Below are positions 1 to 64,000 of a stretch of 64,000 bases of DNA, one piece after another. The first letter of the stretch is position 1, and every line of letters begins with the position of its first letter. The position numbers were made by a program, and so were the translations under genes. Origin of the DNA: Haplodiscus bocki (Eukaryota); the NCBI GenBank assembly GCA_965655095.1, contig OZ296654.1, positions 77,748,001 through 77,812,000 of the forward strand, read 5' to 3'. The notes under the pieces are model-generated. The model was not told the origin of the DNA. It searched no databases and saw nothing but the letters and a program-made list of their open reading frames with translations.

Positions 1-711
1 ATTCTCCTCTGTGCGGTATTCCAACAATGAATACTTTTTTTGCGAAGGAAAGTAGCTGCAATCCTAGTTGAAAACTATTCAGAACAAGGTCGATTGTTCA
101 GAAATATATATTTCGGAACAAGGTCGATTGTTCGACTCCGGTATACAAGTTATTATCTCCTAGGAAAGTAACTATGACTGGATAAAAATCTTTTTCGGTA
201 CAAATTGGTGAACATTGTCAATGCAGGCTCCAGGAAAAGATAAAACGTGAAAATTCGGAACGTGTTATTCACGTGCTGGTGAATCTGTGATTAGTAGCTA
301 CCTTGTGTGAATTTTCGAACAAATGATGTCGCAATACTTGAAAGAAAGAGCCATTTAAAAAAAGGAAATATCTTATTTTAAGTGAAGAATTACAACGAAA
401 ATTTCTGGCAACTGAAGTTCGTCTTCTTGCAGAACAACCGAGCAATGCCAATAGGAAACAACGTCAAAGACGAAATTCTTGAAATCTTTTGCCTTCGATA
501 TAAATAAATACGCTGATTTATTATGTCGCATTAACCAGAAATATTTTTACGACCGGTGCGTCCCAAAAGTAACGATAAGCAGACCAATTGTAATCGCTTT
601 GAATTTCATTCTTTTGCGCTATCGCTTCATTCTTCAATATTTTAGTCTTATTGTTACTTTGGGTGTGACAGCTGTGCGAAGAAAAAAAGAAAAAGGTATT
701 AAAAAACTCAC

Positions 712-3700
712 CGAAAACTCCCGAGCTCTTTGGCTCAAGCAAAGATTGCTGTGCAGATGCTTTGGTCAGATTTGTGTCAATTTCTGAAGGCGATAAAAAT
801 GCAACTCCTTCAGAAAGCAAAGCGGGATCTGCCCTATCGGGTTTGACTGTTTCCCGAACTTGATTGGAATGGGATTGGGCTGAAAAAGAAGGAATCACTG
901 AGCTGCTTTCAATGTCATTCGTGTGTGTGCCGGACATTAACTCTTCTGGTTGGTATTCTGATATTGTATCGGTCAACATGGTTGTTTTAGGTTCTTTATT
1001 GTTCGTTTCTGCTACTTTCAAGATTGGTTGAAATGCCTCGAGCTCGGATTGGGACATTAAGTTACTTGGATCAGTCGAAGTTATGATCGGTTGAAATTTG
1101 TCAATTGAGTCAAAGGCACTGGGCTCTGCCGAACTCAAATCCTCCTCCGAGCTAGCGACGTCCATTTGCAAAGTTGGGAATGTTGGATAAACTGTTTGTT
1201 TCTCAGGCGCTGAGCCCAAAAGAATGCTGGGGGTGGTTCCCTCGGTTGAATCCATCTTTTTCAGAGGTTCTTTCCTGAAAGTCGAATCTGGTTCCTCTGC
1301 AGGCTGATAGGACGACTCAACGCTCCATTTTCTGCCTGAATCCAATCTTGAGAGTTCTGTTCGTTCTTCTGGAATGCTCTCAGCCGGTGATTTCTTTTTA
1401 GCAGCTTCTGACAAACTACTTAAATTTTCTTCATTGATTTCTTCGTTCAAAGGTTCGACATACTCCACTGACAACTTGATCAACGGTACTTCTTTGAGTT
1501 CTGCGTTTTCTTCAGATACTCCAACATCAGCATTTTCAGGACTAACAGCCTGCTTCAGTGAATCTGCGGAATCCACACTCGACACTGTTTCAACAACAGG
1601 TGTTGCAAACTCCAGAGGTTTGTCACTAGTTGATTCTTCTCCCAGCAAATTAGGCCGACTTTGGATACCATCACGCAGCTGCACGAAAACACTTTCATCC
1701 AAAATTTCAGGATAGGTATCGAAAGTTTCTGAATCTTTTTGCGGAATTGCACGCGAAGTTGCAGATTCCATTTTTCTTGCTTTCGTAGGATCTAGCTCGT
1801 CTTCGTCGATTATTTCCAATGGCGTTTCTTGCTGCGCTTCTGTGACGACTTCACCAACAACAGCTTCCTCATCCAGGACATTTTCAGCCTCTATAGGGAC
1901 AACTTTTTGCTTCTCAAGCTCTTCAATTTGCGCAGTTTCTTTACATTCATCTTCATCCAGTATCGATGGAACCCGGCTTTCACTCTGGCTGGGCAATTCG
2001 TTCACATTTTCTTCAGCAATGGGCGGAATTGCCCTGAATGATACATGTGCAACAGGCTGATCTCGGGTGAGATCCTTGTCCTTATCTAAAGGCGGAGTGG
2101 ACATGAAAATGGGGGTCACTGACTCATAACCTGATTCCAGGTCAGTTGTGAATGAATCAGAAGGGGATCCAGTATGCGGAAGTAACCTGAACCTCGACAA
2201 GGGCTGCGAGAAAGACGTCCCGCCAATGCTGGACAAACTAGAATTGTTGTCCGAAAGGGCTTTAGTCGGAGCCAAAGCGACCGCTTTTACTTCTCCAATA
2301 GATGCCAACCAGTCGATAGCAGGAATTTCAACTTCCTGTTCTTCATTCAGCGACGGCTCGGCTTCACCAACTTTGAAAAGTTTGCCTTGTTTCACGAGTT
2401 CAGAAACAAAAGGCGTATTCATAGGGTACTGTCTGGATTCAACTGCATCCTGGTCACCCATTTCTCGCCTCATTAGCACCAAATCTTCATCTTTGCCTCC
2501 GCATTTTTCAGCTTGAATTGAATATATTTCGCATGGCGTTTCGAAATCGCCTGTGCTGGCAAGACTTACGATTTCCACAGACAATGGAGGTATTTCTTCT
2601 TCCACAATATCTGAAGCAGACTCGTGTCTTTTCCTGGAAATAGTTTGGATTCGTGTCGTTATAGATTCCTGCACCTCTTTTGGGTAATTATCAAATTGTG
2701 ACACTAAGTCGGGCAAAACTTCTTTGATCATAGGATCTTGGTAGAACTGAACGGTTTCTGGTTTTTCTAACCCTTCACCAACAGGCTGAGGTTGCAAGAC
2801 TTTGGACAGCACAATAGATGAGACATCTAAAGTTACTGGTTCATCTTCAGGAAGCTTTGGCTCAACAAATTCCGCTTTGTTCGGAGTCTCTGCAACATCG
2901 CTAACCACAAATTTTTGACATTTTCGCAACAGGCTAGAAATGAATTTCGAAGGTTCCACTGGTTCTTCTTCTGACACTTGCATGAGTTCTGTTTTCGTTT
3001 CGCTCGATGAGCAAATAGTTTCTTTAGCCTTAGATTCGGTTTTCGCAGTCAAAATTGCAACTTCTTGCGTGAAGTCTTCGGTATTGGGAATTCTTTCGGA
3101 GTCTTTCTCATTTTCGGAAGCTTCAACAAAACTCAATCTATTACTTTTCTTTGATTTGATGTTTATTTCTGTAATTCTCTGTTGCAAAGAAGAAGGCACT
3201 TGGCCCGGAAGCACTTCGTAGACATTTTGCTTTTCTTTCTCGTCTGATCCAAGTCTTTCGTGGCTTTCAATGGAAATGGCCTCGCCTAAAGAGTTATCCC
3301 ACAAACTTTTAGGCAGTTCCACAAGGTAAGTTGACTTTTCTGATGGCAATGGGGTTTGCAGCGATTTGGGCAGCTCATTATACTTTATCAATTCATCTAT
3401 AAAAACACATTGTGGTGGGTACCGTCGTATCTCCATGAGTTCTCTCTCTAAGGGCAGCTTGCGGACCTGCAACACACTCAAAAATTTGTTTCCACTTTTG
3501 GCAAACTCTTCGTCCAGTTTTGCCCGTAAAATATCATCAGTTTCGGACATTTTCAAAGGAATAAACGCTTTGGACGGTTTAGGTACTTTAGATTTGGCCT
3601 CTTTCGTTTTGACGGTCTCATAAACGATTTCAGACTTCTCGGAAGACTTCCGATGCTTCAAGTTCTGTGCAAAAACTTTCAGAGCTAAAGTTGTTGTTGA

Positions 3701-6700
3701 GAGTTGATCTTCTTTGATTGATTTCGGAACTCTGCCCAAGTTAATCAATTCTGTGACGTAATCTGAAGCGGGCGGAAACTCTCTCACTTCATTGAAAACA
3801 GCTGAACCCTTCAAGTCCTGCAGACTAGAGGACACAACCACAACTTTTTCAAAATCTCCCTTGACCAATTCAATAACGGATGTACTCAGTTTCAGGTTCG
3901 GTTCATCTCGACTAATTACCTCCCAAGAATTTAATCTCAAGAAGTTTTTCGGTATTTGAGGAAACTTCACAGCTTGGCATATTTGCGTCAGTGTTTTGTC
4001 ATCCACGAACAGGAGTCGCCTTTGTTGCTGCGATGACAAACTTCCGGAAAGCCAATCTGAGTTATTAATTTGCCGATAAAGGTCGTTATTGCCATCCTTT
4101 GAAAAAAGGTAAGGTTGGAAATGATTAGCTGCTTTCATTTTAGAGACCAATTTCGTATCAGAAAAATTATGACAAGGAATTTTTCTTTCTCTGTATTGTT
4201 TCAACGTTGGGCTACAAGCTCGGTGTCTCGTAGTTACTGATACAAAATTTCCTTTCGAATCAACTCCCTTTCGGGACAAATTTACAACTTTCTGTCCACT
4301 TTTCAGCCTCTCTTCTGCCATCTTGACTTCCTGGATGTTCATTTCAGCTTCCAGCAAATCGAACTTGTCAGCATCTATTTTATTCAAGTCTTTCAGAGCT
4401 CGCGGATCCTTAGACGAATCAGGAATTACGGGAACAAAGTCGCTGTTCACTCTCTCATATACTCGCTTCACAACTCGTTCCAGGAATAACCCTTCTTGGT
4501 TCGGGCCATCACATATGAGTTCTCGGTCAGGTTCTTCCAGCAAAAACGGAGCCGGGATCAACCCTTGGTCAACTAGGCTCAGCATTGTAGGCGACTGGGG
4601 TCTGTGAATTTCTTGAGACACCGATTCCTCACCGGTTCCATCGACAAATCTTTCAGTCAACATGACAAGTCTTTCATTTCCATCCTCCACAACATCCTCA
4701 ACTCTGAGAATGTAGACCGCATTGTTGTCTGCTTGCATTTCTGATTTGAAGGATGAAGGATCCCCATCTGGGGTCTCTCGTTTTTTGACCAAAAACTTTC
4801 TCTGGACTACTTCTTCAGTAGATCTGTCATGAACGGGGGTAGCGCAAAAAGATTCGGGTAAAACCCCAGTTTCAACAAGATTGAGAATAGTAGGCGAGTC
4901 CGCTCGATGCACAGTTTCGACATTGACTCCATCTTCGTTGTTGAAAACCCGAATCATCCGTTCTCCGGTTTTTTCATCAGTTCCGTCTTCGATGCGATAC
5001 GACCAAGTATCGTAAGACTGCGGAGCCCCGCTTTCTACAGCTGATTGAAGAAGATTCAGAGACCTCGATGCGGGAGATATTGGCCGTTCCTCAGTCTTTT
5101 CTAGTGTCTTTCTGGAAGTTTTGATGTCTTTGTCAGCCCTCAAAGGCAACTCAAACTGCGGCTGCAAGTCAATAGTGTCAATGTAGGTAATTTGTTTCTG
5201 TTTCTGGTAAGCAGGTAACTTAGCTCTCAGTTTATCCAATTTCTCACTCTCATTGTCGTACTTCCGCTCAAACTCAACTTTGTCGCCAACTTCCGATAGA
5301 TACATTTTCGTTACTAGCGAATATTTCCGCCCATTTTTATCAGTTTTATCTTCAATTTTTACTGTATGCAATGATACTTTCATACCCTCGATTTCTTGCT
5401 CAGAAACCAAAGATTCTGTACTCGACGCAGTTTCCATGTAGCCACTCGCATCGGATCCAGAAGATTTGCGCCTCGAAGATACCATCAGACAATCGATGTT
5501 TGGAGTTTTCGGAGCTGCTTTAACGCCAGCTTCATTTAGTATGTTTAGAACTTCCTCCTCATAATCAGTACCTTTCACTTGCTCCAACAACTTCGGGTCA
5601 TCTAGTCTGAAGTATAGTTTTTCAATGTTTTTTCCTTTACCAACAACTATTTCAATTATTTCATCACTCGCGGATGGCTGATTTCCATCGTCTTTCGACG
5701 GCAACGCGTTTTCTGGAATGATACCAGCGTTGACCATGTCTCTGAGCTCTGGGTCTGTCACTTGATATTCCCAAACTTTCTCGCCATGGCAAGTTTGGAA
5801 CTTCACATACACTCGGTCAACTTCTGTTGAATCCTGTTCGGCTATTTGGTCAACAACAACTGCAACTTCTGAGTCGTTGATTGCGTTCTGTTCAGTCAGC
5901 ATGATCTCCGCAAGTCCCGTGCTCGGAATTTCTCCAAAATCTACCAATATTTTCACAGCAATTTTAAGCATTCGTTCAAAAGTCATTTTCAGGTTACTGT
6001 CTTTCAAAATTTCAAGAAGTTCCGCATCCCGAGGTTTGAACAGCATTGTTTCGGAGTAAAATCTATCTTTTGCGGTGTTATTTTCAGTCTTCAATATTTC
6101 AACTTCCACAAAAACTTCGCTGCAAGAATATGATTGGTTTGGATTCAAATCGCTTGGCAAAGAACCCTCCAATCGGAGCTTTGCAACGTCAGCATCTTCG
6201 GGTGCAAATACTTGTTGTGATGTTTCAACTCTCAAATCTTGTGTCACTTTTGCAGTAATGAGAGAAACTGTGAAACAATTTCTATCATTTGTCCAAATTT
6301 CTTCAAGTTTTCTGCCTTGAACAACTAATGATATGGTTTTATCTTTGGTATGAATAACAATTTTCGGTATTTCAGCGGATTTTTGCACTGGCGTTGACGC
6401 TCTGTTCATCGGTGCTGACACCATTGGTCCTTTTTGCTCGGAATCAAGAAATTCTTCCTCAATTTCACGATCAATTGTGGTGCGAATTTTGGTTTTGGAG
6501 GATTCCAAAATTAAATTGTTGGGTCTGTCAGGGTCATATTCTGACCTGGTTTCTTCAATGCTAGTTTTCAAGTATTTTTCAGAGACCGTCTTAGATGAAA
6601 CAACTGGAAGGCCTGCAACAAACTGGTCGATCGCAGGATCTCCTTTGCGGAACTTTTTTACTTCTTCAACAGTTCGCCCATCTGGGCCTTTCACGACTCT

Positions 6701-7498
6701 CGTAATTTCTACAAAATGATCTTTTTCATAGGCGGTTTTGAACTTTCTTTTTGGCTCTTCTGATTCGACAGGGATAATCTTTTCCACTAAAACTTCCTTT
6801 CCATTGATAATTTCAGTTTCTACACATACTATGAATTTTTCTTCGCTTTCTGGAATCGCGTCGTTTCCTTTTCTAAACAGATACAACAACTCAGCTGCTT
6901 TTGGGTCATCAGGTTTGAAATACTTTGCCTCATTATGAGTCACACCTTTGTCGTCTGTGTACACTCTTGTAATCTCAACCAAACCTCTGATTGATTCTGC
7001 ATCGAAGCTTGACAAATTTTCAGGATCAATTTCACCGCCTCCTTGAAGGAGATCCTGGACCCTCGGATCATCAACTGGAATCCTGATGCCAGTAACCTCC
7101 AATTTGTTGCTACTCGGATCTGTTTCTCTGATGACGTAATAATCGTTTTCCATTTCAACAGAAGTTGTGACAGTTTCTCGTTTCCGTTTACTTGGCCGAG
7201 TTCCTCGCGGAGAGGAAGGATTAACAGGGACAACATAGGGTTTCAATTCAATTGGTTTCTGACCAGGTTCGATTTTTGTATCCTTGAGTGACTCTCCCTT
7301 GACTGCTGCTGCTCTGGCTTTGGCGAAGTCAGGGAGTTGCAGTTTCGGAGGTTTGATGAGCGGAGGTGGTTTCTGAACCACCCTTGTAGTTGTCAGGCCT
7401 TCCGCTCTTTCATTGAACACATCAACATATTGTGATTCGGTTACTGTTTCAGTGATTTGCTTTTCGCGTTCAACTAATGATGGTGCACCGGCTCCTTC
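712..7498 (-). CDS. Plakin exon 14: giant 6,787-nt exon (about 2,262 aa) with repeated domain and acidic disordered region
   Basis: TTTTGCAG|GAA acceptor in phase with exon 13; uninterrupted ORF 521..7513; likely donor TTC G|GTGAGT at 711, after which the composition turns intron-like. Confidence 0.88.
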
Positions 7499-10400
7499 CT
7501 GCAAAACAAACACTTAGGAGTTTTAAACTAACTGATTCGTCAACTTTACAAATTTAACTAGACAATTTCGATTCAATTTTTTGATACTAGCAATTCGCTG
7601 TTCTGCTCAAGGTACGTATACTAGATCATTTGGCTTATAAACTGCTTTGAAGTTTTGGGAGCATCATGACGCTTTCATCTAATAAAGCTAAAAATTTTCA
7701 ACAGTGGTTTTCTTAGATTTTGTGCAAACGACTACCCACGAACCTGAATCTTTTTCAGAAGGTCAGTAATGTCTTTCATTAAAGTTGCTGACTGGAACAA
7801 CAATTGTTGGTATCTGTTGATGACTTCGTCCAAATCTTCACCAAGTTCAGTTCCAGAGGCTCCGGTCAGCCCACAGATGGTCTGTCCTTCAGGCCCACCG
7901 GCACCTGCAGTCATTTGATGGAGCTGTTTGACGTATGTCGTCAGCAAACTGTCAAAGTTTGCAATTTCTTTGATGCATCGATTTCCGCGAGTGTTAACCT
8001 CTTCCAATCTCGAATGATGTCTGGTGACTTCATCGTAAAAATCCTGAGAAACGAACAATAACTTAAGACGCATTCACTTTTTCGAGAAAAGGCATAATGA
8101 AAATCAGTTAAAAAAACGTCAGAAGAGTGAGGTCAAGATCTCGGAAAAGCCCATCATAATCTCGGGTCAAATAAATTATCCCCCAATTGGAGTTTTTTGA
8201 GTCTTTTCACACTTGCAAATTGACTCTGAGGAGAGAATAGTAAAATATCTCCACGCTGAAACACTCACTGACAACAGAAGATTTTAGGCAAGACAGCTAT
8301 ATCTCGTTTAGCTTTTAACTTCATGAAAGGTGTCATATTCGTTCAAGCTCAGTTTCTATTCAGTTGCCCGGTGCTAACATCATGCAATATTTTTCGCCTT
8401 GATGATAAGGCTAAGCATCGAAAAGTTTTGCTGAATTCATCCATAATCAGGAATCCTATCGCTTTTGTCAAGTCCACTTCTACAGCAATACTAACTTTAG
8501 CATCATCCCATTTTCGAGCCAGCTGGCTCACGTAAAGAGCATCTGTTCGTTCTTCTTCCAAAGGTTTCTGACCTCTGTAGGGAGCTTTTCTTTCCATTCT
8601 GTCTAGCCACTTACTCATTTGAACGTAATCTGACAAATAGTTCTTCAGCAGTCCAACTTGTTGGTTGCAAAGTTTCACTCTAAAATACGCCAAAAAAAGA
8701 AGCTTGAGACAATATTCAAGTAAAATTGACAAAAATCTCACATTTTCAAAAAGAACCAAACAAACCGAAAATTTGTCAGAACTTCATTAATATGTTTCCA
8801 GGAATTTTGGGACTCATTCTTTCCTATCGACGAATCTTATCTATTAGTTTATTTCAGTTAGAACAGTTCACACTACATCTATGCAGTGTTGCCAGCAAGA
8901 CGTGCCGCAGTAATATGCCTGAAACTGAACGCATTACTTTTTCAAGTTTGCAGAGAGGAGAAGCTGCGCTTTGCAAGACTTGCGCTAATGGAATTCCAGT
9001 GAACTAATAGAACAAGTATAACTAATTTTTGAAGGGGCCACGGTAATACGGAAGCTACTGATTGAACAATTACACAGATTTTAAAAATCAGTTAATTCTA
9101 ATAAACTTATATACAAGTATAACAAAAACAAACGGCTTTACCAGTTAAAGCGCTTTATATTTAAAACAAGCGCGCACACCGGAGAATAGGACACATGAAC
9201 AAGTTTTTGCAACTGAGCGAGAGCACATGAACAATTTTTTTGCAAGAAAGTGAAAGCTCATGCTCAAAATGCGAGTTGTGAACAGATCCGAGAAGTCCGC
9301 AAAATCCTGTGACATAACACTTGTTTGCGCAATTGTAACACAGAGACAAAGCGGAGCTTCACAAAGCTGACAAAATGAAAGCCTCCAGTTTTTCAAAAAG
9401 TGCGTGGCAGCAGTAGCAATCATTACCGGATGAAAACCTATCAGAATGAATTTGATTTTTTTTAGACATTAATGAGAGAATTCACGACCCAGTTAAATAC
9501 TGAAATTTGCCAGGCTGTCTCAAACTCATTTGGGACTTTTTTTTCAGAAAAAACAGTTCCTCTCTTGAGAAGCTGCGGTTAAAAAATTGAAACAAACATT
9601 TGTTGCAAACGAGGTTTTTATTTCATTTTGGAGAAGAACACCAAACATAGGCGCCCTAAGCAGCGGTGAGGTTTGCTCTTGGCCAAATAAGAATGATTTA
9701 CTAGACTGAGCTGGAAGAATTTGTTCAGAGTAGTGCGCTTAAGTTCTTTTCCTATGTGATGCAGTTTAGCCAAGCCGATAATGTGGAAGACGAACAATCG
9801 GAAAGACTACGAAAAATCGCTGACTTCAGCAGTTTTGGCTGACTCTGGAAAACTAAGTGAGCCACTTTGGAAGTTCGAAATTCTGAGAAAAACAAATCGT
9901 TCAATTCAATTCAACTATATACTAGTCACAAACTTAATTTGGAAAGCAAAGAGCAGAAATAGCAAAATCAACTACTTTCCCAAGCAAAAAACCCATGAAA
10001 CGACCTTTTTCACCAAAATTATCAAAACTATAGGAGGGTATATATCAGCAAAAATACGTCTTCCGATATTGGTTTTTGATGCACTTGTAACTACGAAAGA
10101 GACTTAGCAGACAAAGGATTGATAATTCCGACGTAGTCGAAAAAAAACATTTCTCGTTTACTTTTAACAACTGAAATAATTCGATAACAAACGATTTCTG
10201 ACCGTTTCGCTATCTTCAACTATTTTTGTGATTTTATATTGTATTAATTAAGTCTGCTAGCTAGAAATTTGATATGGACGGCAAAAGGATGAATGTTCTG
10301 GAAAAATCGATAAATTAGCAATACAGACCCAAAACGGAATTTTCTAGTAACCTTTCGAATTTTTGGAGAGGCGAAAACTAACGCATCGTACTGATTTACG

Positions 10401-13400
10401 CTGGATGCGTAGTTAAAAAGATGATTCGTAAGGCAAAAAAAGCAACAATTGCTGAAAAAACAGCAAAATTTCGAAAGTTACAGAAAACTCAAAATTTGCG
10501 GCTTTTTTTCACAAGAAAGTTTCAAGATTTTCGAATATTTTAAGTCGATATTAACATCGTCGAATTCAGCGGGAAAAAGTTGATTTGGTAGGAAGGAAAC
10601 CAAAATCAGGTGCAAATGTCAACAAATTAATCATAAAGGTAGAACTTTCAGCTCAATTTCCATAAGAATTCAAAAAAATCTTCTGGTACCAATATGAAAT
10701 CTTGGTAAGAATTCCAGAAAGTTTGAATTCGGAGTGAACTTGATAAAAATTCCTCAAAGCATCAGAAAAAAGATCTCTCCCTATTGCGAAATTAGTCTTT
10801 TTTTTACCTAAAAAAATTACCAAAAGTGGGAAAAAAGATAATATCGACCGCAAAAGTTTTTGCCGCGATGGGATTCGGACCCGAATGGCCAAAGTGACAT
10901 AGCGCAGATGCTCATTGTCTTCAACTACTTGCCGAAATTTCTTCTGACATTGGCTATATTCATCTCACTATGATCTTGTGCGAGTTGTGAACGCTACGAA
11001 AAATTGCGAGTCGAGCGTAATAAGCAGGCAGTTTTCCAGCTTAATAAAACTAAATTTGAATGTACTAACCGTTCATTGCATTGGTACTGAATATAGTTCC
11101 ACCGTTCCACAATTTCCTGCACTGTCTCCACGACTTCATTTAATAAATCATTACAAGCGGGGTGTTTCACAAGCTGAAGTCGCGAGTTGGATTCTTTAAA
11201 CAGCATATCCGTCATTTTTTCACCAAGTTCCACCATGGCATCAACTTGGGGCTGAATCGCAGCCAATGAGATATTCAAATCTTCACACTTCTCTCTTGTT
11301 TCCAGCAAAGCTCGCTCCTTATTGGGCAACGAGTCTTGCATCTTCAGAGTTCGCTCTAACCGGGTTACGTAATCGCACGTAATAATTGTCATGTGAGAAT
11401 GCAACTTCGTGAAAAGTTTCATTTTGCTGAGTTGAGTTTGAGAAGTTGTCCACGTACGGTCCCATTGGAAACATAAAGTTTTCAACATTTCGGTTGCGTT
11501 AGGATCTTCACACGTAGTGAACCTCAAACTGTTGTATTCGCCCTGAATGGCCGACAAACTTGTCATTATTTTTTCCAGATATTCAATAACTTCTGCAACA
11601 TCTTCCATACTTTTCGGAGCAACCGACAAGGCCTCGCCTAAATGATTCTGCGCGTTGTCGATTCTGGCAAGAAAATCGGCAATCTTCGAGCTCAGGTCTG
11701 AGCTCGGCAAAGGCACACTGGATCTCGCATCTTGTTTCTGCTTCGAACTAAGTTCGTGATAAATCCGGTTGCAAGCTTCCACGTCACTGCTCAACTGTTG
11801 CAACTCGAAAGAAGCTATTTGCTCCGGAGTAACTTCTTTGACCGTTTCAAGCAGCGCACGCGTTTCTTCGTTGAGACTCCTTATCATTGCTTCACGTTCT
11901 ACTTTCTGCATTTCTCGGAATTTTTTGGGGGTCCAGCTTTTTACAGATGCAACTTTCTTCATAATAATGAGACGTTGGCTGGCCATTTGCACTCTCATAC
12001 ATTGTTCTACGCACAGCTCCAAGACCGATTGATATCTCGCCTCCAATCTAAAGCAGGCCATTTCGGGGCTTGACAACGAAATTACAAAAAGCCAAAACAA
12101 AGTTAGAAGATTCCGAATGATTACGCCAAGAAAGGAAAAAAGAATTTCTCCAAGCAATAAATAATTTAGCCAGTAACAAATAATTTGGAGTGGTTGTAAT
12201 TTAGAAGATGCCAGGAACGGCCCAAGTCGCAAAATATCCAAGGCAGGCTAAAAAAAACTAAGGCTTTTCAGATGAGAAAATTGGTAAAGCAATTTTTCTC
12301 TCAAAATTTGGTTGCACAGCGCTTAAAGTTTAGTAGAGGGACTTTTTGTTACAATATTTACTCCCTGCGACATTCATTAGTGCCAGGACTATTGGTATAT
12401 GCCTACGCAATGTAAGGAGGCATCACAAAAAAAATTTCGGTTCGGATTCTCGAATTGTTTTCGTGGACATGAACCTTCTTCCGCATATGTGATCTCTAAT
12501 GCTCGTCCAGTAACTAATCAGTACCTGGAAATTTCAAATTATAATCTTGACCTACTGAACATCTGGGCACTTCGTCGAGTCAGAGTGAAAAAAAACACAA
12601 GTCAATGTAATAGTTGGGCTCTGTTTTAGTAAAAGCACCGACTAAACAACTTGAAAATATGGAAAATTTGAAAAAAACTACCACTTTACAGAATCAATAA
12701 CGTCAGAAGCTTCAGCAAGCCAAGAATGGCCAGAGTCGGCGCCTCCCTACAGCTCTTAAATACTCGTAGGGGGATCCCATAATGTATTTATAGTTTTGGT
12801 CTTTTCAAGAAATGTCTGTGAAACAAAGGGAAGTTTACTAGTTCCTCAATTATCCGCCAGAATTCTTGCAGAATTTTAGGGCAGATAGTCGAAAGTGGGC
12901 CCGAGTTTCCATAACTTTAGAGAATAAAAATGACAAACTTTCGTTTTTTTCGTCAAGGTTGGCGTATAATCGAGTCCGTCGGATGTTTACATCATTGAAA
13001 GAAGCATGGACGGTAAATTGGCACAATTTTCGGACACTCAGGGATAACTGGGGTGCATCGTGATATTTTCTCGTGTTTTCCGGAAAAATTTCGAAGCATA
13101 ATTTTGCTCTTTCTTGAAAAATATATATATGTATACCGACGGTAATTTCAAGAATCGCTCGATTTTCCGCCAACAATCGTGCAGCCTTTCTGGGGTGATA
13201 ACTGAGGGCATAGCAGACTGATAGAGGGCCAGAGTTCGAGTATTTTGTTTTCAACTATGAAGTCAGAAGTGTAATTTTGATTAGGTTGGCGTACAATCGA
13301 GTTTGGTGGATAATTATTTCATCCAAAAAACAAACCGGCAAAAGTGACGGAAATTCGAAAGGCATACAAGAGAGGGACAATTGGGGGTGTTTTCTGAAGG

Positions 13401-16400
13401 TTTTTCTGGCATGCGTTATAAAAATTATCCGTTTTATGCAACAATCAAGAAAATTTTCCGAATTTTCCGTGTGCCCTTGAAAATTTTCCGATACACGCAC
13501 AGGTAGGTATCACGCAGACTTGGTAGCTTAAGCTGGTCCTGTAAATTTACTAAATAAAAATTTTACCGAGGAGTGAGAAAGAACGGTGAGGTCGGTTCGA
13601 ATAGAGAATATTGTCTTTCGAGGAAAAGTTATTGTAATACTCCGTCTCATCATTTGAGTAAAGCGCTGACTAAAAACAACTATTTTACCACGTGTGTATC
13701 GTGCCAGCTGGCGATTACACCATTATGTAACTGTGGAAAAATGATTTGAGAATTTTTTCTCCTTATATGAAAATTCAAAAATTAGTGGTCAAAGCAAAAA
13801 ATATCGGCAAAGCATCAATCTGAAACACAATAGAACACTGGAGGAAAAAAGCGTAGGAAAAGATTCAAAAGTTTTCAATTTTGCTCGCGAGATGTCAAAA
13901 TGCGCTTATTTCTTTTCGCGCCATATTTTGAAATACGCAAGAAAAAATATTAACTTTTATTATTTTTCAAAGAAGTTTCGCTGATAATTTTACAAGTAAA
14001 TTAAATGAATTAGACAGCGATTTGAACCTCCCACTCTTTCGACTTCGTAGACTTGAAGCTTAACCTCTCAACAACATAACCATAAACTGGTTAGAAAATT
14101 CTCAATGATTTATGTATTTTTCGATAAAACATTAGCCGAAAAAAATTTGCCAGTTTTAGCCAATTGTTTTGTTTATTTTTCGCCACACAATTTTAAAAAT
14201 GTAAGAAAAAATATTCATTCAGGACGGGTCGTTTTTCTCTTTTAGTCTATTTTTGCCAACTGTTTTTATTCAGAAACAAATCTCAGCAGAGGGGTTAGGA
14301 AAAGAATTTTCCATGCAGTAGGTCCTGGTTGGAATCTCCGTCGGGTCATATATTTTATGATTTTACTGACATTTGTCAGATTTTCCAAGTGCTCACATGG
14401 CAAAGGGGGTAAGAAAAGAGGGTTCTGAAGCGCTAGGTAGGGGTTCGAATCACAGCAATTACCTATAAATTTTGAACTTTATTATTACGACTTCGAATTT
14501 TTAGGATTGCTTCCTGTTAACTCCAATTAAAATTATCATTTTCCGTCGGTTTTTAATCGGTGCTTCATGAATTTAAAACCTGACTTTTGTGGGCACTTTC
14601 GTTTTGTTTTGATTATTTTAATCTGTCTTTTCAAGATCGCAACGAATTTTCTATTTTTTCCTTAAGTGTTATCCCCGGCATATTATTTTGAAGCATGCAA
14701 GTGCACTCTATGTTAAGCACAGTCAAGTACTCACATACAATAAAAGATCCCTTCTACGAAACATTCTGGTACTGTAAGACAAAAAATCTCGAGGACGAAT
14801 CGGTATAAACCTCTTATGCATAAAGTTTTTTTGATACCAAAAAATTTCAGAAACACACAAGGGTTCCTCCTACGGAATATTTCGGTACTATCAGACTAAA
14901 TTTTTTGATGAAAATTCGTGATACTCCAGTTTCGAATAGTCTGTTGCTACCGGAGACTTTGAGAAAAACCAAAAGGGCCCCCTGACGAAATTTTCCAGCA
15001 AACAAAGAGTTTTCAACATCTTTTAATAATACAGGCAACTATGGTTCACTAAAATTTTCGATCCAGATAAATAGGCAGCGCTAAAAAGACACTAGAAGCT
15101 TTGCAATTACACATTATCATCGATAACTACATTTTTTGGGAAACGTTTCCTCATCGCAAACTCTAGGGACCGGAAAAGCGAGAAAGAGCAAAAGTTTTCG
15201 ACTTTTTCTGAGAATCAAACCTTTTGTTCTCCAAAAATACATCTGCAAGTCGTCCGTTAGGGTATTAATCGACACTTTTCTACTCGCAAGAAATTACTTG
15301 ACCACCAAACAATGCATTTATTTCCGGGAACCGTAAAGCTGATCGGCTAAAGTAAATTAGCCAGAAATTGAACATTGGTCTGATCCGTCTTGATATTTGA
15401 ACTCGGTTTCCCTCAAAGCAAATGTCAGGAATTCTTCCTTTAAGGTCTCAAAATTTTTTTTGTACAAGATGATTCAGTATCCAAATCTTTTTGTTTCATC
15501 CTTTCTTCGAAAATTTGATAGGCCCAATTTGCCAAATGTTATGTATTTGTATGATGCTTCATTGTAATAGAACCAATTTTTTCCATAGCTACCGGCTGCA
15601 TTTCTTCATCAAAAGAAGTTTATATTTTGAATAATTTTGAAAAGCGAAAGTGTAATTGCTCTCAGCGGACACTTGGTTGGCTGAGCATTCCAAAAGTTGC
15701 ACATGCACGTGGTTCTTCTTGAGATTCCAACTCATCTCTCCAAAACCATTGACTGGACTTCTTCCATAAAGGTCCCAGTGGACAATTTTATTTCTGTAAA
15801 GCGTTACTGGATAAACATATTCCCAAAGACGTTCCCTGCTTCCGTAATCTGTTAGGCTGGAATTTGCCAAAGCACGATTTGCAGAGGCTTTTCTCTAGAG
15901 TCGAACTCTCCTCTCTAAAAGTACTGGCTGGATTCCCGCAATCAAGATCTCACAAGATAGTTTCCAATTTTCAAAAGTTAATTCAGAGAAAATATCTCAG
16001 TTCTAATACTTTGCTTCGGAGGCCGGGGAAAACGATAACGCCAAGAATTATAGAAATCAATGGTGAAATTGATGTTTGTGAAAAACCTTCGATATCTAGA
16101 TTTTAAAGCAGAATTCTCGTTTCTAAATGTTTGCAAACGTTGATCAAAGCGAAAAATATGACGGTCCTAGCCGGCCGCCCTGTTTCACTTTCATTGCAAA
16201 ATTAAATAAAGGCGCCGAGATGCTTTTGTCAGCTGATACGGAAAACAGTAAGATTGTGAAGTGGCTTTTTATCGTAGGATGAGATTCTCATACCGAACCC
16301 ATCTAATATAGACATGGTTGATTTTTTTGCCATAGTTTGGTACCACTGATCCTCCGAGACAGCATGAGCGGTATCAGAAGCTTTTTCGAAACATCCACAT

Positions 16401-19400
16401 TTTTTCATTCTTTTCATTTGCAGTTCAAACAAGTCAAAAAGATACATGATTCGCAACAGAACGTACTGAAAATATTAATCACCTTCTGCAAATTCGAAAA
16501 TAATTTGTGAAGAAAAAACTAGACGCCCGACTACCATCTGAATCATTAGCATCTTGCAAATTTTTTGAGAATAGCGTTTCAGCGAGAATTGCCCTTTCCA
16601 ATGGGTTGTACAGCAACACCAATACATTAAGACCAATTTAAAACTTCCGAGATTGTTTTGAAAGAATACTAAAATTCGGTTTCAAATAGGCATTTTCAAG
16701 TATTATTATTCTTTTATGTTCTTCTTTACAGGGCACAGTTGCTACTTTCACTCATTTCAAAAAAAATCATTTAATTGATTTTTTTCAAACTAGAGGCAGA
16801 AAAGCTTTTGCATACGATCGATGGAACTTTTTACTAGACAATTTATGGCTAGAAAAAAATTTTCAAATAATGTTTGATTTCGCCAGACTATGGAAATAAA
16901 CATCTTTTTCAAAACTGTTGAACTAACAAAACGATTTCAGTTGAACAATACCAAGAAAAAGAATGGAATCACCCGATTATCGACACCGGACAAAATCTAC
17001 CTATAAAAGGTGTTCTTTTATTAGCTCTGGATGAAAGAAATTAAATGGGTAGTTGAAGAGAAACATTTTGAAATATCCTTACAAAGCGATGTTTAGAGCA
17101 ACATTTTCTCAAAAAAGCTCCGCTGACCCAGACAATTCAACTAGTACGAACAGAATCGGTCCCATATTTGATAGGACTCGATTTTAACGCTGTAAAAAAT
17201 GATATTTGGCGGCTTCAGCTAGCATTGAAATGAATCTCCAAATGAAAGTATACCTAGAGTTGGCACACCTGGGATTGCGCCGAAGAGAAAATTATCAACA
17301 TTCTAGACCTGAATGAGCGGCAAAAATTGATTCGTCGTTTATTATTCTGTGTTTAAAAATTGCGAGATGAATATGGTGCGAAAGCAGCACATTTCCGAAG
17401 AATCAATAAAACTTACCGTGTACAAGTTTTTTCTTGAGAGTCATTTGAAAAGCAGCTAAAATAAACATTCTCAGCTAAAGGAGGGAAGAATTCCAGCTGT
17501 GAAAATTCCTGGTTTGCACAGGGTTGCTACGATGGGTCAAACAACAATGACTCGATGAGCTTGATATCAGCAAGAAATGGATTGACCGTTGAAATGGCAT
17601 TTCGAACAAGGGGCAACATTGTTAGAAAACGACATCGGTTGTAGGACAGCAAGCGTTATCGATCAGCAGTTTTGTCTGGTAGTTTGTGATTTTGGTTTGA
17701 AGAAATGCATTAGCGACTTGATGCTACAGACATGCTGCTTGACCGACGGAATTCGTGTTGGAAAGGAATGGCAACTCTGGCATGGACGCAGTGGCTGAAG
17801 ATTGGAAAAGCAGCACTTCAAGCAGAGACTCACAATTTATCAATTCTGGGATGCAGTGGAATGCAGATAATGATACATTCGAAAATTGCGTTGGTACTGA
17901 TAAAAAAAGCCGAAGAAAAGCACCCAGTGCTTTTCTTTGTGACATCAGGGTTGGGCCCATTTGAACCATTCACTATGAGAATGCGCATCCTCCTGAAAAC
18001 AATTTGGTCCAGGACAACAGTGGAATAAAAAATTGCTAGTGAAAATGAAGAGCAGTTCCTGAATTGGTTCCAGTAGTTGGCTCAACTACGGTGCATGCCA
18101 TTCAAAAGAGGCTATATCGACCGAAAGTACGAGAAAAGACGTGAAAAAATTTTTAGATGCCTCTGGAATCAATTTTTATAGTGGCTCACCTGCAAGGCAA
18201 GATGATGCTGGAAAGTATTCGTCACTGAGAAGTGCAGATTTGTTCAACTAAAAAAGAAAACGTCACCCAAACTGGAACTGCAGGCAGCACTATACTGTGA
18301 CATTGAGGCAGTTGACTGCCGAAGACCATGATATCCAGATCCAGACATTGGCACACTGCACAGATTCAATTACTATGCTCCAACAGTTACAATCTTCGCA
18401 CATGGACCACGCTGTGTTTGCCAAACGATGAATGCCAGATCATTGACACCAGTGAGTGTGGATCCGGAAGATTTAGAAGCACTTACACCGAATCATTTTC
18501 TGTTGGAACGACCACTGGCGGCGGAGCCACTGATGCCAGATTCGGTGAGATACGTTGACTGTCGGAAAATGTAAAAAGTGGCTCAAGCTCACAATCAGAT
18601 GATAGGGAACAGATGGGCTGAAAAAACTACCCAAGTGGAATGTGCGACCGAAAAAGGCTACTGAAGACGTTGAGAGTTGGAGTTTGACACACAGAGTAAG
18701 TTCGACGACATTAGAACAAAATGGCGCGACTGACCGAAGTAATCCCTGTAGCTGCTGGTGTCATCTGACCAGCATCAATCAAGACGAACGATGGGATCCT
18801 TCGAAGACCCACAGTGAAGCTGGCTCCAGTGTTATATGAGTGTTTTCGAGATGAAAACAGGGCCGTCGATGTTGTCGACCTTCACTTGCGTTACATTCAA
18901 AGATAACAGTATCGCACAATTTTTGTTCTCTGCTTTAGTAGTCGAAAGCAGAGAGGACCAGTGACCTACGAAAGCTTACATGAGTTCATGGGATTTGAGT
19001 CAGCCGTTACAACTACCAAAAAGTTCAGATCAATGATTGAGTTCTATATGTCCTTTTTCAAGCAAAGAAACAGTAAATCTTTCGTGAATCCACGTCAATA
19101 TTCAGCCTTATTAAAACCGGAGACCTGAGGCATGTATCCGAGGCTCAGTAGCTTCCAAATTATTACACCTTAAAAGCGCGATTAACCTGCTCCTTTGCTG
19201 CTATCATTTTGTTTTCGTAAATTGTCCCAAAGCTTTCTGTGATACACGAGGTGGAAGTAGCATCAACACGCGAGAAAACGATGACAAAATGAGCCAACAA
19301 GAACTCCGCGGTAACTTATATAAAATTCGCTAGTTCAGGTAAATCAAGAAAAATAGTAAACACTGACTTCTACCCAATTCACTAAATTCAAAACTAACAG

Positions 19401-22400
19401 GAAGAAGATGGATCCAGAACATACGTAGTACCCATTCCCAAAACATAATAATTGTTCGTAAGAAACAAGGACGAAATTTTGCAATAACTTTGCCAACACC
19501 AAAAAATTTACAACAATGTTGAAACCGACAATTTTTGTGACAACCTTTTGCTTATACAACAAATTTTTCAAAGCTTACCAACAGAAAAGGTACCGCTGTA
19601 AAAATTGATTATTGGTATGCACAATACAAAGTTTTTTTTCTAGAAAAAGCGGATGAAATTCCGATACCCACTTTCGTAATTCAACGCTAAATGTAGGTCC
19701 GCGATGCATAAATGCACTGGAACAGATTGAAGGCTTACTTTACAATTATAATTCGATTTCAAACGTCTCGATAAAAGATTATGAGATAAACCTATAGAGT
19801 CGAATACACTCGGCTTAAATAATCAAAATATAGCCGCCCAAGGCGGTTAGGACTTCGGAAAATTTTTGAGATATGTATTTCAGAAACTACTGCGTCATGG
19901 TGACTACGGTGAGTGCCGTTCATCATCAGAAAAATTTCGGATGTCCAGAAAAAATCATCACCTGCGATTGGCCAGTCCTCCACCTGGATACTACGTCGGA
20001 TTATTATCAAGTTTTCCATACTTCAAATTTGCCACCCAGTCTCACAACGAAGTACTTCCTTCCAAAGCTCTGTACCAAGTTGGAATACTTCCAATGTTTG
20101 AAAAGTTAGTCAACAAGTTGACGCAGTTCGCAAATGGCGACATCTTGACCCGGTGACCGAACCGGATTAGAATTGAAAATATTCCCCAATTCAACTTTGC
20201 CAGCCACTATCACTACCAATCACTTTCTGTCTAACCGAAGCACAGAGGTTGAAATGATTTTAATGTTCATTCAGGTTTTAGTCGGCGCTTTTCCTTTAAC
20301 AAAAAAGCCCATTCCTGTAGTTACCTAGCTTTTCTGTTTTAAGATCACAACGAATTGCCAACTTTTTAAAAAGTTTTTTTTCTCAAGCATATCATTTTAA
20401 AGCATGCAATTACAGTCTATAACAATTACGGGCAAGTACTTACAAACACTAGAAGGAGTTTTCTATGAATTTTTTCGGCACTGCGAGACAAAAAAAGTTC
20501 GTGCGTGCAAAAATAGTGATACCCCTCTTATGTATAAAATTTTTTGACACTCGGTACTGTGAGGGTTTTCTTAACACCCCCTCCATGGTTTACTCTAATT
20601 GCGCGCGACATTGCAGGATGTCGTACGGAAAAGCGTCAAAAAAACACGAGTAACACTACAAGTACTAGGAAAAACTAAATTTTGCAAAATGAAATGACGT
20701 GATAGTGAGCTAAGAACCTTTCGGCAAACTCTACGGCATCCTTGGAAGGTGGCTGTATAGTAAGTATGATCGAGGGCGTCTTTCCACTTTTGCCGTTAGG
20801 CAGTTTCACAATCCAATCACATTCCATTTTGGAAACAATGGACACTTTTTCACCTCTGTTGACCGTCATCTGGTAAGTGAGAGGTGAGCTACACAACGCC
20901 ATGGCTTGCACGTCTTGATCAACTGATGAAACTGCTCTGAGTTCCATCGGATAAACTTGTTTGCCTTTCTTGATTATGTTGCCAAGGATCTCTTTGTGTT
21001 CCACGAGTAATTCTCGCATATCCTATGGAAACATTACCATATAGATTAACTATGATTATCATGAAAAAATCAGAGATTATGTTGATCTTGATTATGAAAA
21101 ATCTTGATTATGTTGCCCAGGATCTCTTTGTGTTCCACGAGTAATTCTCGCATATCCTATGGAAACATTACCATATAGATTAACTATGATTATCATGAAA
21201 AAATCAGAGAATTAAAAAGGTAAAAACTTACGGAAAAGAAATTCAAACACGGCAATTGATTCAGACCATGCCGACAGCTCGATATCAAAATTTAACGGAT
21301 CACCAAAATATAGGAAGGTTTGATTTAAGCAGTGATGTACAATTAAAGGATCATTTTTAACGACAGGTTAGGACCCTTTCTATTTTTATTAGTTTCTATC
21401 GAAATAATTTATACTATGTTCATTTAAATTATTGTTTGGTTTAAAAAGCCCAAAAATTGTAAATTATTTCGAATTTAGGTCTATTATATATGAAATCAAC
21501 GCCAGACAAGACTTTTACATTGTGAACACCGCGATTACAAGCTATTTATTTGGAGATGTTAAAACTGGCTCATATACTCTGGTGAACCGCATTATGGGGG
21601 GGGGGATACAAATAGTAGGGGGTCCAATAAACGTCTCGGGCAATAATAGGTGGGGTCTAAATGAAAAGGGTGTTCTAAAAATGAGCTTATGGCACTGCGT
21701 AATAACACCTTCGAACTTCGACTACACGCTATAATAGCGCTTTATTGCTAAGCAGCTTTTGCATAAAGAATTTTGCATTTACAGTACTGGAAGACTGACT
21801 ATTCGACAATAATTGAGTCCATTTCTTTACAATCGCACGCTTTTGAGGATTCCGAACTCTTATCAGGGGGTTCTGATTAGAAGGGGGATTTGCAGATTTC
21901 AACGCTTAGATACTACCCGGTAACTTCTTTTATATTGGTTTGTTAGATTAGTATTGATCATCTCATAAGATCAAATTGCAAAATTCGACCAATTATGTGC
22001 CTTTAGACATTAAAAACTAAGACTGATAAAACTTGGGATTTAGCGAATTGAGCAAAAATTCCAATCACGTCGAAAAATTGCACAATATTCAAAGAAGCGA
22101 AAATTTCGCTTTCGATGGTCTAATTGTCTATTCTTGCCGCCTTGAAGTTTGCAATTTTTCGACGCTTTGTGAATCCAGAATAAAAGTAAATAATAAGTAA
22201 TTATCACGTTGACTTAAGCGCTCAGCCTCGCGCAGTAGGCCAATCACGTCGGCTTTGCGAAAAAAGTAAAATCTATAGGCTTTAAGACAAGCTTAATGCA
22301 TAATAAAAATGTATATCACAGTGTAATTTTGATACGAGCCAAAACGAAACTGGCCATCATTTACAATTCTTACCCACCAAAATATTGAAAAAGTTTGCCC

Positions 22401-25400
22401 CAAATTTTGCATTTTCATATTAGTTGTTCAGCAAAATTGATCTGACTAAAGCTCAATCTTCGAGAGGGCCTGTTTGAAAGTAACCATAAGATAGATATTC
22501 CGTTTGCTCAAATTGAATGATCAGATATTCGATCTCCACAATTCAATCTTACCAAGTACGTTACCCGCAGAACTGGTTAAAACTAGAAAAATTATTATTT
22601 TTTTCTGTACAAACTCGGTATAAAAAGACAGTGTTTGATGAAATTCAGTCACTTTGGCACAGCTTACATGAAGCTCATTAAAATAGTATAACTCACAATT
22701 TACAATTTCAACAAGACAATACTTGAGAGACCCAAAACTTACGATTACCATCAAAGGGAAAATTCATGCTGAAAAACAGAAAGACACGACAAGCATTTGC
22801 TTTTAAAGATATCTTCCAAAGATTATTTCTAAAAACGGAACATATGAAGCCTTAAGAAAAGCTTCGGATTATTTTATGGAAAATGTTGTTCATGATTTAT
22901 AATTCATAGTAATTTTTTCTGGAACTTATAAGCAAAGTTTGTTCCTCTAAACCAGTTAGCTTCAGTTTCGTGGTATTAGCCATTACTATACCATGCAGCC
23001 ATGACTTAGTGTTTACAAATACCACATATTTTCTCCGCGGGTAAATCTAACACCCGCTTCTATTCACTTCCAAAATGCTTATGTTCACTGTGCATGCTAC
23101 GTACACATTATTCATGAAAATATGTCATTGACCAAAATAATATCTTACATATAGGTCAACAAGCAGAGACTCAGCTTGTTCATGTGTGATGACGTCATTG
23201 AATCCTCCACCGGAAGTGGCGATTGTGGCAGTGGCGTCAAATCTGCTCTGAAGGATCTGTTCTTGCTTCCAAAGCCAGTTTTCACTGGACTTGGCGTCTC
23301 TGTACCACTCCTTGTGTTGGATGACACAGCCCAAATGATGTTCGAAGCACGTGACTAGCCTAAATATCCAGTCACGCCGACTGGAAAGGCTGTCGAGGTT
23401 CTGTCTGATTAGTTGTGTTGCAGGGTGCTGGCAAGTGATGAGAGATTCGCCGTCATAAACAGTCGTGCGGAAAGACCCGTTGTCGTCTCGAAGGGCAAGG
23501 TCTTCGATGAGATTCTGAAAACATCAAAATTGTTATTTCCCGCCCCCGTTATTTGTCAAAAAAATATTTTATCTTGAAGGAAAGACATTCGTTCAAGATT
23601 CAGGTTTTCTTTTACATAGAATCTGTCAACTTGCACGATGACTCCGTCAGCGCGTGCACTGAATAATCGATTCTGATTGGTCGAGGCAAAAGCGCGGGAA
23701 AACTGTTACAATGAATAGCAATACTTCATCAAATACTCGATTCTGATTGGACGAGACAAAAAAGTGTGGGATAAATAATTTTAGCCAATATACATAGAGT
23801 ATTCTAATCTTAATATTGACGATTGATGAGGGCCAGATGGCTTTGAGGTTAATACAAAAGTTTTCATACGGCCCGGTGGGAGTCCAAAGCTTATAGTTCG
23901 AGTCTCACCAGGAACGAAAATTTTCGCCCATTTTAGACCGAGTGGAAAATATCCCGGAGGTAGCCGGGCGTCTTATGAATTTTAGTGAGTATAGTGAAAT
24001 CTGTCTATTACGGTCATCCACGGGAGTACAAAAATTGACCGTTCTGAAAAAATCACCGTTCTATACAGACTGTTAGACATTACTCATTGCTTACTACGTC
24101 TGAGTAATTAGTGACCAATGGATTAATGTGACCATTCTCCGAAGGTGACAGCCAAAGCAGGTTCGACTGCAATTTGTGATCCATGTGTCTAAACTGGGAG
24201 AGCTTCTTACTCACAATTTTAGGGGGGCAATTTGAATTTTGAACGTTCTGTTCTGTAAATCTTTGATACGGGAAACAAAGATCGTTTTTAAGCCAACTTT
24301 ATTGTGATACGTTCAAACAAGCCTATGAAGAATAAAGCAATAATGTATAAATGGTGAACAAACCGCAAAGTGTACAAATATTGTTTGTAAACAACTTTAC
24401 TGCGATAGCAAGAAAGTTTAGAAATTCTTTTTCTACGTATCATGTCGTAATATTCACGTGATTGTGCGGTAATTTATTCATTAAAAATAATTAATCTCCC
24501 ATCCCAATTTACGAAGCCATTATATTTCCCAAAATAAAAACAGACAAAACTAAATTTTCTTCAAAATCTGCTTTTCCTAAGAGCTGGTCCAAAAAGTATG
24601 TTTTTAGCTCTAAATTGAATGCATTAAGATTCAGACCACTTCACAACAAGGATCGGTATAAACGAGTATTGGTAAATTTTAAAAGGCAGAAACTTTCCAA
24701 ACTCCAAGAGAAAGCCAACTGCCTTCTGTATTAGCTTTACCGAAGAAGGCGTATAAATGAATTTAGTGAGGTCATACAAAATAAAACGCTTTGAAATGCT
24801 TATAAAATGATTGCAACTTTAACTTGCTTCACGAAATTGGATTATAGTTGAAAGCGCATATTGCAAAATTAAAAGAAATACAGTTCATGCTCAAAATTTA
24901 CAGAGCATGCTTTTCAAAGCCAGCTGTATTTATTTCTCAAAAAATCATTTCATTTGATCTCTGTTCAAAAACTGGAGGCGTTTTTCAATTCAAAGCTCAT
25001 ACAGAAAGAAATCCAAATTGCATCAACCGTTTGGCGTTCCAGCCAACTACTTCCAAACTCGCCTATTGTTATTTCTTAGCAGCTATCATAATACGACGTT
25101 GTTTCAATATTACTTTAACACGAAAACAATAAAGTTTGTTCAGGATAAAACGCTCACAGACGGCTGAAACTTAATCTCTATTGAAATGTTTATTAAATTG
25201 AGATGATCTATATAACAAGAAACGACGAGACTTCAATAAAATTTCTTCTCAAACTGACTTGAGATCGATTCAAAGAATTCGAAGCGTTGAAAATATTGAA
25301 ATATTCGAATTTGCCGTCCAGGTACTTCCTAATTCTATTTTCAAGAATCGGCCCCAGCCTATTTTCTTTCAAATAATTCTGTTTTTAATTCTCAAAGGTT

Positions 25401-28400
25401 TGAAAATTGCAAATCATGGTCTCAGAAAGACCAGTTCCAATCAATCAATTGTTTTTCGCATTTTTAAGAAAAATGACAGAAACGTCACATATTTACAATA
25501 GATATTTTGTGGAGTAATTTGAACGAACCTTTACAAAAGTGTTTGCTTCATTCACATCCATGCCCACGGGTTCTGATAGGTCGTATTTGGAGGTCAGGTC
25601 TCGTTCGATATCGTTGAAGTGACTCAATTCTTGGGACGCCACTTCAAGAAAGTTCAGCAACGATTTCAATTGCACGTCTCGCTCCGATACTTCATTCTAA
25701 AGTATTGCTCTTCACAAAATTTCGATCAGTGTTACAAATTAAACTGACGCCTACAGACAAAAATTGTACGGAAAATAGAAATCTCATATATTAAGTAAAC
25801 TTATTACTTATTACCCCACCGTTTTTTTCACCAGTTCCAGAATACGGAGAGCAAATTTTTCTAAATATACAAAAAATCTTAACAAATGCAAATGCAAGTT
25901 ACTCAATGTCTGCAAAAATTTTCAGGAATTGCATTTCATTTTAAAAACATAATACTTTCAGAGATAGTTTGCAACGGCTAATGTAGATAATATTGTTAAT
26001 GAATGAACCACTGTTTCAAGATTAGTCAGTGGTTGATTTTTTCTCAACCGGTTAACCTTTGAAAAATTAACCGGTTAACCGGAATGGTTCTTTAGAAGAA
26101 TAAAATACTCTAATTTGAAGATCATGTATTAAATTTGTTGAAATACAGAGATATCCCAATTTTTCAAATGAACAAAGAAAATATGCAAGGTCTTCCCAAA
26201 ACAGCTAATTAGTCTGTAAATTAGTGGCAGGAGTCTGCAAATATTGCCAAGGAAACCTTGAAAACAGCGAAAAGGTTAACATAACAGCATCAGAATAGCA
26301 TGTTTGATTTCATCGGTTACAAGTTTGGTTTAATTTTTTTGACGGGTTAATTTTGCAACCGTTGACGCCCCTATTCAAGATAGTTTCAAGAGATAGGAAC
26401 ATAAAAAATTACCGAGAGTGCCGAGAAAGACTTTTCAAGAGATTGCACTTTAGAGCTCAATTCAAACTTCTGTTCTGCAGAGACAATGAACGTCTTTGAT
26501 AAGAAAAGGCATTGCTCCACATTAATTCTGTACATCTTCACTTCCTTCGTGAACAATTCATGCTCCTTGAACTTCTCCCTCACATTGTCCAAATTAGTTC
26601 CAAAAGTAGCCCCGGCAAGCTTCACGTTTCGGTCCCTTATCCATTTCATTGCACTATCAATTTGCTCGAGAATCAATGAATGCTCTCTGTCTTTATCAAA
26701 CATTTCGACGTCTCCTGAGGGCGAAGTGACTTGTGCAAAAATATTGCGTTCCGGTATTAGTGAATTCAAATTTTCAAGTTCAGCACTGAGTTGGTCAACT
26801 CTGCCGAACAACACAGTCACTCGGTTTCTCAGCTGCTCGGCGTGAACGAATTTTGATTGGATGAGACTTTCACAGTCGCCCAACAACTGCTTCACTGAAT
26901 TGGAACAGGCCCAAATTTTATGATCCAGTTCCTCTAAGGTTCGTCTTTGGTTTTCGTTCGCAAAATTCGTGTTTGGTACTCTTTGTGAAGAGTTGGAAGA
27001 TTGAATTCTGTGTTTTTCGAGGTTAATTTTGTCGGATAAGGTTGAAAGTTCGTTATCAAGGGATTTGACATCTTGTTGGATTTTGGAAGCCCTGGTGATA
27101 TCTGCCTCGACCCTGTTAATGTGCGATCTTAGGCTGGCAGAGCGTCGATCGACGAGCATTTGAAGTTGGATCCAGCGGTTATTCAAACTGACTTTGCTGA
27201 GTTCTTTGGGAATGGGATTGTCACGAATTTCATCTTCTTGGGCTACTTCTTCCTCAAGCACCATTGCCTAAACACAACTCTGCAGTTACATTGGTTATCC
27301 AGTGAACAGTTTCACTTTACAAGACTGTAACATAATCAATTCATTTGCACTGTCATTATGAGACGCAGCGACCACGTAAAACGAGAAATTTCAAATACCA
27401 CCTGAACGCGAGGATGTTCGAAGGTAATCCCCACAAATGAGGTATTTTAATTCTTTGTTAAAAATATTCCCATCTGGTATATCACGAGATGAGATCACGC
27501 TTGATTGTCAGGTAGATTAATATTTCGAGCATTGCAACACTTCATGAACGATAATGAAAGTATACTTTTTTAGAGTATGAAGCTTCCTAAAAACAAATTT
27601 GAACGTTTTGAAATCGAAAATCCAACAATTCATAACTTAGTACAGTACTTTCATTTACCTAATATCACCAAAATATTACAAGTATTTGGAATCTACGATG
27701 TTCAGATTTCAACTGAAACCATCATACAAGCAAATGCCCAAAATTCAAAGAAGCACTTCAAAAATAACACAGTATTCCCCAAAGCGTTCAGATTTTTGGC
27801 AGTGAATGTCCATCATTTTCGTTTGCATTTCAACCTTGCTCACTGAAAATGAAGCCGAGGATCACGCCCTTCCAATTTGATCAAACATCCAAACTAGAAC
27901 TTAAAAGCAAAACTAATCGACCTGCTCACACAACATTATTGTACAAGCAAAAACAAATTGTTTATTGTGAGCTGATTAAGTTTTCTGAAGCAATGCCGAA
28001 GGTAAAGATAAATTTGGATAGACAGAAAAACCATTTGACAAAAAATGTTGCTTTGTTGATTTTGCAAATTCGGATCTCATGATAGATTCGCAGTAGTCAC
28101 ACCCTCTGATGAAATCATCCTTGACAACAAAAGATAAACCAGCACATTCCTTCATTTGTATTTTTGACGATTTTTGTAAAGATATGATAATTTTGAGCAG
28201 TGCAGAAAAAAATCAAAAATTAATGAAATATGTTTCAAAAAAAACTAAATTTTGGATTGCCGTAACAACAAGTCGAAATACTGAACAATGAAGCAAAGCT
28301 GCGCCATACTAAACAACGAAGCGAAGCTGTACCTAGCAGACACTTACGAAATCTTTAACAAACAGCACAGGTCAAATCAAAAATATTTTCTGAAAATTTT

Positions 28401-31400
28401 CGTAATCCCGATGTCTCTATTTTGACGAAGTGTCGTTAAAAAAAGCTTTGAACAAGAAATTTCGACTTGAAGAGTCAGCAAATTTAAAATTGCCTTTAGT
28501 TTTTCAATTATCGGCGTCTGAAGAGGCTTCGCTTCGTTATCGCTCCACTCGCCTGAAAACATTCTTTCTCCAAAAACTGGCTTAATAATAGAAAAAAAAT
28601 TATTTGCGCATATTTATAATATGGACAGAAAATCTCTCGGTGCGTGTGCTTTTTTTACACGTTTACTTGCCAATTGCTCAATTCTGGCAAAATGCATGAG
28701 TTCTAACTAAGATTTTTTTTGCACCAAATTAAGCAAATGTGCTCTAGAATGCGTCTAAAATAGTAATATTTCTTCGAAACACTTTTTTTAACCAAAATAT
28801 AGGAGCATTTTTGAAATAAAAGTTGAATTGTAACGAAAAATTTTGAAATCAGGAAAATTTAGCGAATTTGTTGAAGCATGCGTATGAAATAATAACATTC
28901 TGCGCATATTTTTTATATATGGAAGAAAAATCATTCAATCAACATTCAGTTTTTTTTCATAAAACTGGCCAACTGCACAATGAATTTATGAGCACCCCGA
29001 CGCTTCGGCAAGGACGCTTGGCATAAGGGGTCAGTGCAGTGTGTGTGCGCGTGGGACCACAAAGGAAAGGTTGCGTGTTCGAGTCTCGGAAGGAAATTTT
29101 CCAAAATTCACGACCAAAAACCAACGTTTTATTCAAAACATTCAAGGTCTTCATGAAATTTTGACCCAGAAGTTTTAGATCCTCAATCAACTTTTTTCTG
29201 AAAAAGAAAATACAACAAACTTTTCACATAGTGCATTAAAAAAATAATTTTCATAACATTTAGTTTTATTCGATGAAGAAGTTTGCGAAGAAAATCGAAA
29301 ACGAAATGCACCTTCCCCATTTTTATCAGTGTTTTCTGGAAAAACTGTGGTATGAAAATATCCCGAAGTTATTCAGGCGTCTTGTATTTCTTCAAATCAT
29401 TTTTTGAACCAAAAATAGTTTTTTGAAAATAAATGTGAGCTGAAAAAATTGAATAATTAACTTTCGAATCAACAGTAGCAAAAATGTTCTAAAATGCGTA
29501 CAGAATGGTTAAAATTCTTTTTCACCAAATTTTAGACTTTTTGAAAAAAAATCAACTGAGAAAATTACATTTTTGTTGTAGCATGTCTTTCTTCATCTAA
29601 AACGCATTTCAAAGTTAGAGGAAAATATCCTGATGGTAGTCGGGGGTTTTGTTCATTATAAAAATCATTGACGGACCAAATTCCGCACTCCAGAAGCCAC
29701 CATTCCAGCCAAAACTACATTTCATAAGTTCCCGCCAACTTCAAGCAAGCGAGACAGTGGCGTGAAAACAAAGTACACGCAAAATGCAATTCCAGTTGTT
29801 CACCATCGAAAAAAAGATCCCCGTATCCGTGTTGATGACACTTGCTTTCAGAAATTAACACAGCGGCAAATCATAGCTTCGCACAGCCGGCAACACGAGA
29901 GCTGCAATTCAACCTTTATCCAATCAATGGCGTTCAATAAATTCATTTTCGAAAACATCAATCTGCTTATTGTGCTTCGAAAATCCAAATTTATGCTCGA
30001 CATTTTCTGCATAAAGTACTCAAACTGAGGTCACAAGTTTTGAGCGGCTTCACCAGTTGCTTTAACAGCGAAGTTTTCAACCCAATGAATTGTGTTCCAG
30101 AAAACCACATTCGACAACATAATTCTGCTGAAAAGTAACCTTGAAGTTTGAATTGAAGCATTTTCCGGATCCCCAAAGGTGATATAATTGGCTTCCAACA
30201 AACTTCTGAACTGCTTCTACTCAGTTGAAATTATTCCATTGCAATTAGGACTTTAGGGTTCAAGAAAAACACTGGAAAAAATTCAGCTGGAAAATATCTA
30301 AAATTCGATGTCCAAATTGGAAAACTTTCTGGATGCATGAAAATGGAGATCAGTGGCTTTCCGCAGTTCATCCGAACTGTCAGTAGGTGAATTAAAAGTA
30401 GATGATTGCAACACGATCGACTGGTAATGAAAAACTTGCGTCTGAAAAAAAACTCCGGTATAGACTTTTACTATCCATTTCAGCGGTCCCATCGTTAATT
30501 TGGCTTTTTTCATCCTATTACGTTACAGAAACGGCAAAAGACATTTTGTTAGATTATGGATACCTTGACCATCGCGGTGCTACTCCGAACATCCTTCTAC
30601 GCATTAAGCGCAACATGTAAATCCTAATTAATTGAGGCGAGTTGTTCACGTGCAGGCAAAAAAGCCAATCTTAATAAACTGGCGCAGCCAGCTTGATAAA
30701 TTATCACCAAATCACAATCACTGTGGTTCTCACGTATACCTTATAACTTGCATAATCATCAACCGACTTAATTATTATCTCTCATCTTGGATTAAAGTTA
30801 ACCAAACCTAGGCCACGTTTTTCGTTTAAAATGCCGCTGGCTCGACCGGAAAATGCCAGAAAACAGCAAAAAATGTGGCTGAGTCGAATCATTCCAAAAT
30901 GAGCAGCCGCAGGTAATTTCTCCTCAACGTGAATTATTTTTGATTGGCAGTTGAACTTACGGTAATTTCATCATGCAGAGATTCGATTTTGTATTTGTTC
31001 ACAAGCTTTGCATGCATAATGTCCTGTTTGAAAACAAGCAAATTCTTCTGCAGGTTTCTCAGTTGGATCAAGTCTCGAGGCAGATCTGTGTCTTCGGTCA
31101 ACGCTGTTATTGCTTGCTCTAGCCATTCGAGAAGGTCCTCGGATAACTCCGTATACAAACTCACTCTTCTGCTCTTTTCCTGCGAACAAAACACGAAATC
31201 TATACAGCTCAGAAGTTAGAGCCATTCTAAGTAGAAAAAGTCAGTCTTAGCTGCGACAGAGAACAAATTAAAATCAGTCCCACAATTCATTGCACCATTT
31301 TTTTAATACGCGCAATCATATTTTTTGAAGCGCACTTCTGAGATGATTACGATGAATTGGTCATTTACCTAAGGCCGTTCAACTAAAGCTACCGCTCTCA

Positions 31401-34400
31401 ATGTTCCCAGAGTTCAGCGCTGATTCACTATCATTCAGAAATTATCAGCACTGTTTCAGTTCTGGCTCAGCACTGTACTTTACTTGAAGATCTCTCGGAA
31501 ACAGTGCTGATTCCTGTCAACTTCAGAATAACATTTTTCAGTTTTTCCAATTTTGGATCTATTGCAAAGTACCTCAATTTCGGGGCACGGAATTGTGATT
31601 TTCAGCCCCCACTGGGAAAAGAAGGGAAAAATATAATTTAGTTTCAGATCTCCAGGTAACGCAAAAATGACAGAACGGGTATCGTTAGAATCTACGAAAA
31701 CATTTTCTCGTACAGTAGCCTGCACTTTCAAGAATTTTAGTTTTGCAGTCAATTTGTAAAAAAATTGGGGAAAATTACATTTTTAAATACCTTTAATGAC
31801 ATTTTAATGACCAATTTATGCGTTTTCATCACTTTTTGACTACATTACCAAATGTTGATGTTCTCATCTACACGTGTAGATATCAGACCTGTTTTCGGAG
31901 AATCAGCGCTGTTCAGTGCTGAAAAACTAACTTTCAGAGGTAAGAGAAAATGTCAAACATTCAAATGTGCTCGGTCAACTTTAAGATGCACAGTGCATTT
32001 CTAATTCATCAACAGAAGCTTGAAATTCATTAAATATGACCAAAAATGTCAAAGATTGAATGAATTTGATGCTTACGTCATCAAAAACAGCGTCATCTAG
32101 ATCGGCGGGCGTATGTGGTAAGGCAAGATACAAGGAAGTCAAATAGGTAATTAGACATTTCTCGTCTGGCTCACGACTCATCAACAGATCCTCCGGTTCC
32201 AAAATCGCTCTCACCCCCAGATGTCTCTCGGCCAATGAAAAGGCTAATTGTAGGTTGGAATGGGCGTCGTTTGGATCTACGTGGTCCAGATTAACAATTT
32301 GGGGGTAAAATCTGTGGATTAAAGCTAGAAATGCTAGTCCGGATCGCCAAGACTGGCTGAAATCTGTGATGGTGACCCCTGGATATCGGTCAGTGACCTT
32401 TCGGCACCAGAGAAGTAAGGCTTCTTTAGCTGAAGACAGATCAGCGCTTCTGCCGCCTTCGCCATCCTTGAAGTCACCGGCGACAGCGGGTGAGGCTGTT
32501 GAATTAGCAAGAGCACCATTTTTGGTTTGAGTAGATTCAGATGTAGAAACAGCATTTTCTTCTGATACACCAGTCCCAGGGAGAAGCACCTCTGTGATCT
32601 AAAACCAATTTCAAGAATAAGAAGCAATATCTTTTCATCTAGGTTATTTTTTTTCGAATGAATCCCTTTCTGGAATCTTTATTTTTAAATTTATTGGAAT
32701 GACTCACTTTCAAAAGAAACATTAATACTTGAAATCCTCAAAATCAAATGTTAGCTGGCGACATTTGCCAATTTACGCCAATACCGCGAATTCAAACTTT
32801 TACTTTATTATCAAATATTGGAACTTTCTGACCATCGGTTTCACTAGAAAAATTCATTATGAAGCCCATAGTTTAAGATACCATCGCAATCATTACATAT
32901 ATGAACAATTTAGAAAAGAAATCAAAACTTATTTTCTCAGAAATGAAAAACACATGAAAACATGCTTCGCTTCTTTTTATTTCTAACATTCAATCGAACT
33001 ATTTCAATTTCTTTTTCACATTTACATTTGGCGTCTATACAGTTCCAGTTCATTTAAAATAACAACTGGTGATTGTATACATACTTGTTAGCTCAAACTG
33101 ACATTGAAAACAGTTTGCAAGTTTTTGAGCAAGCCTTTACGCGTGAACGCTACGTCATATGAATTATTCTCTATACTCTTACCAACATCTAACATCCCTC
33201 TTATTTTAGATCACTCGTTTTCAAAAAACATGTTCATGTCCCATTTTTCCAGTCGTGTTCAAACTAAGAGCTCAACAAACTCGTTTTCAACTCTCAAAGT
33301 TCACTTTGCAGCATGTGAACAGAAATTTAAAAACTTTTCAAAAACTGCAAAATTCGAAATAGGAAGTTTTCGCAACAGTGCACGCAACATCGTTTGCATT
33401 TTCTCTTCCTTCAGCTAAAACTGTTAACCAACGCTTTGTCCTGCTCTGCATGAAATTCTACAAATTGAACCACAAATAATATCAACCAATTAAGTAGTAA
33501 TGGTTTAGTATAAATTTGTGATTAATTTACAAAAAAGCAATTGAATGTATTCAGACTTGAGAGCGCACTTATATTACTTTAAGCTATTTGGCTCTCAAGA
33601 TATTTGCCGCTGCAAGTTCTTCAGCATCAAATAGAACCAGCATGGTATACGGAATTTGTTTTACATTTTGCCTTCTTCAGCACGCCACACCTGCCAAAAA
33701 TAATCAGTCATTTTAGAGCATGTAACACCACTACATATTGCTTAATCACATTTACGACAGTGACTAACAAACTGATCATAACAGCGCGTGGTTCGCTTTT
33801 CATGCCAAGTCATTCGGCCGAATTTGAAATTTGGAGCAGTTTCATTCCGCCCAATCACTGCATGAACGTCTACGACCAAAAAGCATGAAGTGATCAGAGC
33901 AACACCAGACAGAACTAATTGTGTCCAACGGAATAACTTTTGATTTTGGAAAAAAATGTTGCAACGAAGCGGCAAGTGGAACAAATATTTGACCAGGATC
34001 TAATTTTAGCGCTACTTCAAAAACATTCGGAGCCTTTTATCAAATCGGAATTGATAGACAGGCAGCTTCGAAATCCTAGTTTATTTCTCAAAGCAACCGG
34101 TTGATCTGTTGTTTTACATAAGCAAAACTTGAATTTGCTCGGAGAACTGGGAATGAATATAAATTTAACGGCATGTCTCGTAATTTTTGAAAGACTTTCT
34201 TTGGCTTTAACTTTGGTCAAACTGGTGTGAAATACCGAAGGAACTGTTGAAAAAAGTGCCAGATTTTGCGCAAGAACAGAGCATATATCTATCAGAATTT
34301 ATAAACTTTGATCATAAAGATGAAATTGTTTTGTCTTTGATTGGAGGCATCAGATTTCCAAATTCCAGTTAACAATCAAAAACAAGCTTCAGTCCACACT

Positions 34401-37400
34401 TATATTTTTGCCAATATTCGGATCCTTGAAAAAACAAAGTAACTGATATCACCGAATTTTTCAATATGAAATGTTTAGCTTTTTTCGATTCAAAAATTCG
34501 CAGTACAAAAATGAACATGAATTTCTTTCTAAAAATTATTAAAGGCAAATGTACACGGGAACATTCCCCGATGAAAGGCGTGTTGAATTTTTCTCAAATC
34601 AATAACGACTCTTTCCACCTCGGAAATATGGATAGCTTCCTAAAATCCTAAATAAAATGGAGATAGTTTTAAAAAGCCGAGACACGTTTCACTATCACAA
34701 TTTTTCTGACGTCATCACAATTTTTCTGCCGAAAGAACGAAGCGAGCAAGTGAAAAAAGGAGCCAATGAAAAGCGAGTAAATAAAGCTCAGTGATAGTGT
34801 TTCGGTTGTGGCCTCATGATCATCATGCCGAATGAAGAAAGCGAGTGAGTTCATCAAGTCGTCCGCTACATTCAATCGCCTGTTTCATTCATTCAGCGTG
34901 ATAACATTGATTTCGAAGCTGAAAAAAATGTGAGCGGATGTTTAAAATGTCTCTGACAGATTGGAAAATTAATGTGCCGATGTGGCAGAAGGGTTTGCTA
35001 GTATATATAACAGACAACAACAATCTGCAGCCAATCTGTGTGAACAAATATTTTCATCAGCTTGAGTGCTTTTCCTCAACCTAACTTGAGTTAACTAACT
35101 ACTCCACTAATTATCTCTTCAGTTTACTGCTGAGAATCAGTCACATAGATAACGTTAGCTTTACTGAAAACCTTTACTTCTTTGGCTTGAACGTAAGATC
35201 AACGAGAAATCATCATGATCATGAGCTATTGCACAATATACTTGAATATGAACAATTGCCGAGTTTAGTCTTAGCAAGGAAATTTTTCCTCACGGAAAAT
35301 CACTCCCTATCTAGATATAAAATTGACGTCTACCACCCAAATGCATCAAAGCAGAGAAGAAGTGGCGAAAAAAAGAAGGAACCAACTATTATGGAGTTAA
35401 AAGTTTTCCAATTAATTGCAGAAAAATTACCTAAGTATCTAGCAAGTGCCATTATAAAAAGCCGTTGGGAAAGGGTCCGTTGCCAGCTAGTGTGACACAG
35501 AGGTGAAAAGGAGTTCCGCAAAACTAGCAACCTAAAAGGATCCAATCATTTGTTAGCTGCAAACAACGTTACAGATTACAGAAAAGCCAAAAGCATTTTT
35601 CCAGAAGTATCAAAAACTAGTCGATACCTTTTCAGTAAACCCGTAATTTGAAGCAGGATCGACACGAAAGAGCTTAGTGCTACGCTAGAGCCAAGCAGCG
35701 CTCGGAAAAGCAAGAAAAACATGCCCTCATTTTTTAACTCAGATCTCGGTAACTTCTTCTTCTTCTTCAGGCCCTTGTTGTAGCCCATCCCGGGCTAATA
35801 TGGGTTTTTGCCGACGCTAATCAGCAATCGTTTCAGTTGTCGCGGGTTGTCGATGAGGGTCTGTCTGCTAAAGTCCCTGACCGCTATTTTCCACCGTATC
35901 GCGTCTCCTCTGGGGCAGGCTGTCATGATGTGGTCGATTGTCTCCGTATTTCCGCAATATTCGCAATTTGGTGCCCTCTCATGACCGAACCTTGCCAGGG
36001 TGGCTCCGTCCACCGTCGAGTACCTGCTCATGCACTGGTTCCAGATAACCTGGTCTCTTCTGTTGTCTAGCCTCTTTGCTTTTGAGAGGCACCTCGCCTC
36101 TCCTATGAAGGTGGTAACTCGAGGATCTGATATCAACCTAAAATCTTGATTTTGAAAAACTATCTACAAAATACACCGACTTCCAGGTTTTCCCGGCAAA
36201 ACCTACTTAAGAAAAACTTTTCCATAAGGTTCTGCATTGCGGACCCACTTGTTGTGACTCTGGAAAAAAGGAGTCTGAAAAATCCCAATGTTTTAATTTT
36301 TTCCAGACTCCTCATTTAGGATAAAGGATTAAAATCTGATAACTCTTTTCAAAAGTTAGAGAAACACCTAATACATTGAATCCCTCCTTATTAGGCCTTG
36401 AGAAAATGAAGTCATTTTCAGACTTATCTCCGAGGACTTGTGACCAGGAAATCAAAGTATCTCAAAAGATCTCGATTTTCCCGTTCTCTCGGAAAAAACA
36501 CCAAAATATTTTCAGAAAGCAAATGAAGTTCATTGAACGAAAGACTGTGATAGCTTTGCTGTGCCTCTGAGAGACATCTAAAAAATGACTGAAAAATCTC
36601 GCCAAAAAACTTGAGAACATCATTCTAAATGCGATCGAAACGCAGTATAAAAACCATTGTAGTCTCCTAGTTGGGGCTCCCGAAAAGACGGGTCATTTTC
36701 AGCTTTATCTCCGATGATAAAAGAGGAAATAGTTTTGGAAATTTTCCCAACTTCTTTCCACAGAAAAACTAATTGAAAATATCTTGTGACCGGAACAAGG
36801 ACTTAATATATGAGAAACTAGAGTCCTATTCTGATGCCATCGCAAACACGGACTTTTTTTGAGACTTGCATAGATTTTTAAATGTTTAAAAAGGTCCGTA
36901 AAACGGAAAATAACTGGATTTTTTCCCACAGAAAACCTTCAAAAAATTTCCGCACTGCGCCTAAAATATATGCTTGGATACTATGGAGTCCCCCAAATAT
37001 GCCTATACAAAGTTGCAGCAGTTTCAAGAAGGTGCCTAAAAAACTGACCAGAAAGTCCTCAAAATACCCCAAATGTGCTTTTGCAAAAAAAATTCGCACG
37101 GGAAACAAGTTTTAGTGATTAATGAAATTGAGTCTCTCCATTAAGAGTGTGCAACAATTACTTGATTTGGAGGCCCATTTCTTGATTCTAAAAAGAAAAA
37201 AATACTTCTATTTAGATAAAAATCTTCAAAACTATCTCGAACTTCACATTTTTTTGGACAAAGAAGTCATTAAAAAAGTAGTGGACCGCCAACAAAAATG
37301 ATTAGGGGATAGATTTAGCGTCTTGTTGTTACATTTCTTCAAAAAAATAGAGAAATCCGACAAATAGTTACAAGACATCGAGCTTCGCATCAGTTTCACC

Positions 37401-40400
37401 CAGACAATAGGTGCTTTCGGGACTTTTCTAGGCAGTTCCAGTTTTGAACTTTGGATTTTTTACGGAATCGTACTAGCCGAACAAAACATTCTATGGAAAA
37501 GAAAATAGGCAGAACATTTCTAAAATCAAAACGCGTGAAACCAGCACAAGTTATTAATCAAAAATACGTTATATACGGTCAGACAAAAACATAGGCGTTA
37601 TGAAGCTTAGCTCTTGGGCTTCGAGCCGCACTTTTCAGACATCGGTATGCCTTAAGCTTTCAAACTTTAATTTGTTTGAAACGAGATGTATCCCTGAACA
37701 GGACGTTAGGCACAGCTCTTCCGAGAACAAAGCCACTGAAGATGATGGTACAAAAACTCAATATGGCTTGGTTTATCTTTGGTTCTCATATGATTTGCTC
37801 CCAAGAACACATCATTGATATGGTTGAATAATACACCGGTTGAACAAAACAAATTCACCGAGCCCAGTCAAAAACTGCTGAAGAAGTACTTCAAGACCCA
37901 AAAAAAGGTCGAAGTTACAACAAAACAAGGAACATCGAGAGAAACTTTCTCCCGATACCTCTCACAGCAAAACACTACAGCAGCTTCACCGCAGAGTTGA
38001 TATTACTGCATTGGAGCAGCCGCGATACAATAAGTAATTTATAGCAAGACTTCATTCGATGGAAATTCGTTAAATAAGGTCTCTAAGTTAGTAAATCCGG
38101 TCAGCTAAAAAAAATCTAAAACCTTGCTTAAATTTTACTTGACAAACACGTACTACGAACATTGCATGGTTCAAGGCTAATACATTAAGTGGCAGTCTTG
38201 GAAAAGTGGCAACAAATCAGGCAAATATAGGAAAAGTTTTCAACCAATGAAAAATTCAGAGATTTTTGTGACAACCCCACCACCACCATAACTAACATTG
38301 AATTGTCAATCTCAGAGAGTCCTCCGAAAAGATAGCTCTCACTAGGATGATTTACCATAGCTACGAATAGCAAGAAAACAAGCAAGAAACTGTTTACAAA
38401 CGACGCAATGTAGAAAAATGCGGAAGAACTGTTTTTGGAAAAGTTTAGTAATATCCCCATCAACATACATCAGGCACTATGCCATAAAAAATTAGCTAAA
38501 GTGTTTTATGGCTAAATGCAGTATACCATAAGGCTAAACTAAACGGCTGACATTAGGGCATTCTCGCTATCGCTCGAAGCACTTTAAAAAACGAGGACCG
38601 TAATAAGCTCGTGTTACCAGCTTAAGCAGTCCGGAAAGATAAATCACAGATAAGCAGGCCGAAAAAATGGACCTTTTCAAAACCCAATTATTTATTAGAG
38701 GACGATTGTTTATCAGGACTATAGACTTCACGCTCGAATAAGTTTCGCCGCATTGACACGAAGGAAGTGCACATAAATCGAAGGGTTATCACGAAGAAAA
38801 TTTAGTGACGGTTTTTTATCAAAAGATTTTCTGTTCATTGAGGTAATATCATCAATGTATTGATTACTAGCGCTTTCCAGGAAAATATCTCTGCTCAGAA
38901 AGTTTCGCGCTTTTGCCGTGACCCTCAAGCACAATTTCTGTTGAAATGAAAGCCACGGTAAGATCCGAGAACTTAAACCGCTAAAAAGGACTAAGCAAGT
39001 AAACAACGCAAAAAAATCGTCGGTGCCCCTAATTTAGTGGAAAACGTCAAAATCCGAAAAAATATACAGATTGAAGGTGAGCTAAGGATATTTCTTAATG
39101 ACCGAATCGAAATATCGGTTATGGCCTCAGAACTTGAAAGTGACCTTGATTTGAATAGACTTCGTCTGGTACCCCATTAAAACCAAGGACTGACAGTCTG
39201 TTACTCAATTACATTTACTGAAGCAATCACAACCATTTCTATTGGATCAATTTCAAGACAAGTACATGTATCGATTATTTGGTTCGCATCTTTAAATTTT
39301 GTTTAAAAGCACCATTCCAAATTTGTACTTCTTTGTTCGAAACAGTCAGACTCAATATCTTGCCACACATTTGAAGGATAGATATTTCAACCTCTAAGAG
39401 TTCTATTTGTTACCAAGAAAATTGAATCTTACGTCACTGCTGATAGACAATTATTTTGACAATTTGAAAGAATGGGAATAATTTCAGAAGCTTTTGAAAT
39501 TACTAACATGATAATGAAGAATTATAGTCCAAACCAGTCCAAGTGTCAGTTTTGGGTTTCCATCAACGATTTCTTCTTTGCGCAAATTAACAAGTCTCAC
39601 TTTCTTGCGTCTCAAAAAATCCAGAGCATGTTGCACGTTCGCTAATCGATGAAAACGCATCCGTCCTGTTTCTCTCGGCTAAAAAAGAGAACCCTCCTAG
39701 TCTTGGAAATTTTACAGACATTAAGGTAAACCGAATCTACTTTGCCTATTTTACATGGCGTTTTATATACTCATCAAGGAACTTGGAAAAGGTAGAGAGC
39801 AAAATCCCTCATGTGAAATGTTAGGTGGTCAAAATTGGTCATAGAATTAACTCTATATTCTAATAAGTTCTAGCAAATGAAAGCAGATCGCAAGTGTGCT
39901 GACAGAAACGATTTTAGAAAAAAATACCTCAGCAAAATCACGTTCTGTAAAGTTTAAATCCACTAACGATGTTTTGCTGTGACAAAATTTCCAGCAGAGA
40001 TATAAGAACATGTCCATCGCGTAGGTCTGCATACAGATCTTCTATCTGGCAATTCACCTGTAAAAGAAACTTGGGCTACATGAGACGGCACCCAGAAATA
40101 ACAGTCATGCAACTCGCGGTGGTCTTTAACAGGTGGCTCGCTAGCAGCTCTACATTTCATCGAATACAATCACAGGTACGACTCATATTTCGGACTAAAC
40201 ATCTTGGCGATGTCTTCAGAAGTCCAGTGTTATCATTTGCCTATATTACATTCAAAATTACAGATCCACTTTTACCTTTCTCATCAAACCCGGTTCCCTC
40301 GGCATTCACAGTCTGGAATAGTAGTAGTTTAGGTTTTCATTACGACTGCTGCAATGAGTGAATGGATGACTAGTTTCGATACAATAAACTGACAATTAAC

Positions 40401-43400
40401 GGTCAAAATGTTGAAAGTATTTACTTCGTCAGAGTAATGATTTAAACAAAGCAGCATATTGAACAAGCCGAGAACGGCAAGTCGACGCTACCCGTATGGC
40501 AAAAAATATTAATGGGAGAACCCTTTCTCGGAAGACTTTCGCTCACCTGACAAAATGTGTGGTATAATCGCATTTTGTTAAAATTATTGTCTCACATTGC
40601 CGAAAATTTCAGAGTGCCTTTGGTAGGCTATAAACTGTCTTAGCAAAATTGTACATCAAAACTTTTTGATTGTATGGGGGTATCGGGAATTTTTTCTGCC
40701 CTTCCGAATTCTTTGCCGGTATACGTTACATTAACGGTATCAAAAACGGTATTTTCTGGTTTTTGGTACGGGTTCGAAAATCTTAGTGGATGTCAACGCC
40801 AACGCCGCCATCGAAACTTTGAAAATGCAGAAGTAAACGCGTTAAGTTCTTACATCTTGAAAAAAAGTACTGTAAAATAACAACAGCGCCAACTAAAAAT
40901 GAAGGTTTTGAATATGCAAAATTCAAAACCTTGTATGAATACATGTAAATTCCAGAATACTAAATTAGGAAATTTATACTTACAGTCGGCGTTTTTTCGA
41001 AATAAAATGCACAACTAACAGATGGTATTCTTTCTTCAACCTTAACTGCTCAAGGAACAATTTAAGTACAGTTGCTATTGTACATGTATAATTATTACGC
41101 TAAACTTCAAATAGATTGCACGCTGTTGGGGATCCGCAAGGTAGTAAAACCCCCGTTACTCGCGATGCCCTCGACAAAAATGAGAAACTACTGTAGAAGG
41201 CTGTTAAAACCTGCAATTTAGTTGACTGTCAATTTAGTGACACGAGAGGTCTTGGAAGGAAATTGCACAAACATGATACTAATTCTCTCAACTCTGGATA
41301 GTGTGAGGAGCAAATGAAAAGTTTTAGAATCTCTGAAGAAGTGAAGACTTCAGAATGTAATCTGTATATAGTTCACAAGATCTATTTGTGGAATACATTG
41401 AAAAGAAGCGCCGGTGCTTGAAAAACCTTTATCAATTTTAAACACAGAGGCGAAGCTGTGCTTCTCAACATTTGCGCCAAAGGGATACCAGTGAACAAAT
41501 TGACCAAATATAACTGATTTTTGAAGTGGTCACGATACTATCAATAGTATTGATAACAAGTGTACAGAAACTCAGTTAATCTTGTACATTTACATACAAG
41601 TAAGAAACGCTATAATATTTCATTCGCTTCTTCGCTCGATACTTTAAATAAAAACACTGATTCTCGAGCAAGTGCACAGTCAGTAGAGCAGGCGACTGCG
41701 GCTCGAACAATACCAGGTTCGAGGCTAAGCCACTCCCTCCTCTTTGGTCAAAATCTAGGAACTTGTGTCAGTTGTGACCGAATCGGAAAAAAATTGAAGA
41801 ATAAGTTGACACTTGCTTGCGTAAGTGTGAAAAGATGGAAAAGACCCAAAGTTGCCGCCAATAAAAAACTTGCACCTGCAAGCATGCGAAAAAGGTTACT
41901 GCGTTATCAATCGACTACTCTTGACTCGTAAAAACAGTTTCCTTGTCTAGTCTTACTTAATGTAAGATCTTTGATAAATCTGAGAGCCACAAAATTCCAG
42001 CCCATTGACTCGAAGCTCCGTGATGATGATATGCGTTTCATTGCTAATACCAGGCCTACGTCAGATTTTGAAGATAATTTTGTTCAAAATTCCATCTACA
42101 GAATTCTCAATGATCGATCCAGTACCTGTCAGCGTGTTTTATAAGGACCACTTGTAGTTAAAACGACTCGTCATTGAAAATTAACAAAATTTTGCTTTAC
42201 TTTGTGTCCTTGCCACTTAGCCTGTTCTATTGTTTTAAGTTATGTACTGCCCTGTCTCAATTGGTAAAAACGAAGACCATGATCTCTCTCCCGAACGAGC
42301 TCCAATTTGAGCCTTGTCCGGCTGATTTCATTATCTGCATCCATTTTAATGATCGCTGGATCCAAAGCTATGTGACAGGGTTGGAAAAAATCGGATTTTT
42401 TCAAAAAAATCCAAATAAATGATTTTTTTTATTTAAATCAGGATTTTTGGTTTAAATCAAGATTTAAATCAACTTTTCGGATTTTTTTATGGAAACTTGT
42501 GCTAAAGATTCACCAATGTTCAGAATGACGTAAAATGTAATTTAAATGTCATCAGCACATTATATGTCTCGTTTTGAGTACGTGCGGACTATTTTGGAAC
42601 TCATTTTTGGCCATGGAATCAATTTTTAGAACTCAATTTCCCTTGCGTGATGCTTGAAAATATAGAGTTACGCAGGGTAGAATTAGTTTGTTGTTTCCAG
42701 ACTTTGTTCACAAGGTCTTCCGCAAGAACATGCCGATTGGGAGGCCGGTAACTGGATCTGAGCGCCGATACCAATGCCAGAAATGTTGGATGCTCCACCC
42801 GGTTGAACGGGGTGTTAGTTGCAATAAAGAATCTAGCCACTAAGACATCCAATTGGTCCCTCTCTTGTGCAGAAGTATTGCTGACAAAACAGCACGTGCT
42901 ACGGGATGTACACAGTTATGACGTAATACATGTAGCTGTTCGCTGCCAGAGATTCTATCTAATTCACCAACGCACATACTCAGAACAAACCCCTTTTGGA
43001 TCTGGTGACTTTGGCCCAGTGGGTTAATCCGGCGGTAGCACTTTTGCCCGCATGCCAGGGGTCGAAGGTTCGAATCCCGCTGGTGTCTACTGTTTTTTGA
43101 TTTAAATCAAAAAACGGTATTTAAATCTTTCAATTTAGTAACGACAAGCAGTCGGCAACGCGAATTTGTGCTCACACCGGCCAATAAACATTATCAAGAA
43201 GCAACCAACTTCCACGCACTAATGCCAAATGATCACTTGGCTATTGTCAATCCTATAGTGCATTCACATATAAAATGCAGTATGGTCCATGTCCGTAAAT
43301 TTACGCTAGGAAACAAGATCAGGATGAGCCTTCAACTTGACAATGTATAATTTTTTTTCAAATGGACAATCCTAAGGCAGCAACTGAAATGGTTAAAAAC

Positions 43401-46400
43401 GAGTTGACAGATAGACAAGGATGCAGCACATATCACGCCTGAAACTCGCTATCTCAAAAAACGTAAGCAACAAGCGTTTAGGCGAGGGAGGAGAGACAGA
43501 TAGAAAATACGGAAAAGCATTAAAAAATGGATTCAAATTTCGCAATGATTTTAAACCCGGTAGCTTTTTTGTTCGATGCTGGAAGTTGTGCAAGAATTTA
43601 ACAAAGAACAACAGCTCACGTCTCAATTCAAGTGTTAACTTCAAGGCAGATGAAGTGAACGAGCATTTCGGAAAGGTGTCAACAATAGGGCCATACGCAA
43701 ATTTCTCCTACAATCCCACTTATATAGCGTGTACGCTTAATAGCATGAAAAAGACATCACCTGGAAATGATGCATTATTTTGTTGGATGTTGTAACAGAA
43801 CACCCACAATTTAATTCATCTCCGACGTAGCACATTACTTTCAACGAATAGCTTGGAAAGGGTGATTTCTGGACATTTTCATGATTTCCGTAATAGTTCT
43901 TGTTCCCAAGAAAGATACTGTCAGGACGGTCGACAACTTGTTTTTTCCCAATTTGCTGAGACTGTAAGAACACTTCATTTTTCAATCTTCGCCCGTTTTC
44001 CGATATTTTTGTTTAAAACAGATGCAACCGTTAATTGAACAAAACCAATTGGGTTGGAGACAGAAATCTAACACGATTTGGGTCTTACTGAAAGTACTGA
44101 TCAATTACAAGCACTTCACCTGCCTATTATGATTGTTTTTTCTCTTGATCTCAGCAGAGCTTTTAATCCAGCATCTAGGCACTTTGTTGAAAAACGGAAA
44201 TAATATCAGCTGACAATCTCTGATTAGCTTACATTTTAAGCAGCTCCCTTACTCACAGAATTCAGTATGGAGTTATCAACAACTCAACATCGGGTATCCT
44301 TAACACTAATAGTGGAGTTCCTCAGGGAACTATTTTTGGTCTCATAATGTTCACTATTGTATACGACGATCTCCAGCTGCCTCACTCAAATGGGGGACCC
44401 GTTAGGTTAGCACACATTTTGACATGTTTTATTACAAAACTGATGAACTTACCCCAACCATAGAATTTTTGCAGTCGTGGTGTTCTGCCACTAACTTTGT
44501 ATTCAATGGGCATAAATTTATTGAACTTTGTGTGCAGTTCAAAACCGGGACTGATCCGCTAAAGATTTTGGGTAAATCTAAGGTTGATTCAACAGGATTA
44601 CTTGGCGTGACGACAATCAAGTAACCGATATTTGAAAAACATCAACATGTTGGTAACACGAAGTTCCTCATTCCTTTTTTCAATTAACAAATATGAGAAA
44701 CTAGACTACTCCAAAGTCGACAGTTTCATTGTTCACTTGTATTGTCGAACACCTTATACAATCAATCTGCTTAGAGAGGTAGCGCACTTTGGCAGCTCGC
44801 AAAAATTGACAAAATCCATCAAAAAGCTGTAATAATGAAACTCGCTGATGACATCAACTCAACAATCTTTCCAGTGAAGCAAAATGGCAAAAAAATTCAA
44901 TGAACTCTGCAAAGACGATCACATCTGCAAGTTCATCTTGAACGATAAGAATACACGAATACCGTCAGCGAAACTAAAAGCCTCCTGCGGACTAACTCTC
45001 AAAAAAAGTACGTCATCTTCTTTCCAGACAGCTTCCTTGTATCAAATAAGTCATAACGCTGCACAAGTTCTTCATCTCCGTACCATCAGATGTCTTTTCT
45101 GACCTTCATAAAGTCTTCTCTTCTAGTAACGCCGTGGCCTAGTGGGTGACACAAAAGGGTTCCAAATCCATAGGGTTTGAATCCCAGCATAAAATAAGTC
45201 TCACAGTTTTTACCAACTAGGTACCAATTTCTTCCCATTCAATCTTTCCGAATTTAAAAATTCACTTTGGGAACAATTGCTCCTTTACGCTTCACAAGAA
45301 TTTTCTAGCCCGCGCTTTTTGAAAGGAGCCGGACTATTACAATGGGTTTCGTTTTTCCTACCGCGTAGACGACCAACTGTTCACACACTACGCTTCAAAT
45401 CCAATCATCGTCAACTTTAGGACGTCAAGGCCACAATTACTTTTGTTTCTACCTACCCTTTGTTCTAGAAAAAATTTCGACCGTCGATCTAATTTTTTTT
45501 TTGCGTGATACCCCCTTATCATATACCAAAAATTTTTCGATAAAAATTGAACTTGCCTTCTTCAGGCAGCATGTATTGTACCTAAGAGCTAAACAAAATT
45601 TTCGGCACTATTTGGCATTCAACTCAAAAGCAGACCCCTATTTTGATTCGAGATTGCACCTCGAAAATATCCCAGTTCTCAATTTCCAACGCGTTGCTCC
45701 ATAGGAGGCATCATTGACAACATTTGGCATTACATTTCAAGTCTTTACAAAGAAGTTTCTAGTCTTAAGCTTTGTTTCCTTACTCGATTAAAAATGCTTC
45801 GTTATAAACATCTAAAAGTTTCGACAAATAGCCAGACTACCGGTGACGTCAGAGTCAAGCCAAAATGGATATGCCCGATATCATTAACTGCAGGTGAATT
45901 AAAACTTATTCGTTTCAACACCTATAGTTATAGACATGATCCATAAAAGTATGGTTTTACCTTTTACACATCTTTGGTTTCAGAGCGCACGGACTGTTTT
46001 GGTTTTGAAGTTTTTCATAAGCATAAATTTGTCATGCAGGTTCAAGAAGGGCAAATACAATTCACAGTAAAAACAAAAAATAGCGGGACAAAGATACCTG
46101 TGCGTGCAGTCCAGGTATTTGCTTAAAAAGGCATCACCTAAAGCGTGCCCGTTAACTTACACGGAACGGAGTTTGAGCGAAAATGGCATGATGCTAAAAC
46201 ACGAATGAGTTTGTGAAAACCTGATGCATCATCAAGGAAAAGGAACTTGAGAAATTTGAGCCGATAACTTTATAATCGGACACATCGATAACAGCCATCA
46301 GAAGAAAGTGTACCATATTAGAGAAGAAAATACTGACCTTGCACAAGTGCTGATTCAACCATTTTGTGAAAGCTTTCTTCTGCACACGGTCTCTTTCGTC

Positions 46401-46861
46401 TAAAAATGAAAGAAGATAAAGGAAAACAACCTTGATTTGAAGCAATAAAATTTATGTAGCCCAAATCGAAAGGTATATTACTAACTGGAATAATTACGAT
46501 GGAATTTAATAGCTTCATTAATACTACTTATCGCATTGTAAGTGCAACTGAAGGCGAACATTTGAACTGCGACAATTGAGTTGCAACCGATGTTCAACTT
46601 TGAGTAACCAAAACAACCACACAAGAAATCAAACAAACAAAACAATCAACCTGAAATTCTCAAAACAGCTCGGTCGCCATGGTCAAGATTTGAAAGTGAC
46701 ACATGGACTGGGTTTCCAGTTGGATTGATCTCCTCTTCAACTCTTTCCCTCGATGCCAGGATTTCGAGGACATCTCTCACAGGTGCTGCACTCTCATCAC
46801 TGGATGAGCTCTCCAAATCGAAATAATTATAATCAATTTGTTTATTTATGTCATAACTCAT
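712..46861 (-). CDS. Plakin/spectraplakin-family cytolinker gene (plectin/dystonin/MACF1/Shot-like), 14 exons in window, probably 3'-incomplete
   Basis: Spliced translation gives [31 protein letters not shown]...[20 protein letters not shown]...[22 protein letters not shown]...[19 protein letters not shown] (CH1), [10 protein letters not shown]...[18 protein letters not shown]...[15 protein letters not shown] (CH2), spectrin-repeat-like exons and a plakin SH3. All 13 internal junctions are GT-AG with matching phases; total 11,218 nt. Confidence 0.93.
7744..8043 (-). CDS. Plakin exon 13: end of plakin domain
   Basis: TTTCTCAG|GAT acceptor, CAG|GTTCGT donor, 300 nt; [14 protein letters not shown]...[10 protein letters not shown] resembles the plakin-domain C-terminus. 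Confidence 0.85.
8496..8679 (-). CDS. Plakin exon 12
   Basis: TTTTAG|A acceptor (phase 2), AAA|GTTAGT donor; [14 protein letters not shown] spectrin helix. Confidence 0.85.
11070..12047 (-). CDS. Plakin exon 11: post-SH3 spectrin repeats
   Basis: CTTTAG|A acceptor (phase 2), CG|GTTAGT donor, 978 nt inside ORF 10994..12241; helical heptad pattern with [11 protein letters not shown]. Confidence 0.88.
14017..14457. repeat. Cluster of three degenerate tRNA-like cassettes (one minus, two plus)
   Basis: B-box-like GGTTCAAATCG (minus, about 14020), GGTTGGAATCTCC (about 14327) and GGTTCGAATCAC (about 14442), each with an upstream GAG/AGGGGT(T)A A-box-like word. Confidence 0.5.
14545..14870 (+). repeat. 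Interspersed repeat; second copy at about 20270-20570, partial copy at about 45470-45545
   Basis: Shared ordered words GGTTTT(T)A.TCGG.GCTT, AAGATC.CAACGAATT, AAGCATGCAA, CAAGTACT, AGACAAAAAA, CCTCTTATG.ATAAA. Confidence 0.7.
17560..19000 (+). mobile_element. Decayed, internally deleted BEL/Pao LTR retrotransposon (connection/RNase H, integrase C-terminus, start of 3' LTR)
   Basis: Broken frames give [65 protein letters not shown]; purine tract GAAAACAGGGCC precedes TG at about 18870. Boundaries approximate. Confidence 0.85.
20718..21022 (-). CDS. Plakin exon 10: SH3 domain embedded in plakin domain
   Basis: TTCCATAG|GAT acceptor, GAA AG|GTTCTT donor (phase 2); AMALCS...[11 protein letters not shown]...[23 protein letters not shown] resembles the plectin SH3. 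Confidence 0.9.
20968..21210. repeat. 109-bp direct duplication (20968-21076 and 21102-21210) spanning the exon 10 acceptor, with a 25-bp spacer
   Basis: The two copies differ by one mismatch (gccaag/gcccag); the spacer is built from fragments of the flanks. Confidence 0.95.
23149..23514 (-). CDS. Plakin exon 9 ([10 protein letters not shown]...QHPATQLIR...[14 protein letters not shown]...)
   Basis: TTTTCAG|AAT acceptor, TAT|GTAAGA donor, 366 nt; [11 protein letters not shown] and [13 protein letters not shown] match the plakin HPA...W..L..C.E.HL motif. Confidence 0.9.
25529..25696 (-). CDS. Plakin exon 8 ([24 protein letters not shown]...)
   Basis: CTTTAG|AAT acceptor, AAG|GTTCGT donor, 168 nt; resembles the plectin LxSLxxFVxAATxEL segment. 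Confidence 0.85.
26023..26373. mobile_element. hAT-type MITE with 8-bp TSD
   Basis: TTCAAGAT on both sides (26015-26022, 26374-26381); ends TAG...CCCCTA with an imperfect TIR (GTCAGTGGTTG versus GTCAACGGTTG); subterminal AACCGGTTAACC repeats. Confidence 0.8.
26413..27267 (-). CDS. Plakin exon 7: plakin-domain spectrin repeats
   Basis: TTTAG|GCA acceptor, TCG|GTAATT donor, 855 nt; LNNRWIQLQ and [34 protein letters not shown] spectrin-repeat pattern. Confidence 0.9.
30961..31179 (-). CDS. Plakin exon 6: first spectrin repeat of plakin domain
   Basis: TTCGCAG|GAA acceptor, ACC|GTAAGT donor, 219 nt; [19 protein letters not shown] is spectrin-repeat helix A. Confidence 0.88.
32077..32598 (-). 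CDS. Plakin exon 5: long CH1-CH2 linker plus CH2 domain
   Basis: TTTTAG|ATC acceptor, GAC|GTAAGC donor, 522 nt; [52 protein letters not shown]. Confidence 0.95.
35755..36112 (-). mobile_element. Young 5'-truncated non-LTR retrotransposon 3' end (CCHC zinc knuckle, (GAA)n tail)
   Basis: Open frame ending [18 protein letters not shown]...KNPY*, short 3' UTR, (GAA)5 tail; GGTAACT duplicated at 35748-35754 and 36113-36119; GC-richer than the flanks. Confidence 0.88.
39508..39678 (-). CDS. Plakin exon 4: CH1 C-terminal half ([12 protein letters not shown]...[19 protein letters not shown])
   Basis: TTTTTTAG|CCG acceptor, CAT|GTTAGT donor, 171 nt; hallmark [17 protein letters not shown]. Confidence 0.95.
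39968..40057 (-). CDS. Plakin exon 3: CH1 ([30 protein letters not shown])
   Basis: TTTTACAG|GTG acceptor, ATC|GTTAGT donor, 90 nt; [20 protein letters not shown] motif. This frame is not in the ORF track. Confidence 0.95.
42376..43128 (-). mobile_element. Deleted hAT DNA transposon nested in the LINE
   Basis: Starts CAGGGTTGGAAAAAA with ATTTAAATC subterminal repeats at both ends; ORF 42619..42852 ([35 protein letters not shown]) is typical of the hAT transposase N-terminal region. Right TIR not seen. Confidence 0.8.
43005..43098 (+). ncRNA. tRNA-derived Pol III-type cassette (not a canonical tRNA)
   Basis: A box TGGCCCAGTGG (43012-43022), B box GGTTCGAATCCC (43067-43078), T6 at 43093-43098; acceptor and T stems do not pair canonically. 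Confidence 0.6.
45128..45190 (+). repeat. tRNA-derived SINE-like head
   Basis: A box TGGCCTAGTGG (45135-45145), B box GGTTTGAATCCC (45174-45185). Confidence 0.6.
46338..46399 (-). CDS. Plakin exon 2: start of CH1 ([21 protein letters not shown])
   Basis: TTTTTAG|AC acceptor (phase 1), AAG|GTCAGT donor; canonical CH1 start motif. Confidence 0.95.
46651..46861 (-). CDS. Plakin exon 1 in window: N-terminal leader (MSYDINKQ...[11 protein letters not shown])
   Basis: ATG at 46861; ends TCA G|GTTGAT (phase 1); DRAVLRI matches the conserved pre-CH1 motif of plectin/dystonin/MACF1. An acceptor-like TTCCAG lies 6 nt upstream of the ATG. Confidence 0.85.
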
Positions 46862-47649
46862 TTGTATCTGGAACAAGCTTTTGATAAACAATTTGAGAAG
46901 ATCCGATGAGCAAAGGTTAGTGAATATTAGCGTTTCTAAAGTTTCTCTAAGTTGTTAGTTTTTAAGTTTGAGCAAAAGAAAAACTGAATTGCAAAACTAT
47001 AATATCGAAAACCCTACTCATAAACAGTTCGAAACTTTTGAAACGCAAACCTTAAAATCTGGAAGAGAAGCATAAACGAAGAAACAAATTACTCAAAGTC
47101 TGCAACGATTGCATTTGGCAAATTTAAAGTTTGTTGAACACTTTGAGGCAGAGATGGAACTTAATTGATTAGGTTATAGGAAAAAGGAACTAATAGCAGC
47201 AGGAAGACTTTATTATGAAAGGGAAGCATAACCAAAAAGATGCTTCCATAAACCTATTGTGGGGGCAACAATAGCACGGTAGCAATTGCTTACAGGAATC
47301 ATTTTTATACTGAGGGAAAATATTCCCAGAAAAGGATTTTGAGGCACTTGAATGATCAACCTGGAAACTGGCTATATATCTTGATGATATAAATTTTGAA
47401 GCTTTATAGAACGATGAAAGATATTCGTTTCGCGGTTTTCAAATTTTTTCGCAAGAACACCGGCTTCTTCAATTCTCGTAGTCCATAAGGAACTTGGATT
47501 TTTAGGCAATCCTGGTTCGAGATTCCAGTGCAGCTGTCGAAGAAAAATTTATGTTAGACAGCAAGAAGTCATAAAATTGGAAGAACTGATGATGTGAACT
47601 GCATTTAACGAGGCGATCAAAGTAGCGGCGTTTTGACACAATCCATTTC

Positions 47650-50600
47650 CTTATTTGTAAGGACAAATTTATTAAATAGATCAAGATTGTGAAGTACTTG
47701 GAAAGCAGAATGCTTGTCTCAAACGAATATGATGCCGAAGATGGCAAAATGCATGGCGAAGTGTGATGGTACTGGCGATGACGGCAAGTTTTGCCCAGTG
47801 TGGACCTAAGTATAGCTTCCAACGAAAATCCACAAGAGATTCAAATCTAAGCCGTTTCTGTGCGGTTTCTGTTGTGCAGCGAAAACAATGAGAAGACATT
47901 CAAACAGCGATCTATCATGGAAGATTTCTCTCAAGGGGACATTTCAATCGGATGGTATTGAACAATATGGACGGCGGGACAATGTGAGCACTTCTGGTGC
48001 GACTGGAGAGTCTGGACAGGGTGTCTGTCAAAAGGTTGATGTTGCACGAAAAACAGGTGTTGCTGAAGCGAATGAAAACATCAGCGTGTGTCACAGACTA
48101 CCCATTCGAAAACAGGGGCCGAAAACCATCATTGCAGAGTTTGTGAGACGGCAAATGAAACAAAACATGATGGCCAACAAAAAATCGACGGAACCCGGAA
48201 AAATGAACATAAATGACAACGTGACACTACTCAGAGGTAAAATCTATTTACTTCTACAAAAACTGGATGTGGCAAAATCTATTTCTGAAAAAGAAAAAAA
48301 TAAATGTGTATATGAATGATGAGAGTAAATAAGTACTGGATGACTTGTATAAACCCTATCAATAGAACGAGTCACCATTCAAGGATTCTGTTGATCGCTT
48401 TTTCTGAAATTGGACCCTCCAAAGTGGAAACATTTCAAAAACAGAGTACATCTTCAACGGAAATTGATGAAAGGGATGTCTGAAGGATATACACTTTCTA
48501 GGAATATTTGTTCACTCACTATAAAATTTTGATGAACTACAGCACCTAAATGATCAATATCAATCCAAGCCCAGCAGTATTGTTTTTCCGAGACGAGGTT
48601 TTCCACTAATCAGGTAATCGAAAATTTCTAATTGAATGAGAACAAGCTTATTAGATATGGTATTTCCAATAATTGTAACGGAGCTCCTATGTATGTTCGT
48701 CTAAACATTCTCTTCGAGATGAAAGAAGACGCGTATATAGCAAAAGCAGTAATTTGACTCTTTGAAGTTTTCAAGAAGATAAGATTTTAGTGAACTGTGT
48801 TCAAAGGTGACATCGAATTTCAAACAGAGAACTTATATTGCAATCTGATGAATACCTTGAACAATTGCAAAAAAATCGATTGTATTTGTATAAAGTTTGG
48901 CATTTCAACCTTCATGTCTCAGAAAACATTGAGAAAAGTGAAGTATTGGGTTCCTGTAAAAACACAAAACGGATGTACACAGATGCTAGACACGCCAACT
49001 CGTATAACTAAAAGTTCGCAAACTTTAATTGACCATGTAATGCACAACAAAAACTGGCCTCACTCCAAAAGTCAAATTGAATCTGTTGACAACACTGAAT
49101 ATTGTGCTATACACGTCTCGTACTATTCCTCATTGGAGAAATCAATAGGAAAAACAGAAAAAAGCTTCCGTTTCTCTTTAACTCAGGCAAAAACATAAAG
49201 TCTTGGAATGTCTTGAATAAACGTTGCTGTCCTTCGCGAGTGATTGTGTCAACAATTCTGTCAATCATTTCGTACAGATCCCTAAACAATGATGATTATA
49301 CAAAAACCTCCAAATGAAGGATAAAAGAAAAAACATTTCTTGGTTTGATAATTCTGTCAAAAACTTACTCAAGAAGAGAAATAAGTCTTTGTCGTGAAAT
49401 TTTGGCTTCTCGGAATTATGTTGAATAAAATAAATACAAAAAATTGGGAAAAAAAGTTGATTTTATTGTTCCATTTAAGAAGAGGCTGCACTTTATTGAC
49501 AAGTTGAAAAACTTCTTGGAAAAAACGTTTTTTCTCAAACAGTTGTCACTGAGTGGGCGACAAATATCGACTGCCTGTCCATGACTGAAAAATAATTCAG
49601 GTGCTCCATTTAAAAATGAAAAAAGATTGAATATGCTGATCTTTTCAACCAATGTATTTCCTTCATAGGTGTTAAAATACAAAAATATTTTGAATTATTG
49701 TCTCTTGAAATTATTAATGCAAGCATACCAATTATTGACGGATCAGTTTTCTTGCATTACTGCGCTTTCGTAGAATTTTTTTAAAACCAAAAAATGAAGA
49801 ATGATAAAAAATCAAATAGAGCAAAAACAACTGGCTGGAAGATGAGTTTTCCGTCAAAACATCGAAAGCTTGCGCACAATATGTAGCTCAATTGTTGTTG
49901 GTTTCATTTTTAGATTCAGTTTTCCAAATTGTTTCCCAGATTGTCTTAAAGTCTCTACCAAATCACCAAAACCTAAATCTGGATTGAAACAAAAGCTTGA
50001 AAAAATTAGGCGTGTCTGTTTTTCCATCTTTGAGTAAAACATTCGAGTGAACTATGTATACTTGCCTTTAAAGTTTCCTAAGGAGCTCAGAAAAATTATA
50101 AAAAAGATATTTCATTTTTCCAACTAGTTTTCTCAGTTTGATTCTTTTGTTGATATAATTCAAATTATGAGATTTGCAAAAACTAGGGTGTGTTGTTGCT
50201 TTCCTCTTGACGTCATCAAAAAAGCTTTTGATACATTAGAGCTCGATCGACTACTGAATGAGTTAGAACAGTATGGCATTAGATGTGTTGTCCTTGAGTG
50301 GTTCCGCTCATAACTCTCAAACTGGTATCACAGTCTGAAAACAGGGGATGCAATCTCTTGTTGGGCTGCTATTGTATGCAGGGTTCAACTACTTGCTTCC
50401 TTGTTATTTTTTGCAATAATGAGCTGCCAAACAAAGGTCGACACATCATAACTGACCTTATTGCAAAGGGTACTTACTTTTTGTCTGAATCTCAAAACTC
50501 TTTTTGCTTTCCGAATGAAGCAATTTCCGAAACTAGCTCAAGGTTTTCTGAAGACAAGTTGCTTTTAAACTTTCAAGACGCAATTAGTCATTTTCTAATC

Positions 50601-51445
50601 ATGTAGTAAAAATGTCATTTTGGACGGAAATTTACTCCCGGAATACAAAAATGTCAAACTCTCAAGTGTGAAAAATGACAGCGACTTTGAAGTTTGATTT
50701 CCGTGTTAGCGAAACTATGAGAAAAATTGTCGCCACATTCATTTTTCCTTTCCACAAAATGCCATTATGTAACACGTACTTCTTCGATCAATTTCTATAA
50801 AACGTGCTTAGAGCTCCCTTTATTTTACGAAATTTTCACCTACGGAAGCACTTCCTACAATGAATTCTATCCATTTTTGTATCTGCAGGAAAACATTCCG
50901 CGAAGAATTTTCTCCGAAAAGGAAACTGACAATGTTGACTACCTCTTTGCATCGTACAATGTACTTACCGTCTATGAAACTTACGTTAGACATACTTCGA
51001 AATTTGCTCGAAAATTTGACAATCGGCCGTCTTCAAATGGTCGTCTAAATAGTTCGTTCATGAAAAAGCATTCAAATTTCTCTCTTTTTGTTTGGGGTGA
51101 AAGTTCAGGCAAACTGCAAGTCCCTTAAACAAAAAAAGTAATTTGAAGATAAAGTCCATGACATACCAGGGAGTACTTTTTTTTCAAATTTTCAATAGAC
51201 CAAGATGCAGTTCCAGAACACAACAACGAACTAACAGAGCATAATGTTAAAACTTTGGTCGCAAAACTTTGAAAATCTGTGTTATCTGTAGAAACCTTTT
51301 CGAAACATTATTTAAACAAACGTTTTTGTTTTTAGGGCGCACATAGACAGGCCGCTTACGCTTTAGAGGGTCCACTTTGATGCTAAGCCTGCGTAAATTA
51401 ATCATAAGGATCTTGTATTTGTATGCATCAAAGGAATATTAAATA
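47650..51445 (+). mobile_element. Decayed near full-length CR1/L2-group LINE (ORF1 plus endonuclease/RT)
   Basis: ORF1 47888..48319 (IEQYGRRDNV...ISVCHRLP...IIAEFVRR...INDNVT); endonuclease PTRITKSSQTLIDHV; RT KKAFDT (about 50220); AT-rich end near 51440. Confidence 0.85.
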
Positions 51446-51799
51446 ATCTTTTTGATTCAAAAGTCTCAACCTTCTGATTGTTTTAGTGCAGAAAACGAGT
51501 AGTGAATGTTTTTTTGAATAGGACGGAAAGAGTCATGATTCACATTATTCAGCGAAGTCCTTCTATTCATGATAAAGCTTTTGTGGCCTTTGGTTATTTT
51601 CTTTGCTATGTGTATAGTCCAACACAGAAAGTAACAGAACGAAATTCCAAGGTCAAAATTAGAATAGTATGAAAAAAAGAAATCTTAACTCCAACAGAAA
51701 GAAACAAGAAGTGGATGTTCCTCATTACTATATGCTTCCACCTGTGGACGTGGACATGACAAATAAGGTTTTATAATTAGCATTTTTTTCTTTATGAAT

Positions 51800-53470
51800 T
51801 CTTGAAAAAGCCGCCGGGGTTTCGGCGAGTTTCACAAATTCAAATCAAAATCCATTCGCAAGAATTCTGTTCTGTCCAGTTTCGTTCGGAAAGGCTCCAT
51901 GCGATTCCAATGAACTTTTCTGCAGGAGCTGTTCGTCCAAGGTCCAAGTCCCACCGGTTTTAGACGACATCGACTATGAAGCTCGCCCTGCACCGAAAAT
52001 TTTAATCTTCCACATCTTGCGTTCTCTCCAGTAGTACAATTTATTGTCTTCGTTCTGTTCTAAAGTTCGCCAGATGAGAATACACGTCGCTTTTCCCAGT
52101 TGCAAGACTACAGAGAACAACCGATCGTTCAGCATCTACGCGGATTATACATGCCATTGAATTAAATTGTCACATCTATGCTGATGATACCAAAAATGCA
52201 ATGTTCGTTGATGTCCAATTTTCGATCATTGAATGCAGAAACTATTATGCTTTATAATCAAGATTTACCGAAGACCGAATTCTATAAAACTCGTGGGATG
52301 TTCATTGATCGCACTTCGTTTTCTGAACTTGTTAACAGTGCTTATACAACTTGTTTTTTTTCATCTTCTCGGTAATTCTTGATCAGGCATCTAGTGAGCT
52401 GTCAACTGATGAAACTTTTAGCTATAGCGTTCGACATAATTTTTCTGGACTATTTCAGTTCTTCGATGCATGGGATTCAAGATTTCTTTTTGAAACTACA
52501 ATGACATCAGAATTGGGCTGCTCGTTTAACTTTTCTGGTTGATCAGTCCACTAATGCACGAACTGTTTTTTAGGTTCTACTCAGGCTAAGAGGTTTCAAC
52601 AGTTTCTGTTAATTAATCTTTTTGAATCTACAGCATGATGTTGGCCTAAATTAACATTTTAGCACAAAATGCGGTTCTGGGTTCTCTAGTTGGCTTGAAA
52701 ATTCTTTACTTCTTCAATCACCCACGACTACCCAAAGGTTCGTGGACAGAGCTTCTCAATCATCTGGTGCAGTTTTTTGGAAATTTTTACCTGAACCTAT
52801 CAAGTCTGAGAAGATTCTGAATGGTTTTGAACGAAAACTGAAAACTCATCTCCAGTGAATGATGGCTGCTTGGTGGTTCATGAATTGAAGGAGAATACAC
52901 TCTTTCAACCAATCAATCAATCACCTTGAAGTGTAATGCTACAAAGTTTTAGATTGACTCAATAGCTGTTTGTTTTTGCCCTTTTCAGTGACCCACTTCA
53001 ACGATTTCTTCCGCGATAACATGAAACTCGGCTTGCAGCAAATCAAAACACTCCGATGCAAAGAAAAGTGTTGAAGCTCTAGCAACTGTGTGTAAGTCAA
53101 GCAGCAGTTCATTTTTCCTGCACAGAAGAGGCAGGCGCTGGATGAAGGTTTGAATTCATGACTTTGGCTTTATCAACTTCCTTTTTCAAGTAGTACTTCG
53201 AACTGAACCTTCGAATTTTGATCGATCCAACACTTTTTACAAGTTTTATAGTTTTCGCCGTTTTTCCTCTAAGCCTGAAATTTTTAACGAGGAATCTTTG
53301 ACGTCTGTTTCTAACTCTGACTTCCCTGCCTGAGACGTTCCTGACGAGAAAAAGGATTTGGCTCATCATACCGCAAAAAATCGGACTTTTAAAATCGTGC
53401 TGCATCTTCTGAGGGATTATTCATTAACTTTGAAATTAGCTGTTAGCAGAGCAGTCGATTGGTCGACGAA
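51800..53470 (-). pseudogene. Heavily decayed coding remnant, possibly BEL/Pao gag
   Basis: Long stretches of coding-like sequence broken by stops (KFHQL, PTSFIEF, ERTQDV..NFRC); no unambiguous motif. Confidence 0.3.
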
Positions 53471-54194
53471 ATTATGCGAATACGTGATATCAAGAAGAAA
53501 AAATCTCCCAGAATTGGCGAGATGCGACCTTATGGTCCAATATTTGGAATTCACCTCATTTGATTTCAATCTCTGAAGTTTTTTACTTGGGAATAAACCA
53601 GAAGTTTGAACGATCTTTTTGCTTTTTTTGGTTTTTTCAAAAGGAACTGACTTTATTTGATACGTTCGAAAGCTTTCGAGAAGTCGAAGAAAACAAAAAG
53701 ATTGTTATTGTTAGCAGTTTCAAGGAAATCTTGAAAGCTCACCTGAGAATCAATTGAACCACAATGGATCTAGGGTGAACGAACACCGTATTAGAGCTGC
53801 ATGAAGTAAAAATATGAACATCTCAAGACTTTGGACATGATGTTCAATAGTGTAATTTATAAACATTGCAAGAATTTTTCTGCCCTCTACCTTTGAACGC
53901 TGGAGATACAATACTTGTTTTAGTTTGACGGGAACATTCGCAGTCAAAACCTTTTGCTGAACAGGCTTCCCTTGGATGAAAAAGTAGCATACCTAAGTCT
54001 TTTCAACAGAATGGTCGGATTCCCAGTGTTTTCGTTCAATTCAGATTTTGGATTCCAAGCGTGACTTCTGCCTCCATTAAATGACAGTAGTAAGAGAGTG
54101 AGCCGATCAGGTGTAGGGGGAGGGGGGTTTGAAGACCCTCCATTTTTTAGGATAGAGTATAGGCCCTAAATCCCGAGTTCAGTCTTCAACCTAT

Positions 54195-54480
54195 GCATTA
54201 CGATAGCCTACAGTTCGGCAATGTAATAAAATAGCAACGTATTAAGATAGGGCATAGTCCGGCAAGGTATTAAAGCAAGGTAAAGTTCGGCAATACATCA
54301 AGGTAGGGCATTGATCGGCAATGTATTAAAAAATGGTGTAGTTCGGCAATGTATCAAGATAAGGTATAGTTCGGTAATGTAATAAGATATGGTATACTTC
54401 GACAATGTCTTAAGATAGGGTAAAGTTCGGCAATATATTAAGGTAGGGTATAGTTCGGTAATGTATTAGGATAGAATATA
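54195..54480 (+). repeat. 28-bp minisatellite (about 10 copies; consensus AAGATAGGGTATAGTTCGGCAATGTATT) in the Maverick terminal region
   Basis: GTTCGG-like word recurs at 54257, 54285, 54313, 54341, 54369, 54397, 54425, 54453. Confidence 0.92.
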
Positions 54481-54835
54481 AAAGTTTAACAGGAAGATTT
54501 GATTTAAACGTAAAGAGGGTAGCAACTCGACTGTAGCAAAGGAAAAGAAATAAAGATTAAAAATATGTAGAAAGTGTTAACCATTACAATCTACCATATA
54601 CGGAGAGACCGAAAAAAAGTGAAGAACAGCCATGAAAGGAAACTCTCAGGAGCTCTCAATGACTTTTATCACGCCTGCAGATGTTGATTTCACATAATGC
54701 TATGTGAAAAGATTGTATCAAATTCTAAGAGAAACACTTGAAGAGTACAGAAAATTACAACAACATTGTATAACCTGCACGTTTATATTGGAAAGATTGC
54801 GATATTGCATATAGTTACTTATATTTTAAAGTAAT

Positions 54836-55195
54836 TTAATATCGTGAACTCCAGTTTTTTTCTTGTCGGAAATTCAAGATATTAAAAGCTGCATTTATCG
54901 TATAGTAACCAAAAACGCTCTGATGGGATTGTAGTGGCAGTGCTATCAACTGCTTGTACTGCTGCTTGAAGAAACAGTACATTTCACGACCCATAGAAAC
55001 TGCGAAAAATAATTTTTGACGTAAATTTCCAATCGTTATCCAATGCTCACCCATCAAAGTGTTGGGTTGCCTATTTATATTGCCAAAAGTCTCATTGGGT
55101 GGAATTGGAACATAGTCCGAGGGAAATGAACCAAGGTACGGATACCTATGTAGCGAGATACGACTAGTTATTTGCTTGAGAGGAACATTATCCCC
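54836..55195 (-). pseudogene. Maverick adenain-like cysteine protease
   Basis: YLGSFPSDYVP...INRQP...GEHWI...FFAVSMG...LQSHQSVFGYY; catalytic His retained, while Asp (DS to VS) and Cys (CG to FG) are substituted. Confidence 0.88.
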
Positions 55196-55196
55196 T

Positions 55197-56530
55197 TCAG
55201 ATTTTCTTTTCAACAACATCAAGTTTGTCAACTGCAACCAGAGATAATCATACCCTAATATAATGGGTTCAATGAGATGTTCAAGAAGTGAAAAAAAGGT
55301 TTAGCCCCAGTCTCAGTGGTTTTCCAACTAGTTCTTGGGAATGAAAGTTTTTCAGTAGCATCTAGCAATTAAGTCAACTCAAAGATTAGTGCATAAAGGT
55401 CTTCCAAAATAACAGTTGGAAATGAGGGGATATCATATTGAAAGTTCATTGCTTCCGTTGTCGTAACGTAAAAGCGACAATTATCCGCAGCATCAAAGTT
55501 TATTTTTGGGTGGCCATCTCTGAGTGTTCTAAGTTGTCTGAGATCAAATTGTTGAAATCAAAAAGGCTTTCCAGTGTACAATCAAGTGAATGCAGTGTTT
55601 GTATTCATTGTAATAGCATTCCAACGAAATGGAGCATTGGAAAAAATGTTTCTTGAATCAACTGGTTTTGTCTAGCGGGAATGATGAAAGTCTTTGCTAG
55701 AATCTCCAAATAGTTGAACTCTTCGAGAGAATATGCAAGCATGTCCCTTTTTTTTGCAAAACCACGAGTGTAAAGTGATGAATCACCAATCCGAAGACTA
55801 ATGTTGGCGTTGTTGTCAGTCGTGTTAGACTCTGGTCTGGCTCTGATTAGTTGTAGTCCAATTCTCATATTTGGATAAATTACTTCAGAAGTGGAAAAAA
55901 GTCATCACCCAGTTCAATATACAACATGAACACATCGCGTTTACAAAGCAATTTTCTTCGCCTTGTAAAAAAAGTTCATACTTCGGCGTTTGCATAGCTG
56001 CAGCAGGAAAATTCATCATAGTCTTATGCCATGCAGAGCAAAAGACCCTTTCATTCAGGGATGGTTCGCTTGAATTTATCGGATTTGTGAAACTTGTGCG
56101 CATAAAATCCATTTGAAGTATGAATTTGCTCTTTGTTGTTGAACACCTGAGCCTTAGAAAAAATTTAGTGTGAAACCTGCTTCACACGGGTAACGAGAGG
56201 AACGGTAGCCCCTTCGTCCTTCTTTGTGTTCTCATCCGCTTTTGTCTCTTCTTTGTGCTCATTTTCACCTTTTTGCTACTTTAAGTTTCGCAGAATTGAC
56301 CTGTTACAAATTTTAGTTTCAAAGTCAATTTCGTTTGTCTCAATTCAATGCAGTATTTTTGATCCGTTTGAAATTCAGATTCGTTGCAGTTTTCATCGAG
56401 TGAGTCTGTAGAGTCACTCTTTGTTTCGTGGGACGCCAAGACATCGTCAGCTACAGGGACGTTTGCTTCGAGATTTCCCAAAACTGCCACAAGAAGTTGG
56501 TACCGAAAGGTATTTGACACTGTTAGTGGG
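55197..56530 (-). pseudogene. Maverick major capsid protein (double jelly-roll), frameshifted
   Basis: SLDENCNESEFQTD...ELRQTKLTLKLKFV, IGLQLIRARP, ISLRIGDSSLYTR, KTFIIPARQNQLIQE fragments. Confidence 0.8.
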
Positions 56531-56886
56531 GATTTTCTGTAAAACATCTTTTCGCGAGCGACTGGTTTTTCCATAGACTTTGCTGGAATTGTTCTTCTTG
56601 GAGTCTTTTTTCTGCCACAATTACCCAAATTTTTGCTCAGAGTTTGTCTTCCCACACTCCTGATAGCTGTTTTGACATTTTTTCTCACACTAACAAAATC
56701 TTCAATTTCTGGCAGAGCAATTTCCGACAAGATAGCACCCACCGGTTCTGCAGCTAGTACAACATATTTTCGCAATGACGGAAAAGCGGTTTGCCCTAAA
56801 ACTTGTGCATTTGCACCAATCCCCCGTCCACGTTTTCAAACAATACTTCTGTAGAATGGAATCTCTACTTATCCTGAAGCAACCAT
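56531..56886 (-). pseudogene. Maverick small basic core-like (pVII-like) protein
   Basis: MVASG...KRGRGIGANAQVLGQTAFPSLRKYVVLAAEPVGAILSE...KNVKTAIRSVGRQTL; xRGxG motif; sits directly upstream of the capsid gene. Confidence 0.7.
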
Positions 56887-56899
56887 CTTGTAACGTCTT

Positions 56900-57040
56900 T
56901 TAAGTTAGAAGTGAATGAAAGTGAAACCTCCCTTTGCCTCTCCAGATTCAAAAGCTCCTGCGAAAAATGGGAAAGCCGAGTGTAAAACCTAGAAATAGCT
57001 ATGTAGATGCATTGGAAATGATTTTTGGTGTGTTTGCTTC
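56900..57040 (-). pseudogene. Minor capsid (penton) copy A, N-terminal stub only
   Basis: ISNAST.LF...TL...LNLERQREV, then an abrupt jump to the gene end. Confidence 0.55.
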
Positions 57041-57045
57041 CTTTT

Positions 57046-57915
57046 TTAAGTGACTTTAATCAACACTCTGATAAAATTAACTACTTTTAATCTCAGCCTG
57101 TTGATTTTATTTTGTTTATATTGGAAGTTCTTCGGAAGAAATTGCACCAATTATAAAAACAGCCGGCGGAAACTGACGCTCACAAAACTTTCTCAAATGA
57201 TGCGAACTCGGTCTGCAATCTTGAACTTAGGTTTTCTGAATTCTTGTGGTGGTTTGCTGTGCCGAATGGAGAAAAAGCCGGACGTCTTCAATTTCTTTAG
57301 TGTCAAGTCTATTGATGTTTTTTTTCTGGAATTGCGGGTTGTGCCGAATTGAGACAATTTGTGAAGGTACTTGTATCAATGATCTTCCATGTAACGGTAG
57401 AGAACTTCTTTGAAGGATCGTTTTGATCGTTCGGCAAATGCAGTCCTCGTCTCGCTCTTTTTAAAGTAAAGTTATAATCACTCCACACTTCAAACTTTCT
57501 TCAACGCTCCAGCAAATTTTGTCTTTTTGTCATCCCAAGTTTCCTAGAATCGATTTTTTGTGATAAGGTTTAATAATGCTCGAACAGTTTCTTTGGACTC
57601 TTTTGTTTTCAATATTTTTGCACCTGGGGTTTTATCAAACAGGTTTTGACGAAACAAGAAATATTTTACACCCTTATTATCTTTAGCTATTTTATCAACA
57701 TATGCCAGATCCATAGGCCAAATGTCATTTTCGAATCCAGAAAGGCCTTCAATCTATGGACTTCACGCGTGACAGAGTAAACTTTGTGTACAAAGGTTTT
57801 GATTATAAGAATTGTCTCACCATTGATACTAGTAGGTTGGTAGTTTTCACTAAATTATGCACAGACCCTTTTGCAGCACTAGCTTGCGTGTACAATCTTT
57901 GCTGCTTCTGATGTT
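57046..57915 (-). pseudogene. Maverick c-integrase (rve), copy A
   Basis: ENDIWPMDLAYVDKIAKDNKGVKYFLFRQNLFDKT, DSKETVRAL, TAFAERSKRSFKEVLYR. Confidence 0.88.
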
Positions 57916-58324
57916 CATATTTTAGAAAGGACCCAGTTACCTCTCACTTTGGCTCGGGCATTCTGATTCTCAACCAGATTTGGAGATAATGCCGCAGCGT
58001 CAAATAAAGTGAAACATTTGTCGGGAATGTCTGTCTCTTTTTGACGTATTTGTTGCGCAAACTCGGACAACAACACTCCGGAATCTACACTATCCAATAT
58101 TGAAGTCTGCCAAATTGCGAACCTGATACATGGACAAAACGTGGTTTTTTCAAGTGAAGAATTCAGTATCGCAAACAACTGTCAATTAGTTTTTTTAACG
58201 AGTCATTTTGGTACGTAGGAGTTTGGTCAATTTGATATTTCGGAAGTTGCTGCTTTGCAACAGACTGAGAACTCAAGTTTTTGATGTTGTACTCAAAAAC
58301 AAGGACGAGAACAATCTGCTCCAT
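57915..58324 (-). pseudogene. Maverick ORF X of unknown function, copy A
   Basis: MEQIVLV...VAKQQLPKY...LLSEFAQQIRQKETDIPD; homologous to 60370-60818. Confidence 0.7.
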
Positions 58325-58800
58325 GTCAAGACAAATGGTTATTGACAGGTGGAGTAACGACTTTCATGAGTAGTTGTAACCCCTTTTATGATGCCAGAAC
58401 GTACCTTCTTTGCGTCTAAGTGAAGCTTTTCGGAGAGACAAATGGCACTTGGTTTTGATTTTTTGTCAGGTGACGTCTTTTTATGCTCTGCAGATTTCCT
58501 TTGAGAAGATATACCTTACGTTCGTGCAGAAACCTGATAAACTTTTGTGAAAAGATTGAAGGTCAATTTTTTTGAGTTTGTGGGAAAGTGATTGGAACAC
58601 TTGGAGGATAGAGAGGTTTTGTATGTTCTTCGTCCACAAATTTTGATTGTTTCAGCTGGTCAGGGACATAAAATTTTGATGCTATGGATCCACTTTCTGC
58701 AAAATAACGTAACCTATCTTCTGAATACAGCGACATATCAAATGACAAATGACAGTGGGGAACAGAGGTTGCATCTCGACATCAGTCATCCAGCTGTAAT
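58325..58800 (-). pseudogene. Packaging ATPase C-terminal fragment, copy A
   Basis: RDATSVPHCHLSFDMSLYSEDRLRY...SKFYVPDQLK matches the C-terminal part of the ATPase copy at about 61000-61270. Confidence 0.75.
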
Positions 58801-58809
58801 CAAACAAAT

Positions 58810-59510
58810 TTTGATGAAACAAATCGTTGATAGTGACAAATCAACAGGGTATTTTTTCACCGCTCGGTTCTTTATGTCAAGGAGTAATTTCTGGTAACAA
58901 TTTTTCATTTTACTGAAGTCTGATAGTTCAAAAATAGTACAATTATTTAGATGTCCACAGTTTTGAACTTTGAAGCAAAGAGAAAACCACCCAGCAAGGG
59001 TGCGGTTGTGTCACCATCAGTATTATAATCAACCAGGTGTGTGTATCTTATGGGGGAGTGTTTGCGGCCACGGTCCTGAGCAAATTTTGCTTTGGGTTGA
59101 TTTTTTTTTATACCACCCCAATTTCCCTACCAACATTATAACTGAATGTTTTTTGAATCCCTCTCAAGAAACGCAACATCTGATTTTTCTTTTGCAAGGT
59201 AAATTCCAAATTTTTGGGTTGTTTGGAACGTTTTAACTGTGCTAAAACGTTCATTGTGATAGTGTCTCTCTCCAAAAAGCCTGTTTTTGGCTTGACAAGA
59301 GTCTCTAGTTGAAGAACGAAATTGGAAAGCTTTCATCAAAAACTATGAATTTCTCTCTGTAACATTTTGCTACATTGACAGGTACGTCCCATTGCACCTC
59401 CTCATTTAGTTGCTCCGACTTTAGTTTGTACAGGAGTTGAGTGTACTTTTTGAAACAAGCTTTCAAGAAGTTCGGGAAACAGTTCCATTTATTTAAGCAG
59501 TTCCACTGGA
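58810..59510 (-). pseudogene. Minor capsid (penton) copy B
   Basis: EQLNEEVQWDV, ERHYH, HLVDYNTDGDTTAPLL and SGEKIP fragments typical of Maverick minor capsid. Confidence 0.7.
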
Positions 59511-60365
59511 AAAAGACTTTGACCAACTTTTTCGGATGAATTTTTTACGTATTTTTAATTCGCTTTCAACCTTTGTTATTTTGGCAGTCTTTTAGAAGCA
59601 CTTGCAACAAATTCAAAGGCTTCCTGTGGGAATTGTGGCTGGTAACTTTTTCTCAAAAGTTAATTTTCCATGGAGACTTGATCTCAATCTCCACTTTTGT
59701 ACTTGGTTTCTTTGTTCTCTCAGTGGTTTGCTGTATAAGATGATGAAATGGACAAAAAGTGGGACTCTTTGACTTTGAGTTTGGTATCAAGTCTGTCGGA
59801 GCATTCCCATTAGATTTCAGTGCTGTGACATATTGAGTCGGTTTCTGAATTTACTTGTAATCCTAGTGTCTCTTGTATCAGTTGAGAATGATTTCTAAAA
59901 AAAGTAATGTACGTTCAGCAATTGCAGCCTTAGGCTCACACTTTGCAGAGTAAATTCCTTATCCCTCAGCCCTGAATTGTTTTTTCAGACGTTCTCGCAA
60001 ACCCTGTGCCCCTGTCAATCCAAATTTTTGGTCAATTCAGTTTCTGTTCTTTGTCAATAAAAAATGAAACAGTTTCTTTAGAAGTGTTTGTTTTCATTCT
60101 TTTTGCATCTAGACTTCTACTAAGTAAGTCTTCACGAACAACTGAAAAGTTTGCAAATTTGTTGTTTTGTGCTAGTTTGTAAGTATATGCCTGGCCCAAT
60201 TCCCAACTGTTTTTTTTTATTTCCAGCAAACGGCTTCTTTTTGTTGAATTTACGTATGGAAGAAACACGTTTCGGTTTTGAAATCTTTGGCTGCACTGAG
60301 AGTTTCAGCTCTGACAACGGTACATTACGTAATTTTCACGTGTTTGTGCCCTGAAGCAGAACCAG
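59510..60365 (-). pseudogene. Maverick c-integrase, copy B
   Basis: DAKRMKTNTSKETV, IWIDRGTGFA, PKAAIAERT, YSKPLRE, KSYQPQFPQEAFE. Confidence 0.8.
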
Positions 60366-60369
60366 CAAG

Positions 60370-60818
60370 ACTCTGTTTCTACACTCACTGCAACTTCCTG
60401 CTTTAATATTTGGAAAGGACTCATTTTTTTCTCATTTTTTCTAGGCTTTTTTGATTCAAAACCAGATTCTGATATATACCAGCAGGTCGAGTAAAGCAAA
60501 GTAAATGTCTGGAACATCTGTGTTTTTACAAGGCAATTGCTGAGCAAAGTCTGACAGCATAACTTCATTTTCCTCACCATCGTATAAAAGAGTCTGAACC
60601 GAATTAGAAAGCTTGACACGGGAACAAGATAAAATTTTGTCAACAGATGAGTCTTCTTCCGCAAATAGCGTTTTCTTTAGTTCCTTTTTAAGGCGATCAG
60701 TTCGGTACGTGGAATTTCGTTCAGCTTCAAAATATGGAAGCTTTTGCTTGGCAACTGTCTGAATAATCGAACATTTGTTGTTGTGAGCAGAAGTAGGGAC
60801 GAAAACAAAGTGCTCCAT
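60370..60818 (-). pseudogene. Maverick ORF X of unknown function, copy B
   Basis: MEHFVFVP...VAKQKLPYF...VDKILSCSRVKLSNS...LSDFAQQLPCKNTDVPD. Confidence 0.7.
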
Positions 60819-60819
60819 A

Positions 60820-61760
60820 TCGAGACAACTGGTTAAAGACGGGAAGATTATTGACTTTTTCGAGTCATAACCCTTTTTCGGATGCCAGGACGTCTCTTTT
60901 TTGCATCCAAATGAACCTTTCAGAAAGAACATTTTAATTTCGTTTTGAACGTTTGTCACTTGATGTCCTTTTTTGATTTGCAAGTCTCCTGTGAGAAAAT
61001 TTACTATGCATTCGCAGAAAAACTTGTCATATTTTTGGGCAAGACTGAAAAAAATGGGTTTCGCATTTGTGGGAAATTGTTTGGAACAGTTGGAGGTTTT
61101 TGAGATTTTGGGTTTGCATCATCCAAAAGTTTGGACTGTTTCATTCGGTCCGGGATAAAAACCTTTGAGGGAATGCATCCGGTGTTTGTACAATAACGTA
61201 ATCAATAGTCTGTTCGAGGCGACATGTCAAAAAAAAAATGACCGTAAGGAACAGATGTTGCGTCTCGATCCCAATCAACTAGCTCTGTTCCGAGTCCCAA
61301 TTGTGCTATGGTAACACAGCACGTGTTGAAAAGAAGAAGACAATGTGCGTGTTTTTGAGTTCAACTTCTCATCCATGTTTGCTTTGATGAAACAAGTTGT
61401 GCTCAAATTAAATAGTATTCAATCCACAATGTTTTCCAGCAGTAACAATATCCACAAACGCTTTTGAATTGAAAATCTTTTCACATGAATTGTCAAAGAT
61501 TACCAATTACTTTGTGCCGTTTTTTTCAACGAGTCCATATATTCAAAGTTTGCATTTTGAGCAAACTCGAGATTTTCAATCTTTTTGCATAACATCGGAA
61601 AATGGATGGGTGTGTTGATAACAAATATAGTTGTTTCGACATATGGTTGAAAGGTTTCAAGTTGAGACAATTGTAAAAAGGTTGTGATTTTCCCGTATCG
61701 GGCGGACAGACCAATGATGTAAAAATTTATCTGTACATAGCGCTGGTGAAAGTGAAATGA
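60820..61760 (-). pseudogene. Maverick FtsK/HerA-type DNA-packaging ATPase, copy B
   Basis: Walker A-like CPPDTGKS, Walker B-like LVIFDNS, TAGKH.G, HNLFHQSK, NTHIVFF. Confidence 0.88.
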
Positions 61761-62049
61761 ATTCTGTTGGACTAAACAAAAATGCAACCCAAACAGTTGA
61801 TTCGTCACAATTGTTTGGAAGGCAAAATCTACACAAGCAACCGAAGATAATCAACAAGAGAACAAAACGTTGGTATAAAAAATCAATACAAGATCGGGAA
61901 CAGGATTGTCTTTTAAAGGACAACAGTTGTCTCTCTTGATTGTTGTCATCAAAGACATTGTCTTTTTGATATATCAATTAGCTCATACGCTCAAATACTC
62001 AACAGTGAATCTCAGTTAAAGGTTTGAACTATTTTAGGAGATTCAATTA

Positions 62050-62542
62050 TGTAGATACTGATAATATATTTCACAATGCAAAACTTACAGCGTCACATGC
62101 TTCATTGTCCATTTACCAAGCAATTTTGCCCTCTGCTCCGTGAAGTGTGGTTTTATCTCTGACTGGTTAACTCGGGCAAATCCACTGTTCTTGAACTGTT
62201 TCTGCATGATCTTGGAACTTGGGACCGCCATGATCAACTTTTTTTTCCCACCCACTTACCCATCAAATTGCCAAAAGTTTTGCATTTGCGTGTTCCTTTT
62301 GCGAACTATTCATCTTTTACATCTCTAGGGAGAATGTTGGGAAAACCTTGAATGTAATCCAAACATCCACTGTTCCACAGAATTCTATGGAAGTTTCTTG
62401 AGCACCAAAAAGCTTGTTTTGGGGGTTTGTCTTTTTTTGGAGGACGAAACGAATATGCCAGATCTTTATTATCAAATAAAGTTCCTAATTGTTTGAAAAC
62501 CTTTGTATTTGGAAACTCATAATCTAGTAAAATGTAAGACAT
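62050..62542 (-). pseudogene. Maverick accessory ORF, DEDD exonuclease-like
   Basis: MSYILLDYE...FKQLG...FRPPK...WCSRNFHRILWNSGCLDY; resembles an exonuclease-like ORF of invertebrate Mavericks (recalled, not searched). Confidence 0.55.
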
Positions 62543-63329
62543 GCTGGTTAAAAACGACAGATTTGATAAAAAGAGGCAGAAGTGGTAGTCCAATCACGTG
62601 TCCAAATAATAATGAAAGTGGTTCTAGTTCAGTCATTTAGCTGCTGCTGGAGTTTTGTTACTTTGCACTCGCACTGCTCCAGCAGCATGATGTATTATCG
62701 CTTGTAGTCTAAAAAAATTGGAACGAGGAAATAGGAACTCCAAGTACGAGTCCTCATGAAAGATGGTTCCACCAATTTCAAACTTTTAGTCCAACTCACG
62801 TAAAGAGAGTCTAGCGCCCCAACAAAAACATGCACTTAGAAATAGGTTCTAGTGAACGAAATTGTGTTCGAATATCGCTTTTAATCCGGAGTGCAATCAA
62901 AATAAACAATTTTTTCATCCAGTACAGTGCACCGCTTGTTGTATTTGTCAATATAGCTCAATGGATAAATTCATTTTGCAAAAAACTTCTGGTTCTCTGT
63001 GAGTTTTGGACCAATTAATTCATCTTTCAGCTATATATTGCTTTGGTAAGGGTACACCAGAATATTTAACTTTCCTGTATCAGACATCAAGTTTGCATTA
63101 ACTTTTCTCCTACCATAATATACTGTCCATTATAGACACGAAAGTCCCATTTGGAACTCAGTCTTTCCAGCGTCTGCTAATTGTCGCATTTCAACTACAC
63201 TTAGTGTAAACTTTTGCGGAGATTTTTTTGTGGTTGTAAGTACAACAGAATAAAATGTCTTTTCTGATTTTAGCTTTAGCAAAAAGTCTCTATTACCTCC
63301 AATGTTTCAAATCATGCTGACGTGGGAAA

Positions 63330-63980
63330 GAACGAATTATGATGAAGAGTAAAAAGTTGCAATTACTTATCACAAGACATTTCAATTGTCCTTATCAGCA
63401 AAATTTTTTTCTTAAACAGAAGTTAATGCATCAAAAATTTTTTAAAGTTTACAATTAACAAAGATAGTCCGTTGAAAATTTGGTGCTTCTTCTTCCTTGC
63501 AATGACCGAAACTTGAGCAAAACAACCCTCTGGTTTGTCCACATTTTGTCGCAACAGAGTCACAACAATACGTTTTTTGCTCGGTCCGCAATGTCAACTA
63601 CTTTGTGAGCCAGATCGAATTGTTTTTGCCTATCGTTGGACCTTGTTGGAAAACATACTGGAGACAATTTTTTCTCTCCGCTGAAGTTTTCTCCTGGAAA
63701 AAGAAGCTGACTCTGCCCCATAATTTGTTTGAAATCTGCTCGCTCAATAAAAAACTTTAAGAGTCGCAAATCTTTGATGTCATTTTTTGTGAAAGTTTCG
63801 AATTTTACTTCCCTTGGACGTAAATCCGAAAAATTTTTCGTTGGAATCGTTTTTGGCGTAAGAAAATTTCTAAAATTTTGTTGGTTTTCCCAAATTCACA
63901 TAGATCTTGCAAACTAGCTTGTCCGAGGAAACAGTAGTGCTGTAAGCTGGTAGCTGAGTGAAGTGGTTCAGTTTTGTGAA
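63330..63980 (-). pseudogene. Decayed ORF of unknown function inside the Maverick
   Basis: Frameshifted coding-like run (ADFKQIM...GENFSGEKKLSPV...DLAHKVVDIADRA) on the same strand as the Maverick genes. Confidence 0.4.
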
Positions 63981-64000
63981 TGAAAGTTGCAGAATGACTT

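What the first reader, a model, noticed from the sequence alone, without database searches (positions are those of the whole stretch)
2370..7150. Unfamiliar ~45-60 aa repeat domain (about 14 copies) in the giant plakin exon
Seen: the exon repeats a unit of 2-3 beta-strand-like segments (VEITRV, YRIED, LRVED) followed by [YFH]xxx[DS][PAD]x[hydrophobic]xxL[VI]xxGx[IL]P. Examples: [15 protein letters not shown] (about 7050), [195 protein letters not shown] (about 2390). The first copies come in pairs. Established: MACF1, dystonin and Shot carry a large exon of 38-aa plakin repeats at this position, after the plakin domain. Inference: this is either an extremely diverged plakin-repeat derivative (LVxxGxIP echoes AxxxGLI; GGEIDPE and DEKTGERM echo GGIIDP and DPxTGERL) or a new lineage-specific domain that replaced it, possibly binding a lineage-specific filament or junction partner.
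Basis: partly seen in the sequence, partly recalled or inferred. Interest (0 to 1): 0.75.

Follow-up and report, generated by a model that had tools for sequence, protein, structure and literature searches.

The report
Orphan beta-alpha repeat array in spectraplakin
A 6.8-kb exon of a giant cytoskeleton-linker gene encodes about 13-14 copies of a small, undescribed strand-strand-strand-helix module; it is strongly conserved in a few related animals and sits in front of the ordinary plakin repeats rather than replacing them.

Summary
The minus-strand exon (window 712-7498) lies in a spectraplakin gene and carries an internal repeat of about 55-65 aa. None of 168 comparisons with conserved non-repeat control segments went below 4.5e-3. 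The first copies do form double modules.

- The module is not a diverged plakin repeat. There is no PF00681 match, and hhalign against 34 genuine plakin repeats of the same gene gives P 0.1-0.26. The AlphaFold2 models are low-confidence but show three strands plus a short helix, and neither model matched a solved plakin-repeat structure.
- It did not replace the plakin repeats. A 4,418-aa open frame 18 kb downstream on the same strand carries at least 34 canonical plectin repeats, and a GAS2 domain follows further on.

The whole 1,800-aa region is under strong purifying selection (dN/dS about 0.05, with dS saturated). It is collinear with a paralogue on another chromosome. In an exhaustive HMMER search of 1.84 billion representative proteins it matched only five close kin.

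I read it as a lineage-restricted structured scaffold of the giant plakin-repeat isoform. No RNA data were available, and function is inferred.

The parts
712..7498 (-). Giant exon A (6,787 nt, about 2,262 codons). It starts in phase 0 and ends with one base of the next codon.
   Evidence: Acceptor ttgttttgcag|GAAGGA and donor TTCG|gtgagt. It is in frame with the upstream exon's donor CAG|gttcgt at 7743/7742. dN/dS against the 76-82%-identical orthologue is about 0.06, with dS saturated.
2024..7396 (-). Conserved structured region (aa 40-1830): the repeat units plus equally conserved linkers.
   Evidence: Conservation is even across four orthologues and one paralogue and drops after aa 1840. 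It is collinear with the C6 paralogue at 31.7% identity over aa 72-1801. dN/dS is 0.046 in the units and 0.050 between them.
712..2023 (-). Poorly conserved acidic tail of the exon (aa 1831-2267).
   Evidence: Column identity is 0.0-0.44 and dN is 0.278, against 0.100 for aa 40-1830.
7022..7201 (-). Unit u145 (aa 105-164). This is the weakest copy and the first half of double module 1.
   Evidence: It has the motif and strand pattern and aligns as the A half of a double module. Its best hhalign partner reaches only P 0.017, and the leave-one-out test does not support it.
6860..7039 (-). Unit u199 (aa 159-218), the second half of double module 1.
   Evidence: Leave-one-out score 33.7 bits, beaten by 0 of 20 shuffles. 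hhalign against u288 gives P 3.6e-7.
6593..6772 (-). Unit u288 (aa 248-307).
   Evidence: Leave-one-out score 22.1 bits, 0 of 20 shuffles. hhalign P 3.6e-7.
6149..6328 (-). Unit u436 (aa 396-455), the first half of double module 2.
   Evidence: hhalign against u970 gives P 3.2e-5. It aligns in the double-module alignment. The leave-one-out test is weak.
5981..6160 (-). Unit u492 (aa 452-511), the second half of double module 2.
   Evidence: hhalign against u199 gives P 6.9e-4. Leave-one-out: 3 of 20 shuffles reach its score.
5708..5887 (-). Unit u583 (aa 543-602), the first half of double module 3.
   Evidence: AlphaFold2 predicts three strands plus a helix. hhalign against u1246 gives P 3.1e-4.
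5552..5731 (-). Unit u635 (aa 595-654), the second half of double module 3: a hairpin plus two helices.
   Evidence: Leave-one-out score 28.9 bits, 0 of 20 shuffles. AlphaFold2 predicts strands at residues 75-80 and 87-92 and helices at 96-102 and 108-117 of the model. hhalign against u199 gives P 3.9e-5.
5201..5380 (-). Unit u752 (aa 712-771).
   Evidence: hhalign against u1097 gives P 1.1e-4 over 52 columns. The leave-one-out test does not support it.
4850..5029 (-). Unit u869 (aa 829-888), HRxxSPT type.
   Evidence: hhalign against u970 gives P 2.4e-13. AlphaFold2 predicts three strands plus a helix. The HRAxSPT motif is invariant in all kin.
4547..4726 (-). Unit u970 (aa 930-989), HRxxSPT type and the best-modelled copy.
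   Evidence: AlphaFold2 pLDDT is 69-86, with three strands and two short helices. hhalign P 2.4e-13.
4166..4345 (-). Unit u1097 (aa 1057-1116), HRxxSPT type.
   Evidence: hhalign against u970 gives P 9.2e-8. Leave-one-out: 1 of 20 shuffles reaches its score.
3719..3898 (-). Unit u1246 (aa 1206-1265).
   Evidence: hhalign against u1696 gives P 1.3e-6. Leave-one-out: 0 of 20 shuffles.
3362..3541 (-). Unit u1365 (aa 1325-1384).
   Evidence: hhalign against u1246 gives P 2.6e-6. Self-BLAST of aa 1341-1415 against 1672-1745 scores 34.7 bits, above every shuffle.
2369..2548 (-). Unit u1696 (aa 1656-1715).
   Evidence: Leave-one-out score 12.7 bits, 0 of 20 shuffles. hhalign P 1.3e-6.
7743..8073 (-). 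Upstream exon that ends ...LLKKIQ in phase 0 and would splice onto exon A.
   Evidence: Donor CAG|gttcgt, in frame with the acceptor of exon A.
10997..32589 (-). Upstream plakin-domain and CH exons of the same gene: spectrin-like at 10997-12241, SH3_10 at 20678-21019, spectrin at 26389-27264, CH at 31984-32589.
   Evidence: Pfam: CH 1.9e-25, spectrin 2.4e-11, SH3_10 4.9e-7, Spectrin_2 4.2e-4.

Best explanation
Exon A encodes a lineage-restricted array of about 13-14 small modules of 55-65 aa. Each module has three (sometimes two) antiparallel strands. An aromatic residue follows, then a [DS]-P helix N-cap, an amphipathic helix of about 8 residues, and G-x-[ILV]-P. The modules are joined by linkers that are conserved just as strongly.

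The array grew by internal duplication. The evidence is three A+B double modules, a run of three HRxxSPT units, and the related units u1246, u1365 and u1696. This happened before the gene duplicated into the C7 and C6 paralogues.

It is not derived from plakin repeats and does not replace them. The inferred protein order is: CH, plakin domain, beta-alpha array (exon A), about 2,000 aa of acidic disordered sequence (the tail of A, ORF B, the start of ORF C), one more unit, at least 34 plakin repeats, and much further on a GAS2 domain.

Inferred mechanism: the array is a folded, beads-on-a-string scaffold. It lengthens the giant junction-associated plakin-repeat isoform and offers many conserved docking surfaces between the junction-binding plakin domain and the filament-binding plakin repeats. 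The acidic stretch behind it would act as a flexible tether.

Shown: the repeat, its conservation, its neighbours, and the absence of detectable relatives. Inferred: that exons A, B and C are spliced together, the fold, and the function.
For: Repeat is real.

Coding and constrained: dN/dS about 0.05 with dS saturated. Orthologues at 82, 54 and 49% identity. A collinear paralogue at 31.7% identity.

Host gene: CH, SH3_10 and spectrin exons upstream. Plectin repeats lie 18-31 kb downstream on the same strand. GAS2 is on the same strand at C7:77594243. Splice sites are in phase: upstream into A, and A into B or into C.

Same protein: in relative P0005 the units (aa 100-1760), an acidic stretch (1750-4000), further units (4057, 4801) and plakin repeats (4912-7400) lie in one 7,577-aa open frame.

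Not plakin repeats.

Fold: AlphaFold2 gives strand-strand-strand-helix in u869, u970 and u583, and hairpin-helix-helix in u635.

No relatives: 5 hits among 1.84 billion representatives. The Atlas feature searches gave no usable hit. PDB searches were empty.
Against: No RNA run holds this stretch. Inclusion of the exon and its junctions therefore rest on splice-site phase, synteny and the single-ORF relative.

The AlphaFold2 models are low-confidence: mean pLDDT 58, pTM 0.33-0.38, from alignments of only 8-16 sequences. The fold and the independence of the modules are not established.

Fold searches gave only generic ties: best Z 4.6, Foldseek E >= 0.065, Atlas TM <= 0.37. Weak matches do not show that a fold is new.

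The exhaustive search used aa 650-1810 only. The N-terminal half was covered only by the length-limited word search.

The host lineage evolves fast and is thinly sampled, so failure to detect relatives could reflect divergence rather than true novelty.

Nothing here tests binding or mechanics.
Confidence: 0.7

Rival explanations
1. The units are extremely diverged plakin (plectin) repeats, so exon A is an old, decayed part of the plakin-repeat region.
For: The units lie directly upstream of genuine plakin repeats, and one unit lies inside the plakin-repeat exon. The B-type unit u635 is predicted as hairpin plus two helices, the same element order as a plakin repeat. There are short echoes such as GGEIDP.
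Against: No PF00681 match on the exon; 1 of 65 units matches at E 0.17. hhalign of the units against 34 plakin repeats of the same gene gives P 0.1-0.26, against 2e-18 for the positive control. The unit HMM finds nothing in the plakin-repeat region, aa 1700-4418 of ORF C. The unit is 55-65 aa with three strands, not 38 aa. No plakin repeat domain appears in two PDB-wide structure searches.
Confidence: 0.06
2. There is no discrete domain. The region is a conserved, largely disordered scaffold whose strand-prone segments and short linear motifs recur because of composition and local duplications, and fold only on binding.
For: AlphaFold2 confidence is low (mean pLDDT 58), and the linkers are below 50. 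The linkers are as conserved as the units, which is typical of motif-rich scaffolds. The language-model 'recognition' score is low.
Against: The same strand-strand-strand-helix pattern is predicted in four different units, with pLDDT up to 86 despite 8-16-sequence alignments. The alternating hydrophobic strand patterns and the helix N-cap motif are kept across paralogues at 32% identity. Profile-profile P values reach 1e-13 over 40-54 columns.
Confidence: 0.17
3. The 2,330-codon frame is not part of the spectraplakin transcript. It would be a separate nested gene, or an alternative terminal exon used without the plakin repeats.
For: There is no RNA evidence. The exon is asymmetric in phase (0 in, 1 out), so it cannot simply be skipped as a cassette. 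The databases hold it only as stand-alone ORF calls.
Against: It has a canonical acceptor and donor, in frame with the upstream exon and with acceptors in ORFs B and C. The same order of spectrin and SH3 exons, giant ORF, then a further giant ORF is seen in two other species. In P0005 the units and the plakin repeats share one open frame.
Confidence: 0.07

Closest known systems
Giant plakin-repeat exon of spectraplakins (Drosophila Shot 10.5-kb exon, MACF1b, BPAG1b, VAB-10A)
   Same: It is a multi-kilobase single exon inserted after the plakin domain and before the spectrin rod. It encodes a long array of small repeats separated by gaps, as described for Shot in PMC2173965. This gene has such a plakin-repeat exon too.
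   Different: Exon A is an additional exon in front of the plakin-repeat exon. Its units are 55-65 aa, strand-rich, and unrelated to PF00681 by profile comparison.
Plakin (plectin) repeat, PF00681
   Same: Both are small strand-then-helix repeats in the same protein. Both have a helix followed by G-hydrophobic. The B-type units share the order hairpin then two helices.
   Different: There is no HMM or profile-profile similarity. The length differs (38 against 55-65 aa), most units have a third strand, and no structural match was found.
COMM domain and PUR repeat (small three- or four-strand sheet plus helix units that work in pairs)
   Same: These are the recurring weak structural ties of both models: COMMD chains at Z 3.5-4.4, rmsd 2.7-3.4 over 48-57 residues, and Pur-alpha at Z 3.0-3.9. 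Like them, the first units here occur as pairs.
   Different: The Z values are below the level the tool itself calls a common arrangement. There is no sequence similarity, and no pairing was predicted (pTM 0.33-0.38). This is a description of shape, not of kinship.

Membership tests
Plakin/plectin repeat (PF00681) | Match to the Pfam Plectin HMM above its 20.5-bit cut-off | tested here: not met
   There is no Plectin hit on the 2,330-aa frame at E <= 10. Only 1 of 65 single units matches, at E 0.17. The same model scores 93-135 bits on the downstream ORF C.
Plakin/plectin repeat (PF00681) | Profile-profile similarity to genuine plakin repeats | tested here: not met
   hhalign of the unit alignments (A2, A6, A-type, B-type) against 34 plakin repeats of the same gene gives P 0.099-0.26 and probability below 1%. 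The control of plakin-repeat half against half gives P 2e-18.
Plakin/plectin repeat (PF00681) | A 38-aa unit made of a beta-hairpin and two antiparallel helices, packing into globular repeat domains | tested here: inconclusive
   AlphaFold2 gives three strands plus one or two short helices in 55-65 aa for u869, u970 and u583, and hairpin plus two helices for u635. Mean pLDDT is only 58. No plakin repeat domain appears among the PDB matches.
Spectraplakin (host gene) | N-terminal calponin-homology actin-binding domain | tested here: met
   PF00307 CH, E 1.9e-25, at window 31984-32589 on the minus strand. Only one CH exon was examined.
Spectraplakin (host gene) | Plakin domain: spectrin repeats with an embedded SH3 | tested here: met
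   SH3_10 at E 4.9e-7, Spectrin at 2.4e-11, Spectrin_2 at 4.2e-4, on minus-strand exons between 10997 and 27264.
Spectraplakin (host gene) | Plakin repeats and a C-terminal GAS2 domain in the same gene | tested here: inconclusive
   Both lie on the same strand downstream: plectin repeats at C7:77717585-77725591 and GAS2 at C7:77594243-77594368 (72 bits). Linkage in one transcript was not testable because there are no RNA runs.
COMM domain / PUR repeat | Significant structural or sequence similarity | tested here: not met
   Best Z is 4.4 (COMMD) and 3.9 (Pur-alpha), with no chain at Z >= 5. There is no Pfam hit.

The most novel reading that the evidence does not exclude
The beta-alpha unit is a genuinely new protein domain family and fold. 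It would have been invented in one small animal lineage (earlier notes of this scan say acoel worms). It then multiplied to about 14 copies and became an indispensable cytoskeletal or junctional binding array of two giant plakins, that is, a new kind of cytolinker repeat beside spectrin and plakin repeats.
Probability: 0.2. Interest if true: 0.6.

Novelty: new variant of a known kind. Interest (0 to 1): 0.45.

Why it matters
Spectraplakins are described as combinations of a fixed set of modules: CH, plakin domain, plakin repeats, spectrin repeats, EF-hand and GAS2.

Here two paralogous plakin genes carry an additional 1,800-aa block built from a repeat with no detectable relative anywhere else, and selection has kept it as tightly as a housekeeping domain. 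If the unit folds as predicted, it adds a new building block to giant cytolinkers. It would also give a handle on what is attached to cell junctions or filaments in this poorly studied animal lineage.

The plakin repeats are present and intact, so nothing was replaced.

Tried and rejected
- **Pfam on the exon, the units and the neighbouring giant ORFs.** Only chance hits on exon A, and nothing on ORF B.
- **PDB sequence searches.** phmmer with aa 101-1404 and hmmsearch with the unit profile found nothing below E 0.2.
- **ESM Atlas.** Two feature searches gave no usable hit. The structure search gave TM <= 0.37.
- **Structure searches.** Foldseek against PDB gave no E <= 0.001. VIA-align wide on both models gave best Z 4.6 and 4.4. 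I therefore rejected COMM, PUR or any other fold assignment.
- **First HMM iteration.** An HMM seeded from two units found only those two, because the model was too narrow. I replaced it with leave-one-out and sub-alignment tests.
- **Overlap artefacts.** The two very low hhalign P values for u436-u492 and u583-u635 come from overlapping segment ends. I discarded them and recomputed without overlaps.
- **EB1-type SxIP motifs.** The G-x-[IL]-P ends do not fit [ST]-x-[IL]-P (read from the sequence).
- **HRxxSP as a kinase or 14-3-3 site.** This is less likely than a structural helix N-cap, because S/D-P starts the predicted helix in every unit.
- **RNA evidence.** The look-up of sequencing runs returned only DNA-type holders from one study.
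- **Organism.** I could not identify it with the tools. Earlier notes of the scan disagree (acoel in many notes, coral in two).
- **Spliced model.** I did not build or search a joined protein model. Every search was exon by exon, by reference, so the joined-model step is left out.
Full report
**What is there**

The window is G000:C7:77748001-77812000. On the minus strand a 2,330-codon open frame runs from 7513 to 521. The polypyrimidine-AG acceptor at 7500-7499 and the GTGAGT donor at 711-710 delimit an exon of 6,787 nt, window 712-7498. The next exon upstream ends ...LLKKIQ with donor CAG|GTTCGT in phase 0, in frame with exon A.

Further upstream on the same strand lie exons that Pfam recognises as Spectrin_2, SH3_10, Spectrin and CH (E 4.2e-4, 4.9e-7, 2.4e-11 and 1.9e-25).

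**Is the repeat real?**

Four tests bear on chance.

- Self-BLAST gives seven off-diagonal pairs of at least 25 bits, against 0-1 in each of twelve block-shuffled exons.
- In a leave-one-out HMM test, six units (u199, u288, u635, u869, u1246, u1696) outscored every window of 20 shuffled exons. Four more (u970, u1097, u583, u492) were equalled or beaten by only 1-3 of the 20. Four (u145, u436, u752, u1365) were not supported on their own.
- I used an eight-sequence alignment of orthologues and paralogues to make a sub-alignment for each unit and for twelve equally conserved non-unit control segments, then ran hhalign all against all.
  - 31% of unit-unit pairs reach P < 1e-3, against 0 of 168 unit-control pairs and 0 of 66 control-control pairs.
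  - I removed three pairs whose segments overlapped. After that, 13 of 14 units keep a partner at P <= 7e-4. Examples are u869-u970 at 2.4e-13, u1097-u970 at 9.2e-8, u199-u288 at 3.6e-7, u1246-u1696 at 1.3e-6, u1365-u1246 at 2.6e-6 and u436-u970 at 3.2e-5. Only u145 stays weak, at P 0.017.
- The unit HMM finds an untrained copy (27 bits; shuffled maximum 5.9) in the next giant exon.

The first copies are indeed paired. Segments aa 110-226, 392-520 and 545-662 align over two consecutive units.

**Constraint and relatives**

A word-indexed search found three orthologous giant ORFs at 82, 54 and 49% identity. They are conserved evenly from aa 40 to 1830 and poorly after that.

- Against the closest orthologue, dN/dS is about 0.05 both in the units and between them, though dS of about 2 is saturated. 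The tail has three times the dN.
- The unit profile found a second locus in the same genome, a 1,975-aa frame on C6. It is collinear with exon A at 31.7% identity over aa 72-1801 and lies upstream of its own 4,027-aa plakin-repeat frame.
- An exhaustive HMMER search used a 1,162-position profile (aa 650-1810, five sequences) against 1.84 billion representative proteins. It returned five proteins, all of them these orthologues and paralogues.
- All of them come from unnamed ENA assemblies.

Many earlier notes of this scan call the genome an acoel worm, and two call it a coral. I could not test this. The handful of related, unannotated assemblies fits a thinly sampled lineage.

**What surrounds it**

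Downstream on the same strand I found three features.

- A 985-aa acidic open frame (ORF B, C7:77730771-77733725).
- A 4,418-aa open frame (ORF C, C7:77717213-77730466). ORF C starts with about 700 acidic residues and has one clear beta-alpha unit at aa 766-825. From about aa 1618 to 4296 it carries at least 34 canonical plectin repeats; PF00681 scores 135, 93 and 131 bits on its three pieces.
- A GAS2 domain on the same strand 123 kb further on.

Exon A ends with one base of a codon. Both ORF B (...tgtttag|AG) and ORF C (...cttttag|AT) offer acceptors that complete that codon in frame.

In a relative, the C6-type paralogue P0005 is a single 7,577-aa open frame with the same order:
- units at aa 100-1760;
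- about 2,200 acidic residues;
- two more units, near aa 4057 and 4801;
- plakin repeats at aa 4912-7400.

This is the best evidence that the array and the plakin repeats belong to one protein. The same gene order (spectrin and SH3 exons, giant ORF, further giant ORF) is seen on the contigs of P0003 and P0001.

**Is it a plakin repeat?**

No test supports that.

- Pfam finds no Plectin match on exon A. Of 65 single units, one matches at E 0.17, and no family is hit by more than one unit.
- hhalign of four versions of the unit alignment against the 34 repeats of ORF C gives P 0.099-0.26. Two halves of the plakin-repeat set match each other at 2e-18.
- The unit HMM finds nothing in the plakin-repeat part of ORF C.

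Because canonical repeats are present downstream, the idea that a new domain 'replaced' them is refuted.

**Fold**

Two AlphaFold2 runs gave mean pLDDT 58 and pTM 0.33-0.38. One covered aa 826-1000 with 8 sequences. The other covered aa 545-662 with 16 sequences, including the two other double modules.

- The best unit (u970) reaches 69-86.
- The secondary structure is consistent across units: three antiparallel strands, then a helix that starts at the S/D-P, then often a second short helix. The B-type unit u635 has a hairpin and two helices.
This is my inference.

Searches of the PDB gave nothing beyond generic three-strand-plus-helix ties. VIA-align wide was run on both models, with best Z 4.6 and 4.4. 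The Foldseek PDB search (best E 0.065) and the Atlas structure search (TM <= 0.37) used only the aa 826-1000 model. The ties were COMM domains, Pur-alpha and small ribosomal proteins, with no plakin repeat domain among them. Given the model quality, this shows neither a known fold nor a new one.

**How it most likely works**

- Shown: a constrained, internally duplicated array placed between the plakin domain and an acidic stretch plus the plakin repeats.
- Inferred: the array is a folded, segmented scaffold of the giant isoform. The conserved linkers carry motifs such as [40 protein letters not shown] and [11 protein letters not shown]. These suggest many docking sites rather than a mere spacer. 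The acidic 2,000 residues behind it would act as a flexible tether to the filament-binding plakin repeats.
- For Drosophila Shot, plakin-repeat isoforms were reported at adherens junctions (PMC2173965). A junctional role here is an analogy, not a result.

I put 0.7 on 'new, lineage-restricted repeat module added to a spectraplakin' and much less (about 0.3) on the scaffold mechanism.

**Limits**

- No RNA run holds this stretch.
All searches were by exon and by reference.
- The N-terminal half of the exon was not part of the exhaustive search.
- Full HHpred libraries were not available.
- No literature on acoel spectraplakins was found.

Noticed in passing
G000:C7:77261695-77271087 (minus strand, about 456 kb downstream of the window's gene): There is a second, degenerate copy of the plakin-repeat exon, including its single beta-alpha unit. 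It is broken into open frames of 1506, 931, 373 and 210 aa. It could be a segmental duplication or pseudogene, or an uncollapsed haplotype. Exon A has no copy there.
   Followed up: no
G000:C6:13717289-13723216 (L026:3289-9216, minus) and C6:13651458-13654637: A paralogous plakin gene carries a 1,975-aa A-like exon, collinear with exon A at 31.7% identity, and its own 4,027-aa plakin-repeat frame about 64 kb downstream. No GAS2 hit was found on C6.
   Followed up: partly
G000:C7:77730771-77733725 (L011/L012, minus), between exon A and the plakin-repeat exon: A 985-aa open frame is rich in D, E and P, has no Pfam match, and shows no BLAST similarity to the acidic ORF at the same place in a relative. 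It is probably a fast-evolving disordered giant exon with a phase-compatible acceptor.
   Followed up: partly
P0003, alignment A1 columns about 370-460 (L001): One related species has a tandem duplication of about 90 aa covering the stretch after unit u288 (...KFREGDNEIEKL... repeats ...TFQKGDPEIENF...). This shows that unit-scale duplication is still going on.
   Followed up: partly
window 35795-36136 (minus) and 47888-48319 (plus): ORFs inside introns look like fragments of mobile elements; the first resembles the cysteine/histidine tail of a non-LTR retrotransposon reverse transcriptase. This was read from the translations only.
   Followed up: no
G000:C7:77594243-77594368 (minus): A GAS2 domain exon (72 bits) lies 123 kb downstream of the plakin-repeat exon. 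If it is one gene, the locus spans at least about 190 kb.
   Followed up: no
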